NCBI GenBank assembly: GCA_963786395.1
Contig: CAWAZD010000014.1
Span: forward strand, 129,730 to 193,729
DNA from: an uncultured Ignavibacteriales bacterium
Lineage (GTDB): Bacteria; Bacteroidota; Ignavibacteria; Ignavibacteriales; Ignavibacteriaceae
Direction of reading: 5' to 3'
DNA: 64,000 nt
The notes beneath the pieces were generated by a model. The model saw only the letters and a program-made list of their open reading frames with translations, did not search any database and had not been told where the DNA came from. Position 1 is the stretch's first letter. Each line of letters starts with the position of its first letter. Of the stretch, positions 1 through 64,000 are shown piece by piece. A program made the translations under genes and the position numbers.

Positions 1-350
1 CGATTGCTGATGAAGTGTATTGCGCAACCTGGGTATTGTACGATAATGTCAACGGAATTGCGGGGAATGAAAGCACGACATTTGGTACGGTCACCGGTAA
101 AAATCAAACAGGTGTTGTAAACTGTACTACCTCAAATATTCCTTCAAAACTCATTAACCTTGAGAATACAAATCTTATTCCACGAGTTTTTATTTATGAT
201 CATCCATTCCTTGATTTTTTCAAAAGCCAAAACCTTAACCAGGTATCTGATGCAATTTTTGGACAGACGGGTTCTCAGGTTATATGGAATGTAAAAGGGG
301 ACGGCATAGGGTTATTTATTGGCAGGCTGGATAGTTTAATTATAAATTAA
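1..350 (+). CDS. C-terminal fragment of a hypothetical protein (gene starts upstream of the window)
   Basis: The frame of ORF 15..350 has no stop back to base 3. The first M in the ORF track is a GTG. No recognisable motif. Confidence 0.35.
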   Translation, partial: IADEVYCATWVLYDNVNGIAGNESTTFGTVTGKNQTGVVNCTTSNIPSKLINLENTNLIPRVFIYDHPFLDFFKSQNLNQVSDAIFGQTGSQVIWNVKGDGIGLFIGRLDSLIIN

Positions 351-525
351 TGACAAGAACAACAACCCCCCGCCCAAAGGGCGACCCTCTTTTATAAGGG
401 GGAATTTAATTAATCAGAATTACAAGCGGCAGGATGGGGATGACAAAATAAGTTCTGACGAATGGCTTCAGGAAATGGTTCCTGACGCCCCAGCAAATCA
501 TTTTTGAGATTATAAATTAAGAAAT

Positions 526-550
526 GGATTCCCGCTTTCGCGGGAATGAC
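526..550. repeat. Palindromic repeat module E (GGATTCCCGC-TTTC-GCGGGAATGAC)
   Basis: Hairpin-forming 25-mer. The same family recurs at 6351, 6389, 6672, 7827, 7977, 8303, 43685, 44473 and 50018. Confidence 0.8.
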
Positions 551-580
551 AAAATAAATAGGGGAATGTCAATGATAATG

Positions 581-1810
581 TTATTTACCACCGATATATT
601 CTGAAACTCCGGTACCTGTACACCATTTATTCTGGTCGCGGTCAATTGAAACTGATATCAGTGAATTATCGGGCAATCCCGAATTGATAGTTGTATAAAT
701 TCTCCATCCTCTATTAAAATATTTTGCAAGTCCTGATTCTGATGTTACCCAGACGGCATTCTTATTATCAAAAGCAAAATCAGTTACTAAACTTCCCGGG
801 AAACCTGAATTATATCTATTAATATTAGACCACTTTGAATCTTTAAAGTAACTTAGACCGCCCGTTCCATTATCACCTATAAGCGGACTTCCTGTACCTA
901 CATATAACATTCCAGTATTATCAAATTTAATTGAACTGATGTAGTCATCAGAAAGCCCGGAATTAAAACTCGAATATACTGTCCAGATAAAGTTTTCATA
1001 TTTGATTATTCCTGCTCCCCACGTACCAACCCATAAAGCATTATTCGCGTCTACAGCAAGAGCTGAAATATTATCGGAAGAAAGTCCTGAATTTAACTTG
1101 TTGTATGACTTAAACGAGACACCATCAAACCTTAATAATCCAGAGGCGGTTCCAGCCCACACATTATTATTATGATCAATAGTAAGCGCGGTAATATTTT
1201 CATCTTCTATTTGTGAATTTGCAGAATTATATACCTTCCAGCCGGAGCCATCAAATCTGGCGAATCCATGATCTGTTCCTACCCAGATTGCATTATTGTC
1301 TATATATATATCATTAATCGTATTGCCGGGTAAGCCCGAGTTTGAATTATTATAAACGGTAAAAGAACTGCCGTCAAATTTTATTAGACCATTGTTTGTA
1401 GTACCAATCCATTTAATGTCAGATTTATCCACCCTTATTTTTGTCAGGTTGGTATTGGGTAAAGTACTGTTATGTGGCGTATAGATTTTCCACCAGTATT
1501 TAGGATCTTCTCTGAGTTCAACATAAATCGAATCCTCAACATTTCGTTTGAGCAGATAGTTTATCGTAGTATCAAGATAATTCTGCCGCTTCAAATCAAA
1601 TTTATAAAACCCCGGTTCAAGATCGGAAACTATAAAAGGGGTTACATTTCCTGCGAGCTGGTTATTAAAATAAATTGTAGCGCTATCAGGGCTCGTATAT
1701 AAGGCAACTTCGCTTTTCGTTAACCCGGGAACAACAGGCGGAACATCTTTACAGGAAATAAATTGAAGTACAATGAAAATTGTAATTAGAGCTAAATATA
1801 TTTTTTTCAT
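581..1810 (-). CDS. Lipoprotein with a PEGA-like N-terminal domain and Reg_prop-like beta-propeller repeats
   Basis: Signal peptide with a lipobox-like LQFISC. PEGA-like segment ATIYFNNQLAGNVTPFIVSDLEPGFYKF. About eight repeats of the pattern W[VA]GT..G[LF]..F.G. The ATG at 1810 overlaps the gdh stop (ATGA). Confidence 0.6.
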   Translation of the reverse strand: MKKIYLALITIFIVLQFISCKDVPPVVPGLTKSEVALYTSPDSATIYFNNQLAGNVTPFIVSDLEPGFYKFDLKRQNYLDTTINYLLKRNVEDSIYVELREDPKYWWKIYTPHNSTLPNTNLTKIRVDKSDIKWIGTTNNGLIKFDGSSFTVYNNSNSGLPGNTINDIYIDNNAIWVGTDHGFARFDGSGWKVYNSANSQIEDENITALTIDHNNNVWAGTASGLLRFDGVSFKSYNKLNSGLSSDNISALAVDANNALWVGTWGAGIIKYENFIWTVYSSFNSGLSDDYISSIKFDNTGMLYVGTGSPLIGDNGTGGLSYFKDSKWSNINRYNSGFPGSLVTDFAFDNKNAVWVTSESGLAKYFNRGWRIYTTINSGLPDNSLISVSIDRDQNKWCTGTGVSEYIGGK

Positions 1811-3054
1811 ACCCATCCGCGTAATTTACATGCCTCTGCTACTTTTGCAACACCCACTACCATTGCCGCCAGTCTTGGATGGACTTTCTTTTCCTTGACT
1901 GCCTCATGAACGCGGTGATATGCTTTTGTTAATTTCTGATCAAGTCTTTTATGCACAACGTCTTCTTCCCAGAAATATGAATATTTATCCTGTACCATTT
2001 CGAAATAAGACACAGTTACTCCACCGGCGCTTGCCAGTATATCGGGTATAACATGAATACCCTTTTTGCTTAAAATAATATCCGCATCGGGAGTAGTAGG
2101 ACCGTTTGCTAGTTCACATACAATCCGTGCCTTTATGTTATCGGCATTTGCTCCTGAAATTGCATTTTCAAGAGCCGCAGGATACAATATATTTACATCA
2201 AGTTCAAGAATATTATCGTGTGAAATGGATTTAGATCCCGGAAAATTTATTACACTTCCCGTTTTCAGTTTATGCTGCACTAATTCCTTCGAATCAAATC
2301 CGGCGGCATTGAAAATAGCACCCCGGGAATCACTTACGGCAATTAATTTACCTCCGCCAAGCAGTTCATGATGAAGCAGGGCGGCACGCTGACCCGCGTT
2401 TCCGAATCCCTGAATTGCGAATTTACCAAGCGGATCAACTCCAAGTAATTTACATGCTTCCTTTACAGTAATTACGCCTCCTCTTGCGGTGGCGTCTCTT
2501 CTTCCTTCCGTTCCTCCGATCTGCTGAGGTTTATCGGTAAACACTCCGGGCTGGTGCATATGAATAATGGTTTCATATTCATCCATCATCCATGCCATTG
2601 TTTGCGGGTTCGTGTAAACATCAGGCGCCGGAATATCTGAATTAACTCCTATAAACTGCGATATACCCCGGATATATCCTCTCGATAAATTTTCCAGTTC
2701 TCTCTCAGACATTGATTTTGGATTACACACTACTCCACCTTTACCGCCGCCAAGCGGAATATCTACTACTGCGGTTTTCCATGTCATCCATCCGGCTAAA
2801 GCTCTTATCGTATCAACAGTTTCATCAGGATGGAATCTAATACCTCCTTTGGCAGGACCTCTGGCTGTATTGTATTGAATCCTGTAAGCATGAAAAATTT
2901 TCACTTTCCCGTTGTCAAGTTTTACCGGGATGGTAAATTTAATCTCTCTCTGAGGCCAAATTAAAAGTTCAATAGTAGCTTCATCAAGGTTAAGAATTTT
3001 CGCGGCTTCAAGAATCTGCTGCTGCGCGACTCTGAATGAATTATATGATTCCAT
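1807..3054 (-). CDS. gdh: Glutamate dehydrogenase (Glu/Leu/Phe/Val dehydrogenase family, about 415 aa class)
   Basis: Signatures KGGIRFHP, IPLGGGKGGV (catalytic Lys loop) and the Rossmann motif QGFGNAGQ. The ATG is at 3054; the ORF-track first M is a TTG at 3057. Confidence 0.9.
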   Translation of the reverse strand: MESYNSFRVAQQQILEAAKILNLDEATIELLIWPQREIKFTIPVKLDNGKVKIFHAYRIQYNTARGPAKGGIRFHPDETVDTIRALAGWMTWKTAVVDIPLGGGKGGVVCNPKSMSERELENLSRGYIRGISQFIGVNSDIPAPDVYTNPQTMAWMMDEYETIIHMHQPGVFTDKPQQIGGTEGRRDATARGGVITVKEACKLLGVDPLGKFAIQGFGNAGQRAALLHHELLGGGKLIAVSDSRGAIFNAAGFDSKELVQHKLKTGSVINFPGSKSISHDNILELDVNILYPAALENAISGANADNIKARIVCELANGPTTPDADIILSKKGIHVIPDILASAGGVTVSYFEMVQDKYSYFWEEDVVHKRLDQKLTKAYHRVHEAVKEKKVHPRLAAMVVGVAKVAEACKLRGWV

Positions 3055-3254
3055 CAATCATTTTTTCCTATATCTGAATCTTTTATAGTTGGTTGTTCTT
3101 TATCGTACACATCTAAAAGTATCCTGTACCAGCAGTTCCGGCAGGTTAACGCACGGTCAACTCCCAGTAACACCTGCTGCCACGGGCTTAGCTTGTGCCC
3201 GCAATGAGGGCATGTGTCAAATATCTTTATTCTTTCCGGTTCTTTTGGACTCAA
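3054..3254 (-). CDS. Small 4-Cys zinc-ribbon protein
   Basis: 66 aa with two CxxC pairs (CPHC ... CRNC). The TTG start overlaps the upstream stop (TTGA), and its stop overlaps the gdh ATG (TGATG). Confidence 0.5.
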   Translation of the reverse strand: MSPKEPERIKIFDTCPHCGHKLSPWQQVLLGVDRALTCRNCWYRILLDVYDKEQPTIKDSDIGKND

Positions 3255-6200
3255 GTTATCTCCGGCTTTAAAATTACACCTTTATTCTTCTGTCCGTTCA
3301 TTTTAATTATGACTGGTTTCGAAAATTGTAAATGCTTTGTCAATGTCATCGATTCAACCGGCGTTTGTTTAAGCAGCCAGTTCCAGTTAATATATCCAAG
3401 GTCGTTCTGCGGATTTATTGTAAAATAACCTACCATAAAAGAAGTAATATTCTGGAAGAAATGCGAGCCCTGGGAGGGCGCTACAGCCATTTCTTTAAAC
3501 CCGGTTTCAATTATTGCTTTGGCGCCGGCTATCATTTCCCAGTTAACGGGTATACCTAACCAGGGATCAAGAGAACCCCACCTTCCAACACCAATAAGCA
3601 GGTACGGTCTTTTTTCCGCCATTAGTTTATTATTGAATAATCCCACTTCCTTTGCCACATCTCTGCTCTTTGATCTTTCAAACAAATGATAGTCAACAAG
3701 GACAATATCATAGATGTCTTTAATTATTCCGTTTCCTAAAACCTGCTGGCTCTGGCAGATAATATCTTCTTCTTTATAATCCTCAATATTCAGTTCTTCA
3801 AGTTCCCTGTTAACAACAAGGGGTCTCATCTGCAGTAATCCGAATTCCTTTGGAGCGCCGGGTTCAGTCTGAAGATTAACCGCGAACTCAATCTCAACGG
3901 GCGTTCCCATTCCCCATGTTCCCATATCAAGAAGCAGGTCTAGGATTTCAGGAAGCGGGAATAATTTATTTCTTAAAATAGGACCGAAAGTAACTACGCG
4001 TAATCCGTTCCTTGATAAACCATCATAGATTGCGTAGTTATCATGAATATAAGTTGAGCCAACCGGCGATAGAGTTCCATCTGACTCAGCCGTAGTTAAA
4101 TCAAATTGCTGTACTAACATATCATGCGTAACATAACCAAAGTCGGCATCACCATCCAGCATTAACGCGTAAAAATTTCTCTGACTGGTATCTAATGATT
4201 CCTCAACTGAATAAAACTGTATAAGGTCAGTGGGATATTTTGGACAGAAGCGCACAGTATTGCCGCCGTCAACAACTGTTTTACCCAACCCCAATGCTAC
4301 TGATACAATTCCGTCCTCCTGTTTTTGCGGTGGATGAGGATAAAAATTATACGATTTGGCTACACCCGAAAAGTCAGGATAAAATCTGTTATCATGATGG
4401 AAGCCCACCATCTTCTGAATTATAACAGCCATCTTTTCTTCTTCAAGACGATAAGAAGTTATTTTTATATAGTTCTTAGTGTTCTGATAAAATGTTGAAG
4501 CGAATACTCTTTTAATTGTATTAAGAAGCTGCCCTAACCTGATAAGTTTATTATGATGATTATTTGGCAGCATGTATGTCTGGTAAACGCCGGCAAAGGG
4601 ATGGTATTGTGAATCTTCCAAAAGACTGGAAGACCTGACAGCCAAAGGAGAGTGAATTATATCAAGAAACGCTGCAAGTTCGCCTAAAACATCTTCAGGA
4701 AATTTTTCAGCGTCAAGGAACCTTCTTGTAATCTCTTCATCATCATTGCAGTTTAACGCGAACTTCCTCAGATTATTTTCATCTATAAACTGGTCAAACA
4801 CATCAGTGCCAACAACTACAGCGGGGGGGACTTTGATCTGAATATCTTCAAACTTATCGCCGACATTGTAATTATTAATTAATGTATTCACAAAACCCAA
4901 ACCGCGGGCTTTACCGCCCAATGAACCGCCGCCTATCCTGGCAAAGCTTGATGTTGGATCGAAGGTCTCCTTTACAAAATCAGTAATTAATCCGCGCTGT
5001 CTTAAATGCCTGTACCCGTTAAGTGAATATATCAAGTCCTTTCGTAATCCTTCAACAGATTTATAATCTGATACTTTTCTTGGACGTAACTGGTGAGCAA
5101 GCCAGAATTCTGTTCTTGCCTTAAGCCAGTTGGAGAAATGATTTTTTTCCGCATGATATCTTATGCTTTCGTCCGGCACTACCGCAAGCTGTTCCTCAAG
5201 AGTTCTTAGATCCGCAGCCCTACCGACTTCCATTCCCTCGGGTGTTCTGAAAACAAAATCACCGAAACTGAAATAATAGTTCATGAACAACCGCAATTCA
5301 TTCAACAGGGTAGGGGATTCCTTCATAATGAATGACACATTTATATCGGCAGCCTTTCTGCTGTTTTCCTCAACATTTGAAAGAAGTAAAATAGGGATAT
5401 CGCTATGTTCCTTTTTAACTTCTTTGGCAAACTTAATACCTGCCTGCGGGTCATTTATTCCTTTATGTGGAAAATCAATATCGGAAATAATTCCTAATAT
5501 AAATTCTTTGTAGCGCGTATAATAATCCCATGCCTCTTCATAATTCAGACATAAAAGTATTTTGGGTCTTGCGCGCATCCTGAGGAATTTATGAGATAGA
5601 TTTATTCCTTCTGAAATTAACCTCTGCGATTGGTTTAGAATCTCTGTATAGATTATTGGCAGGAACGAGGAATAATATCTTATGTTGTCTTCAATTACTA
5701 TTACGGTTTGAACTCCCACCATTCTTGTATCGTGGTCTACATTCAGGAGATCCTCAAAATATTTTACTATCGCGATTATTATTCTGAAGTCGCCTTGCCA
5801 GATAAATATTTTATCAAATACATTATGGTCTTTGCTTGCAAGCAGGAGGTTCAATTCTTTATTGTCATGAGCCAGCAGGACTATGGGAATATTCAGTCCG
5901 GATTCCCGGATCATCTTCGCGAATACAACCGGGGGCATATCTTCTATATGAAGAGTGGTAATAATAAGATCAAAACGATGCTCTTCTTTAGCAAGCGCTA
6001 TTGCCTCGCTTCCGCTGCTTACCCTTGTCAGTTCGGGTGAATGACTTAAATTTAAACCCTGGTATTCATTTCTGATAAGTTCGTATAGGCGTCCATCCTC
6101 TTCAAACAAATACAAATCGTACAGACTTGACACGAGGAGGATGTCTCGCACTCTGAGGCGCATGAGGTTTTGGAAACCCTGGAACCGGTTACCATAACCG

Positions 6201-6256
6201 TGTTCCACCCACAGTGCGTCAAAATCATTCTTTATGTCATCAAAATTGGATTTCAT
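3251..6256 (-). CDS. Receiver-domain protein fused to a PPDK/PEP-synthase N-terminal (ATP-grasp, PEP/pyruvate-binding) domain; function unknown
   Basis: A degenerate receiver (ILLVSSLYD) is followed by a second receiver-like domain (VIVIEDN ... IISDIDFP). PPDK_N signatures follow: GGGSLGGKARGLGF, LAVRSSSLLEDS, FAGVYQT. I see no GGxTSHAAI swivel motif. A paralog lies at 32649..35627. Confidence 0.75.
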   Translation of the reverse strand: MKSNFDDIKNDFDALWVEHGYGNRFQGFQNLMRLRVRDILLVSSLYDLYLFEEDGRLYELIRNEYQGLNLSHSPELTRVSSGSEAIALAKEEHRFDLIITTLHIEDMPPVVFAKMIRESGLNIPIVLLAHDNKELNLLLASKDHNVFDKIFIWQGDFRIIIAIVKYFEDLLNVDHDTRMVGVQTVIVIEDNIRYYSSFLPIIYTEILNQSQRLISEGINLSHKFLRMRARPKILLCLNYEEAWDYYTRYKEFILGIISDIDFPHKGINDPQAGIKFAKEVKKEHSDIPILLLSNVEENSRKAADINVSFIMKESPTLLNELRLFMNYYFSFGDFVFRTPEGMEVGRAADLRTLEEQLAVVPDESIRYHAEKNHFSNWLKARTEFWLAHQLRPRKVSDYKSVEGLRKDLIYSLNGYRHLRQRGLITDFVKETFDPTSSFARIGGGSLGGKARGLGFVNTLINNYNVGDKFEDIQIKVPPAVVVGTDVFDQFIDENNLRKFALNCNDDEEITRRFLDAEKFPEDVLGELAAFLDIIHSPLAVRSSSLLEDSQYHPFAGVYQTYMLPNNHHNKLIRLGQLLNTIKRVFASTFYQNTKNYIKITSYRLEEEKMAVIIQKMVGFHHDNRFYPDFSGVAKSYNFYPHPPQKQEDGIVSVALGLGKTVVDGGNTVRFCPKYPTDLIQFYSVEESLDTSQRNFYALMLDGDADFGYVTHDMLVQQFDLTTAESDGTLSPVGSTYIHDNYAIYDGLSRNGLRVVTFGPILRNKLFPLPEILDLLLDMGTWGMGTPVEIEFAVNLQTEPGAPKEFGLLQMRPLVVNRELEELNIEDYKEEDIICQSQQVLGNGIIKDIYDIVLVDYHLFERSKSRDVAKEVGLFNNKLMAEKRPYLLIGVGRWGSLDPWLGIPVNWEMIAGAKAIIETGFKEMAVAPSQGSHFFQNITSFMVGYFTINPQNDLGYINWNWLLKQTPVESMTLTKHLQFSKPVIIKMNGQKNKGVILKPEIT

Positions 6257-6350
6257 GGTTTATTATTTAAATAACATCCTGTAACTTTTCAAATTTTTTA
6301 CTCAAAGTAAAGGACAATTATTCCCTGACTTCTCATCCCTGCTCAGAATT

Positions 6351-6375
6351 GTCATTCCCGCGAAAGCGGGAATCC
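6351..6375. repeat. Palindromic repeat module E
   Basis: GTCATTCCCGCGAAAGCGGGAATCC, a perfect hairpin. Confidence 0.8.
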
Positions 6376-6388
6376 CCTGAAATGTTTT

Positions 6389-6420
6389 GTCATCCCCGAC
6401 CGCAGTTAATCGGGGATCCC
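6389..6420. repeat. Palindromic repeat module E variant (longer loop)
   Basis: GTCATCCCCGACCGCAGTTAATCGGGGATCCC. Confidence 0.7.
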
Positions 6421-6490
6421 TTTATCTCATGTCTACCCAAATTGTTTTTTCCGGGGTGTCAGTGAACCTCACTATCCCCTTTACAATTTA

Positions 6491-6550
6491 ATGCCATAAA
6501 TGGCACAGTAAATTTTTACTTTATATATTACCCAGCCCTGAAGGGCTGGG
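6491..6550. repeat. Palindromic modules D (ATGCCATAAATGGCA) and B (CCCAGCCCTGAAGGGCTGGG)
   Basis: The same hairpin modules recur at 28428..28489 and 30305..30324. Confidence 0.7.
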
Positions 6551-6579
6551 CTAATTTAATTATTGTTATTATTCATTAG

Positions 6580-6732
6580 CCCAGGCATTTAGAGGCTGTG
6601 TGAATATTCTGAATTTATCATCTGGTTAAGAATTTCATATTTGAAATTTCTTTAATTTCAAATGATTTTATGGATTCCCGCCTTCGCGGGAATGACAATT
6701 TTAGATTTTCACACAGGCTCTTTATGCCTGGG
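6580..6732. mobile_element. MITE copy A: 129-bp core (6592..6720) with 13-bp terminal inverted repeats, TTTA duplication, inserted in the loop of palindrome A
   Basis: Left side reads CCCAGGCA-TTTA-GAGGCTGTGTGAA. Right side reads TTCACACAGGCTC-TTTA-TGCCTGGG. Removing the core plus one TTTA restores CCCAGGCATTTATGCCTGGG. The core is the exact reverse complement of 43661..43789. Confidence 0.8.
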
Positions 6733-6763
6733 ATTAAAATAAATAATAAATGTGTTATAAGGG

Positions 6764-7723
6764 TTATTTCATGCTTTCGAGTTCAGAAATGTCCTGAGCA
6801 GATAATATAACCTCTGCAGCTTTCATAACGCCGTCTACCTGGGTGGCATTTCTTGCGCCAACAATGGATGCAGTAACTGCGGGGTTTTTTAGTGTCCATG
6901 CTATTGCAATTTCACCCGCACTTCTATTATATTTTTTGCCAATAGTTTTAAGAGTTTCAGCGAGTTCAAGATTCTTAGATAATTTGGGTTCAAGGAAGTT
7001 CGCACTTTTACTGCGCCAGTCATCCTGAGAAAGATTTGCAGCCCTTTCTTTTGAGAAAGAACCGGTTAACAAACCTGAGCTCATAGGGGAATATACAATT
7101 ACGCCAATATTGTTCTTTTCACAGTATGGAAGGATCTCGGGTTCATAAGATCTGTTTATTAAATTGTAAGGGGGCTGCAATGATGTAACCGGAGCAATTT
7201 TCTGAGCACGTTTTATTTGTTCAACATTAAAATTGCAAACTCCGATAAATTTAACTTTACCTTCCTCTTTTAATTTAGCCATCATCTCCCATGCGGGTTC
7301 AATTTTATCATTATTATTTTTGGGAGGCCAGTGAATCTGGTATAGATCAATAGCGTCTATGTTCAATCTTTTCAAACTGCTTTCACATTCTTTGCGGATT
7401 GAATCAGGGTCGTGTGAAAGGGTAATATTTTTTTCATTATCCCAGATCATCGAACATTTTGTAAAGATATAAGGTTTGTTACCACTGTATCCCTTAAGGG
7501 CTTTTGCAACTACATCTTCGGAATGACCCAGTCCATATATGCGGGCAGTATCTATCCAATTAACTCCCATGTCAAGCGCGCGTGAGATTGCATTAACGGA
7601 TTCGTTATCCTCCTGGTGACCCCATCCGAATTCCCAGCCGGCTCCGCCAATTGCCCAGGCGCCAAAACCGACGGTAGTTATTTCTAAATCAGAGTTACCT
7701 AATATTTTTTTAATCACTTTCAT
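6764..7723 (-). CDS. Aldo/keto reductase
   Basis: AKR motifs GFGAWAIGG and IDTARIYGLGHSE. I prefer the start at MKVIKKIL (7723), because the longer ORF-track N-terminus runs into repeat module E at 7827. Confidence 0.85.
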   Translation of the reverse strand: MKVIKKILGNSDLEITTVGFGAWAIGGAGWEFGWGHQEDNESVNAISRALDMGVNWIDTARIYGLGHSEDVVAKALKGYSGNKPYIFTKCSMIWDNEKNITLSHDPDSIRKECESSLKRLNIDAIDLYQIHWPPKNNNDKIEPAWEMMAKLKEEGKVKFIGVCNFNVEQIKRAQKIAPVTSLQPPYNLINRSYEPEILPYCEKNNIGVIVYSPMSSGLLTGSFSKERAANLSQDDWRSKSANFLEPKLSKNLELAETLKTIGKKYNRSAGEIAIAWTLKNPAVTASIVGARNATQVDGVMKAAEVILSAQDISELESMK

Positions 7724-7826
7724 ACTCCTTGAAAAATTGTTCATATTTAAAATATCTTCAACATTAAAAATAGTTAAATAGCACATAAAATTGGGGTTTG
7801 AGTAATTGTCATCCCTGTGCTGACTT

Positions 7827-7856
7827 GTCATCATCCCCGCGAAAGCGGGGATCCCC
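7827..7856. repeat. Palindromic repeat module E
   Basis: GTCATCATCCCCGCGAAAGCGGGGATCCCC. Confidence 0.8.
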
Positions 7857-7976
7857 TTAATTGTATATACTCTAAATTGTTAACCCCTATTTGTAGGGGC
7901 TGATCTCCGTGTCCGCCCGATAAACGCCGGAGGCGTTCACCCTCATCCCGCAATGAGGGAAAACCCTGAATGTTTT

Positions 7977-8002
7977 GTCATCCCTGCGAAAGCGGGGATC
8001 CC
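7977..8002. repeat. Palindromic repeat module E
   Basis: GTCATCCCTGCGAAAGCGGGGATCCC. Confidence 0.8.
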
Positions 8003-8194
8003 TGAATAGTTCACACAATTACCTTTCGAATAGATTTTAAATGTGCTTTTAACCTGGTTCTGTGTCAGTTCCGTCTTGTTTCCGTCTTAGTTCTGTGTTA
8101 ATTGCAGGGGGTAGATTTCAGAAATTAAGAGGCGGGTTTTGATCATTTTTGAGAGCAAAAAAAAGTTGCCCCTCTGACTTATTATACATCCTTA

Positions 8195-8267
8195 CCCCTG
8201 TTTTCATGCACGTACCGGCTTATGCATGAAAATGGGGATGGGGATGTAGACAGCAGAATTGTAATAA
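8195..8267 (+). repeat. Left copy of a 62-bp direct repeat bracketing the R-M/kinase segment; also forms a 15-bp-stem hairpin
   Basis: 8206..8267 matches 15259..15320 at 57 of 62 positions by manual alignment. The arms CCCCTGTTTTCATGCA (8195..8210) and TGCATGAAAATGGGG (8223..8237) pair. Confidence 0.75.
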
Positions 8268-8302
8268 CACTCTCAATCATTTTATAATCTTTACCAAAGC
8301 CT

Positions 8303-8329
8303 GTCATCCCCGCGAAAGCTGGGATCCCC
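8303..8329. repeat. Palindromic repeat module E
   Basis: GTCATCCCCGCGAAAGCTGGGATCCCC. Confidence 0.75.
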
Positions 8330-8474
8330 TTATCTAACACATCCCTTGAAATATTTTGTCAATCTTCATTTCGCGAAGGATCGGCTTTGCCATCTTAAGG
8401 CCGTCTTAGTCCCCAACATTGTCCCGCCATTGTGCTAAGATTCAGCCCAAGTGATTAAAAAAAGATTATAAATA

Positions 8475-8554
8475 GGTCTTGTGGAGTCCTGAAAAAGGTC
8501 TTGCAGAGTCCTGAAAAGATCCTGCGGGGGTTATGAAAGTATCCTGAAATGATC
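8475..8554 (+). repeat. Tandem 21-22-bp repeat (about 3.5 units) with core TCCTGAAA
   Basis: GGTCTTGTGGAGTCCTGAAAAA / GGTCTTGCAGAGTCCTGAAAA / GATCCTGCGGGGGTTATGAAA / GTATCCTGAAATGATC. Confidence 0.65.
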
Positions 8555-8737
8555 ATTAAAAAAATGTTAGACTTAATCAAATGCTTTTTATAATTTGAAA
8601 GGTAATTTGTTTAATTATTGCGCAAATTGTGTGGGATCTAAAATTTTTTGTAATACAACACTTAAAAAGGTTGTTTTGGTTGGGAAGACAAACTTGTGGC
8701 AGTTAAGTAATACTACTAACAGAAAACAAACCATAAT

Positions 8738-11460
8738 ATGATAGAACTAAAACTCGAAGATTTTAAAATATCAGGATACTGCAATTGAAGCAGTTGTAAA
8801 GGTGTTTGAAGGAGTTGAGAAAAATACTTTTGATAACGCCTGTTTCGAGGGTATTCGTTCAAACATTTGCAAACTAACTTTAGCCGAATATTCTGCAAAA
8901 ATAAAGGCCATATATGAAGAAAACGGCATTGAAGAAAATATTGCCAAACCTTCTCCAGACAAAGATCTTTGCATTGAAATGGAAACCGGAACAGGTAAAA
9001 CACTTGTTTATCTAAAAACCATTTACGAATTATACAAACATTATGGCTTTACAAAGTTTATCATTCTTGTTCCTTCAGTTGCAATTCGGCAAGGAGTGTT
9101 AGGAACTCTGAAATCATTTGAAAAACAGCTTGATAGTATATACGGGTTTCAACCTAATTATTTTGAATATGAAAGTAAGAAGTTAAGCAAGGTAACAAAC
9201 TTCATCGAAGAACAGCACCCCTAGATAATGATTATGACTCTGGCTTCATTCAATTCTGAAGATAAAATCTTGAATCAGGCACAGCGAGAAGATTTGTTTG
9301 CAAATATTCCGTTTATAGATGCTATTGGAAAAACTAATCCCATAATTTTAATGGATGAACCGCAGGAAGGGATGGATACGCCCAATTCTGTTAGATGCAA
9401 ATTAGCTAAACTCAAACCGCTCATTAAAATTCGTTATTCCGCAACTCATAAAGTTGTTAAAAATCTTATATATCGTTTAACCCCCTACGATAGCTACAAA
9501 CAAGGATTTGTTAAAAAAATTGAAGTGCTTGACAGTTACTGAAAAGAATGATGAAGCAACCATTAAAATCGAATTAACTGAAGCCCAAAACGGTAAAGGT
9601 GATCCTAAGGTAAAACTAAAAGCATGGAGACTAAAAGCGGAAAGTTTGTCTTTGAAAATAACTGAAATGGTTAAAAGTTGGAGATAATCTTAGGAGAGAA
9701 AACAAACAATTCAAGTTATCTGAATTATAAGATTGAGCAAATAAATAAAAACCTGAGGGACAGGAAAATGGAGGGTAAAGTTCTCCAATGGTGCTGAATT
9801 GGTTGAAAAACAAGCCTCAGGAAATATTGAAAACATATGGGCTTTACAATTAGAATGGCTTATGCACCGTCATTTTACAAAATCCGCTAAAGCTAGTGAA
9901 AACACGGAATTAAATGTCTTAAGTTTGGTTTTCATTGACAGAGTTTCAAATTACATGGGTGAAGAACCCAGTAATTAAAAAACTTTTCATTGAGAAATAT
10001 AAAGCTATCTATCCGGAATACAACAAAGGGAAAAGTTCCGACTCCTCAACAGATTCAGGATGTACAAGGGTTATTACTTTGCTCAAACAGGCAAAGGGGA
10101 ATTTACGGATAGTGAAGGATGAATCAATGAGCAAAAAGAAATTTACGAATTGATCTTGCAAAAGAAAGAAGAATTACTATCTATTCGATAACTCTGTACA
10201 GTTTATTTTTTCTCATTCAGCTTTGGGAGTTGGTTGGGACAATCCTAACGTTTTTAAGATTGCCACTCTCAAACTTTCATATTCAGATATTAAAAAGCGA
10301 CAGGAAATAGGCAGGGGTTTGCGAATATGCGTTAATCAGAATGGTCAAAGCGTATATATGATGTGCTAAACGTTGAAGATACTGACCGCATCAATCAATT
10401 AACTGTGATTCCTAATGAAAACTTACGAAACATTTGTAACTCAGTATCAGGAAGAAATTAAAGCTGTTTACGGCAATACCAAAGCATGGTGCCGGTATGA
10501 CACATACACACAAAGGGAAGCCGCAGAATGAAGTGAGTTTCAAACGGAATGCCTCCGAAAATATAGATGAAGCTTTAGACGATTTTGGAAATCGTTAGCT
10601 AGAAAAACGGATTATATAATCGCTTTAATGAAGATAGTTTGATTAATACTTCTTCCGAGTGGATCAACTCATTAGTAATGCCTGATTATATAATAGAATT
10701 GAAGCAGTAGTCATATTGATTAGATTACTGAGGAAGTCAGACAGGATATATTTGGCGGTACTGAAACAGAATGCAAAAAGCTAGATTTTCTCCATTGGAT
10801 TTAGTTGAAGAACTAAGTGAAAACACTGGGATAAGCTATACGACACTTTTTAAGATTGTTAGCTCATTACTAATTTCGTTCAATTATAAAAAATCCACCT
10901 AGATATATTTACGAATCGACTGCTATTATTCGTAATATCGAATTAGACGAAATGCTTAGAGGTTTAGATTATCATTTAACTGGTGATAGTTTTCCTTTTG
11001 AGTTTTAACGATTTTATTAAAAATGTTTCTGAAATGCGTTTATGTTGATACGCCAAATAGAGGTGTATTTGATAAGATGCTGATTGATAGTGATATAGAA
11101 CTCTTATTTTGCAGATACCGACGGATGATGATCCGAAAGTGGTATGTTTTTTAAAACTACCGGCATGGTACAAGATTAAAACTCCCATAGGCGATTATGA
11201 ACCTGATTTCGGCTTGGTGATGAAACGAAAGAGCCTGAAAAGCGGTAGCTGAAAGCTGAGTTTTATTTCGTGATTGAAACAAAAGGAACAAACGATATCA
11301 ACGACAAGAAAGCGCTGACCGAAAGTGAAGTGTATAAAATTCGTTGCGCTATGAAGCACTTTGACCTTTAGGTGTGGAAGTTCATTACAAGGCACCTGTT
11401 AAAGAATACGGTTACTTTAAAACAGAAGCGGATAAAACAATTAACGCAATAGCAGGATAA
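8738..11460 (+). pseudogene. res: Type III restriction enzyme Res subunit (helicase plus endonuclease), heavily disrupted
   Basis: Fragments across all three frames carry helicase motif I (METGTGKT), motif II (LMDEPQ), motif VI (QEIGRGLR) and the C-terminal nuclease block (EPDFGLV ... FYFVIETKG). There are dozens of frameshifts and an in-frame TAG at 9225. Confidence 0.8.
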
Positions 11461-11468
11461 ATAAGACT

Positions 11469-13376
11469 ATGGAAAATCCTTAATGATTTTATGCCATTGA
11501 GCAATGATTGGAATAAAGAGCGTTTGAGATAGCTCTGAAAAGCCTGTTTCCTGATTTGTTTACAAACGAAGGTAGCCATAAACATTGATGAACTGAAAAA
11601 GTTAATTGATCCAGAAAGCATTACAGAAACAGAACGTTATGAGTTTAGATGGTTTGGTAAAAGCCAGGCAAAACGAAATGCATTCACTCCGACAAATGCT
11701 ACCTTGATCTATGACGAAAATAGAAGTGTTAACCCTTCAGAAAGCTGAAAACCTCATTATAGAAGGAGAGAATTTAGAAGTATTGAAATTACTCTCCAAT
11801 AGTTATCGTGAAAAAGTGAAGTGTATATATATAGATCCTCCATATAACATTGGAAATGATTTTGTTTACAGCGATAACTATTCTGAAGATAAGAAGCCTT
11901 ATTGGGAACAAACTGGTGTGACAGAAAACGGTGTTAAGATTGATACCAATACTGAAACAGATGGAAGATTTCACAGCAATTGGTTAGATATGATATATAG
12001 TCGTTTACTAATTGCTAGAGCTTTGCTCAAAACTGAAGGAGTAATTTTTGTCTCCATTGATGATACCGAAGTTACCAACTTGAGGAAATTAATGGATGAG
12101 GTTTTTGGCGAGGATAATTTTGTTTCAATATTTGTCTGGAAATCAAGACAAAATAAAGACAATAGAAATACAACAGGCGCATCAATCGATCATGAATATG
12201 TGATTTGTTATTCAAAGAATAATGAATCAAAAGCACTAAAAGGCAGTGAAAGAAAAACCGAACAATATTCAAATCCAGATAATGATCCGAGAGGAGATTG
12301 GACAAGCGGAAATATGGTTGGTATTCTTCCTGAAAATTTAAGACCGAATTGTCATTACGATTTAATCAATCCCCAAACGGCATTAATTACAGGAAAGCAG
12401 AGATGGGGTGGAGATATGATAAAAACACAATGAATCGATTTGATAGAGGAAGACAGAATTCTTTAGCCAAGCGATATGTTATGGAAGACCAAGAAGGAAA
12501 ATGTTCTCAAATGAATTATTAGATAGTTATGCTGGGTTTACTTCTATTATTGGGGAAAATATTTATACAAGAAATGGCACCCAAGAAATTGAAGAGTTAT
12601 TTGGTGCAAAAGTTTTTGACTTTCCAAAGCCTTCTGCTTTAATTGAAGAATTAAATTGATCAAGTTTGTGAGGATAATGATTTAATTCTTGATTTTTTTG
12701 CTGGTTCTGGCTCAACAGGTCAAGCAAAATGTGAACTAAACCAGCAGAATGGAAGAAGGTTAAGATTTATACTTACTCAGATAGCCGAAACAATAGACCC
12801 CAAAAGTGAGGCATACATAGCTTGTTACAAAAAAATCAGTGACATCACTATTGAACGGAACAAACGTTTTGTGGAAAAGCTTATTGATGAACAAGAAAAA
12901 GCAGCATCCCGATTTATTTACAAACGAAAACAAACAGAATTCTATTAAAGGGCTTGGCTTTAAGGTATTTAAACTTGTCAAATCAAATTTCCCCAGAGTA
13001 GAATGGGCTCAGAATACCGAAAGCTCAGCAGAAGAAAATATAGTAACCCTTAAACAATATATTAAGGATAAAGAAGCACAATTAGTGACCCCCTTCAATC
13101 ATGATGAATTAATAACTGAAATTCTGTTAAAGAATGGCTTCACCTTGAATTACAAAATTGAAAAAACAGCCCGAACTTAAGAAGAACGAAATGTTTTTAT
13201 CAACTGATGGCGAAAAAGAAACATTGATCTGTCTTGATATTTCAATAGATATGGAAAGAGTTGAATATTTTAAAAAGAATATTGAAAAGAAGTTCATTTG
13301 CCTTGAACGATCATTAGATACAACAAAAAAATGGAACCTGAAACACTATTTGGGCGAAAAATTTAAGGCGTTTTAA
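11469..13376 (+). pseudogene. mod: Type III-like N6-adenine DNA methyltransferase Mod subunit, disrupted
   Basis: Motif IV is IYIDPPYN (11.84 kb) and motif I is DFFAGSGSTGQA (12.69 kb), in beta-class order. The reading frame is broken many times between 11469 and 13376. Confidence 0.75.
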
Positions 13377-13427
13377 CCAATATTATTCTTTTAGTTGAAA
13401 GCAGAAATAAGGTCAACTGGTTTGCCT

Positions 13428-14543
13428 ATGAACATTGGTGATATACTAGACAAAAAGTATAAAATTCTCAAGCGACTCGGTCTTGGTGGGTTTGGTATAG
13501 TATACCTTGCTGAAGACAAACTAGCAAAAAGAAATGTTGCTATAAAGGCCCTTCTGGAAAAAGAAAATTTAAATCAAGAGGATTTAGTACGAGAGATCGA
13601 GTTTCTTGCTTCCCTAAACCATAAATCGATTGTTACATTTTATCATCATTTTTTTAACAATAAGATCCTTCACCTGGTTATGGAATATTGCAAGGGTGGT
13701 AATCTTGATGACCTGATTGAATCAAAAAACAAGTTGTCTGTTGATGAAGCAGTAAAAATTGCCATAGATATTTGCGATGTGTTTATTTTTATTCATAAAA
13801 ATAATATCATACACAGAGATATAAAACCTAGAAATATTCTAATTGACTCAGATGATAATATAAAGGTTTCGGATTTTGGAATCGCCAATACTCATAGCGG
13901 GACGCCAATATATTTAGCCCCAGAAGTTTATTCTGCTCAATATGATTCTAGTAGGGATCCCCGCGTCGATATATATGCACTTGGAATCACACTTTTAGAA
14001 ATGATTAATGGTTTCAATCCTTTCCATCGGTTAGATGGACAAGCAATGCTTGCATATAAATTTAGTCATACTTTTATACCAACTACTTTACCGCAATGGT
14101 TGCAGGCAATTATTTTAAATTCAACTCACCCAATTCCGGAATTAAGATTTCAAACTGCTATTGAATTTAAACAAGCTTTATTATCCAAAAGTGTTCCATT
14201 TATTATCAATAAAGAACGTATAAAAATTGACGGTACCTTTGAAATAGCAAACAAATATTTACTTAAAAAGAACTGGCATAAATCAATTACTTACATTGAG
14301 CAAGGATTAGAAAGCCATATTGATTCTGCATTAGGTTTAATGTCTGCGGGAAAGTATTATCTAAAAATACATAGACTTGATAAAGCAAAAATGTATTTAG
14401 ACCGGGCAATTAAAATCAATCCGGGTGTAACAACCAAAAAGGAACTTGCCGAAATTCATATTGTATACCCGGGATTATTCATTAGCGATTTCTCTCCTTC
14501 AAAACCATCTCCAGCTCAATCCAACCGATTGGGAAGCCTATAA
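13428..14543 (+). CDS. Ser/Thr protein kinase with C-terminal TPR repeats (probably the 5' part of one kinase-TPR-FHA gene)
   Basis: Hanks kinase motifs GLGGFGIVY, VAIKAL, HRDIKPRNIL, DFG and APE. I prefer the ATG at 13428 over the TTG at 13395. Confidence 0.8.
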   Translation: MNIGDILDKKYKILKRLGLGGFGIVYLAEDKLAKRNVAIKALLEKENLNQEDLVREIEFLASLNHKSIVTFYHHFFNNKILHLVMEYCKGGNLDDLIESKNKLSVDEAVKIAIDICDVFIFIHKNNIIHRDIKPRNILIDSDDNIKVSDFGIANTHSGTPIYLAPEVYSAQYDSSRDPRVDIYALGITLLEMINGFNPFHRLDGQAMLAYKFSHTFIPTTLPQWLQAIILNSTHPIPELRFQTAIEFKQALLSKSVPFIINKERIKIDGTFEIANKYLLKKNWHKSITYIEQGLESHIDSALGLMSAGKYYLKIHRLDKAKMYLDRAIKINPGVTTKKELAEIHIVYPGLFISDFSPSKPSPAQSNRLGSL

Positions 14544-15141
14544 TCTTCTTGTTGAATGTTTCTATAAAATGGAAAGATTTGATACAGCTCTGGAGGTTTT
14601 AGAAGCGATTATGCCCGAAGCAAAGCAGGACTGTTTTTGGAACAATTGGTTACTGATGAAATACTTAATCGAGGATGAATATCTGGAACTATCTAGCTAT
14701 GCAGCGCAAAAAGTTAAGTCAAGACATTTTATTGAAACAAATCTTAATATAATGAGGGATTTGAATAACTTTCTTATTAACACTGACGGTCCCCATAACA
14801 AACTATTATATCAGGATTATCGGTTTCACAAATATTTATCCATAAATACAATTGTCATTCAAGATATAAAGGGCCGGAAGAGGGAATTTAATAAACCTAT
14901 AATAACAATAGGTAGAAATAAGGATAATGATTATTATATAGATAATAATTCGGTTAGTCGAAGAAGTTGTGTAATTGTAAATTATCCCAATGACGTCTGG
15001 ATTTATGATATGGGAAGCATATCAAACATCATTATTGACGATAAAGAAATTGTGCAAAAACAATTCTTATTAGGAAAACATAAAATTCGCTTAAATGATT
15101 ATTCCTTTGATCTATATACGAGTGAAGGTTTATTAATATGA
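14446..15141 (+). CDS. TPR plus FHA domain protein (probably the 3' part of the kinase gene, +1 frame)
   Basis: TPR helices (YSLAISLLQNHLQLNPTDWEAYNLL). FHA core ITIGRNKDNDYYIDNNSVSRRSCVIV ... WIYDMGSISNIIID. The frame is open from 14431 and overlaps the kinase ORF. Confidence 0.7.
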   Translation: MPKFILYTRDYSLAISLLQNHLQLNPTDWEAYNLLVECFYKMERFDTALEVLEAIMPEAKQDCFWNNWLLMKYLIEDEYLELSSYAAQKVKSRHFIETNLNIMRDLNNFLINTDGPHNKLLYQDYRFHKYLSINTIVIQDIKGRKREFNKPIITIGRNKDNDYYIDNNSVSRRSCVIVNYPNDVWIYDMGSISNIIIDDKEIVQKQFLLGKHKIRLNDYSFDLYTSEGLLI

Positions 15142-15254
15142 ATAGGAATTTTATCAATAAATCATGGTGTTGCAATAAAATGAAACGTACTCGAAATATA
15201 ACGGTTATTATGGCTTGTTTAACGAGTGTTTTCCTAAATAATAAGGGGATTCAT

Positions 15255-15320
15255 CCCCATGCACGTAACGGCTTATGCATGAAAATGGGGATGGGGATGT
15301 ACACACCAGTATTTTAATAA
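15255..15320 (+). repeat. Right copy of the 62-bp direct repeat bracketing the R-M/kinase segment
   Basis: See 8195..8267. This copy lacks the left hairpin arm. Confidence 0.75.
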
Positions 15321-15378
15321 TATTTTAACGAAATTAGACCTAATGGCTTGATAAATAAATTAAATTAAAGGTTCTGTT

Positions 15379-15705
15379 ATGAAATGGCCAAAGAAGCACA
15401 CAAAAAATCTTATATATAAAGCTCTTATAAATACATCGCCAAAAACTGAAGATCAATTAATAAACGCGGCGATTGCACTTGCAGTTAAAAAACAGTTTTA
15501 TGAATTTGATTCCGAACAAGATCAGGAAGCAGTATTTGCAAACCTTGACAGTAAAGATCAGAGTCATATTGCTGAAGTGGTCAAAGAGGTTATTAAAGAT
15601 TTAAATGAAAAGGAATTGCTTAGGGTAAATCCGGATACAGCAGTATCTCTAACAGCAGACGGTATATATTTCGTTTTAAATCGGCTGCCTAAAAACTATT
15701 TTTAG
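15379..15705 (+). CDS. Hypothetical protein
   Basis: 108-aa ORF with an ATG start. No motif recognised. Confidence 0.4.
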   Translation: MKWPKKHTKNLIYKALINTSPKTEDQLINAAIALAVKKQFYEFDSEQDQEAVFANLDSKDQSHIAEVVKEVIKDLNEKELLRVNPDTAVSLTADGIYFVLNRLPKNYF

Positions 15706-15739
15706 GCAGTGTCAAAAGCAGTCTCACGCGCAAAAGGTT

Positions 15740-16108
15740 TTATTTTTTTAATTCAATAAGCAGCATATGAATTTTGGTTTTCCCAATATTCTCTGTGGTA
15801 TGAGTAGTTGCATCCAGCCAAAGAGTCTCTCCTTTCTTGAATACAGTAGTTTTGGTTTTTCCATCCGGAGAAGTAGCTTTGGATTTTCCTCCTTCAAACA
15901 CATAAATAAGATAATCGGGATGTGAGTGCATTCCGGTTTTCTCACCCGGAATATTCGAATGATCAATAACCCTGACTTTTTCGTTATCGAGAACAATCTT
16001 ATAATGTGCAGGGTCTACTTTTGTTACATCCTGTGCTTTTAGTAATACAGGTGAAGATAGGATGAAACAAAAAAGAATTAATATGAGGTAATTTAATCTT
16101 TTGAACAT
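15740..16108 (-). CDS. Secreted cupin-domain protein
   Basis: Signal peptide. Cupin motif GMHSHPDYLIYVFEGG. Confidence 0.6.
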   Translation of the reverse strand: MFKRLNYLILILFCFILSSPVLLKAQDVTKVDPAHYKIVLDNEKVRVIDHSNIPGEKTGMHSHPDYLIYVFEGGKSKATSPDGKTKTTVFKKGETLWLDATTHTTENIGKTKIHMLLIELKK

Positions 16109-16263
16109 GGCAGGACTCCTTAAATAATTATTATTTATTATAATATTATTACAGGAGATGGTATCAAATGATTGAAATCATATTCCAATGATCAACTTGA
16201 TATATCAGATTATTTTATTCTTGCATAATTACGGGTAATATAAATAAATCCGCTATGTCCGGC

Positions 16264-18939
16264 TTACTTTTCTTTTTTTATGAAGATGAATTGACCACCC
16301 TCATCTCTTGTATCGCGAATAGCCTGAAGCTGGGGTGTCTGATTCGAATTATTTGCAACCGCAATCTTGAATTCATTAAATAGCTGGTTAGCATCGTAAT
16401 ATTTAAATGTGTTTTCTTTCAGCGCTTTTAGCAAATAATACGAAAATATTGAATGTCCATCCTTTCCTCCGTCCATAACTTCTTCGAGTCCACCTGAAGT
16501 TAATGCCACTCTTGATGGTTTACGATAAACTTCTTTATAGTAACGATCCATATTATTAGGGTCAAAGGGGATTGATTCTGTCATAGTGCCACGGAAAATA
16601 TCTCCCGCAAAACACGCGTCTGTGATCAGGAGTGTATGTTTAGATGGTATGCCTCCCAGATAATCTTTTATTTCAGAATTGGAGATAAAATCGGAAGTTG
16701 AATTAGAAGTTGCATCGGAGGGGACCCAATAGCCCCTATTAAGATCTTTATTAAACTGACCATGACCGGAATAAAAGATTAAAAGGTTATCTTCACTTTT
16801 TACGTTTTTTACAAACCAATCCAGCTTCTGCATTATATTTCTTCGTGTAGCATCTTTATCAAGAAGAACAGAAAAGTCATCAAATTTATAATCTGACTTT
16901 AATACCTTTGCAATTTCCGCGGCATCATTAACTGCATTTTTTAATTGAGGCCAGTATCCGGCATATGAATTTATACCCACAATTAAGGCATAATATTTAC
17001 CCGCCGCAATAGAAACATCAAGTTTACTTGTGATAGTAAAAGTATCAAGGGAAGCGTTGTTACTTTTATCTATCGCCGCAACAATAATCTGATTATCACC
17101 CGGTTTCAGGATCACATCAAGATCAAATTCGCCGGAGGGGGTAAGGCGCGCACTCAGATTATTTATTCTGACTTCCGAAATACCGTTTTCATCCCGGGCA
17201 ATTCCACGAATTTTAATCAGATCAGATTTATGAACAATCTTAATACCTCGTGATACAGTTGGTTCAAGGATAGTAATAACAGGTCCGGACTTATCAGCAG
17301 GATAATCAACATCAAATGAAATCTGACTGGTATTATTCATTTTATCAGTAACCGATATTTTAACCGGATTATTTCCCGGTTTCAAATGAATGTACTTTGA
17401 AAAATTGTTATTGGCTGATGTACCGACCTGATTATTTATAAGAAAATAATTAAGAGGATAGTCAGTAACTATTATACCTTTGACTTCAATTGAATCAGAT
17501 TTCGCGGTAATTTTATTTGATGTTCTGATATCAGGTGAAGTTAAATAAACAACGGGGTTCGCATCAACTTTTATATTTTCAATTTTAAATGTAGTATCCG
17601 ATATGCCCCGGGCAATATCAATAGTTTCAATATTAACAAAATTTGTTCCTTGTGACAGAGCAATAGTATCTATAAAAAATCCCTGATTAACAGGAACTAT
17701 ATTATTATTGATTTTTATAAAAACAGAGCCATCCTCAATCAAATACCCGGCAATAATATAGGAATTATTAAACGCCATAAGGTTTTCTTTTTTCATGCTT
17801 GAAGGGCGCAGAAGTCTTATGGAATTACTAATATTTTTTACCGGAGGTTTGGCAATAATTTCCTGCTTTATATCCAGATCTTTAATTTCAGCTTTTGTTA
17901 TTTCTTTTGGTGGAATACCATCAAAAGAAATTGAAGTCAATTTTGCAATTTCTTTTTGCTTAAATCCTCTTTCCCCCCACCATTTCATTTCTCCTTTGAT
18001 ATATTCACCTTCTTTTTCAGAGGCATAAATAAATACTTTATCAAATAAAGCCCGGGCTTTTTCAAGTTGAGCTCTTGACAGACTGCTAAATCCAAAATAA
18101 AATAGTGAGTTCACTTTGCTATCGTTTGGATCCACCAGTTCATTTATTTTATTTAAATATACCTGGGAACTAATAGTATCATTTCCGGCATAGCTTACCT
18201 TTGCCAAAGCATAAATTGTTGAGAGATCTTTTAATTCATCAGGAGAGGAGGGGGTTATGAATGGTTTCATAGCTTTGAACAATACCGGAAACTCAGAATC
18301 ATTGATATAGGGTTCCAGTTTAATTAATTCCTGGGAATTGATCTTTATTTTATTCTTCTCAAGAATATTAAAAACAAAAGTAACATCACTAACCTGATAA
18401 TTTTTTGCTAACTGATAAACAACCGAGGGGTCTTTCAAAGTTCCCAAATCCTGAATAAAGATAAAAGGCTGCAGCAATTTGAATATTTTGGGAAATTCCG
18501 GTTCATGGATGTAAGGATCCAGTTTTGCTAAATCAAGAGAATTTATTTTAACATCTTTGGTGGAGAATTTATTGACCGCCGGTTCTAGTTTGTCAAATTG
18601 TTTCTTGTGAAAGCACCACATAGTATATTCAACTAAAGGCGGATTGTAAAGATCGGCAAGCCTGTCGAAATAAAAATTCAATAGTCCTTCATTGTTCTTT
18701 ATAAGATTGGGGTACTCCTGGCAGACTATTGATTTAATTACCGCATTTGCCTGATGCTGTCCGGGATTAACAGAAATTATATCAAGACATATTTTTAATG
18801 CCTCGAGATAATCTTTCTTCCCATTTAATTTAGATAATTTCTCCAGATTTTTCGCAATACCAGCGTCCATCTGGGGAAACAGATTACAATTTATAGTAAT
18901 AAAGAAAAAAGCTGACAGGAGAAGTATTTTAGTTCTCAT
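16264..18939 (-). CDS. Caspase-family (peptidase C14) secreted multidomain protein
   Basis: The C-terminal caspase fold has a His/Cys dyad context (FYSGHGQF, LLITDACFAGDI). Three Ig-like repeats are present (PGNNPVKISVTD, PGDNQIIVAAID). There is an internal roughly 55-aa duplication (KINSLDLAKLDPYI / KINSQELIKLEPYI). I prefer the signal-peptide start MRTKILLLSAFF at 18939. Confidence 0.75.
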   Translation of the reverse strand: MRTKILLLSAFFFITINCNLFPQMDAGIAKNLEKLSKLNGKKDYLEALKICLDIISVNPGQHQANAVIKSIVCQEYPNLIKNNEGLLNFYFDRLADLYNPPLVEYTMWCFHKKQFDKLEPAVNKFSTKDVKINSLDLAKLDPYIHEPEFPKIFKLLQPFIFIQDLGTLKDPSVVYQLAKNYQVSDVTFVFNILEKNKIKINSQELIKLEPYINDSEFPVLFKAMKPFITPSSPDELKDLSTIYALAKVSYAGNDTISSQVYLNKINELVDPNDSKVNSLFYFGFSSLSRAQLEKARALFDKVFIYASEKEGEYIKGEMKWWGERGFKQKEIAKLTSISFDGIPPKEITKAEIKDLDIKQEIIAKPPVKNISNSIRLLRPSSMKKENLMAFNNSYIIAGYLIEDGSVFIKINNNIVPVNQGFFIDTIALSQGTNFVNIETIDIARGISDTTFKIENIKVDANPVVYLTSPDIRTSNKITAKSDSIEVKGIIVTDYPLNYFLINNQVGTSANNNFSKYIHLKPGNNPVKISVTDKMNNTSQISFDVDYPADKSGPVITILEPTVSRGIKIVHKSDLIKIRGIARDENGISEVRINNLSARLTPSGEFDLDVILKPGDNQIIVAAIDKSNNASLDTFTITSKLDVSIAAGKYYALIVGINSYAGYWPQLKNAVNDAAEIAKVLKSDYKFDDFSVLLDKDATRRNIMQKLDWFVKNVKSEDNLLIFYSGHGQFNKDLNRGYWVPSDATSNSTSDFISNSEIKDYLGGIPSKHTLLITDACFAGDIFRGTMTESIPFDPNNMDRYYKEVYRKPSRVALTSGGLEEVMDGGKDGHSIFSYYLLKALKENTFKYYDANQLFNEFKIAVANNSNQTPQLQAIRDTRDEGGQFIFIKKEK

Positions 18940-19103
18940 AACAACACCCAAAATAATTATGTAGAAATCTTTGAGGACAGATACTGTATTATTTAATACG
19001 ACAACATAAAACAAGAATAGTTCTAAAAAGATAATAATTAAATAATGCAAGTGCAAAGGAAATTGAAGGAATTAATACACTGTTACAATTCCGGGTAAAA
19101 AAT

Positions 19104-19127
19104 GGCCGTTAGTTTTACACAACGGCC
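19104..19127 (-). terminator. Rho-independent terminator candidate
   Basis: The GGCCGTT ... AACGGCC stem is followed on the minus strand by a U-run (A-run 19097..19102 on plus). Confidence 0.5.
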
Positions 19128-19153
19128 GATGTATATAATTTAGTAAATAACAA

Positions 19154-19687
19154 TTATTTCAGAAGAATCATTTTATTTATCTTTTCAAATGTCTGAGTCT
19201 TTATCCGGTAGAAATAAATGCCGCTTGCTGCTCCCTGCGCGTTCCACAGCACTTCATACGTTCCTGCCTGAACATCCTGATCTACAAGTTTAGTTATTTC
19301 TTTTCCAGTTATATCATAAATTGTAAGAGTTACATGTTCACTATTTGGTATTGCATATCTGATTGATGTTGAAGGATTAAACGGATTAGGGTAATTCTGT
19401 TCAAGGTTCCAGGAATCGGGGACAGTACCGGTAACGGCTTCTTTCAACAGACCTTTTATATGTGCATGACTGAAGGTTAAAAATCCAAACAGTATCCCGG
19501 TATTACCATTACCTGATGATCCAATGAAAGTTTCACCAATGGAGGAAACCACCTTTGTATGCGTGGCACCGGAAATATCATTACCGGATTCAAATATCGA
19601 CCATTTAATGTAATTGTGTTGGGGAAAAACATATGAACAAAATAAAATCCCGGCTAACGGTATAAGTAAAATATTTATCTTTTTCAT
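19154..19687 (-). CDS. Secreted protein with a T9SS C-terminal sorting domain
   Basis: Signal peptide. C-terminus LEQNYPNPFNPST ... GIYFYRIKT. Confidence 0.65.
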   Translation of the reverse strand: MKKINILLIPLAGILFCSYVFPQHNYIKWSIFESGNDISGATHTKVVSSIGETFIGSSGNGNTGILFGFLTFSHAHIKGLLKEAVTGTVPDSWNLEQNYPNPFNPSTSIRYAIPNSEHVTLTIYDITGKEITKLVDQDVQAGTYEVLWNAQGAASGIYFYRIKTQTFEKINKMILLK

Positions 19688-19699
19688 TTTGTGCCTCTT

Positions 19700-21412
19700 T
19701 TACTTTTTAGATTCCGGTTTCAAGGGGAGAGAATTTAATAGGTCTTTAATTTTTGACTGATTTATTGATTCAGGAGAATTTTTTATCTCTATCTTATTAT
19801 CAGGCATTAAAGACTTATAATCAAATAGAGCTTTGCTTGCATTCTGGCCATATAATTCCGGGAAATAATATTTCCCTTTCTCCTGAGCATTCTTTTCCAA
19901 TTCGACAACTACAGGGTTAGCTTTCATATAAGGATCATTCCTTATACCTGTAACCTGCCATGAAACTTCCACATTGGGTTTGTCGGTTCTGATTATAAAT
20001 GAATTATTCTGAATCTTCTTTCCTATTATTGCCTGGGCGAATTGATCGATTACTGTGAGCTGATATTTGTAATTGATATTTAATGCTTCAAAGTATGATG
20101 GCAAATTAACTGTGGCGTATCCATTTGCATCAGTAGTGATATTTCCATTATAAATATTCATTACGTCCGGACTTTCAATACTGGAATGAACCAGAAATTT
20201 GTTTTCAGGGTCCAGTGGATGATCTATTTTGAAATGTTTAACACCTGAAGTATTTAGATTTCCGTTAATATCTACTTCTCCAAAAAACATACCTGCAGCC
20301 CCGGAATTGTAAGCAATTATCCCGGCAGTATTTCCAGAAGCTACAATTCCATAAGTACTGCCCTGGGCAGTAACACCAGATGGACCTATACCAACTAAAC
20401 CGGAACCATTTGGAGTTTTTGTAATTCCCTCGACACCATATCCGATTCCAGTGGTTGACGTATTTGCGCCTTGCACCCCAAAACCACCCGAAGCATTAGT
20501 TGCTATCCCTTGAATACCACCGAAACCCCCTTGTCCCCATACACCGATTCCGATGGAAGATCGAGTTGTTCCATAAATACCCACTACTTCACCAGAGGTT
20601 GCCGTATTTTCTCCATAAACCCCGTAACCGGATGGGATACTCGAACCACCATACACCCCATAACCAAAGCCAGTCCCGGTAGATCCATTTATAACTCCTG
20701 CAGTTCCAATGCCAGATACACTTTGCCCAATAATTGCTGCGCCGGTGCCAGAAGTTATTGCTCCAAGTAGAAGATTTGGATAATTTACAGCTCCATTAAG
20801 AAAAAGAGGTAGGTTAAAATTTACAGTCGTAGTTGGACCGGCAGGATTTTGGATACTCAAATTGTTATCAGTATTCAGAAGACTCTGAATACCCGTTCCC
20901 CCTGTGGAAGAGCTGGAAACTGTAATAGTGTTCCCGGTTGAAGTTACTGTAGTACCGCCGCTTCCCTGTAATGTTACATTATCCTTTAGTCCGTTAAGAC
21001 TTTTAACTACTTTTCCACCAATAACATCATTAGCTGAATTTGAGTTCATCGATGTAAAACTGTAAGGAGCGGAATTAAGTGGAACGCGTGGAGTAAGTTC
21101 TGCACCGGATCCTACTGCAATTCCAAGAAAGTATTGAGTATCAAATTTAACACCCGAACCAAATGGTGTTACGTCACCAAGACGAGTTGAAAAAAGCCCC
21201 TTTATTACACTAACATGTTTCCCTTCACTCCAGATGGAGGTTCCACCGGAGTTTTGTGTGTATAAAGCAAAGGTGACAAAATAATCTCCATCAGGTTTAG
21301 GGAACCCTGCTGCATCTGTTAAAAGTCCCTCGTATGAAAGCGTTTGGGGAATTTGCGCAAACAGGGAAGTTGCAATAAAAACAAACAGCATCGAAACGTA
21401 GATCTTTTTCAT
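19700..21412 (-). CDS. Secreted glycine-rich repeat protein (fibre-like), unknown function
   Basis: Signal peptide. Central Gly-rich repeats (GYGVYGG, GIGVWGQGGFGG). Conserved-looking C-terminal block HPLDPENKFLVHSSIESPDVMNIYNG. Confidence 0.5.
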   Translation of the reverse strand: MKKIYVSMLFVFIATSLFAQIPQTLSYEGLLTDAAGFPKPDGDYFVTFALYTQNSGGTSIWSEGKHVSVIKGLFSTRLGDVTPFGSGVKFDTQYFLGIAVGSGAELTPRVPLNSAPYSFTSMNSNSANDVIGGKVVKSLNGLKDNVTLQGSGGTTVTSTGNTITVSSSSTGGTGIQSLLNTDNNLSIQNPAGPTTTVNFNLPLFLNGAVNYPNLLLGAITSGTGAAIIGQSVSGIGTAGVINGSTGTGFGYGVYGGSSIPSGYGVYGENTATSGEVVGIYGTTRSSIGIGVWGQGGFGGIQGIATNASGGFGVQGANTSTTGIGYGVEGITKTPNGSGLVGIGPSGVTAQGSTYGIVASGNTAGIIAYNSGAAGMFFGEVDINGNLNTSGVKHFKIDHPLDPENKFLVHSSIESPDVMNIYNGNITTDANGYATVNLPSYFEALNINYKYQLTVIDQFAQAIIGKKIQNNSFIIRTDKPNVEVSWQVTGIRNDPYMKANPVVVELEKNAQEKGKYYFPELYGQNASKALFDYKSLMPDNKIEIKNSPESINQSKIKDLLNSLPLKPESKK

Positions 21413-21715
21413 AGTATCCCTCTTATTGTTAGTGAAGTTTTATCTTTTTATAAGAACATATTTATTCGATATTAAAAAAAAATATATTGAGAAACCGGAG
21501 TCTTTATCCGATAAGAGTATATGCTGCTTGCTCTTTATTGATTGAATAAATAATTAGGCCGCTTTTGGTGTGGCAACCAATTGATTGTTTTAGGTGATAT
21601 TATTATTTCCCAAATAATTTAAAATTGTTCTTTATCATATTCCACAATACTTTACATTAGCAATTATTTAAAAACACAGATTCAATTTCTCCGCCGATTT
21701 TTTTCACAATATCAA

Positions 21716-21919
21716 AGACAGCCGGCTGAAAAAGTTGTAAGGCTGAACAGTATGATTAAATCGTATTGTCAGGAGAATAATATTGTATATGTAGATTATT
21801 ATTCGGCAATGGTTGATGAAAGAAAAGGTTTGGATAAAAAATATACCGATGACGGGGTGCATCCTACAATAGCAGGTTATAAAGTAATGGAATCATTAAT
21901 TCTAAAAGCACTTGAATAA
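21716..21919 (+). pseudogene. C-terminal remnant of an SGNH/GDSL hydrolase
   Basis: Translates to PAEKVVRLNSMIKSYCQENNIVYVDYYSAM ... DDGVHPTIAGYKVM (block V, DxxH). No N-terminal GDS block is present upstream. Confidence 0.5.
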
Positions 21920-22041
21920 GTTTGTTGTCAAGCTGTAAAGAAATTATTTCGGGTTCATTTGGAATAGATTTGTATATATTTGAAAAAGTAATATTAAACT
22001 TGTATTTTCAATGCTTATAAAAGGAATTATGATAACCAATT

Positions 22042-22233
22042 ATGGTTGAAAAAGTAGTTAACATATTAAAGGGACATTCAAACAAGAGTGACTTCAAATA
22101 TTGGCAGAACCAGCCTTTTGAAAAGCGCTTACTTACTTTAGAAGAAATCAGACAAGAATATAACAGCTGGCGCTATGATAATAAGCAAGGATTTCAAAGA
22201 GTTTTTAGAATTATTAAACAAAAACAAAGTTAA
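22042..22233 (+). CDS. Small hypothetical protein, possible partner of the downstream nucleotidyltransferase-like gene
   Basis: 63-aa ORF that overlaps the next gene by 59 nt. Confidence 0.35.
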   Translation: MVEKVVNILKGHSNKSDFKYWQNQPFEKRLLTLEEIRQEYNSWRYDNKQGFQRVFRIIKQKQS

Positions 22234-22615
22234 ATATCTTGTTGTTGGAGGATATGCTCTAGCATTTCATGGCTATCCCCGATATACAAAGGATATTGAT
22301 TTGTGGATACTTATGGAAAAATCAAATGCGGAAAGTATCCTAAAAACTTTAAATGAGTTCGGCTTTTCTGGTCCCGGAATAACAGTTGAAGATTTGAATA
22401 CTCCTGAAACAGTTATACAATTAGGGTATCCGCCTAATAGAATTGACCTTATGACAGCAGTAAGCGGGTTGACATTCGATGAATGCTACAACAAAAAAAT
22501 TGAAGTGGATATTGAAGGGATAAGTGTTTGTTTTATCGATTTAGAAAGTCTGAAAAAGAATAAAAAAGCTTCCGGAAGGCATCAGGATTTAGCCGATTTG
22601 GAAAACCTGGAATAG
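22175..22615 (+). CDS. Nucleotidyltransferase-fold protein (MNT/DUF6036-like)
   Basis: The N-terminal block KVKYLVVGGYALAFHGYPRYTKDIDLWI resembles minimal nucleotidyltransferase toxin/antitoxin components. Confidence 0.5.
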   Translation: MIISKDFKEFLELLNKNKVKYLVVGGYALAFHGYPRYTKDIDLWILMEKSNAESILKTLNEFGFSGPGITVEDLNTPETVIQLGYPPNRIDLMTAVSGLTFDECYNKKIEVDIEGISVCFIDLESLKKNKKASGRHQDLADLENLE

Positions 22616-22705
22616 TATCGCCGACAGAAGGATCAGAGATGGACAAAGTATAAGTGAATTGTGCTTTCAGGTTAGTGTTTCTTCGCTGGCCATACATATT
22701 CTAAA

Positions 22706-22790
22706 TTATCCGGAACATTCCATTTATACCTGGAATAAAACTGTTTATCTTTTCGTAATAAATTAGATTTATGAGACTTATGAAATTTTC
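22706..22790. repeat. 85-bp direct repeat, copy 1
   Basis: Near-identical to 23181..23265 with a few mismatches. Confidence 0.75.
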
Positions 22791-22907
22791 TATTACCAAG
22801 CCAGGGTGGATAGGGAGGTTATATGATAAATTTTGCAATTCTTTTTTTTATTTTCATATCATTTATTCCTTTTATACTTCTATAAAAGGAACGGTCAAAT
22901 AGTACAT

Positions 22908-23111
22908 TCATTTTATCTGTAAAAGATTTTGCATTACTACATTTCTGCTTACTTTTTTATTCGTTTTCGATTTTTTCATAACAGCGCCCATCATAAGGTC
23001 TTCTGTTTGGTCAATATCAATATGGTGGACATTAACACCGATTTTTTTAGCAATTAGCGCAATTGCTTCCACATCTTTTTTATCTTTGCCTGAGATGATT
23101 ATAGAGGTCAT
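22908..23111 (-). CDS. Small hypothetical protein (antitoxin-like size and charge)
   Basis: 67 aa from MTSIIISGKD. The longer ORF-track form begins at 23162. Confidence 0.4.
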   Translation of the reverse strand: MTSIIISGKDKKDVEAIALIAKKIGVNVHHIDIDQTEDLMMGAVMKKSKTNKKVSRNVVMQNLLQIK

Positions 23112-23180
23112 ACTCTTAACCTTTTTTCTTTGCAATATACTGAAAAATCTTTGGAAAATCATCGATTCTGCTTTCGGGTA

Positions 23181-23265
23181 TTATCCGGAACATTCCATTT
23201 ATACATGGAATAAAACAGTTTATCTTTTCGTAATAAATTAGATTTATGAGATTCATGAAATCTTT
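23181..23265. repeat. 85-bp direct repeat, copy 2
   Basis: See 22706..22790. Confidence 0.75.
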
Positions 23266-23318
23266 TATAATGTTTCCTGTCACAGTAACTTTACCAATAT
23301 ATAGATACATTTCAATAT

Positions 23319-23609
23319 ATGAATATGAAGAACGAAGAAGATAATATTGTAAAAATTGCCAAAGCGCTTTCAGATAAAACACGAATCAGGATATTGAAAG
23401 AGATAGCTGCTAAAGGAAGCATCTCCTGCGGCGATGCGGAAAAAGTAGCAGAACTTTCGCAGCCTACAGTATCGCACCATCTTAAAATTCTAGTTGATGC
23501 AGGACTTTTAAATACTGTAAAAGACGGCAGGCATGTTATTGTTTCTGTGAATGAAAAAGCATTGGAAGTATTTCGTTCAATGATTTCCGATTCAATTAAA
23601 AAGAAATAG
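23319..23609 (+). CDS. ArsR/SmtB-family transcriptional regulator
   Basis: LSDKTRIRILKEI ... ELSQPTVSHHLKILVDAGLL, a winged HTH. Confidence 0.8.
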   Translation: MNMKNEEDNIVKIAKALSDKTRIRILKEIAAKGSISCGDAEKVAELSQPTVSHHLKILVDAGLLNTVKDGRHVIVSVNEKALEVFRSMISDSIKKK

Positions 23610-23694
23610 TTTTTTTTGCTCTCATATATCGAAGTATCTAAATATATAGATACATAAATATGACAATCAATAATTATAAATAAAGGTAAATAAA

Positions 23695-24135
23695 ATGAAA
23701 AAGAATAAAATAGTATATTGGACAACAACCGGAATAGTAAGCGTAATGATGCTCTTTGCGGCATTCAGCTATTTCACAAATGCGAAGACAATAGGGGGTT
23801 TTGTTCATCTTGGTTTTCCCTCATATTTCAGAATAGAACTTGGTATAGCCAAAGTCCTGGGCGCAATTGCACTCCTTTTAACATTTACGCCTTACAGGCT
23901 GAAAGAATTTGCATACATCGGATTTGCGATAACATTTATCTCTGCTTTCATAGCTCATCTGTCAAGCGGTGATCCTGTTTCGGTTGCAGTCTCGCCTCTT
24001 ATATTTTTAGGAATACTCGCGGTGTCGTATGTCTATTTCCAAAAAGGCAGAAAATTAAAAACCAAAGTTGAAGTAATATCAAAATCAAAACCGACGAAGG
24101 AACCGGATTTGGAAGAGAACTATATTCCAAGATAA
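23695..24135 (+). CDS. DoxX-like membrane protein
   Basis: Four predicted TM helices. The pairing with an upstream ArsR regulator is typical. Confidence 0.55.
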   Translation: MKKNKIVYWTTTGIVSVMMLFAAFSYFTNAKTIGGFVHLGFPSYFRIELGIAKVLGAIALLLTFTPYRLKEFAYIGFAITFISAFIAHLSSGDPVSVAVSPLIFLGILAVSYVYFQKGRKLKTKVEVISKSKPTKEPDLEENYIPR

Positions 24136-24152
24136 ATTGAGAAGTTTTATTT

Positions 24153-24182
24153 ACCTTCGAGGTTTTCATGAACCTCGAAGGT
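24153..24182 (+). terminator. Hairpin terminator candidate
   Basis: 12-bp stem ACCTTCGAGGTT / AACCTCGAAGGT, but a weak U tail. Confidence 0.4.
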
Positions 24183-24317
24183 TTAGATGGAATATTCAAA
24201 TACGGATATTATATCGTTTGCTTTTACATCATTAATGACGTAAATTTGAAACGAAGGACAAAATTTTCTTTGATTGCGCTCAATGAATTATTAACCAATA
24301 AAAAAGGTGAAGAATGA

Positions 24318-24683
24318 ATGAGTAAATGGACTGTTAGTTATTATAAAACTGAGAGTGGAGAATGTCCGGTGGAAAAGTTTATTAACTCCAGAAATGCAAA
24401 GAATCAACAAAAGATATTTGGATTTTTGGAACAACTTGAGATTGAGGGGCCATACCTGCCTCGTCCATACGCAGATATTCTCCGAGACGGTATTCATGAG
24501 TTAAGAATCAAGCTTTCTGGTGATGAAATTAGAGTGCTTTATTTTTTTTGTTATAAGAAAAATATAATTCTTACTCATGCGTTTGTAAAACATAGTAATA
24601 AAGTTCCAGATACAGAAATTGAAAGGGCAATAGCCCTTAAAAATGAGTTTCTCGGACGAATTAAAGAGGAAGATTTAATATAG
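24318..24683 (+). CDS. higB: RelE/ParE-superfamily toxin (HigB / phage Gp49-like)
   Basis: ECPVEKFI ... GIHELRIKLSGDEIRVLYFF ... ILTHAFVK pattern, upstream of an XRE antitoxin. Confidence 0.7.
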   Translation: MSKWTVSYYKTESGECPVEKFINSRNAKNQQKIFGFLEQLEIEGPYLPRPYADILRDGIHELRIKLSGDEIRVLYFFCYKKNIILTHAFVKHSNKVPDTEIERAIALKNEFLGRIKEEDLI

Positions 24684-24780
24684 GCTATATGCCATTAAAG
24701 AAATGCTATAAAGCCAGCATAATATTTTATACAAAATTAAGCACAGTTAATATTTAGAATATTAAGGATGAAAAAAATAG

Positions 24781-25071
24781 ATGGAGCATAAGATGAAGAA
24801 TAATAAGTTGGTGAAAAACTTTCGCGATCATCTCAATGAAAAATTAAAAGATAAGAAATTTGCGGATGGATTTAATTATGAACGAGAATTAATTGCCATT
24901 GCAGTTAAAATTGCCAAACAGAGAGAGAAACTTGGCCTTACTCAAGTACAATTGGCCCAAATGGCTAACATTACTCAACAGCAACTCTCTAAAATTGAAC
25001 GGGGCGAGAATTGTAATATAATAACTTTTCTTAAGGTAAGTAGAGCCTTGAAGCTTGAAGTGATATTGTAA
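24781..25071 (+). CDS. higA: XRE-family HTH antitoxin (HigA-like)
   Basis: LGLTQVQLAQMANITQQQLSKIERGE. Confidence 0.7.
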   Translation: MEHKMKNNKLVKNFRDHLNEKLKDKKFADGFNYERELIAIAVKIAKQREKLGLTQVQLAQMANITQQQLSKIERGENCNIITFLKVSRALKLEVIL

Positions 25072-25085
25072 TCCAGGATAATTTC

Positions 25086-25117
25086 AAAAAAAATCCCCCT
25101 TATTCAGGGGGATTTTT
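25086..25117. terminator. Bidirectional rho-independent terminator
   Basis: AAAAAAAATCCCCC-TTATTCA-GGGGGATTTTT lies between the convergent higA and gdhA genes. Confidence 0.7.
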
Positions 25118-25138
25118 ACTAACCAATAAACGGTACTT

Positions 25139-26528
<1,390 letters not shown>

Positions 26529-26532
26529 TTAA

Positions 26533-27600
26533 TTATAGAATGAATAACATGTTTAAGGAAACTGTTAACTGCTGATTTGTAAATTGATTTTCTTTTTGAA
26601 ATACTCTTAGATCCGATTGATCATACCTCAAATCTCCCCGGACGATTACATTTTTATTTATTTTATACTCAGGCGTAATTGTAATTTCATCTAATCTTTG
26701 TGGAAGTCTGGTTCGTGTTCCGCTCCAGTCATTAAAAGATTCGCCTCTGACAGCAAAACTAAAATCATCGGTCAGATATAATCGCAGGTATCCCGCAGTC
26801 CCGTACCATTTTGCGTCAGCTCCGTTGGCTGCTGTTCTTTGTTCCATTCCGTATACGCCATAGCCTCCGATTGAAATCCAGTCTGTTAATTTTATCAGCC
26901 CGGTGAAATCAAAAACAAACCTGTTTCTGGAATTATTATTATCCTGTTCGGGTCCCCCGAGAAAATTGCCAATAAATGTAATTTGGTCAGTCGGCATATA
27001 TGAAAGCTGAGCCCCGATGGATTTCGATTTGTTGTTATCAATAGAATTATCCCATCCGTTTGTAACTAACAGCATCGCATTTATTTGTTTGGAGAATGGG
27101 TAGGATATTTTTACACCGGTATGTGTGTAGGGGATTGCATATCCAAATAAAAAGGATCTTGATACATTATCATTATATCCGTCATATCCCTCAATTACTT
27201 CATACCCCAGATGCGTAATAAATTTCCCCGCATCAATCTTAAGACCGTTCCCGATCTTTGCTATGTAGCTTAAATAAACCTGGTGAATGTCTATATCGCT
27301 ATAATTGCCGGTTGAGGTTACTACCTGCGGAATTGAAGAGCCTGAAGTAAGATCAATCCTGAAGCCTGCATCCCCGGTTTTTGTAACGGGTTTCTGAAAA
27401 ACAAGTTCAGCCACATCAATTTTGAATGAATTATCGGTAAAATCAAATACCCGGAATTGGTTTTGATGCGAAATAGGATTGTTGAAATTATAAGAATATG
27501 ATGTTGATACAAACCCGTTCAGTTCCATTTCGTCATACCATTTTCCCTGCTGAGCTGAAACAATAAAGGGAATTATCAGCATCAGTAACAATATCTTCAT
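26533..27600 (-). CDS. Outer-membrane beta-barrel porin (OmpL/bbp2-like)
   Basis: Signal peptide, alternating beta-strand pattern, LNGFVSTSYSYNFNNP start and a C-terminal aromatic residue. Confidence 0.55.
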   Translation of the reverse strand: MKILLLMLIIPFIVSAQQGKWYDEMELNGFVSTSYSYNFNNPISHQNQFRVFDFTDNSFKIDVAELVFQKPVTKTGDAGFRIDLTSGSSIPQVVTSTGNYSDIDIHQVYLSYIAKIGNGLKIDAGKFITHLGYEVIEGYDGYNDNVSRSFLFGYAIPYTHTGVKISYPFSKQINAMLLVTNGWDNSIDNNKSKSIGAQLSYMPTDQITFIGNFLGGPEQDNNNSRNRFVFDFTGLIKLTDWISIGGYGVYGMEQRTAANGADAKWYGTAGYLRLYLTDDFSFAVRGESFNDWSGTRTRLPQRLDEITITPEYKINKNVIVRGDLRYDQSDLRVFQKENQFTNQQLTVSLNMLFIL

Positions 27601-27769
27601 TTGGAAGCCCCTATGTTTAATTTAGAAATAATAATTGTAGACTTCCCTAAATTAAATATTTTGCTAGAGAAATTAATCATTGCAGTAGAATTTATTGTTA
27701 AAAGGAAGTTAGAATTGATTACGGAGGAAAGAAACAATAGTATTACTGATTTTTGTGTAGTAAAAATTA

Positions 27770-28399
27770 CTACAGCTCAATCAGCTTGTTTTGAATGGCA
27801 TATTGTGTTAGTTCAACGTTTGTTTTTAGGTTTAGTTTTTCGAGTATCCGGGTTCTGTAAGAATAAACTGTATGCACGCTGATGCAAAGTTCCGATGCTA
27901 TATCCTCAGCAGAATTTCCCGAAGCAATTTTACATAGTATCTCATACTCACGGTCTGATAATTTCTCAGGACGTCCATCCTGCTGATTAATATTATCAGC
28001 AAGATTTTCCGCTAACGAGTGACTTATATATTTTTTCCCTTTTATTATTGTTCTTAATGCGGTTACAAGTTCTTCAGGCGCACTTGCTTTTTTCAGGTAC
28101 CCGGATGCGCCTGCTTTCAACGCTCTTATTCCGTACTGTTCTTCACTATACATGCTTAATATTAATACCGGCAAATCCGGATATTCTTTCTTAAGATCCT
28201 TTAGTGCTTCAAGGCCGCTTTTGCCGGGCATATTTATATCAAGCACAACAGCATTCCACTCATCTTTTTTCAGAAGTTCAAAAAGCTCCACTGCATTGCC
28301 GGCTTCGCCGGTTACTTTCATATCGGGTTCTTCCGCAAGGATTTGTTTTAACCCCTCTCTTACAATTGCGTGGTCGTCTGCCATTAATATTTTTATCAT
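27770..28399 (-). CDS. NarL/LuxR-family response regulator
   Basis: Receiver domain (ADDHAIVREGL, LDINMPGKSG) plus a LuxR HTH (LSDREYEIL ... ISVHTVYSYRTRILEKL). Confidence 0.9.
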   Translation of the reverse strand: MIKILMADDHAIVREGLKQILAEEPDMKVTGEAGNAVELFELLKKDEWNAVVLDINMPGKSGLEALKDLKKEYPDLPVLILSMYSEEQYGIRALKAGASGYLKKASAPEELVTALRTIIKGKKYISHSLAENLADNINQQDGRPEKLSDREYEILCKIASGNSAEDIASELCISVHTVYSYRTRILEKLNLKTNVELTQYAIQNKLIEL

Positions 28400-28427
28400 A
28401 ATATTGCTCCAATTTGCAGAATTCTAG

Positions 28428-28574
28428 CCCAGTCCTTCAGGACTGGGTAAATGGAATAAAGTAATAAATAACTATGCCATTTATGGCATTAATAAAACAA
28501 TTTAATTGTAAGGGGATGAATCCCCTAAATTTACAATTAGTTTTTTCCTATAGTCCCAGGCATAAATGCCTGGG
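28428..28574. repeat. Block of palindromic modules B, D, C and A
   Basis: CCCAGTCCTTCAGGACTGGG, ATGCCATTTATGGCAT, AAGGGGATGAATCCCCT and CCCAGGCATAAATGCCTGGG, in tandem. Confidence 0.75.
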
Positions 28575-30026
28575 CTATTCCAATGGGATTATTGCTCTAA
28601 CTGTAGTGCCGTCATTCATAGAACTTTTTATTTCAACTGATCCGCCAAATATAATTGCTCTTTCTTTCATTCCAAGCAGTCCCAATGATTTGGGATCATT
28701 TACCTGGCTCAGAGTAATTCCTTTTCCGTTATCTTTAATTTCAAGAATAAGGGTATCTCTTTCCTCTTTAAGCTGTATCAGAATTTTGGTTGCGTTTGCA
28801 TGTCGTGCAGTGTTTATTATAGACTCCTGGAATATTCTGAATAACGCTGTTGATTTATCCTGGTCAAAATTAATTTCTTCTTTTGGAAGGATGCACTCGC
28901 ATTCAATCCCGGTTTTTTCCATAAAGTCCTGTGCCTGCCATTCAATTGCGGGAATAAGTCCCAGCTCGTCAAGCAGTCCGGGGCGCAGTTTGGATGAAAT
29001 CTTCTGTACTGATTCAATTGAAGTATCAATCAGTTTTTCAACCGATTCAAATTTTGATTTTATCAGATCACTGCTGTTTACTTTATTAGCAAGTAAACTA
29101 ATCTGGATCTTTAGCACTGTTAACATCTGTCCGAGTTCATCATGTATTTCGCGGGCAATAGTTTTTCGTTCTTCTTCCCGGACAGACTGCAGTCTGGATG
29201 CGAGGTTCCTTAATTGTTCCGTTCTCTGTCTAATCTTCTCTTCAAAAATCCGCCTCTCCACTATATCCCTTGATATAAATAGAATAGCGGGTCTCTCATT
29301 AAAATCAAATAGCCTTGAATTTATTTCAGCCGGTATTTTACGTTTCTTCTTATCTGCCAGGGAGACATTTAAAATATAACTCTGCCCTGAATTTAATCTG
29401 TCAATAAACTTTAATATCTCTTCTTCCTTGTTATCAAATATTACCTGCAGGGGATTTAATCTCAGCACTTCTTCTTCGGTATAACCCAATACCTGCAGCG
29501 CTTTTTCATTGACCTCTGCAAAATTACTTAATGTCTTGCCGTAGTTCAGGTAGCAGACAAACATCGCGTCACTTGTACTGTTAAAAAGATTTCTGTATTG
29601 TCTTTCGCTTTTTGTTATTTCCAGTTCGCTTTCTTTTTTTTCAGAGATATCCCTGACTATCGAAAGGACTAAAGTTTTATTTTGATCACTCTTAATTGTG
29701 GAGTTTGAATATCCGAACCATACTTTTCTGCCGTTCCAGAGTATGGCTTTTCTTTCAAGGTAAGTTTTTATTTCATGGTTAAAGAAATCATCCCGGTATT
29801 CTTTATAAATTTCCGATTGTATGTTTGGATGATAAAGTATGTGGAACGGCTGGTTTATAAGCTCGTCTTCCGATTTATCGAACAGGCTGCAGAAGGCTGG
29901 ATTTACACCAACGATTATCCCCTCGGAATCAGTTATTCTTATCCCGTCTGCTGAATTATTCCAGACATCAGAGAAGTTGAAACTATTTTTATTGATCTCC
30001 ATATTTTCCGGGCTGTAGGGGACCAT
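28575..30026 (-). CDS. PAS-domain sensor histidine kinase (HisKA_3 / NarX-type)
   Basis: Two PAS-like segments, the H-box EEERKTIAREIHDELGQ and HATPase motifs (NTARHANA, DNGKGI, GLLGMKERA). Confidence 0.85.
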   Translation of the reverse strand: MVPYSPENMEINKNSFNFSDVWNNSADGIRITDSEGIIVGVNPAFCSLFDKSEDELINQPFHILYHPNIQSEIYKEYRDDFFNHEIKTYLERKAILWNGRKVWFGYSNSTIKSDQNKTLVLSIVRDISEKKESELEITKSERQYRNLFNSTSDAMFVCYLNYGKTLSNFAEVNEKALQVLGYTEEEVLRLNPLQVIFDNKEEEILKFIDRLNSGQSYILNVSLADKKKRKIPAEINSRLFDFNERPAILFISRDIVERRIFEEKIRQRTEQLRNLASRLQSVREEERKTIAREIHDELGQMLTVLKIQISLLANKVNSSDLIKSKFESVEKLIDTSIESVQKISSKLRPGLLDELGLIPAIEWQAQDFMEKTGIECECILPKEEINFDQDKSTALFRIFQESIINTARHANATKILIQLKEERDTLILEIKDNGKGITLSQVNDPKSLGLLGMKERAIIFGGSVEIKSSMNDGTTVRAIIPLE

Positions 30027-30206
30027 TCCCCGACAGCATTTTCTTCAACACTAATTTACCTTAATAAAAATAACCGATTGGAATCATAATAGCCAGAAAA
30101 AAGGTAAAAGGTAAAAGTAGAATGAGTACATATTAGAAGAATTGGAGTAATAATTGATGGGGTAATGGATTGATGGAATAATGGATGAAGGAAAAACAAC
30201 ACTACT

Positions 30207-30324
30207 GGAATTGTAAGGGGATGAATCCCCTGGAATCGCAAAAGTTTTTTCCAATAATCCCAGGCATAAATGCCTGGGCTACTGAACTATAATAATTAAA
30301 TTAGCCCAGCCCTTTAGGGCTGGG
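30207..30324 (+). repeat. Composite repeat block (modules C, A, B); left copy of a roughly 105-bp direct repeat
   Basis: GGAATTGTAAGGGGATGAATCCCCTGGAATCGCAA ... CCCAGGCATAAATGCCTGGG ... TTAGCCCAG matches 32495..32601. Confidence 0.75.
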
Positions 30325-30354
30325 GAGTAAATGGAATCCAAAAGAATTATTATA

Positions 30355-30801
30355 TTATTGCTTTACTTTTTCTCCGGCATTAATCAAGTTCTTAAGACTA
30401 CCAGTAATAAAGGATCCCCATGCATTTGAGCATTTGTCGTAGCATTCAATTTCTGGTACTAAACCCACATGGGTGAAACGGACTTCGGTTTTATCTCCCT
30501 TTTTAGCGATGTCGAAAATAACTTTTGTGCCATTCCATTCTTTTTTGTCTTTAAGAAATTCAAGTGAGCTGTCGGTTATAAGCCAAACAACTTTTTTGCC
30601 GGGAATAAGTTCAGTTATTTTATGTTTGGAATAATGGAAATCTTTGTAACGATATATAAATTCCTCATTGAGTTTGTCGGTGCTGCCTGTAATATCTCCT
30701 GTCCACCAGCCTCGAACATTATTGATGGCATTGAATGCTTCTTCGGGAGATTGGTCTACCAAAATGGTATAGGTTAAATCTTTGGTACTCATTTTCTTCA
30801 T
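30355..30801 (-). CDS. SRPBCC / AHSA1-family protein
   Basis: A length of about 148 aa and the N-terminal pattern ILVDQSPEEAFNAINNVRGWW are typical of this superfamily. Confidence 0.65.
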   Translation of the reverse strand: MKKMSTKDLTYTILVDQSPEEAFNAINNVRGWWTGDITGSTDKLNEEFIYRYKDFHYSKHKITELIPGKKVVWLITDSSLEFLKDKKEWNGTKVIFDIAKKGDKTEVRFTHVGLVPEIECYDKCSNAWGSFITGSLKNLINAGEKVKQ

Positions 30802-30989
30802 CCTTTTTGAATGTGATAAATATTATAAGTTTGAAAAATGAAAATCTGTATTCCACTAATGGAACATTTTGCCATTTATCACAAGGGAAAAATGGATTGA
30901 TGGATTGTTGGATAAGTGGAATAAGGAACAAACCCAGGATCCCCGTTGGATTGATGGATTGATGGATTATTGGAATAAAGAACAAACCA

Positions 30990-32310
30990 GACATCAGTTG
31001 TTTTTCAAACATAATTGATAAGTGTCCTAAAAGCAAAGGCCAGTTTTTAAGTGGCTGAGACCAGTTTTTCTCTAAATCCCTATAAGCCAAAAATAGAGAT
31101 TTTTTCAGAGCCTCATTATGTGGGAAAATGCTTTTGGTTTTAGTAACTTTTCTAAACTGACGGTGAAGAGATTCCACAGCATTAGTTGTGTATATTATTT
31201 TCCTTAACTCTTCCGGATACTTAAAAAATGGCGACAGATTAGACCAATTCGCTCTCCAGGATTTCAAGCCCAGATTATATTTCTTTGACCATGTTTTCTC
31301 TACCTGCTCAAGAGCAAATAAAGCTGCCTCTTCTGTAGGAGCTTTATAAACAGTTTTTAGATCTCGGGCTACAGTTTTTCGATCCTTTAGAACAACATAC
31401 TTCAAAGTGTTTCTGAGTTGGTGGATAATACAAAGTTGTATTTCAGTTTCCGGAAATACGGTCTGGATAGCATCTGGAAAACCTTTTAATCCATCGATAC
31501 ATGCAATTAAAATTTGCTTGATGCCGCGGTTTCTTAGTTCGGTTAAAACTGTAAGCCAAAATGTTGATCCCTCAGCCTCTCCGATCCATAAACCCAATAG
31601 TTCCTTATACCCATGTAAATCAACGCCAAGGCATGTATAAGCTGCTTTAGAGGTCACCCTCCTAGTTGTCTCATCCCTTACTTTAAAGTGGACTGCATCC
31701 AAATAAACTACCGTGTAGACTGGCTCTAAAGGACGGTTCTGCCATTCAGTTGCCATTACGGTTATCTGATCAGTTATGCGGGATATTAATGAAGCTGATG
31801 TGTTTATTCCGTAGATATCTTCCAAATGGGATTCAATATCCCGGGTAGTCATACCCTTGGCATACATGGAAATAATTTTATCTTCAAGCTCTCCTAACCT
31901 ACGTTCATGTTTCTTTACAACAACAGGTTCAAAGGCTCCCTTGCGGTCACGAGGTGTATCTACTTGGATCTCCCCCTGGTCTGTCATAATGTATTTGCTG
32001 GTTTTACCATTCCTGCTATTACCAGAATTATTTCCTGAGGGGTCATGTTTCTGATACCCAAGATGTTCATTCATCTCTGTTTCAAGCATTAACTCAAGAG
32101 ATGCTTTAATGATTTTCTTGATTGCTCCGTTCTGTCCCATGAGGTCTTTATAGGATTTTGCTTTACTCAAATCCTTCTTTAACTGTTCAAAAACCTCGTC
32201 ATCTAAGTCCATAATAAATACTCCTGTTGTAAATGTAAGTTAATAAATAAATCAAGGTTAATAGCCATCTGATTTTTTACCATTTACACAGAATTATATA
32301 CACTCCCTCA
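30990..32310 (-). mobile_element. IS256-family insertion sequence (ends not defined)
   Basis: Transposase as above. I could not identify convincing terminal inverted repeats or a target duplication, so the boundaries are approximate. Confidence 0.45.
30994..32212 (-). CDS. IS256-family (mutator-type) transposase; the stop codon is bypassed by a 1-nt run expansion
   Basis: Family blocks YAKGMTTRDI, VYLDAVHFKVRD, ACIDGLKGF, IQLCIIHQLRN and TTNAVESLHRQFRKVTK. The ORF-track version reads on to 30719 through repeats and into the SRPBCC gene. Removing one T from the T5 run 31001..31005 gives ...IMFENN-TGA at 30994. Confidence 0.8.
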
Positions 32311-32330
32311 GCTGATCATTTTGTCGTATG

Positions 32331-32452
32331 TCTGAAGTACCATTGCCGTACCAAAGCCGTATGTTTGAAGTACCGTTGCCGTACCTTTGAAGTACAATCG
32401 CCGTACCCCTGAAGTACTAAAGAAGTATTAAGGCGGTTTTAAGGAAGTACCC
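32331..32452 (+). repeat. Phased tandem repeat with core TGAAGTAC(N5-6)GCCGTACC
   Basis: TGAAGTAC occurs at 32333, 32366, 32388 and 32410 (spacing 33, 22, 22), plus degenerate copies at 32422 and 32443. GCCGTACC occurs at 32345, 32378 and 32400. Confidence 0.7.
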
Positions 32453-32494
32453 CGGAAAAAGAAAAAGTTAAAAGTAAAAATGAAAAAGTAAAAA

Positions 32495-32601
32495 GGAATT
32501 GTAAGGGGATGAATCCCCTGGAATCGCAATAATTTTTCCAATAATCCCAGGCATAAATGCCTGGGCTACTAAACCATAAAACAACAATTAAATTAGCCCA
32601 G
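32495..32601 (+). repeat. Composite repeat block (modules C, A, truncated B); right copy of the roughly 105-bp direct repeat
   Basis: See 30207..30324. Confidence 0.75.
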
Positions 32602-32648
32602 TCTTATTCCATCAATCCATTACTCCAACAATCCATTACTCCAGTTTT

Positions 32649-35627
32649 TCATTTGCCCGGTTTCAGGATTATTCCCTTATTCTGGTGTCCGTTTATTCTT
32701 ACATTTATTGGCTGGTTAAACCTGATATGTTTTGTGAAATTTAACACTTTCACAGCCGGCATTGCGTTTAACCAATCCCAATTAATAAACCCAAGATGTT
32801 CATATTCGTTTACTGTAAAGTATCCTACTTTAAATGAAGTAATATTCTGAAAGAAATGACTACCCTGAGAGGGTGTAACATTAAAATCCTTAAATCCGGA
32901 TTCAACTATTACACTCGCACCCGATATCTGGTCCCATGTAACGGGTATCCCCAGCCAATGATCTAAACTTCCCCAACGCCCTACACCAATAAGTATATAT
33001 GGTCTTTTCTGTTCCAACAATTCCGAATTAAGTTTGCTTACTTCCATAGCAACATCGCGGCTCTTCCCGCGGTCAAAAGTCTGTATGTCTACCATTACAA
33101 TATCATAAATATCGGTGATCGCTCCGTTGCCCAGTACCTGCGTACTTTGACAAATGAGATCTTCTTTTTCAAAATTATCTACTTCAAGCTCTTCTATTTC
33201 ACGGCTTATTACCAGAGGACGCATCTGCAGCATTGCGAATTCCTTAGGCTTGCCCGGCTGGACTTTCATATTTACCGCGAATTCAATTTCTACAGATACC
33301 CCCATCCCCCATGAACCCAACTCAAGTAGGACATCAAGAATTTCCGCGAGAGGAAATAAATTGTGCTTTAATATCGGAGCGAATGTAACTACGCGGTTCC
33401 CCTTTCTTGAAGTACCGTCATATACGGAATCATTTTCAGCCGAATAAGTTGACCCCACATAATTTAATGTCTGGTCCTTTTCTGAAACTATAAGTTCGTA
33501 CTTTACAACCAGTTCTTCAGGGTTATCATCAGATGTATGTTTCAATCTACCATTTAAATTCAACGCATAGAAAAACTGCTGCGCATTTTTAATTGTCTCT
33601 TTTGTTGAAAAGAATTGCAGCAAATGCTTCGGGTATTTTGGACAGAACCGAACACAGTTGCCTCCGTCTACAACTGTCTTTCCTAATCCTAATGCCGCAA
33701 GTGCAATACCGTCTGTTGATTTCTGCGGAGGCACCGGGTAAAAATTAAATGATTTTGCAACGCCCGAAAAATCAGGGTAAAATCTTTCATCATGCGGTGC
33801 GCCTACAAGGCGCTGGATTATAACTCCCATCTTTTCTTCTTCAAGCCGGTATGCGGTCATTTTCATGTAATCCTTAGCCGACTTAAAAAAAGTAGACGCG
33901 TAAACGCACCTGATGCATTCTAATAATTCCTGCAGCCGTATTTCAATTTCGCTGTTGTTATTGGGCAGCATGTATGTTTCATATACACCGGCAAACGGCT
34001 GGAATTGTGAGTCCTCTAATAAACTGGATGATCTTACTGCAAGAGGTTCTTTTATTATCTCAAGAAAATCCCGGAGCTTTTTCAATATATCTAAGGGGAA
34101 ATACTGTGCCTCAAGGAATTTTTTAATTATTAATTTGTCATCAGTTTCATTTAACGCAAAATTTTCCAGATGATTTACTTCAAGGAAATGGTCATATACA
34201 TCTGTTGCTATTACAACAGCCGAGGGTACTGTTATAGCGACATCGTCAAACATATCCCTTATGTTATAATCATTTATTAACTTATTAATAAATCCAAGAC
34301 CCCGTGCCTTGCCGCCTAATGAACCGCCACCTATGCGCGCAAAACTGTTATTGGCGTCAAATATTTCCTTGTTAAAATCAGTAATTACACCTTGCTGTCT
34401 TATCTGCTGATAAATTTTAAGTGAATCGATCAGCTCTTTCCTTAACTCCGAAATGGATTTAAAATCTGATACTTTTCGAGGTCTTAGTCTATAAGCTAAC
34501 CAGAATTCCGTTCTTGCCTTTAGCCAGTTAGAAAAATGATTCCTTTCTGAATGATAAAAAATACTTTCATCCGGTACTATGTGAAGCTGTTCTTCTAATG
34601 ATTTTAAATTGTTTGCCCTGCCAACAATCTGACCCTGCATATTATAAAAAACAAAATCACCGAATCCGAAACGGTCTAAAATAAATTCCCGCAGCTCATG
34701 CAGCAAGCGGGGTGAGTTTTTCTGTATGAATGATGCCCCTATGTCATGAGCGGCTTTTTCATATTCGGTTGTGCTTGACTGCAGCAGTATAGGGATATCC
34801 TTATGTTCTTTTTTAACAGCAAGCGCAAATTTCAATCCGGCTTCAGGATCTCTCTCACCGCCTTTCTTAAAATTATTATCTGTAATTATTCCAAGTATTG
34901 AATCCTGATATTTTTCATAATAACTCCACGCTTCTTCATATGTGGTGCACAAAAGTATTTTTGGTCGTGCACGCATACGCAAAAATTTATGCGTGATATT
35001 TACACCCTCGGATAATAATCTCTGCGACTGTTTAAATATCTCCGTGTAAATAATCGGCAGATAGGACGAATAAAATTTAATGTTATCTTCTACAAGAATA
35101 ATTGCCTGGACACCGACTTTTAATATGTCGTTCTCCGCGTTCATTTTGTCTTCGGCATATTTCGTAATTGCAATAAGTAACCGGTAGTCGCCCTGCCAGA
35201 TAAATACTTTGTCAAAAATGGAAGTGTCGTAAAAACTTTGTAATTCCTTTCTTTCCTTGTTATCGTAGGCGAGCAGAATTATCGGTGTGTTGATCCCTTT
35301 CTCTTTAATTTTATTAGCAAACTTAACCACATGCATATCTTCAATATGCAAAGTTGTTATTATCAGGTCAAACGGAACATCATCAAAAAGTTCAAGAGCT
35401 TCTTCTCCCATTGTTACATGAGTAATTTCCGGTGCCTGGCTTAAATTTAAAGCCTGGTATTCTTCACGTATCAGCTCGTATAATCTTCCATCCTCTTCAA
35501 AAAGATAGTTGTCGTATAAACTTGATACAAGCAGAATTTCCCTTATCTTATGCCGCATAAGTTTCTGGAAATTATTATACTTGTTTACTACTGCACTTTC
35601 AATTTTGAGCTGGCTGAGTTTATCCAT
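32649..35627 (-). CDS. Receiver-domain / PPDK_N ATP-grasp protein, paralog 2
   Basis: Collinear with 3251..6256 over its full length, roughly two-thirds identical by eye. It has the same motifs (ILLVSSLYD, ILVEDN, GGGSLGGKARGLGF, LAVRSSSLLEDS, GVGRWGSLD, PSQGSHFFQNITSF). Confidence 0.75.
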   Translation of the reverse strand: MDKLSQLKIESAVVNKYNNFQKLMRHKIREILLVSSLYDNYLFEEDGRLYELIREEYQALNLSQAPEITHVTMGEEALELFDDVPFDLIITTLHIEDMHVVKFANKIKEKGINTPIILLAYDNKERKELQSFYDTSIFDKVFIWQGDYRLLIAITKYAEDKMNAENDILKVGVQAIILVEDNIKFYSSYLPIIYTEIFKQSQRLLSEGVNITHKFLRMRARPKILLCTTYEEAWSYYEKYQDSILGIITDNNFKKGGERDPEAGLKFALAVKKEHKDIPILLQSSTTEYEKAAHDIGASFIQKNSPRLLHELREFILDRFGFGDFVFYNMQGQIVGRANNLKSLEEQLHIVPDESIFYHSERNHFSNWLKARTEFWLAYRLRPRKVSDFKSISELRKELIDSLKIYQQIRQQGVITDFNKEIFDANNSFARIGGGSLGGKARGLGFINKLINDYNIRDMFDDVAITVPSAVVIATDVYDHFLEVNHLENFALNETDDKLIIKKFLEAQYFPLDILKKLRDFLEIIKEPLAVRSSSLLEDSQFQPFAGVYETYMLPNNNSEIEIRLQELLECIRCVYASTFFKSAKDYMKMTAYRLEEEKMGVIIQRLVGAPHDERFYPDFSGVAKSFNFYPVPPQKSTDGIALAALGLGKTVVDGGNCVRFCPKYPKHLLQFFSTKETIKNAQQFFYALNLNGRLKHTSDDNPEELVVKYELIVSEKDQTLNYVGSTYSAENDSVYDGTSRKGNRVVTFAPILKHNLFPLAEILDVLLELGSWGMGVSVEIEFAVNMKVQPGKPKEFAMLQMRPLVISREIEELEVDNFEKEDLICQSTQVLGNGAITDIYDIVMVDIQTFDRGKSRDVAMEVSKLNSELLEQKRPYILIGVGRWGSLDHWLGIPVTWDQISGASVIVESGFKDFNVTPSQGSHFFQNITSFKVGYFTVNEYEHLGFINWDWLNAMPAVKVLNFTKHIRFNQPINVRINGHQNKGIILKPGK

Positions 35628-35713
35628 GTCTTTTAATAATTCTTTAAGAAGATTAACCTTAACATTCCAAATTTTTCCTTTAAAGTAAAGAACCCCCCTA
35701 TTTGGCTGTTATG

Positions 35714-35732
35714 CCTTAAGGCCTCCTTAAGG
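35714..35732. promoter_or_regulatory. Two CCTTAAGG palindromes 11 bp apart (candidate operator)
   Basis: CCTTAAGGCCTCCTTAAGG lies about 90-105 bp upstream of the paralog 2 start codon. Confidence 0.3.
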
Positions 35733-35785
35733 CCGACTAAAAACATCAAACCGGCGGCAGAGATTACACTTTTGCTAACTCCCGG

Positions 35786-35858
35786 GGCCTGAACTGTTAG
35801 CTAATTACTATGTCCCAAGGCCTGAGCGACTAGGCTTTTGTTAGGCGCCAAGGCCTGA
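35786..35858. promoter_or_regulatory. Three GGCCTGA motifs at exact 33-bp spacing (candidate regulator binding array)
   Basis: GGCCTGA occurs at 35786, 35819 and 35852. The last two sit inside the longer repeat CCAAGGCCTGAG[C/A]GACTA. Confidence 0.3.
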
Positions 35859-36213
35859 GAGACTACACATTTACTGAAGAATCGCATTGAATGTTTAAGA
35901 AATGCTGATTCTTCGCTTCGCTCCTAATGACAAGATCGAGGATCATTATAAAATTAACGAAGTTAGTATCGCTTATAGGTAAATGCCTTCGGCATTTATC
36001 GGGCGGGTCGGGAGACCGCGCCCCTACAAAATTTCTGATTGGATTGTAGGACAACGTTTATCAGCATAGAATTTAATTTGAATAAGTGTGATGTGGATTT
36101 AATGAAGTTTTTATTATTTCCATTATAATTCTTTTTAAGTAAGGGAAGTCATTATTTCCGTTTATTGATTTTATGGTAATGAACAGATTTTATTTATTTA
36201 CAAAGGAAGTTAT

Positions 36214-37074
36214 ATGAAAAAAATACTACTGCTAATTATAGTCACATTTTTTTACTTATCAGACTTGAAGCCGCAATCAGTTCCCAACGGAGGATTTGAA
36301 ACCTGGACTAACGGAAGTCCCAATAGCTGGATTACTTCAAATGCGCCTCCAATAATTATTACCATTTCTCAATCTTCAACGGCTCATTCAGGGTCGTATT
36401 CCGCAAGAGGGGATGTAATAAGTTATTTGGGAAATACGCTGGGCCCGCTAATTCAGTCAGGTTCCACGGGATTAGGAGTTCCAATTTCCCAGAGATATGC
36501 TGTTGCTTCCGGATGGTATCAATTAAACGCCGTTTCGGGCGATCAACTTGAGGCAATAGTCCTCCTGGAAAAATCCCGTTCTATTGTTGCTTCGGGTACA
36601 GCAATGTTACCTGCCGCTTCTACATGGACAGCATTTAATATTAATTTATTTTATATCACGTCGGATATTCCCGACACAGCCGTACTTCAATTTACTTTAA
36701 TCGGAAGCGATAATACACCAACAGTACATGTGGGAACATATTTTCTTCTGGATGATGTTAATCTGTCGGGAATAGCTACTTCAGTTTCTGATCCTGGATT
36801 AGTTCCGGCTCAATTTTCACTCGAACAAAATTATCCCAACCCCTTTAATCCTTCAACCAAAATCAAATTTAGTCTTCCGGAAAAATCATTTGTAAGTCTT
36901 AAACTTTATAATGTAATCGGCAAGGAGGTTGCGGTTATAGCGGAAGGAGAATTCTCAGAAGGAACTCACGAAGTTAATTTTGACGCGTCAAATTTATATT
37001 CCGGTGTTTATTTCTACACACTGAAAGCCGGAACGAATTTCACACAGTCACGAAAGATGATTGTTTTGAAGTGA
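36214..37074 (+). CDS. Secreted protein with a T9SS C-terminal sorting domain
   Basis: Signal peptide. C-terminus LEQNYPNPFNPST ... GVYFYTLKA. Confidence 0.65.
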   Translation: MKKILLLIIVTFFYLSDLKPQSVPNGGFETWTNGSPNSWITSNAPPIIITISQSSTAHSGSYSARGDVISYLGNTLGPLIQSGSTGLGVPISQRYAVASGWYQLNAVSGDQLEAIVLLEKSRSIVASGTAMLPAASTWTAFNINLFYITSDIPDTAVLQFTLIGSDNTPTVHVGTYFLLDDVNLSGIATSVSDPGLVPAQFSLEQNYPNPFNPSTKIKFSLPEKSFVSLKLYNVIGKEVAVIAEGEFSEGTHEVNFDASNLYSGVYFYTLKAGTNFTQSRKMIVLK

Positions 37075-37087
37075 GTGGTTTTATGAA

Positions 37088-37118
37088 AAAGGCAGCTTCT
37101 TTTCAGGAGGCTGCCTTT
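37088..37118. terminator. Bidirectional terminator hairpin
   Basis: The AAAGGCAGC ... GCTGCCTTT stem lies between convergent genes. Confidence 0.6.
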
Positions 37119-37173
37119 AATGAATTGTCATTTTGAATTTATTAAATGCAGATTCTTTTAAATAAATTTAAGA

Positions 37174-38527
<1,354 letters not shown>

Positions 38528-38866
38528 TTAATTTTTATTTTATAAATTCAACTATTAATTATTTAACCCGAGAAGAAAAAAACATTTATGTTGTATCTCC
38601 CTAATTTGTTTGTACTTGCCTTGATATGGAACTGATTCGGAGGGCTGTATGGTTTCTTCTCACTTTAAATATTAATTACAGTATCAAAATTAGGAAGAAT
38701 TTTCCTCAAAACCTTAAGAATTTGTTTTATTTTTAGGTCAATTAATCGCAAAATATTCGGTTTTTCCCCCTAAAATGCTTCGATTTGTCTGACAAATCCA
38801 TGATTCAGCGTCATTTCTGCGAAAAATTACCTTCGTCAGGGTGTGCCTTCAAGGGTGAATAAGATA

Positions 38867-40301
38867 TTATACTATATCCAGCGAGACGGAAAACTTTGTT
38901 TCTTTTTCAGGATGTGATTCAACTTTAATTTCCGCATAATGCCAATCGCAAATTGCTTTAACTACAGATAACCCTAATCCTACTCCTCCAGTCTTTCTGT
39001 TCCGGGAATTTTCTACACGATAGAATCTATCAAATATTCTCGGCATCGAGTCCGGGGGAATCCCCGCCCCTTTTATTAATAATTGTTACCTTAACTTTAT
39101 TGTCATTAAGTATCTCAGATATAATATTTACCGGCTGGTTTTCCTCGCCATATTTAATAGCATTATCAATCAGGTTTGAGAACGCCTGAATCATTAATTC
39201 ATGATCGATAAGAACATAACAATTTGTTTTTGATTCTAATTTAAGTTCTATTTCTTTTTCTTCTCCCAGTATGCGGAAATTCTGTACAAGATGATCAAGA
39301 AAATCATCAAGATTTACTTCAGTCTTTTTCAAACTTATAAGGCTGTGATCAGTTTTTGATATGAAAAAAAGATTATCTACAATCTTTACAAGCCGTAACG
39401 TTTCCTCATAACTGCTCTTAAGCACCTCAATATATTGTTCAGGTGTTTTTTTTGATTTTAATGCTAACTCTGTTTCCCCGCGCAGGATAGTCAGCGGCGT
39501 CTTAAGTTCATGCGCAGCTGAAATTGAAAATTGATTCATATAGTCGATGGATACTTTTATTCTTTGAATCATCTCATTCATTTTTCTTACAAGTCGTCCG
39601 TATTCATCATTAAATTCCCCACCGTCTATTTGTTCATTCAGATTTTGCGCGGTTATTTCCTCTGTTTTCTTTATTATTCCATCTATCCTGGATAATGATT
39701 TCTGAGAAATAAGAGCCCCGCCGATAATTGAAATAATAAGAAATAAAGGAGCAAGAATTTTATATGATTCGGCAACACTGGAAAGCGTTTCAGCTATATG
39801 CTCTTTCGGGAATGCGACAGCGATTTTGTAATTATTATGGTTTAATTGAACTGCTCTGATTGGTTTTGGCGATAATGTTGAATCCTGAAAATCAAAAATA
39901 TTATATTCACCGGTCTTATCGGGAAACGATAACCTGCGTTCGTATAAACTTGCCGACTTGAATATTAATTTCTGATTATAACTTATCTGAATAAAATTAT
40001 TTCGTCTATCGAATGCAACCTCATCAAAAATCACATCCCATACCAGATCCTCAGGTGCCGCGTAAAGTGAATCCGGCATAAACTCGTCAAAATTAACATG
40101 CTTCTCTGATACAATTCTCATAATAGCGGTTGCCTGTTTTGTAAGGGATACATCCAGGTTACTGATTAAAGTATTATATAGCTGGTAATAAATCAATGTA
40201 CCCAGAAGAATTTCAAGCAGGAAAAATATAAGAGAATACCAGATTGTAGTTTTGAATCTGGTAGTATTAACGAAGAGTTTTATTTTTTGCCGCATAATCA
40301 A
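38867..40301 (-). pseudogene. EnvZ-type sensor histidine kinase, C-terminal ATPase lid displaced by a 1-nt insertion
   Basis: H-box SAAHELKTPLT and N-box NLIDNAIKYG are in the 423-aa ORF. The G1/G2 region (DRFYRVENSRNRKTGGVGLGLSVVKAI) continues in another frame down to the TAA at 38867. The extra base is in the T4 run 39071..39074. Confidence 0.8.
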
Positions 40302-40307
40302 ACATGC

Positions 40308-40985
40308 TTATTCATCTTTTATCATGTAGCCCGCGCCTCTTACCGTCTGGATAAGCGGTTTGTCTGAGTCCAGATCGACCTTTGCCCGAAGTTTGTTTAT
40401 ATAAACATCTATTATATTGGTTTCAGTATCGAAATGATAATCATAAACATGTTCAACTAACTTTGTTCTGGAAATTACTCTGTTCTTATTACGCATCAGG
40501 TATTCGAGAATTGAATATTCCTTTGGTGTTAAAATAATTTCCTTTTCATCAATTGTGACTCTATGACTTTGTAAATCAAGTATAAGATCCCCGGCTTTCA
40601 GTGAAGTAGTTTTTATCTGTTCCTTTCTCCTTAATAATGCCCGGATCCTGGCAAGAAGTTCTTCAAATGCAAAGGGCTTTGTTAAATAGTCATCGGCTCC
40701 CGAATCTAATCCTGTTACTTTGTCCTGAATAGTTTCTTTTACTGTTAAAAGTAGAATTGGTGTGAGTATTTCTTTTTTTCTTAATTCCTTCGTAATTGTA
40801 AACCCATCCATATAAGGAAGCATAACATCAAGCACTATTAAATCATATTCTTCTGTTGATGCCAATTCATAGCCCTCTTTGCCGTTAAAAGCTACATCAA
40901 CAGCATAAAATTCTTCTTCCAACCCTTTTTTAATAAAGGTGGCTACTTTCTTTTCATCCTCTATGACTAATATTCTCATTTCCAT
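40308..40985 (-). CDS. OmpR-family response regulator
   Basis: ILVIEDE, DLIVLDVMLP and a winged-helix C-terminus ending TVRGAGYMI. Confidence 0.9.
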   Translation of the reverse strand: MEMRILVIEDEKKVATFIKKGLEEEFYAVDVAFNGKEGYELASTEEYDLIVLDVMLPYMDGFTITKELRKKEILTPILLLTVKETIQDKVTGLDSGADDYLTKPFAFEELLARIRALLRRKEQIKTTSLKAGDLILDLQSHRVTIDEKEIILTPKEYSILEYLMRNKNRVISRTKLVEHVYDYHFDTETNIIDVYINKLRAKVDLDSDKPLIQTVRGAGYMIKDE

Positions 40986-41001
40986 AATTTAATAAAAAAA
41001 A

Positions 41002-41024
41002 AGGAGAGTTTGTTAAACTCTCCT
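41002..41024 (-). terminator. Rho-independent terminator
   Basis: A 10-bp stem AGGAGAGTTT / AAACTCTCCT is followed on the minus strand by a U-run (A-run 40993..41001 on plus). Confidence 0.7.
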
Positions 41025-41049
41025 ATGTAAGTTAAATCTATATTATTTA

Positions 41050-41340
41050 TTATTTTGTGGGCGCAGCATCATCTGTTTTAGGTGTTTTTACTTTCTTGCT
41101 TACCGTTTTACTTGTCTTTAAATTAGGCTTTACCATTTTTTTTGTTTTTGGCGCTGCCATAGTCTTATCTGTATTCTCGGTTTTTTTCATCTTCATATTC
41201 TTATCTATCTTGGAAGCTTTCTTATCTGTAGTCTGAACTTTTTTATCCACAGTTTTTGTGTCGGTTTGAGCAAAAGTGTTAAACGAAACACTTAAAATGA
41301 ATGCGGCTAAAACAGCGGCAGCTAAAACACGTATTTTCAT
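41050..41340 (-). CDS. Small secreted lysine-rich low-complexity protein
   Basis: A signal peptide (AAVLAAFILSVSFNTFAQ) is followed by K/T/D-rich repeats. Confidence 0.5.
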   Translation of the reverse strand: MKIRVLAAAVLAAFILSVSFNTFAQTDTKTVDKKVQTTDKKASKIDKNMKMKKTENTDKTMAAPKTKKMVKPNLKTSKTVSKKVKTPKTDDAAPTK

Positions 41341-41516
41341 TATTTTTTCCTTTCCAATTTTTGTTAATTAATGTTTAATTCATACATGTAGAACTTAGTC
41401 TCAATAGATTAAACAACCCTTAATTTCCGATTAAGAAATTTTAATAGTTTGATATCCCTCAACCTTTTTTCATATACCAATAACTACTTTTAATTAAACA
41501 AAACGAGTGAGGCATT

Positions 41517-42035
41517 ATGAGTTTAAAAGGTAAAAAAATGGCATTCTTTGTGGAAAAACAATACGAAGATCTTGAATTCTGGTATCCATATATACGTATG
41601 AAAGAAGAAAATGCAGAAGTTGTAATAATTGCACCCAAGGTAGATATCTATAAAGGTAAAAATGGTCTTGAGGTTAAATCGGATCTTTCTATCATGGGAG
41701 TAAGCCCCGATGAATTTAATGCTTTAATAATACCGGGCGGATTTGCCCCTGACTTTATGAGACGTTCACCGGAAATGATTCAATTTGTCCGCGAAATGAA
41801 TAGATACAATAAATGGATCGCGGCTATTTGTCACGCCCCCTGGATGCTTGCATCGGCTGGTATTATAAGAGGCAAAAGAATAACAAGTTTCCCCTCAATT
41901 AAAGACGATATGGTTAATGCGGGTGCCGAATGGGTTGATCAGGAAGTGGTGCAGGATGGAAGAATAATTACTTCACGCAATCCCCATGATCTGCCAGCCT
42001 TTTGTAAAAAAATAATTGCCTGCATTACTCAGTAA
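41517..42035 (+). CDS. DJ-1/PfpI-family protein
   Basis: Nucleophile-elbow AAICHAPWML. The length is typical. An SD sequence lies upstream. Confidence 0.85.
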   Translation: MSLKGKKMAFFVEKQYEDLEFWYPYIRMKEENAEVVIIAPKVDIYKGKNGLEVKSDLSIMGVSPDEFNALIIPGGFAPDFMRRSPEMIQFVREMNRYNKWIAAICHAPWMLASAGIIRGKRITSFPSIKDDMVNAGAEWVDQEVVQDGRIITSRNPHDLPAFCKKIIACITQ

Positions 42036-42070
42036 TATTTTAATTGTTCAATAAAAACGAGGTTAAATTT

Positions 42071-43648
42071 ATGGGTCAAAATGAGTTTACGGTTGGCAAA
42101 GTAGATCTTTTGAGTAACGGAGGAATGAAATCTTTTGAATTAAAAGGGAATAAAATTCTCCTTTATCGTATAGACGACAAATATTACGCTACAAGTGTAG
42201 TGTGTACTCATTATGGCGGTCCGCTTGAAGAAGGTTTTCTTGATGGTGAAACAATAGTATGCCCCTGGCACCAATCCTGTTTTAATATTAAAAATGGAAA
42301 CCTTAAAGAACCTCCCGCCTTCGATCCGTTACCAATTTATGAAGTGTTTGTGAAAGGAAAGGATGTTATTGTAAAAATACCGGAACAGATTGAAAGTCCC
42401 TCAATCGTTAATCATAACACCGGTCCGGCAGATAACAGGAAGTTTGTTATCGTAGGTGGGGGAGCTGCTGGTTGTACTGCTGCTATTACACTTAGGGAGA
42501 AAGGATTTAAAGGAATAATTGAAATTATTACCGCAGAAAATCGTACACCATACGACCGCCCTAATCTCAGTAAAGATTTTCTTGATGGTAATGGAAAACC
42601 GGAATGGATGCCTCTGAGATCTAATGATTTCTATAAAAGGAATGAAATTGAATTTCTGTTTAATAAAGAAGTTATTGAACTTGATACTTTTCGCCGTGAG
42701 TTGTTTCTTAAAGATGGTGATATAATAAATTATGATAAACTTCTTATAGCTTCCGGCGGCATACCAAATAAATTAAATATTCCCGGGAGTAAGCTTAAAA
42801 ATATTTTTTATTTAAGAAGTTATGATGATTGCAATAAAATTATAGAGGCTGCTAAGTCAGCAAAAAATATAACTGTAATTGGCGGCAGCTTTATTGGATT
42901 GGAATCAGCCTTTAGTCTTAAATCCAGAACCAACCTTCCTGTAACTGTAATATTTCCTCAGGAAATTCCGTTTGAAAAAGTTTTTGGTAATGAGATTGGT
43001 AATCTTATTTTAGCTGTCCAAAAACAGGGAGGTATTGAATTTTTAACCGGTTCCAAACCGTCATCGTTTCAGGGTAATGGCTCTGTAGATAAAATAATCC
43101 TTGAAAACGGAACTGAATTAAAAACAGACCTTGTCGTAATTGGAATCGGAGTCAGCCCAGCTACAAGTTTTATAAAAGATATACCATTGGAAAAAGATGG
43201 AAGTCTCAAAACAGATACTTATCTCGAAGTAAAAGATTCTGTTTTTGCTGCGGGTGATATCGCTTCATTTCCTTATCCGGTTACCGGAAAAATTACAAGA
43301 ATAGAACATTGGAGAACTGCACTGCAGCAGGGCAGAATCGCTGCACAAAATATCCTTGGGTTAAAAGTTCCTTATGAAGAAATACCTTTCTTCTGGTCAA
43401 AGCAGGGACAATTAAATCTTGTTTATGTCGGTCATAGTAATGGCTGGGATGAGATTATCTATGATGGAAATGTTTCTGTTGATGATATGAGTTTTATTGC
43501 CTATTACGTAAGTAATCATAAAATTTCGGCAGCCGTGGGAAATTACCGTGATAAGGAGATGGCAGAAATAAATCATCTGATGAAGACAGATAAACTTCCC
43601 GAACCCGATAAACTCAAGTCATTTCTCAAGAAGAAATACCATTTATAG
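42071..43648 (+). CDS. Rieske [2Fe-2S] domain fused to an FAD/NAD(P) pyridine-nucleotide-disulfide oxidoreductase
   Basis: Rieske motifs CTHYGGPL and CPWHQSCF. The FAD-binding motif is VIVGGGAAGCTAA. The ATG at 42071 is preceded by GAGGT; the ORF-track start at 42044 is a TTG. Confidence 0.8.
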   Translation: MGQNEFTVGKVDLLSNGGMKSFELKGNKILLYRIDDKYYATSVVCTHYGGPLEEGFLDGETIVCPWHQSCFNIKNGNLKEPPAFDPLPIYEVFVKGKDVIVKIPEQIESPSIVNHNTGPADNRKFVIVGGGAAGCTAAITLREKGFKGIIEIITAENRTPYDRPNLSKDFLDGNGKPEWMPLRSNDFYKRNEIEFLFNKEVIELDTFRRELFLKDGDIINYDKLLIASGGIPNKLNIPGSKLKNIFYLRSYDDCNKIIEAAKSAKNITVIGGSFIGLESAFSLKSRTNLPVTVIFPQEIPFEKVFGNEIGNLILAVQKQGGIEFLTGSKPSSFQGNGSVDKIILENGTELKTDLVVIGIGVSPATSFIKDIPLEKDGSLKTDTYLEVKDSVFAAGDIASFPYPVTGKITRIEHWRTALQQGRIAAQNILGLKVPYEEIPFFWSKQGQLNLVYVGHSNGWDEIIYDGNVSVDDMSFIAYYVSNHKISAAVGNYRDKEMAEINHLMKTDKLPEPDKLKSFLKKKYHL

Positions 43649-43801
43649 ACCAGGCATTTAGAGCCTGTGTGAAAATCTAAAATTGTCATTCCCGCGAAGG
43701 CGGGAATCCATAAAATCATTTGAAATTAAAGAAATTTCAAATATGAAATTCTTAACCAGATGATAAATTCAGAATATTCACACAGCCTCTTTATGCCTGG
43801 G
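43649..43801. mobile_element. MITE copy B (core 43661..43789), inverted relative to copy A, TTTA duplication, in the loop of palindrome A
   Basis: CCAGGCA-TTTA-GAGCCTGTGTGAA ... TTCACACAGCCTC-TTTA-TGCCTGGG. The core is the exact reverse complement of 6592..6720 (129 of 129 by manual comparison). Confidence 0.8.
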
Positions 43802-43911
43802 AATAGTTGATAAAAATATATATGCTATTCCCCCTTATTAAAGGGGGATAAAGGGGGTTGTTTTTCCTCTTGCCATCCCTGCAAATGCAGAGCTCCGAGG
43901 TTAAAATATCT

Positions 43912-44343
43912 CTATTGCTTTAATTTGGCAGTTAGAACGATTTCTTTAACGTTCAGGGCTCTAGCAATAGGGCAATTTGCTTTTGTCTCGACGGCATATT
44001 TCTGAAAAGCTTCGTTATCAATACCGGGAACATCGGCTAAAGTGTTTAATTCAATTTTAGTTACAGTAAATCCCTGTTCAAGTTTTTCAATGTGAACTTT
44101 ATCTTCGGTAAAAATGGAATTGACCTTAAAACCGGCACCGGATAATGAAGCGGCTAGAGCCATAGAATAGCAGGCTGAATGGGCAGCGCCTAATAATTCT
44201 TCAGGGTTGGTTTGAATTCCATTTTCAAAACGGGACACAAAATTATAAGCAGTGTTCGTAAGAGCTCCGGATTCTGAGTTGATAGATCCGAAACCTTCTT
44301 TGAGATTCCCCTTCCATGTTGCATTGGCTTTTCTTATTGGCAT
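43912..44343 (-). CDS. osmC: OsmC-family peroxiredoxin
   Basis: ATWKGNLKEG ... NPEELLGAAHSACYSMAL ... CPI, the pattern of OsmC. Confidence 0.85.
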   Translation of the reverse strand: MPIRKANATWKGNLKEGFGSINSESGALTNTAYNFVSRFENGIQTNPEELLGAAHSACYSMALAASLSGAGFKVNSIFTEDKVHIEKLEQGFTVTKIELNTLADVPGIDNEAFQKYAVETKANCPIARALNVKEIVLTAKLKQ

Positions 44344-44472
44344 AATGAATTCCTTTTTATGTGAAATTATATTGTTTATGTACCAATTTAATTATTTCTA
44401 ATAATCTCAAATGTGATATGCGTGATTAAGGACAATAAACAGAAATTAAAAGGATAGATTTCATAGAATTAA

Positions 44473-44499
44473 GGGGATCCCCGCTATCGCGGGGATGAC
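44473..44499. repeat. Palindromic repeat module E
   Basis: GGGGATCCCCGCTATCGCGGGGATGAC. Confidence 0.75.
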
Positions 44500-44515
44500 A
44501 ATAGTATTAAGGGGG

Positions 44516-45340
44516 TTATAATGCCAGAGTTTCTAATTCCACTTTTTGTACATCTGTAATCGGTTTTCCGAGAAACAGTTCTGCTACTTCCTTAAACTTC
44601 ATCGGAATGTCACTCACATAAAAAGAAAGATTCCCCATAGCAAAATTATTCGTATGAAGATCAAATCTGTCAAGCTCTACCTTTACAGACTCCGCTGCTG
44701 CTATTCCTGAATCAATTAATTTTACACCAGAACCTAAAATCTCCTGAATTACTTCCGCTAGAATTGGATAATGGGTACATCCAAGTACAAGTGTGTCAAT
44801 TTCAACTTTCTTCAGGTCTTTTAAATATTCTTCAGCAATCTCAAAAGTTGCCTTATGCTTTATCCATCCTTCCTCGGCAAGGGGGACAAATAATGGACAA
44901 GCCTTTTCAAAAACTTTTATTGCCGGGTCTAGTTTTTTAATTGCATTTGAATATGCCTGGTTACTTACTGTAGCCCTGGTTCCTATTACTCCAACTCTCT
45001 TGTTCTTTGTTTCAAGACAAGCCATTTTTGCCCCTGGTTCAATCATTCCGATTATCGGCACATTATAAATGTTTTTAAGATTCTGCAGGGCAACTGATGA
45101 TACAGTATTACAAGCTACTACAAGTGCCTTCACATTTTTATGCATTAAGAACTTTGCGTCTTGTAAACCATATTCAATTACTGTGTCATTTGATTTAGAT
45201 CCGTAAGGAACTCGCGCTGTGTCGCCGAAATAAACAATATTCTCCTCCGGTAGAAAAGAAGCTATCCTCTTAACTACTGTTAATCCACCGATTCCAGAAT
45301 CAAATACACCTATCGGCTGTTCCTTTTCCATGAAGTTCAA
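44516..45340 (-). CDS. murI: Glutamate racemase
   Basis: VFDSGIGGLTV, ACNT and GCTHYP motifs. Confidence 0.9.
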   Translation of the reverse strand: MNFMEKEQPIGVFDSGIGGLTVVKRIASFLPEENIVYFGDTARVPYGSKSNDTVIEYGLQDAKFLMHKNVKALVVACNTVSSVALQNLKNIYNVPIIGMIEPGAKMACLETKNKRVGVIGTRATVSNQAYSNAIKKLDPAIKVFEKACPLFVPLAEEGWIKHKATFEIAEEYLKDLKKVEIDTLVLGCTHYPILAEVIQEILGSGVKLIDSGIAAAESVKVELDRFDLHTNNFAMGNLSFYVSDIPMKFKEVAELFLGKPITDVQKVELETLAL

Positions 45341-45352
45341 TTTAATACCCTT

Positions 45353-47923
45353 TTATAATAATTGTGTTATAGTGTCGGTCAATTCTGTTTTTATCAACTC
45401 ATAGTCATAAGTCGATACTTTTTTCCCGCTCCGTTCCAGTACGTAAAATGAGTCAACTATGTCATCACCCGTTGTGGATATTTTCGCAAAATAAATTGAT
45501 AGTCCAAGTTCATTCATTTTGCTGGTAACCTGATATAAGAATCCTAATCTATCAGGAGAAAACACATCTATTATTGTGTATTTCTCGTGGTTCTCAAAAG
45601 CTATTTTTATTTTTCCTGTTCTCTTAAAGAATTTACTTTCAATCCTCCACCACTTATTCTTCATCTTGGTAAATTCCTGGTTCAACTGAAGCAGACCGGT
45701 AACAACCGAATTCAGATCTTCATCTATTTTCGAATACCGTTCCGGCTCAATTTTCCTACCCGTCCTGAAATCAGACACATTAAATGAATCTATTACTATC
45801 CCGTCCTTGCGTGTAAATATTTTTGCGTCATGTATGTTGGCATCATTAATTGAAAGTACACCGCAAATTTTCGAAAGGAGAGAAGGGAAATCTTTTGTAA
45901 TTACCGTAATGTTTGTAAAATCATTTAACTCTTTGAATAGTGTTGAAACTGTTACACCCTTCTGGATTTCTTCAATATGCCGCGCTATTTCTTCATCGGT
46001 AAAATGATGTGTATAGGCAATATCGTTAATAGACTCAATGTGTTCCCTTACATTCAATTCCGAAATTGATGGCGAATGCCTGCTGATTTTATTGGGAATT
46101 ACATATGTACTTGAGATTAAAAGGTCCTCTCCGCTTATCTGTTCATTTAACATCGCGCTTGTTTTACGATATAGCTCAGATAACAGATCGCTCTTCCACG
46201 ATGTCCATATAGCAGGATTAACCGCTGACAGGTCAGCATAGGTTACTAAATATAAAAGATCAAGATCATGTAATGAGTTGAAATGCGAAGTAAAATTATT
46301 AAGAGTTTCCGGATCGGCAAGGTTTCTTCTGAATGCAACCTGCTCCATTAACAAGTGGCTCCTTACTAGGAAAGATACTTTTTCAACTTCTTCTTCGCTG
46401 TACCCGAGCCTGAACATAATTGATGATGCCATCTCTGCACCAATAATTTCATGTCCGGATATATTTATCGGCTTTGCAATATCGTGGAAAAGCAAAGCAA
46501 GAAATAAAATCTCCCTGTCTTTCAATCCTTTGAATATTTTTCCGAGATTAGTATTATCCTTTTCGAGTTTCTCCGCGTTAGCTATTGATGTAAGCGTATG
46601 TTCGTCTGCTGTATATTGATGATAAACACCATGCTGCAGGAATCCATTAAGGTCTTTAAACTCAGGCATGAATGCTCCCAGTACTCCTAATTCGTTCATA
46701 GCCGAAAGCGTTTGACCCACATTTCTTGGAAGCCGCAGGATTTCCCTGAAAAACACAGACGATTCGGTATTGTTAACCCGCATCTCGTCTTCTTTATCTA
46801 CCGTATCAATTGCAATGGATCTTAATTTGTCATCAAAAGGTGCGTTGTTAGATCCCCGGTAATAGAATGCCCTCAATATATCAGAAAGTTTCAGTTCTCT
46901 GTTAGAATTTAATGAAAGCTTTTTACCCTTAAGAACAAAATCCTCGTCCAATTCAATTGCCAGAACTTCAGGCACCGGGTTGGAAATTTCCTCAAGGAAT
47001 TTCTTTACGATAGATTTATTAAATCTGTATATAATATTCGCCGCTTCAAAATAATCTTTCATGAACAACGCAATTGCATCTTTCTTGTTATAGAATAAAT
47101 GAGCTACCTTCTGTTGAAGGACAAATTCAAAACGGTCAATCTTTTGTCCTGATTGAAGATGCAGCAGGTTCCTTACTATTAAAAGTAGTTTATAACTATT
47201 GAATAACTTCCTGCATTCGGAAGGGGTTGAGTAATCTTTCTCAAGCATCATCTCAACAAATGCTTCCGATTGCACTATTTCGTTCTGTTTATTTAATAGT
47301 TCTTTATTCTTAAGAACATACATCCACTCAATTGCCTGGAAATCCCTAAGTCCGCCGGCTGATAATTTTACATTCGGCTCAAGTGTTTTAGGTGAATGAC
47401 CATATTTTTCATACCTTTCTTCAATGTCGTTTACAAAATCATATAACAGATTCTTTTGCACTTCTTCTGTTAATGAAGCAAGCAGAAGCTCATTCCAATT
47501 GTTATATATTTTTTCTGAACCTAAGATTAACCTTGTTTCAAAAAATTGTGTGAAGGTATGAAGATCTTCTTTTAAATACTTTGAAATATCCCCGAAATCC
47601 CGAACCGTATGAGAAACCTCTATTCCATTGTCCCAAAGAGATGTAACCAATTCTGAAATTTCTTTTTCAAATCCAGTTACAGAATCAGTTATAAATATTA
47701 TATCAATATCTGAAAAAGGCGCAAGTTCCCTTCGGCTGAAACTTCCTGCTGATGCTATTGCAAAGCCCGGTTTCTTATCGTTAGTTAATAACCTAATCTG
47801 ATCTTCAACCAGAAGACTGTATAACATGCTGAAATCAATTGATTCAACATTTTTTTCATAATCAAGGAACAGTTGGTTCCTCTTTTTCAGGAAATCTTTT
47901 TTTCTGTTTGAAGTAAGAGGCAT
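45353..47923 (-). CDS. glnD: [Protein-PII] uridylyltransferase / uridylyl-removing enzyme
   Basis: Nucleotidyltransferase motif GSFSRRELAPFSDIDIIF, HD domain (LLFHDIAKP) and two C-terminal ACT-like domains. Confidence 0.8.
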   Translation of the reverse strand: MPLTSNRKKDFLKKRNQLFLDYEKNVESIDFSMLYSLLVEDQIRLLTNDKKPGFAIASAGSFSRRELAPFSDIDIIFITDSVTGFEKEISELVTSLWDNGIEVSHTVRDFGDISKYLKEDLHTFTQFFETRLILGSEKIYNNWNELLLASLTEEVQKNLLYDFVNDIEERYEKYGHSPKTLEPNVKLSAGGLRDFQAIEWMYVLKNKELLNKQNEIVQSEAFVEMMLEKDYSTPSECRKLFNSYKLLLIVRNLLHLQSGQKIDRFEFVLQQKVAHLFYNKKDAIALFMKDYFEAANIIYRFNKSIVKKFLEEISNPVPEVLAIELDEDFVLKGKKLSLNSNRELKLSDILRAFYYRGSNNAPFDDKLRSIAIDTVDKEDEMRVNNTESSVFFREILRLPRNVGQTLSAMNELGVLGAFMPEFKDLNGFLQHGVYHQYTADEHTLTSIANAEKLEKDNTNLGKIFKGLKDREILFLALLFHDIAKPINISGHEIIGAEMASSIMFRLGYSEEEVEKVSFLVRSHLLMEQVAFRRNLADPETLNNFTSHFNSLHDLDLLYLVTYADLSAVNPAIWTSWKSDLLSELYRKTSAMLNEQISGEDLLISSTYVIPNKISRHSPSISELNVREHIESINDIAYTHHFTDEEIARHIEEIQKGVTVSTLFKELNDFTNITVITKDFPSLLSKICGVLSINDANIHDAKIFTRKDGIVIDSFNVSDFRTGRKIEPERYSKIDEDLNSVVTGLLQLNQEFTKMKNKWWRIESKFFKRTGKIKIAFENHEKYTIIDVFSPDRLGFLYQVTSKMNELGLSIYFAKISTTGDDIVDSFYVLERSGKKVSTYDYELIKTELTDTITQLL

Positions 47924-47938
47924 TTTATATTACTATGG

Positions 47939-48316
47939 TTAATTTAAAATTCCGCCCTCAAATCCTTCTTTCTCATATTCAGCTTCAACAGTAGAAGATA
48001 TCCCGCCGCGGGTATTAAATTCAGCTGTTATTCTCATATATCTTGGTTCGCAGGCTTCTACAAGGTCGTCCAGTATCTTGTTGGTTACACTTTCAAAATA
48101 AATACCATCATTCCTGAATGAATGGAAATAGAGTTTAAGTGATTTAAGTTCAATACATAATTTATCCGGAATATATTCAACAATCATGGTTGCGAAATCA
48201 GGCTGACCCGTCTTCGGGCACAACGAAGTAAATTCCGGTGCTTTATGTGTTACAACATATTCTCTTCCGGGGTAAGCGTTTTCAAACACTTCAATTATTT
48301 TGATTTTATCGTTCAT
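47939..48316 (-). CDS. queF: NADPH-dependent 7-cyano-7-deazaguanine reductase
   Basis: [15 protein letters not shown] and the QueF motif region. Confidence 0.9.
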
Positions 48317-48325
48317 CTTTTTCCT

Positions 48326-49012
48326 TTATTTATAGAGTGGTCTTGATTTATATTTTATCGGATCCTCAATTCCCGCCTGTTGGAATCCTCTTAATCTTAA
48401 TGCACAACTGTCACAAACTCCGCATGCCTCTTCTTCTTCCTGGTAACATGACCAGGTTAAATGTAGCGGTGCATTCAGCTCTTTTCCTTTTAACACAATT
48501 TCCTTTTTGGAAAAATTAATTATTGGAGTAACTATTTTAACTTTAGTTTCCGGTTTTGTTCCAAGGTCTGCCATTTTTTCAAATGCTGAAAAGAACTCCG
48601 GACGGCAGTCCGGATAACCGGAAGAATCTTCATATACTGCACCGACAAATATCGCGTCTGCCTTAATAACTTCTCCCCAGCTCATACATGCTGCAAGAAT
48701 ATTTGCATTCCTGAAGGGTACGTATGAATCCGGTATTGTTTCGCTTTTTAGGTTTGCTTCTTTTACCCTGATATTTTTATCGGTTAATGAGGAACCCCCG
48801 ATCTTTGCCAAATGTGAAAAATCGATAACCAGTCTGTTGTCAACTTTGTAATAATCTGCAATATCCATGAAGGATTTTAACTCTCTTTTCTCCGTTCTTT
48901 GCCCATAATTTGAGTGGAATAATGCCAGTTCATATTCCTGACCGGCAATTGCAGCTGTAACGCAGCTGTCCATTCCTCCACTTAATGCTACTATCGCAAT
49001 TTTCTTTGACAT
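48326..49012 (-). CDS. queC: 7-cyano-7-deazaguanine synthase
   Basis: LSGGMDSCV PP-loop and the C-terminal Cys cluster CGVCDSCALR. Confidence 0.9.
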   Translation of the reverse strand: MSKKIAIVALSGGMDSCVTAAIAGQEYELALFHSNYGQRTEKRELKSFMDIADYYKVDNRLVIDFSHLAKIGGSSLTDKNIRVKEANLKSETIPDSYVPFRNANILAACMSWGEVIKADAIFVGAVYEDSSGYPDCRPEFFSAFEKMADLGTKPETKVKIVTPIINFSKKEIVLKGKELNAPLHLTWSCYQEEEEACGVCDSCALRLRGFQQAGIEDPIKYKSRPLYK

Positions 49013-49164
49013 TTACTCTATTATCTGGTTTTTTGAATATTTAAACTTTACTAATATAGAAAAATCCCCTTTTACTTTGAAGGAAAAAGGAGGTAAGATT
49101 TTTATTGGCTAAGTAATATGTTAAATTTGATATATAATATTATTCTATTTATATAAGAGGAAAT

Positions 49165-49920
49165 ATGAGAAGAAAAGTAATTGCCGGTAACTGGAAAATG
49201 AATAACGATTTAAAGGAAACCCAAAATCTTATTACAAAATTGACCTCCGGCTTATCGGGTGAAACACTTAATTGTGATGTTATTGTTTGCCCTCCGTTTA
49301 CTTCTTTATCCGAAGCATATTCTCTGATTAAGGATACTAAGTTAAAACTTGGCGCTCAAAACATGTATTTTGAATCCTCCGGTGCTTTCACCGGTGAAAT
49401 TTCAGCCGAAATGCTTAAAAGTGTTGGATGCGAATATGTAATTTTAGGACACTCTGAAAGAAGAACTATTTTCGGCGAATCTGACCAGGTTATTAACAAA
49501 AAACTTAAAAAAGCCCTCCTTTCCGGCTTAAAACCAATATTTTGCGTTGGTGAGCTGCTTGAGGAAAGGGAAGCCTCTATTACTGAAAAAGTCATTGAAA
49601 GACAGGTTGTCGCAGGTTTAAATGACATTTCTGCCGAAGATATGTCCAAAATAATTATTGCTTATGAACCGGTCTGGGCTATAGGCACGGGAAAAACAGC
49701 TTCTCCTGAACAGGCTCAGGAAGTACATGAGTTTATCCGGAGTCTTGTTAAATCAAAATATGGCGAATCTGTCTCCGAAAATATTATAATACAGTATGGC
49801 GGCAGCGTTAAACCCGATAATGCCAAAGATCTCCTATCCAGAAAGGATATTGACGGAGCCCTCGTTGGTGGTGCTTGCTTAAAAGCAGACTCATTTATCG
49901 GTATTATTACAGCCGCTTAA
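49165..49920 (+). CDS. tpiA: Triosephosphate isomerase
   Basis: AGNWKMN, GHSERR and AYEPVWAIGTG. Confidence 0.95.
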   Translation: MRRKVIAGNWKMNNDLKETQNLITKLTSGLSGETLNCDVIVCPPFTSLSEAYSLIKDTKLKLGAQNMYFESSGAFTGEISAEMLKSVGCEYVILGHSERRTIFGESDQVINKKLKKALLSGLKPIFCVGELLEEREASITEKVIERQVVAGLNDISAEDMSKIIIAYEPVWAIGTGKTASPEQAQEVHEFIRSLVKSKYGESVSENIIIQYGGSVKPDNAKDLLSRKDIDGALVGGACLKADSFIGIITAA

Positions 49921-50017
49921 TTTTTAACCTGGGCATTTATGCCTAAGTTGTCGTTTCCTTTTTTGTTGGGGCGGGTCTCCCAACCCGCCCGATTCATTGT
50001 CATCCCATGAATATTTT

Positions 50018-50044
50018 GTCATCCCCGCGAAAGCGGGATCCCCT
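50018..50044. repeat. Palindromic repeat module E
   Basis: GTCATCCCCGCGAAAGCGGGATCCCC. A half-copy lies just upstream at 49998. Confidence 0.75.
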
Positions 50045-50226
50045 TAATCCATGTCTAACCAAAATTCGTTTTCGGGGGTGTCGGGGACTTTTTAGAGCTC
50101 ACCCCCTGATTTTGTCGTTTTTATGCGGTTCAAAAGCTTTTAGATTAGAAGATTTACATTGATTTCCCCCCCGTTTATACGTATATTTACGTCTTTCCGT
50201 CTATAATAAATAGGATAGTTTAGCGA

Positions 50227-52815
50227 ATGGGTTATCCCGGACTTTTTCTCTACATTTTAATTCTTTTTTCAACAATACTACCTTCTTTTTCCTATTCCCA
50301 GATTATTTTCAAGGAACTGCCGGGTTATAAATTCAGTAATGCCGCAAATAGTCTTCTGGATGTTTCTGAATCAAGAAGTGTTATCCCACTAGATGGGAAA
50401 TGGCAGGTATTTGCTGCAAATGATAAGGATCAGAAAAAAGTAACTATTAATATACCATCTGTTTTTCAGGGAGATGGTTCTCTTATCTTTGAAAAATGGT
50501 TCCCACTTTCAAAAGATCAGCTTACTAATCATAAATTCAGAATATGTTTCCTGGGCTTGAATTATTCCGCCGATATCTCTGTTAATAGTGTTATAATCTA
50601 CCGGCACACAGGCGGGACCTTCCCGTTTCATGTCGATCTGCCAAAAGATATTATCTACACAGCCAAAAGTAATTTATTATCTGTTAAATTGACATTTAAG
50701 CCGGACGCAGAAAATACTATTCCGGTTAAACAGGGCTTTCTTGAACCAAGGAATTGCGGGGGCATTTTCTCTGATGTTTGTTTGCAGCTTTTACCAAATG
50801 TCTCCATTATCGATCCTGAAATATCTTATAAATATGATCCTAAATCCGACAGAGTAAAATTCGTTCTTTCTTCAAAAATTGATAATAAAGATTTCACATC
50901 GCGCGATTCTTCTGCAGGAAATAATGATCTAACGCTTAAAATAAATTTTCAGACACCAACCGGCAGCATATTTTCTGCACCTGAACAATCTTTTAATCTT
51001 AACCGTAATAAAGAAAAAATCGTCAATCAGAATTTTGAATTATCTAATCCTGTAATCTGGTCCCCCGCTTCTCCACAGTCCTACAACGTGTCTTTTTCTT
51101 TATATCGCAACGGAAATCTTGTTGATCGTGTCGATAGAAAGCTTGCCGTTTATTCTCTCGTCCCGACTAAAGAGTCGCTTTTATTAAACGGAAATAATTT
51201 TGTTATGGAAGGAGTAACATATATTCCTTCAAATGCAGAATTCGGGTGTATGCTTTCGTATGAGTTTATGGACAGGGACATTAAAATAATTAAAGAAGCT
51301 GGTTTTAACAGCGTTAGATTTTCGAAAATCGTACCCCATCCGTACTATCTCGCTTTGTGCGAAAAATATGGTCTTCTTGCTTTTGTCGAATTACCCATAA
51401 ATTTGATTCCTGGTAAACTTTCTGCCGATCCCAATTTTATTCAAAGAAGTGAAAATTATCTGATCAACTTCCTTAAAGCATATAAACAATATTCCGTTAT
51501 AGCTGCTGTAGGACTTGGTAGTTCTTACATTCCAGGTGTTGAAACGCAAATGAATTTACTTAACCTTCTTTCGGCTGCGGTTAAGAAACAAGTAAATGCT
51601 CTTACTTACGCTTCATTCGCTCAATATAATATTTCCAAACTTGATTACGTTGACCTGTATGGAATAGAATTTATAAATACTCTGCCGGGACAGATTTTCT
51701 CTGAAATTCAAAATCTTAAAACCAATCTGGGTACAGGGCATGTATTTGTTAGTGAAGCTACTTACATTGTCAATTCAGGCAACTCTGATGGATATGTTAA
51801 TAAATTTACTTTTGAAGCTCAGGCAGAATATTTTGATGAATTGATTGATAATCTTAATTCAAACCCATTGGCTGGTTATTTCCTCAATACTATGTTCGAT
51901 TATCAGGGGGAATTTTCCTCTCTGATTGCCGGTTATAACCGTGATAATGTGTTTCATATAGGTCTGTTTGGTGAAGACAGGAACGACCCACGTCTAGCCC
52001 TTAAAGTTATCACTGCCAAACTTCATAATTCGGAGAAGGTCACTATTCCTATTGGTAGTAAAAAAGATGATTCCCCAATGATATTTATTTTGTTCGGAAT
52101 TGCGATGGCAATTTTTCTTGGCGGTCTTGTAAATTCCGGCAGGAAATTTCGTGAAGATTCTTCCCGGGCTTTGTTAAGACCGTATAACTTTTTTGCCGAT
52201 GTTCGTGATCAAAGATTAATATCGGTTTTACAGACAAATATTCTTGGAATACTTGTGTCTGCTGTATCCGGTCTGCTTATAAGTAACCTTCTTTATTACT
52301 TCAGAGAAAATCTTTTCTTTGAAAGAACAATTCTTGCATTCGGCAGCCGTGGCTTGATTAAGATGGTAAATTATCTTGCGTGGCATCCTGTTATGTCTAT
52401 TCTCTGGCTCTCGATTGCATCATTTGTATTTCTTGTTCTGCTTTCATTTATCGTTAAAGCAATCTCATTCTTTGTTAGAAACAGGGTCTATTTTTCCAGT
52501 GCATATTTTACGGTTATGTGGTCGTTCCTTCCGCTAGTTCTTTTAATACCCCTTGGAATAATTCTATACAGGGTTCTTTCTGCTGATGTGGCTAACACTT
52601 ATATTTTTATTGCACTTGTAATATTTACAATCTGGGTTTTTTACCGTCTGATGAAGGGCATCTATGTTATTTTTGATGTAAATGCGGGAAGCGTGTATTT
52701 CTACAGCTTGCTTCTGATTGCTCTTATAATCAGTAGTGTGGTTTTTTATTATGAAATGAGTAATTCGGTATTAGAATACCTTCAGGTTACATTCAAATTG
52801 TTCAATATAATTTAG
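50227..52815 (+). CDS. GH2-like (sugar-binding / TIM-barrel-like) exoplasmic domain fused to a polytopic C-terminal membrane domain
   Basis: The N-terminal signal peptide and about 600 aa resemble the glycoside hydrolase family 2 N-terminal and central regions. The last roughly 250 aa contain about 7 hydrophobic helices. Confidence 0.45.
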   Translation: MGYPGLFLYILILFSTILPSFSYSQIIFKELPGYKFSNAANSLLDVSESRSVIPLDGKWQVFAANDKDQKKVTINIPSVFQGDGSLIFEKWFPLSKDQLTNHKFRICFLGLNYSADISVNSVIIYRHTGGTFPFHVDLPKDIIYTAKSNLLSVKLTFKPDAENTIPVKQGFLEPRNCGGIFSDVCLQLLPNVSIIDPEISYKYDPKSDRVKFVLSSKIDNKDFTSRDSSAGNNDLTLKINFQTPTGSIFSAPEQSFNLNRNKEKIVNQNFELSNPVIWSPASPQSYNVSFSLYRNGNLVDRVDRKLAVYSLVPTKESLLLNGNNFVMEGVTYIPSNAEFGCMLSYEFMDRDIKIIKEAGFNSVRFSKIVPHPYYLALCEKYGLLAFVELPINLIPGKLSADPNFIQRSENYLINFLKAYKQYSVIAAVGLGSSYIPGVETQMNLLNLLSAAVKKQVNALTYASFAQYNISKLDYVDLYGIEFINTLPGQIFSEIQNLKTNLGTGHVFVSEATYIVNSGNSDGYVNKFTFEAQAEYFDELIDNLNSNPLAGYFLNTMFDYQGEFSSLIAGYNRDNVFHIGLFGEDRNDPRLALKVITAKLHNSEKVTIPIGSKKDDSPMIFILFGIAMAIFLGGLVNSGRKFREDSSRALLRPYNFFADVRDQRLISVLQTNILGILVSAVSGLLISNLLYYFRENLFFERTILAFGSRGLIKMVNYLAWHPVMSILWLSIASFVFLVLLSFIVKAISFFVRNRVYFSSAYFTVMWSFLPLVLLIPLGIILYRVLSADVANTYIFIALVIFTIWVFYRLMKGIYVIFDVNAGSVYFYSLLLIALIISSVVFYYEMSNSVLEYLQVTFKLFNII

Positions 52816-52824
52816 GTCTTGTAA

Positions 52825-55800
52825 TTGTATCTTTCGAAGCTTGAAATATTAGGATTCAAATCTTTTGCTCAAAAAACAAATGTGCAGTTTAACCAGGGCG
52901 TAACATCTATTGTTGGTCCGAACGGCTGTGGTAAAACAAATATTGTTGATGCAATTAGATGGTGTCTTGGCGAACAGCGTAGCAGTGCGCTTCGAAGCGA
53001 TAAGATGGAAAATGTTATTTTCAACGGTACCGCGCAAAAAAAACCAATGGGAATGGCTGAGGTCTCCCTTACAATTGAAAATAATAAGGGTATTCTTCCT
53101 ACTGAGTACTCTGAAGTCACTATAACACGCAGAATTTTCCGTTCCGGAGAAAGTGAATATCTTCTTAATAAAAATATCTGCCGGCTCAAGGATATTACTA
53201 ACCTGTTTATGGATACCGGAATAGGCGCTAATGCCTACTCGGTTATTGAACTTAAAATGGTTGAAACTATCCTTAGCAATAAAGCAGAAGAAAGAAGAAC
53301 TATGTTTGAAGAGGCTGCAGGTGTTAATAAATATAAACTGCGCCGCAGACTCGCTCTTAAAAAACTTGATGAGGTAAAGTCCGATCTTAACCGCGTTAAT
53401 GATATAGTTACTGAAGTTGACAAGAAAGTAAATTCTCTCGAACGTCAGGCAAAAAAAGCCGATAAATATAATAAGATTTCTTCTGTTCTACGTGAACTTG
53501 AAATTGACCTCGCCGAAAGGGAATATGCCAGTTTTAATAAACAGAAAACAGAATTTAAAAGTAGTAAAGAATCTGATTTTCAAATTAAATTATCTTTAGA
53601 GTCTGAACTTGCAAGGATTGAAGATGAAGTTAAAGAAGTTAAAGAACAACTAAACGAAATCGAATCTAAACTTAAAACTAAGCGGAGTGAAATAACCCTT
53701 CAGACTGAAAAGATCTATAATTCCCAAAACATTATTTCGGTGAGCGAAGAAAGACAAAATTCTCTCGAAAGGAATATCCACAGGTTTAAACAGGAGCTTG
53801 AGGAACTTAAAGTTTCACTCATTGAGACTGAAGATCTGATTGTGGAAAACAGGGAGTCCATTTCAGAAACAATGAATAAGATTGTTTCAAGACAATCCGA
53901 AAAAAAATTATCCGAAGATAAGGTAACTCAATTTAAAATTTCTCTTGAAGAAAAAAGAACTGCTCTTAAACTCCATTCCGAAATGCTTCTTGAAAAGTTT
54001 AAAGAGATTACTGCCAAAGAAAATGAATTCTCTAATGTTGAAAAAGCTTTAGTTTCTAGGAACAATTTCATAAGTAAGTTAAATGAAAAAATTCAATCAT
54101 TGACGGGAAATATTGCTAAAACCGTCGGCTATATTGAAGAATTAAACCAGGATAAATCAGAAACCGAAAAGAAATTAATTGAAGCCGAAAACTTTTATAC
54201 AAATAAGCAGAAGGAAAGGGAAGAGCTTGAAAAGAAATTGAACTCTCTTAAGGAAAATGAGCTTGAAGAAAGATCTGTCCTAAGTGGTTTGCATGATAAA
54301 ATCACATTTATTCAGAACCTTATTGATAACCTTGAAGGTGTATCTAAGGGTGCAAAAGCATTGCTGGAAAATAATACCTGGTCTAAAGGAGAAAAAACCC
54401 TTCTTGCCCACATCGGTAATTCTTCAGAAGAGTACAGGTTTGCAATTGAAGCTTCACTGAAAAACAACCTGAACAATATTCTGGTTGAATCACTAGAGGA
54501 TCTTAAAAACGGAATTGATTATCTGAAAAATAATGAAATAGGCAAGGCTTCATTTTACATTACTACTAATCAGTCTGTAAAAAAGAATAATATTCTTCAG
54601 AAATTGCAGGCTTACCTCCTTAAAAAAAGAATAAAATCTATGACTAAAGAATCCGGCTATCTTGGATTTGCAAAAGATTTTATTCAAACAGATGGGAAAT
54701 GGAAACCTTTTTTCGATAAAATATTAGCTAAAACTGTTCTTGTTGATAATCTCGATTCCGCTTTCCGCCTTTCTATTCAATATGATAATTTTAAATATGT
54801 TACTTTGAATGGCGACTACCTTGATCAGTCTGGTGTAATTGAAGGCGGATCAGCTCCAAGATTGGATGATTCTCTGTTCGGAAGAAAACAACTCCTGGAA
54901 AACTTTAAAAATGAATTCCCTGACAGGGAAAAAGCTCTCTATCTTCTTCATAAGCAAATTGAAGAAACTGAAATTAGAATTAACAATATTGATCTTAAAG
55001 TCCTTTCTGAAAAAGGAAGACTCCTTGTAAATGATCTTGCTAATATTGAAAAACAGATAGCACAATTTGAATTTGAAAAACAAAAATCTGTTGATGAAAT
55101 TGAAAAGGCAAGAACCGAGATTCAGGAATTAGCCTCCGAATACAACCGTCTTGATAATGAAAAAACTAAACTCGAGGAATTGCTTTCTCTGCATAAAGAA
55201 GAAAAAGCCGCCGCTGATGCTGAAAGCAGAGAGTTTGAAACAGACTTAAAAAATTCTGAAACGGAATTCTCTCTGATAACCTCAGGGCTTAATAAAATTA
55301 ATCTTGAATTGGAACGGTTTAATGGTGATCTGAGAAATTCTGAAAATGCAGTTAAAAGGGCGGAAGATTCAGTAGAATCAATAAAGAAAACAGTTGCTAA
55401 AAGAGAAATTGATATTACTTCAGCTGTTGAAGAATCTGAATCTCTTAAATCTATGCTCGAAGAAAAACTTATTGAGATGGAAGAACTCGGTGAAACAAAA
55501 AAATTGTTACTTCAGGAGGAAGTCGGGATAGATTCAGAATTCAAAACCATCAAAGATGTAATATCCGTGAAAGAATCTAAATTAAATTCCCTTAGAAAAG
55601 AAAGAGAATCTGTTTCAGAAAACATTCACCACGCTGAAATCAAGCTCAACGAACTTAACTTGATGATTAAAAATCTTCTTGAGAATATTAAAGAAAACTA
55701 TTCCCTTACTCTCGAGTTTAAAGAATTTGATGATCTAGATGCTTTTGATTTTACTCAGCGAACAGAAGAAGTGCATTCACTTAAACAACAGGTAAGGAAC

Positions 55801-56418
55801 CTTGGACCTATCAACCTTCTTGCCTATTCTGAGTATGAAGAGGAAAAGGAGAGGCTCGATTTCCTTAACAAACAGCGAAATGATTTAATTGAATCTGAAA
55901 AGGATATAGTTAAAACCATAGAGGAAATAAATATAACTGCTCAGACTCTTTTTATAGAAACATTTGAAAAAATAAAGGGTCATTTTATCAGGATATTCAG
56001 GGGATTGTTTAATCCGGGCGATGAAGCAGATTTGAAACTTGAAGAAAACGCGGATCCACTTGAAGCTAAAATTGAAATTGTAGCCAAACCTAAAGGCAAA
56101 CGTCCAACATCAATTGAGCTGCTCTCTGGTGGCGAAAAAACTCTGACGGCTATTGCTTTGCTGTTCTCTATTTATCTTGTGAAACCAAGTCCATTCTGTA
56201 TTCTTGATGAAATTGATGCTCCTCTTGACGATGCAAATATTGACCGGTTTTGTAAAATCATTAAGGATTTTAGTACCGACACTCAGTTTATCGTTGTAAC
56301 TCATAACAAAAGAACTATGGAAGCTGCTGACACTCTCTATGGAGTTACTATGCAGGAAGAAGGTGTCTCAAAATTAGTAAGCGTAAGATTTAATGAGGAC
56401 TTTAACTTTGTCAATTAA
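52825..56418 (+). CDS. smc: Chromosome segregation protein SMC
   Basis: Walker A GPNGCGKTN, long coiled coils, hinge, signature LSGGEKTLTAIALL and Walker B ILDEIDAPLD. TTG start. Confidence 0.95.
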   Translation: MYLSKLEILGFKSFAQKTNVQFNQGVTSIVGPNGCGKTNIVDAIRWCLGEQRSSALRSDKMENVIFNGTAQKKPMGMAEVSLTIENNKGILPTEYSEVTITRRIFRSGESEYLLNKNICRLKDITNLFMDTGIGANAYSVIELKMVETILSNKAEERRTMFEEAAGVNKYKLRRRLALKKLDEVKSDLNRVNDIVTEVDKKVNSLERQAKKADKYNKISSVLRELEIDLAEREYASFNKQKTEFKSSKESDFQIKLSLESELARIEDEVKEVKEQLNEIESKLKTKRSEITLQTEKIYNSQNIISVSEERQNSLERNIHRFKQELEELKVSLIETEDLIVENRESISETMNKIVSRQSEKKLSEDKVTQFKISLEEKRTALKLHSEMLLEKFKEITAKENEFSNVEKALVSRNNFISKLNEKIQSLTGNIAKTVGYIEELNQDKSETEKKLIEAENFYTNKQKEREELEKKLNSLKENELEERSVLSGLHDKITFIQNLIDNLEGVSKGAKALLENNTWSKGEKTLLAHIGNSSEEYRFAIEASLKNNLNNILVESLEDLKNGIDYLKNNEIGKASFYITTNQSVKKNNILQKLQAYLLKKRIKSMTKESGYLGFAKDFIQTDGKWKPFFDKILAKTVLVDNLDSAFRLSIQYDNFKYVTLNGDYLDQSGVIEGGSAPRLDDSLFGRKQLLENFKNEFPDREKALYLLHKQIEETEIRINNIDLKVLSEKGRLLVNDLANIEKQIAQFEFEKQKSVDEIEKARTEIQELASEYNRLDNEKTKLEELLSLHKEEKAAADAESREFETDLKNSETEFSLITSGLNKINLELERFNGDLRNSENAVKRAEDSVESIKKTVAKREIDITSAVEESESLKSMLEEKLIEMEELGETKKLLLQEEVGIDSEFKTIKDVISVKESKLNSLRKERESVSENIHHAEIKLNELNLMIKNLLENIKENYSLTLEFKEFDDLDAFDFTQRTEEVHSLKQQVRNLGPINLLAYSEYEEEKERLDFLNKQRNDLIESEKDIVKTIEEINITAQTLFIETFEKIKGHFIRIFRGLFNPGDEADLKLEENADPLEAKIEIVAKPKGKRPTSIELLSGGEKTLTAIALLFSIYLVKPSPFCILDEIDAPLDDANIDRFCKIIKDFSTDTQFIVVTHNKRTMEAADTLYGVTMQEEGVSKLVSVRFNEDFNFVN

Positions 56419-58387
56419 ATCTTTCAATAAATCTAAATTCATTTATAGATTCCTTTTTATATTTGGTTTTATCGTAAATTCATCTCCCCTTTATTCGCAG
56501 TGGGTCAATAATCCGGCTTTAAATACAAAGATTGTTATCGGCGCCTCTAAACCCATAAATATTTCATCTGTAGAGGATTTAAAAGGCGGAGCTTTTATTT
56601 TTTGGGAGGATAATAAAAGTGGATTCCAGAATGATATTTATTTTGTTCATATGGATGCCAACGGAAAAGTTTCATTCCGCGCTGACGGGAAAAAGGTTTC
56701 AGAATTAAACGGCAACAAAGTTCAACCGGTTGTTTCATCTAACCTTCCTAATAATGCTGTCATTTTGTGGAAAGATTTCACAAGAAGTAAATCCGGCAAC
56801 TTGTTTGCACAACGAGTTTATAGTAATGGTAACCTTCTTTGGCCTAATGAGGGCGTGCAGGTTAGCCCCAATTATCCAGATGTAAATGATTATTCTGTTT
56901 GTTCAGATGATTTAGGTGACGTCTATTTATCATACGTTGCAAAGGTAAATGAATTTGGTTCTGACTATAGGATTGTTTTTCAGAAAATAAAGGCAAATGG
57001 TGAATTAAAGGATGATATAACCGGCATTACAGTCTTCAATTCACCCGGAAGAAAAAGCTCGACTTCAATTATCGCTGATAATGCAGGCGGTGCCTATGTG
57101 TTCTGGTTGGAAAATCAAAACAACCATACCATCCTCTTTACATCGCATATTGATTCAACCGGCAAAGATGTCTGGGGGAAAAAACCTTTAACGATTTCCA
57201 ATCCTAACCAGACTGTACTAAGCTACTCTGTACAGAAAACCGATTTCTCATCGATTTACGTTGCATGGCAGATTCAAAAATCAGAAAAGGAAATTTATCA
57301 TCAGCTTATCTCATCCTCCGGAAAAACTCTTTGGGGCGCCGGAGGCAGAATTGCTTCTACTAAAAAAGGAAACAAAACAAATCCCCAGGTTTTAACTGCG
57401 GATTCTACTATTATTTTAAGCTGGACTTGTGATCTAAAAAATGATAAGGATATTTATATTCAGAAATTTAATCAAAGGGGAACTCCGAAGTGGAAAGAAG
57501 ATGTTCCAGCAATTAAAATTCCTAAAGACCAGTTTGGTCAAAAACTTTTGAGCGATGGTAAAGGTGGTGCTATAGTTTTTTGGATTGATAGAAGACAGGA
57601 ATCTGTCCGGGCGAATATTTATGCTCAAAGAATTAGCAGCTCTGGTAAACGCCTTTGGGATTCTCTTGGAATTGCTGTTGGCAGCCATAATAATACTGAG
57701 AAAAGCTATTTGTCTGTTGTGTCTGATTTACGTGGAGGCACGATTGCTATTTTTAGGGAAATTCGTGACTCCAAAGAGGAAATTTATGCTCAGAAGATAT
57801 TTAATACGGGCACTTATATCTCTCAGATTATTGGACTTAGTGCGATTCTGAATGGTGACTCTGTTAAAGTATCGTGGTATTCTGCTAATGAGTCCAACGG
57901 CACCAATTATGACATAGAACGAACTGTCCAGACAGAAAACGGAACATCTCAATGGGTCGTCGTTAAGAATATTAAACCAGAGTCTATTAGTAATGCCAGG
58001 TACTATGTTTTTTATGATCATCCTACTGAAGTTGGAACTCATTTTTACAGAATAATTCAGAAAGACAATTTGGGCAATATTCAACCTTCGGATGTTGCCA
58101 AAGTTGAATTTTTTGAATCAAAAAATAAGATTTCTCTTGGACAGAATTCACCCAACCCCTTCTCGGAAGAAACTACTATTGTGTTTTACTTATCCGAACC
58201 TGCATGGGTTAAAATAGAATTCTTTAATAGCCATATTGAATTAATTAAGGAAATTGATGGACAAAATTATCCCAAGGGTGAAAACAAAATTTCTTTCTCC
58301 GGGAAGACACTTCCCCCAGGTGTCTATTTTTATAGGTTACAATCAGAGGATTATGTTGATGTTAGAAAAATGGTGCTTACTAAATGA
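56393..58387 (+). CDS. Secreted protein with a T9SS C-terminal sorting domain
   Basis: Signal peptide. C-terminus LGQNSPNPFSEET ... GVYFYRLQS. Confidence 0.6.
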   Translation: MRTLTLSIKSFNKSKFIYRFLFIFGFIVNSSPLYSQWVNNPALNTKIVIGASKPINISSVEDLKGGAFIFWEDNKSGFQNDIYFVHMDANGKVSFRADGKKVSELNGNKVQPVVSSNLPNNAVILWKDFTRSKSGNLFAQRVYSNGNLLWPNEGVQVSPNYPDVNDYSVCSDDLGDVYLSYVAKVNEFGSDYRIVFQKIKANGELKDDITGITVFNSPGRKSSTSIIADNAGGAYVFWLENQNNHTILFTSHIDSTGKDVWGKKPLTISNPNQTVLSYSVQKTDFSSIYVAWQIQKSEKEIYHQLISSSGKTLWGAGGRIASTKKGNKTNPQVLTADSTIILSWTCDLKNDKDIYIQKFNQRGTPKWKEDVPAIKIPKDQFGQKLLSDGKGGAIVFWIDRRQESVRANIYAQRISSSGKRLWDSLGIAVGSHNNTEKSYLSVVSDLRGGTIAIFREIRDSKEEIYAQKIFNTGTYISQIIGLSAILNGDSVKVSWYSANESNGTNYDIERTVQTENGTSQWVVVKNIKPESISNARYYVFYDHPTEVGTHFYRIIQKDNLGNIQPSDVAKVEFFESKNKISLGQNSPNPFSEETTIVFYLSEPAWVKIEFFNSHIELIKEIDGQNYPKGENKISFSGKTLPPGVYFYRLQSEDYVDVRKMVLTK

Positions 58388-59097
58388 TAAATAATGAATT
58401 CAAAGTATTTGTTGATTTCGATGGAACGATTACTCAGACAGATGTAGGCGAGTCTATTTTCCGTGAATTCGGTGACAAGGTAAAAATCGACCTTATTATT
58501 AAAGATCTCCTTAGTGACAAGATTACAGCTAAACAAAGCTGGATTGAAATGTGTAAAACGATAACTTATGCGAATCTAAATTCGTTGAACTCTTTTATTG
58601 ACAGTATCGATGTTGATTCCGGCTTCCATAATTTTGTGAAATTCAGCGAAGCTAATAATGTTGAAATCTTCATTCTTAGTGATGGATTTGATTACTACAT
58701 CGACAGGATTCTCAAAAGAGAAAATCTCAGCCATTTGAAGTATTTTTCAAATCACCTCAGAATATCAGACAGAAATAAACTGACTCCCGTGTTTCCATAC
58801 AATGATCTAAATTGCCGGACTTCGGCAAATAATAAAAGAAATCATATCATTAATAATAGCAGCGAAGATGATTTTACTGTTTATGTGGGTGATGGAAATT
58901 CAGATAAAGATCCTGCATTATATTGTGATTTTATTTTCGCAAAGAAGGGACTTCTTAAATATTGTGAATCAGAAAACATAACATTTTTCCCTTATAACAC
59001 TCTTGAAGATGTAATTGTTAAACTGGATGTAATAATGAAAAAGAAAAACGTAAAAAAAAGAAACCAGGCCAATTTAAAAGAAGAGAGGCATACATAA
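58384..59097 (+). CDS. HAD-IB family phosphatase (MtnX / phosphoserine-phosphatase-like)
   Basis: Motif I is VDFDGTIT and motif IV is GDGNSD. Confidence 0.7.
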   Translation: MINNEFKVFVDFDGTITQTDVGESIFREFGDKVKIDLIIKDLLSDKITAKQSWIEMCKTITYANLNSLNSFIDSIDVDSGFHNFVKFSEANNVEIFILSDGFDYYIDRILKRENLSHLKYFSNHLRISDRNKLTPVFPYNDLNCRTSANNKRNHIINNSSEDDFTVYVGDGNSDKDPALYCDFIFAKKGLLKYCESENITFFPYNTLEDVIVKLDVIMKKKNVKKRNQANLKEERHT

Positions 59098-59127
59098 CGG
59101 AATGATTATTAAAGGAAAAATATTTTA

Positions 59128-59712
59128 ATGAAATTATCAAAAACCTTTTTCAAATATCGCAGCTATACACCATTACCCTTTGTATTGATAATGCTGCTCT
59201 ATAATAATTCTAATATCTGGAGTCTTATTTCAGGTTTTGCGATATCGGTTATTGGAGAATTTATAAGACTTTGGGGCGTTAGCTGGGCAGGCAGTGAAAC
59301 AAGATCTACCGGCGGAGTTGGCGGCACTTTTCTTATCGTTGATGGCCCTTTTGGACATGTGAGGAACCCGCTCTATGTCGGAAAGATATTAATGTACACA
59401 GGTATTGGTATTATGTCTTTCGCGCTCTTTCCGTATCTGCAAATAATTGGATTACTCTTTTTCTCTATACAATATCATTTGATAGTTACTGAAGAGGAAG
59501 GGTATCTGCGTAAAACTTTCGGTAAACAATATCAGGATTATACTGAAAATGTTCCCCGGTTCTTCCCGAGAGTAACTGCATATAAAATTTCCAAAATTGA
59601 ACGCCCGGATTTTTCATGGAAGGAAGGCTTTGTTTCTGAAATAAGAACTCTGCAGTCATTTGGTTTTATAATATTTACCCTAATTATTATTTGGTATTGG
59701 AGAAGATTTTAA
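59128..59712 (+). CDS. Isoprenylcysteine carboxyl methyltransferase (ICMT)-family membrane methyltransferase
   Basis: Multi-TM protein with a conserved HVRNPLYVG block. Confidence 0.65.
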   Translation: MKLSKTFFKYRSYTPLPFVLIMLLYNNSNIWSLISGFAISVIGEFIRLWGVSWAGSETRSTGGVGGTFLIVDGPFGHVRNPLYVGKILMYTGIGIMSFALFPYLQIIGLLFFSIQYHLIVTEEEGYLRKTFGKQYQDYTENVPRFFPRVTAYKISKIERPDFSWKEGFVSEIRTLQSFGFIIFTLIIIWYWRRF

Positions 59713-59715
59713 ATA

Positions 59716-60861
59716 ATGAGTGCCGGTAATAAAAACATATTGATTATTGCGGGTGAAGCTTCGGGAGATCTGCATGGTTCAGCATTGATTACTGAACTTA
59801 TTAAAACTGATCCCACTATTCATGTTTATGGAATAGGCGGAATGAAAATGAAAAATGCTGGTATGGAAATTCTGTATCCTATAGACCGGCTTGCATTTCT
59901 TGGCTTTGCAGAAGTTATTAGACATCTGCCTTTTATTAAAAAAGTGCAGCGGGAAATTATTCGGCTCGTAAAAGAAAAAGATATTAAGAATGCAGTTCTG
60001 ATTGATTATCCCGGATTCAATCTGAGTATAGCAAAGAAATTGAAGAAGTTGGGTGTTAATATTTATTATTATATCTCTCCACAAATTTGGGCATGGGGAG
60101 CCGGCAGGATTGAGAAGATCAGATCACTTGTTAATAAAATGATAGTAGTTCTTCCGTTTGAAAAGGAATTCTATAGTAAAAATAATGTAGCTGTCGATTA
60201 TGTTGGTCATCCTCTTCTAGATAGAATAAATGATTTTAACTTGTTATCGCGGCCAGAGTTTTTTAATAAATTTAATTTAGATCAGTCTAAAGAAATATTA
60301 TTAATCCTTCCCGGAAGCAGGAAAAATGAAATAAGAAGAATTTTTCCGGAAGCTGTTAAGGCAGCCGGGAAGTTAATGAGTGAATTTAATTTGCAGACAA
60401 TAGTTGCCTGCTCTGATAATATTGATTCTGATATAATAACAAGTTATGAAAGCAAAATAAAGTTTACAGTTATTAAGGGTCATAACTATGACCTTATGAA
60501 TCTTGCAAAAATAGGCATCATCAAATCCGGCACCTCAACCCTTGAATCAGCACTCTTTAACCTTCCAATGGTGATAGTGTATAAAACAAGCTTTCTTACT
60601 TATCAGATCAGCCGGAATCTTATAAAACTTGATACTATCGGAATGGCTAATATTATTGCAGGTGAAAAAATTGTACCTGAGTTAATTCAGAATAAGGCAA
60701 GTGCTCAGAATATTTATACTGAGTGCAGGAAAATATTGTCGGATGATAACCTGTATTCTTCTGTTAAAAAGAATTTATTACTGCTGAGAAGTAAATTAGG
60801 CAGCACCGGTGCCTCACATAAGGCAGCGCAAATAATCTGTAGTGCATTAAATGAATCTTAG
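59716..60861 (+). CDS. lpxB: Lipid-A-disaccharide synthase
   Basis: IIAGEASGDLHGS N-terminus. The length and context with lpxK fit. Confidence 0.9.
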   Translation: MSAGNKNILIIAGEASGDLHGSALITELIKTDPTIHVYGIGGMKMKNAGMEILYPIDRLAFLGFAEVIRHLPFIKKVQREIIRLVKEKDIKNAVLIDYPGFNLSIAKKLKKLGVNIYYYISPQIWAWGAGRIEKIRSLVNKMIVVLPFEKEFYSKNNVAVDYVGHPLLDRINDFNLLSRPEFFNKFNLDQSKEILLILPGSRKNEIRRIFPEAVKAAGKLMSEFNLQTIVACSDNIDSDIITSYESKIKFTVIKGHNYDLMNLAKIGIIKSGTSTLESALFNLPMVIVYKTSFLTYQISRNLIKLDTIGMANIIAGEKIVPELIQNKASAQNIYTECRKILSDDNLYSSVKKNLLLLRSKLGSTGASHKAAQIICSALNES

Positions 60862-61520
60862 AAAATTAAGACAGGATTTTCTCAGAGTAATAGGATATTT
60901 TGTTCTTTCTCATGCTGTTGACCTCTTGTGCAAAAGTATGAAAATTACTATTTAGTAATAAAGAGGTGATTGATGATCTTGAAAGGAATAATCGGAATTA
61001 TGTTCTAGCCTTCTGGCATGGTCAGATGCTTTTTAGCTGGTTCCTGCACAGAGGTAAAAATTTTACCGCATTGATTAGTAAAAGCAAAGATGGTGAACTC
61101 CTAGCAAGAATATTGAAACATTGGAAGTATAATGTTATTCGGGGTTCAAGCAGTAAGGGTGGTGATTTAGCCTTAGGCATTATGGTGGATTGTGCAAGGA
61201 ATGGAGAATGTGTAGTCCTTACACCCGATGGTCCTAGAGGCCCTGCACATAAAATGAAAGCGGGTGCTGTTATTACTGCAAAAAAAAGTAATGTACCGCT
61301 CGTCTTTCTTGCAGTCGGATACAGGAAAAAGCGCATTCTTAAAAGCTGGGATAATTTTGAGATCCCGAAGTTTTTTTCTGACGTAAAAGTAGTTTATTCT
61401 GAACCAATTTATATAAATTCCAGATTGTCATTTGATGAAACTTCAGCTTTAATCCATCAAGGTGAAAAGGTTTTAAATCAACTCAGTCTGGAAGCAGATA
61501 ATTTTGGAAATGTAAAGTGA
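60851..61520 (+). pseudogene. DUF374-family (lysophospholipid acyltransferase-like) protein, N-terminus displaced by a 1-nt insertion
   Basis: The core is LAFWHGQML ... SKDGELLARIL ... RGSSSKGG ... TPDGPRGP. The ATG at 60851 gives the expected TM N-terminus (FLRVIGYFVLSHAVDLLCKSMK) but stops at 60953. Removing one A from the A4 run 60941..60944 joins the frames. Confidence 0.7.
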
Positions 61521-62572
61521 TTAACTTTTTAAAAATAATACTATTTCCTTTTCTGCCTTTTTACGCTGCTACAATTGCAGTAAGAAACTGGATGTTCGAT
61601 AAAGGTTTATTTAAGGATAAAAAGGTTGATGCCGTAGTAATTTCTGTGGGTAATCTTACCATCGGGGGATCTGGAAAAACTCCACTGGTGATATATCTGC
61701 TGGAACTTATTAAAGAACAAGGGCTTAAAGTTGGCGTTCTAAGCCGTGGATATGGCAGGAATTCTAAAGGTTACATACTCGTTTCAGATGGGAAGACTAT
61801 TTTTTCCTCTGTTGATAAGTGTGGTGATGAGATATACCAAACCGTAACCGAATGCAGTATCCCGGGCGCAGTTTCTGAAAATCGGGTATCAGGAGCGCGC
61901 AGGTTCATTAAAGAAACCGGGGTTAAAGTTATTGTTCTTGATGACGCATATCAGCATCGTTGGATTTATAGGGACATAAATTTGTTGGTTATTGAACAAA
62001 AATTTCTATTAAGCAGAAATTTTCTGGTTAAAAATCTGATCCCAACTGGAAATTTACGGGAACCCCTGAATTCAATTAAGAGAGCTGATGTAGTAATTAT
62101 TAATAGGAAGTTCTCATCAGAAGAAAATATTCCAGCTGACCTTGAAGGATTTTTTGAAGGAAAAAAGAAATTTTTAGCTCACTATAAGGCTATGTGTTTT
62201 GTTGATATTAAAAGAAAAATAGATCATCCATTAAAAGAGTTTGTTGGTCAGAAAAGTCTTGTGGTGTCTGGAATTGCAAATCCCTTATCGTTACTGAATG
62301 TTCTTAATCAGAACGGTGTCAATACTGAAAATAGGATTGTTTTCAGAGACCATAAAAATTATTCAAATAAAGAAATTCAATCAATCAGAAAGAAATTTTA
62401 TAATACAAACTCACACTCAGTTATTACTACTCAAAAGGATGCAGTAAAGCTGGTGGGGTTTTCAAAAGAGTTTGATGATATAGATATTTTTTATCTTAAA
62501 ATCAAAATAGAAATGAGCGATCATGATTCATTTAATAAATTTATTATTGATAAAATAAATTTAAACCAATGA
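61517..62572 (+). CDS. lpxK: Tetraacyldisaccharide 4'-kinase
   Basis: P-loop VGNLTIGGSGKTP. The GTG start overlaps the upstream stop. Confidence 0.9.
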   Translation: MINFLKIILFPFLPFYAATIAVRNWMFDKGLFKDKKVDAVVISVGNLTIGGSGKTPLVIYLLELIKEQGLKVGVLSRGYGRNSKGYILVSDGKTIFSSVDKCGDEIYQTVTECSIPGAVSENRVSGARRFIKETGVKVIVLDDAYQHRWIYRDINLLVIEQKFLLSRNFLVKNLIPTGNLREPLNSIKRADVVIINRKFSSEENIPADLEGFFEGKKKFLAHYKAMCFVDIKRKIDHPLKEFVGQKSLVVSGIANPLSLLNVLNQNGVNTENRIVFRDHKNYSNKEIQSIRKKFYNTNSHSVITTQKDAVKLVGFSKEFDDIDIFYLKIKIEMSDHDSFNKFIIDKINLNQ

Positions 62573-62629
62573 GCCCGCTCAACACAAAATAATTAAAATA
62601 TATGATAAATTTAAAATTGGAGTAAAATA

Positions 62630-64000
62630 ATGCCTAAATACGTGTATTTCTTTGGAGGCCAAAAAGCCGAGGGAAAATCTGAAATGAAAGCCCTCCTTGG
62701 AGGTAAAGGTGCCAATCTTGCAGAAATGGTAAACATTGGTCTACCCGTACCCGCTGGTTTCACTATCACTACTGAACTGTGTACTTATTATTATGATAAT
62801 AAGAAAAAATATCCAAAAGAACTAAAAGATACCGTCGCCGCCTCTCTTAAAAAAGTTGAAGCTATAATGGGAGCTAAATTCGGGGATAATACAAATCCTC
62901 TTCTTCTTTCGGTTCGTTCCGGTGCCAGAGCTTCAATGCCCGGCATGATGGATACTATACTTAATCTTGGTCTAAACGACACTACCGTTCAGGGCCTTAT
63001 CAAAAAAACAAATAATCCCCGCTTTGCATATGATTCTTACAGGAGATTTGTGCAGATGTATGGAGATGTTGTTCTTGGTCTTAAACCGGTTGACAAACAT
63101 GACCCCGATCCATTTGAGGAAATCCTTGAAAAGAAAAAACATGATAATGGTTTTAAATTAGATACTGAATTAACCGCAGATCATTTGTGCGAATTAGTTT
63201 CTGAATTTAAAGCTGCAATTAAAGAGAAAACCGGATTCAATTTCCCTGATAATCCAATGGAACAACTCTGGGGAGCTATCGGTGCTGTTTTTGGATCATG
63301 GATGAATGATAGAGCCATTATCTATAGAAAATTAAACGATATACCTGCCGAATGGGGAACTGCTGTTAACGTTCAGTCAATGGTATTCGGAAACATGGGT
63401 GAAGATTCTGGCACCGGTGTTGCCTTTACTCGTGATCCGGCCTCAGGTGCAAATTTATTCTACGGTGAATATCTATTCAATGCTCAGGGTGAAGATGTAG
63501 TTGCTGGTATCCGTACTCCGCATCCTATTTCAGAACTTGAGAAAGACGCTCCAAAACTTTATAAAGAACTGGACAATTATCGCAAGATCCTCGAGAGACA
63601 TTATAAGGATATGCTGGATGTCGAGTTTACAATTCAACAGGGCAAATTATGGATGCTTCAATGCCGTGTAGGTAAAAGAACCGGATTCGCAGCTATTAAA
63701 ATGGCTGTGGATATGGTTAAAGAAAGATTGATAGAAAAAGAAGAAGCTTTATTACGTATTGATCCTAACCAGCTTAACCAGCTTCTCCGCCCGATATTTG
63801 ACCTGGACGAAAAGAAAAAAGCTATTGATGCCGGAAGACTTATGGCGAAAGGTCTCAACGCTGGACCGGGTGCGGCATGCGGTAAAGTTGCTTTGAGTGC
63901 TGAAGATGCTGAGAAGATGGCTGCTTCAGGTGACCCGATTATTCTTGTAAGAATAGAAACTTCTCCGGAAGATATTAAGGGAATGAATGCTGCCGAGGGT
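62630..64000 (+). CDS. ppdK: Pyruvate, phosphate dikinase (5' portion; continues beyond the window)
   Basis: It is not in the ORF track because no stop lies within the window. It translates to [10 protein letters not shown] ... [12 protein letters not shown] ... [26 protein letters not shown]. Confidence 0.9.

Follow-up and report, generated by a model that had tools for sequence, protein, structure and literature searches.

A receiver-bearing ATP-grasp protein linked to glutamate dehydrogenase genes: conserved C-terminal module and possible dikinase-type role

What does a protein that joins response-regulator receivers to the ATP-grasp domain of pyruvate phosphate dikinase (PPDK) do next to a glutamate dehydrogenase (GDH) gene? 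The question is raised by a locus of an uncultured Ignavibacteriales bacterium, lying within the 64,000 nucleotides of contig CAWAZD010000014.1 that were analysed here (the window). No published work or experiment on the family of this protein, hereafter BIG, was found in the literature.

Gene packing and the conserved unit

The preliminary description of the locus reported four overlapping ORFs on the minus strand. All four were found, and all the motifs quoted in that description are present in the sequence.

3251..6256, minus strand: BIG, 1001 aa (ORF listing)
3054..3254, minus strand: ZNR (zinc ribbon), 66 aa, TTG start and no internal Met
1807..3054 (alternative end 3057), minus strand: gdh3, 415-aa glutamate dehydrogenase
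581..1810 (alternative end 1816), minus strand: lipoprotein with PEGA and Reg_prop propeller (Pfam)
528..547, no strand assigned: palindromic hairpin ATTCCCGC-N4-GCGGGAAT, shortly past the end of the four-gene block and terminator-like on the minus strand

The packing of the genes is operon-like. As read from the DNA, the BIG/ZNR junction is acTTGAgt (ZNR TTG start at 3254, BIG stop TGA at 3253-3251), the ZNR/GDH junction is gatTGATGgaa (GDH ATG at 3054-3052, ZNR stop at 3056-3054) and the GDH/lipoprotein junction is gtATGAaa (lipoprotein ATG at 1810-1808, GDH stop at 1809-1807), in agreement with the TTGA, TGATG and ATGA overlaps initially described. The gdh3 gene lies 198 nt downstream of BIG on the same strand, with ZNR alone in between. 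A search for terminator-like sites on the minus strand within 581-6256 yielded none. The hairpin of 528..547 is found again at 43688-43707 and, twice, in the stretch of 507 nt that precedes BIG (6354-6373, 6674-6693).

The gdh3 product matched the Pfam domains ELFV_dehydrog_N (PF02812, 1.7e-55) and ELFV_dehydrog (PF00208, 2.8e-70) and is of the archaeal/short hexameric type, the NCBIfam model GdhA_Arch scoring 548 bits, below its equivalog cut-off of 750. ZNR carries four cysteines (CPHCG ... CRNCWY) and a charged tail that is variable. Its linkage to BIG homologs, surmised from the window, is kept within Ignavibacteria, where ZNR lies between BIG and GDH in 79 of 80 loci; the 79 orthologs retain CPHC ... 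CxxC and share the core CPHCGxKLSPWQQVLLSVDRALxCKNCWYRIILD. Pfam zinc-ribbon models gave scores below threshold only, and the zinc-ribbon assignment is predicted from the two CxxC knuckles. As a stand-alone protein, ZNR makes up 529 clusters and is lineage-restricted. The lipoprotein, initially counted as part of the unit, has no homolog downstream of GDH in any of the 80 related loci. Therefore, the conserved unit comprises three genes and not four.

Comparison with relatives showed the four-gene locus to be what is left of a larger, now dispersed array, gdhA1-paralog-gdhA2-BIG-ZNR-gdh3, whose remaining members lie elsewhere in the window:

37174..38515, minus strand: gdhA1, GdhA-type GDH, upstream partner of the paralog, with a +1 frameshift near 38193
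32649..35627, minus strand: paralog of BIG, 992 aa, same architecture
25142..26501, minus strand: gdhA2, GdhA-type GDH, with a +1 frameshift in an A-run near 26095

The paralog, already pointed out in the preliminary description, is 62% identical to BIG over its full length. In relatives it is flanked by gdhA1 and gdhA2 and lies directly upstream of BIG; gdhA2 is directly upstream of BIG in relatives and displaced by ~19 kb in the window. Insertions have split the ancestral array in the window, while the ORFs of BIG and its paralog are both retained. The inserted DNA, which the contiguous arrays of relatives lack, contains a PAS histidine kinase and a LuxR-type regulator (27770-30026); no conserved kinase gene was seen in the arrays.

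Domain architecture of BIG

BIG consists of five successive parts:

5747..6151 (residues ~36-170), minus strand: REC1, pseudo-receiver with a (beta-alpha)5 fold in the AF2 model
5273..5713 (residues ~182-328), minus strand: REC2, canonical receiver with the same fold in the AF2 model and a conserved pocket
4967..5269 (residues ~330-430), minus strand: small alpha/beta linker domain with weak similarity to DUF5752 (Pfam)
3773..4924 (residues 445-828), minus strand: PPDK_N ATP-grasp nucleotide-binding domain (Pfam, Foldseek, residue conservation)
3254..3772 (residues 829-1001), minus strand: C-module, a new domain of 173 aa with the motifs LIGxGRWGSxDPWLGIPVxW ... E917 ... PSQG[ST]HFFQN

The best Foldseek matches of the AF2 model (pLDDT 87.1, pTM 0.74) were the ATP-binding domain of rifampin phosphotransferase (E 1.5e-12) and the tandem receivers of PleD (E 2e-8). 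Pfam Response_reg was recognised at residues 73-133 (32 bits). In REC1, S43/S44 replace the acidic pair, T101 the phospho-acceptor Asp and W153 the Lys; among 54 homologs the pocket positions are never acidic and W153 is invariant. REC2, for which the Pfam match is weak (E 0.011), has every element of a two-component receiver that REC1 lacks: the acidic pair (E189, D190), the phospho-acceptor Asp (D259, codon 5480-5482), the Ser/Thr (S293) and the Lys (K312). In the AF2 model these residues are placed where strands b1, b3, b4 and b5 end, and they are kept in 45-53 of ~55 homologs. Fold and conservation thus upheld the initial view of a degenerate first receiver and an intact second one. PleD-type regulators likewise carry a receiver and pseudo-receiver pair ahead of an enzymatic output, and both BIG receivers were aligned by Foldseek; however, the order is reversed in BIG, where the pseudo-receiver comes first, and the output is an ATP-grasp dikinase-like core instead of a GGDEF cyclase. 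The linker, scanned alone, matched DUF5752 with an E of 4.2e-5 (23.4 bits); DUF5752 was also matched in the homologs P0206 and P0279.

The ATP-grasp part aligned with Pfam PPDK_N (PF01326) at E 2.5e-38 over profile positions 3-324 of 328. Its catalytic set is intact (K449, R541, E547, D548, E788, E790, Q809, R811) and invariant or nearly so among 68 diverse homologs, K449, R541, E547, D548, E790 and Q809 being invariant in 67-68 of them. Foldseek matched the isolated ATP-binding domain 5hv6_A (TMt 0.69), with alignments of 390-427 columns that cover the ATP-binding domain only. The PEP-utilizers swivel domain and the TIM barrel (PEP-utilizers_C) were both sought in BIG with Pfam and NCBIfam, and neither was detected. 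BIG thus contains a complete PPDK_N, and the idea of a PPDK-type ATP-grasp without the TIM barrel stood up to profile and structure searches. With PEP synthase and PPDK (PpsA, PpdK), BIG shares a homologous ATP-grasp with the same nucleotide- and Mg-binding residues, followed immediately by a His-bearing domain, as the swivel is in those enzymes. It differs from them in lacking the PEP/pyruvate TIM barrel, in the His domain, which has no detectable PEP-utilizers similarity (S-x-G-[ST]-H-F-F versus GG-x-TSHAA), and in its N-terminal tandem receiver and coupling to GDH.

The C-module follows PPDK_N directly in all instances, among 1514 cluster representatives. Residues G889, R892, W893, G894, E917, S928, G930 and H932 are invariant in 68 of 68 homologs; tandem and partner proteins retain them in their second cores as well. 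The existence of a conserved C-terminal module common to BIG and its paralog was thus confirmed, and Pfam, PDB and profile searches with it returned no match; the Foldseek output for BIG was dominated by its other domains. The module stands where PPDK and PEP synthase have their phosphohistidine (swivel) domain. In the AF2 model H932 (codon 3461-3463) opens a helix after a parallel strand, and by our own comparison the overall succession of elements (hairpin, helix, b-a-b-a-b, hairpin ending DG..G) resembles that of the PPDK swivel domain. PF00391, the GG-x-T-S-H-A-A swivel, gave no match in BIG and 30 diverse C-modules at E<=10, and hhalign of the C-module against six verified swivel domains returned a probability of 0.3%, so that homology could not be demonstrated. 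The earlier statement that the swivel is missing therefore holds inasmuch as profile and structure searches reveal no recognisable one; it needs softening in view of a His that is 100% invariant at the swivel-equivalent position. From its conservation and placement, H932 is a candidate phospho-carrier, and the C-module may be a cryptic phospho-carrier domain.

Linkage to glutamate dehydrogenase across genomes

Virtually all of the 80 related genomes have the BIG-ZNR-GDH order. Among Ignavibacteria, GDH lies within 600 nt downstream of BIG in 72 of 72 loci and gdhA lies upstream of it in 65 of 73; median gaps are 1 nt between BIG and ZNR and 2 nt between ZNR and GDH. Several other bacterial phyla have receiver-less cores of 586 aa, with no domain besides ATP-grasp and C-module, and here GDH is directly upstream in 34 of 35 cases. 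In 31 of 32 loci the receiver-less core is followed by a second one that carries a fused nucleotidyltransferase, and in many of these loci a metallophosphatase homolog is found just beyond it. Remote receiver-bearing homologs have GDH directly upstream in 10 of 25 cases only, and 10 of 19 are without GDH within 6 kb and have heterogeneous neighbours. Seven distant homologs were inspected individually: five are GDH-adjacent, among them a receiver-bearing one on an archaeal-looking contig with Cdc6 and CDC48 genes.

Two different GDH subfamilies take part in the linkage. The chance of finding GDH within 6 kb of a random gene is below 1% by our rough estimate, which takes 1-3 copies per 3-4 Mb genome; the BIG-ZNR-GDH arrangement is far beyond chance. 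Adjacency to GDH is deeply conserved, in many phyla and hundreds of genomes, and the association suspected from this one locus proved stronger than the window alone shows. We propose that the GDH-associated core made of PPDK_N and C-module (GxGRWG[ST] ... E ... SxG[ST]HFF) defines a new family. BIG belongs to it, with the C-module right after PPDK_N and a GDH gene adjacent on the same strand.

Possible activities of the core

Quite possibly, though with considerable doubt, BIG is a two-component-gated, dikinase-type enzyme that modifies GDH via phosphotransfer from H932. It would be a response regulator with an enzyme as its output, in which the pseudo-receiver and the phosphorylatable receiver (D259) form a PleD-like tandem gating the catalytic part. 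The ATP-grasp domain would put a phosphate from ATP on H932, from where it would pass to an acceptor. Since the core is without a PEP/pyruvate TIM barrel or other acceptor-binding domain, this acceptor is proposed to be macromolecular. Gene context leads us to infer that it is the neighbouring GDH, whose activity would be tuned post-translationally in response to a histidine-kinase signal, with ZNR as an adaptor, specific to Ignavibacteria, that would connect BIG to the GDH encoded downstream. Stated more broadly, the enzyme would act on GDH or on the reaction it catalyses, probably through covalent modification; from gene adjacency, an effect on the GDH protein cannot be told apart from one on a metabolite of the GDH reaction.

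Reversible covalent modification has precedents in GlnE, acting on glutamine synthetase, and AceK, acting on isocitrate dehydrogenase. To these, and to PDRP (acting on PPDK), the resemblance is a functional analogy only, that of an ATP-using reversible switch encoded near its target enzyme; the nucleotidyltransferases fused to the partner proteins are reminiscent of GlnE with its Pol-beta-type domains. Apart from that nucleotidyltransferase fold, neither sequence nor fold shows a relationship, and modification of GDH by the BIG family is presumed. A nucleotidyltransferase and a metallophosphatase beside the core would represent, by analogy, the enzyme repertoire of reversible covalent modification. 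In a wider form, which we regard as doubtful, the PPDK_N and C-module core would be a widespread ATP-dependent system for covalent modification of GDH, a protein dikinase with a new type of phosphohistidine domain, accompanied in many phyla by a nucleotidyltransferase-fused second core and a metallophosphatase and in Ignavibacteria by two-component control and a zinc-ribbon adaptor. If so, the core would be to GDH what GlnE is to glutamine synthetase. The linkage suggests that a central enzyme of nitrogen metabolism is under an ATP-dependent control that has gone unrecognised.

To our knowledge, the acceptor of characterised PPDK_N dikinases is always a small molecule or a glucan, phosphorylated via a His intermediate, and never a protein, which counts against the GDH protein as acceptor. 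Instead, the core might have as its acceptor a cofactor or metabolite of the 2-oxoglutarate/glutamate/NAD(P)H node (ATP + X + H2O -> AMP + X-P + Pi), in the manner of PEP synthase, phenylphosphate synthase, AcvAB/CreHI or rifampin phosphotransferase (RPH), with the metallophosphatase later stripping the phosphate and the receiver serving merely as a pathway switch. RPH, phenylphosphate synthase, AcvAB, CreHI and HpeHI are dikinases that work in three steps via a His intermediate; RPH (PDB 5HV1) supplies the top structural match to the BIG ATP-grasp, and Foldseek matches are best to RPH and HpeI. Some of these dikinases work together with a phosphatase of their own, a role that the metallophosphatase may have in the receiver-less GDH-linked clusters; AcvAB is paired with AcvF (bioRxiv 10.1101/2022.04.28.489975). 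Coupling to two GDH subfamilies is more readily explained by a metabolite in common than by a common protein surface. In addition, some GDH-less homologs adjoin a 2-oxoacid:ferredoxin oxidoreductase (L147), a GDH-linked homolog (L081) is near a 2-oxoglutarate dehydrogenase complex, and the tandem pair in L088 adjoins RidA. However, RPH and the split dikinases have their own recognisable swivel and a substrate-binding domain or subunit, and none is receiver-gated or GDH-linked; BIG and the 586-aa cores do not have the separate substrate-binding domain and C-terminal swivel His domain of RPH-like enzymes, and the minimal core offers nothing for acceptor binding beyond ATP-grasp and C-module. Moreover, no known pathway needs a phosphorylated intermediate beside GDH, and fusion to a tandem receiver, or in other lineages to a nucleotidyltransferase, typifies enzymes of signalling or modification, not those of catabolism. 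We consider a small-molecule acceptor rather unlikely.

A phosphorelay or energy sensor appears less likely still. Here the ATP-grasp/His unit would autophosphorylate and pass the phosphate to a receiver Asp, in its own REC2 or in another protein, thereby reporting ATP/nitrogen status and controlling GDH indirectly through binding or expression. The model is EI-Ntr of the nitrogen PTS, which is tied to glutamine and 2-oxoglutarate sensing; in PTS Enzyme I the swivel His gives its phosphate to a protein. The presence of a canonical receiver and an invariant His in a single chain, the lack of an acceptor-binding domain and the pTM of 0.74, suggestive of a compact multi-domain assembly, are in line with such a relay. 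On the other hand, Enzyme I works with PEP and a TIM barrel instead of an ATP-grasp, and homology with the C-module was not detected. The invariant His and the GDH linkage both persist in cores that have no receiver; therefore, the receiver is not an obligatory acceptor. BIG also has no DNA-binding or other output domain, and the kinase and LuxR-type regulator of the window belong to the inserted DNA.

It is improbable that the neighbourhood is conserved with no direct functional coupling, for example as a co-regulated nitrogen island with BIG having some unrelated target. Roughly half of the remote homologs with receivers do lack a nearby GDH, and the array is pulled apart in the window with both ORFs retained; yet overlapping or near-abutting stop and start codons across phyla, architectures and two GDH subfamilies, together with the rough estimate for random genes, argue for coupling. 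Finally, the source annotation ('PEP/pyruvate-binding domain-containing protein') and NCBIfam PEP-synthase matches to residues ~466-665 might suggest a PEP synthase or PPDK of the ordinary kind, extended at its N-terminus. This is refuted by the lack of the TIM barrel (PEP-utilizers_C); PEP-utilizers is absent too, and the NCBIfam matches score 30-65 bits, far below equivalog cut-offs of ~600-1350, with the ATP-grasp alone aligning and the protein ending 173 residues past PPDK_N. The window holds a separate PPDK N-terminus, starting at 62630 where a genuine ppdK had been placed; the part within the window runs up to just before the catalytic His.

The gene block and its conservation in Ignavibacteria

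Four ORFs follow one another on the minus strand at 581-6256. From 5′ to 3′ they are:

3251-6256, minus: BIG, a 1001-aa ORF
3054-3254, minus: ZNR, a 66-aa ORF for a Cys4 zinc ribbon, with a TTG start and lacking an internal Met
1807-3054, minus: gdh3, a glutamate dehydrogenase (GDH) ORF
581-1810, minus: an ORF for a PEGA lipoprotein

Reading the DNA confirmed the coordinates and all three of the start/stop overlaps reported in the preliminary description. The BIG stop is overlapped by the ZNR start (acTTGAgt), a single base is common to the ZNR stop and the GDH ATG (gatTGATGgaa), and the GDH stop is overlapped by the lipoprotein ATG (gtATGAaa). From 581 to 6256 the minus strand carries no terminator-like hairpin; one lies just 3′ of the block, at 528-547. 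The same interval holds one of four intergenic copies in the window of the perfect palindrome ATTCCCGC-N4-GCGGGAAT (528-547, 6354-6373, 6674-6693 and 43688-43707; 0 expected by chance). Two copies are inside the 507-nt gap upstream of BIG, and three of the four bracket the BIG-ZNR-gdh3-PEGA block. The palindrome looks like a REP-like element or a terminator hairpin, and a related sequence appears to underlie a spurious ORF ('IPAFAGMT') at 8182-8340.

To survey related loci, one genome per species was scanned, yielding 557 loci, and the proteins of the window were compared with the best 80 of these, all from Ignavibacteria, by tblastn. A ZNR ORF lies between BIG and GDH in 79 of the 80, at median distances of 1 nt from BIG and 2 nt from GDH. 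The 79 sequences share the core CPHCGxKLSPWQQVLLSVDRALxCKNCWYRIILD, followed by a variable, Lys/Glu-rich tail. The ORF of 66 aa is a genuine gene. It matches no Pfam family; stand-alone proteins of 60-77 aa related to it form 529 clusters, all of them, where named, from Ignavibacteria or Bacteroidota MAGs, and it was not seen beyond this lineage. The lipoprotein fared differently: none of the 80 loci has a homolog of it downstream of GDH, and we therefore rejected it as the fourth member of the unit; it is probably a local passenger.

The association with GDH proved far more extensive than a single locus could indicate. In 72/72 Ignavibacteria loci a gdh3 homolog follows BIG at a distance of no more than 600 nt, and in 65/73 a GdhA-type GDH lies directly upstream of BIG. 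In many of these loci the genes form one uninterrupted array on a single strand, gdhA1 - BIG paralog - gdhA2 - BIG - ZNR - gdh3, and a fourth GDH is often close by. This fourth paralog, 35-42% identical to gdh3, occurs in many Ignavibacteria loci, frequently convergent and just downstream of gdh3; it is downstream in L003, L009, L014, L018, L019, L021 and others, and upstream in L053, L055, L059 and L060. A cluster in these relatives can thus comprise as many as four GDH genes and two BIG paralogs, as compared to three GDH isoenzyme genes in the window.

Architecture of BIG

Pfam searches identified a complete PPDK_N ATP-grasp domain in BIG (residues 445-828, 2.5e-38), a marginal Response_reg match (73-133) and a weak DUF5752-like stretch (346-413). 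An ordinary PEP synthase or PPDK was considered and rejected: the TIM barrel is absent, and the NCBIfam models for PEP synthase, PigC and rifampin phosphotransferase align to the ATP-grasp only, scoring 30-65 bits where the cut-offs are about 600-1350. A full-length AlphaFold model built with 68 diverse homologs (pLDDT 87.1, pTM 0.74) contains two (beta/alpha)5 receiver folds. In a Foldseek comparison with the PDB, this model matched rifampin phosphotransferase in its ATP-binding domain (5hv1, E 1.5e-12; as an isolated domain, 5hv6_A, TMt 0.69), HpeI (9goj) and the tandem receivers of PleD (E 2e-8). Together with the alignment, these results bear out the domain description given initially: two receivers, an ATP-grasp, no TIM barrel and a C-terminal module that the paralog shares.

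The first receiver has S43/S44, T101, A129 and W153 at CheY positions D12/D13, D57, T87 and K109, and these positions are acidic in none of 54 homologs. In the second, the model places E189, D190, D259, S293 and K312 at the expected strand ends, and 45-53 of about 55 homologs conserve them. Within the ATP-grasp, K449, R541, E547, D548, E790 and Q809 do not vary among the 67-68 sequences covering them, and R811 (67/68), E788 (66/68) and R451 (63/67) hardly vary. Since the catalytic residues are invariant or almost invariant, the domain looks catalytically competent as judged from its sequence. BIG is a putatively receiver-gated, PPDK-type ATP-grasp protein.

The last 173 residues of BIG, here called the C-module, directly follow PPDK_N. 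A search with residues 821-1001 against 1.84 billion cluster representatives matched 1514 proteins (896 at E<=1e-10), whose lengths cluster near 1000 and 580 aa, with some of 1500-1650 aa. PPDK_N directly precedes the C-module in every such protein scanned, so that the evolutionary unit is a core of about 580 aa made of both. The N-terminal extension of the core varies; among the members are tandem duplications, as well as proteins with a C-terminal Pol-beta-type nucleotidyltransferase. In 126 diverse C-modules and in the 68-sequence alignment, G889, G891, R892, W893, G894, G901, P903, E917, S928, G930, H932, F933 and F934 are 98-100% conserved; these residues are retained in more divergent second cores too. 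The ATP-grasp is tightly associated with a domain bearing an invariant His, and an acceptor-binding domain is absent.

In PPDK and PEP synthase, the swivelling phosphohistidine domain occupies exactly the position that the C-module has in BIG. The modelled order of elements (hairpin, long helix, b-a-b-a-b, terminal hairpin ending DG..G), with H932 starting a helix after a parallel strand, parallels the b/b/a topology of that domain. Pfam gave no match to the C-module in BIG, in the two paralog C-modules or in 30 diverse members at E<=10, and a profile search of PDB sequences returned only spurious longin-domain matches (E 0.015-0.04). Swivel sequences of PPDK and PEP synthase were taken from the PDB for comparison; hhalign gave a probability of 0.2-0.3% against either a single PPDK swivel sequence or an alignment of six verified swivel domains, aligning only the DG..G tail with the latter. 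The 50 Foldseek matches listed for the full-length model concerned only the ATP-grasp and receivers, none the C-module; those of an earlier full-length model (shallow alignment, pLDDT 47.5) were dominated by receiver domains. None of these searches found homology to the swivel domain; from position, topology and the invariant His, we infer that the C-module may be a cryptic phospho-carrier domain. The preliminary description had reported no swivel motif; this holds insofar as profile searches detect no swivel domain, and needs correcting as regards a possible carrier role centred on H932.

GDH linkage in other lineages and possible function

GDH adjoins five of seven distant homologs inspected individually. 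A 975-aa homolog lies upstream of a GDH and has genes of a 2-oxoglutarate dehydrogenase complex in its vicinity; a receiver-less core of 586 aa shares a 4-nt overlap with the stop of the GDH preceding it; a tandem core of 1639 aa and a homolog of 1024 aa each lie downstream of a GDH. The 1023-aa protein P0279 of locus L089 (receiver, PPDK_N and C-module) is directly downstream of GDH, with a divergent glutamine synthetase adjoining; genes for Cdc6/ORC-like and CDC48 proteins on its contig suggest that the host is an archaeon. Locus L088 (370-7823) has two full-length homologs in tandem (1004 and 997 aa) with an 8-nt overlap; ahead of them come a metallophosphatase gene and one of the RidA family (Ribonuc_L-PSP), and GDH is not visible in the flank covered.

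A metagenome scan seeded with receiver-less cores produced 46 loci of this type; those members of the subgroup that are named belong to Aminicenantes, Deferrimicrobium, Omnitrophota, Phycisphaerae, Thermoanaerobaculia and Zixiibacteriota. GDH is directly upstream of the core in 34/35 loci with a visible flank, a 1068-aa partner (PPDK_N, C-module and nucleotidyltransferase) directly downstream in 31/32, and a metallophosphatase homolog just past the partner in many. The module occurs in many uncultured bacterial phyla:

L083 6718-13835; L084, L086, L090-L135: GDH (428 aa), 586-aa core, second core of about 1070 aa fused to a Pol-beta nucleotidyltransferase, often a metallophosphatase

The metallophosphatase is commonly on the opposite strand, and overlaps between start and stop codons are frequent in the module. 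No Pfam family matches the first ~340 residues of the nucleotidyltransferase-fused partner. Remote receiver-bearing homologs are less regular, GDH being directly upstream in only 10/25 and not found within 6 kb in 10/19. The neighbours of GDH-less homologs are heterogeneous (e.g. 2-oxoacid:ferredoxin oxidoreductase, peptide transporter, rubrerythrin), with no common alternative among them. No GDH-core fusion, which would be Rosetta-stone evidence, was found among the long homologs inspected. Operon-like packing with GDH is maintained in different phyla, in different architectures and with two GDH subfamilies.

These findings support a three-gene core of BIG, ZNR and GDH, with a putative role in GDH control. 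We postulate that H932 would be loaded from ATP as in PPDK and PEP synthase and that its phosphate would go to GDH, with ZNR presumably a lineage-specific adaptor and the receiver pair possibly switching activity as in PleD. The nucleotidyltransferase and metallophosphatase of other lineages would fit a reversible covalent-modification system, by analogy with GlnE and AceK. The main alternative is that the core is a small-molecule dikinase at the 2-oxoglutarate/glutamate node. To our knowledge, all PPDK_N enzymes characterised so far belong to this class, a precedent to be set against the missing acceptor domain and the signalling-type fusions. One such dikinase, AcvAB, works with a phosphatase, AcvF (bioRxiv 10.1101/2022.04.28.489975). 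A His-to-Asp relay is less likely, since receiver-less cores retain both the His and the GDH link. The depth of conservation makes chance adjacency or mere co-regulation unlikely.

GDH stands where carbon and nitrogen metabolism meet. Its post-translational switching in bacteria is poorly understood apart from a few special cases, especially where several isoenzymes coexist. The conserved ATP-using enzyme, encoded beside GDH in many bacterial phyla as well as on one archaeal-looking contig, is a concrete, testable candidate for the missing control, and GDH modification, if confirmed, would amount to a new system regulating a central enzyme. BIG would also give response regulators a new output class, and the PPDK/PEP-synthase dikinase mechanism a new type of acceptor or, at the least, a new carrier domain. 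The parts belong to known superfamilies. A full-text literature search found nothing on the BIG architecture or the GDH link of its family; the mention of PPDK_N in ProFaNA is about SelO neighbourhoods. Databases name the proteins only 'PEP/pyruvate-binding domain-containing', 'CheY-like' or 'hypothetical', and a function would come to thousands now bearing the first two names.

Dispersal of the array in the window

The window keeps the genes of the Ignavibacteria array in the same order, separated by insertions. The contiguous array is the ancestral state, and several insertions have pulled it apart here:

37174-38515, minus: gdhA1, GdhA-type GDH
36214-37074, plus: T9SS-sorted gene, inserted between gdhA1 and the BIG paralog
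32649-35627, minus: BIG paralog, between the T9SS-sorted gene and the transposase
30719-32212: Mutator-family transposase, inserted between paralog and gdhA2
27770-30026: PAS histidine kinase and LuxR-type regulator, inserted between paralog and gdhA2
26533-27600: BBP2 porin, inserted between paralog and gdhA2
25142-26501, minus: gdhA2, GdhA-type GDH

About 17 kb of other DNA follows gdhA2, then an aldo-keto reductase gene and BIG-ZNR-gdh3. The BIG, paralog and gdh3 ORFs are intact. Each GdhA-type gene is split by a single extra A, in 'cttAgca' near 38193 (gdhA1) and in an A-run near 26093-26097 (gdhA2); these may be pseudogenes or assembly indel errors. Between 8000 and 16000 the G+C content is lower and there are many short ORFs that look broken, for example a helicase/restriction-like fragment at 8802-9224; few ORFs are above 150 aa, and the stretch may be foreign DNA or DNA in decay. 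At the far end, 62630-64000 (plus) encodes the N-terminus of a PPDK (PPDK_N, 6.9e-58), and the window ends just before its catalytic His motif.
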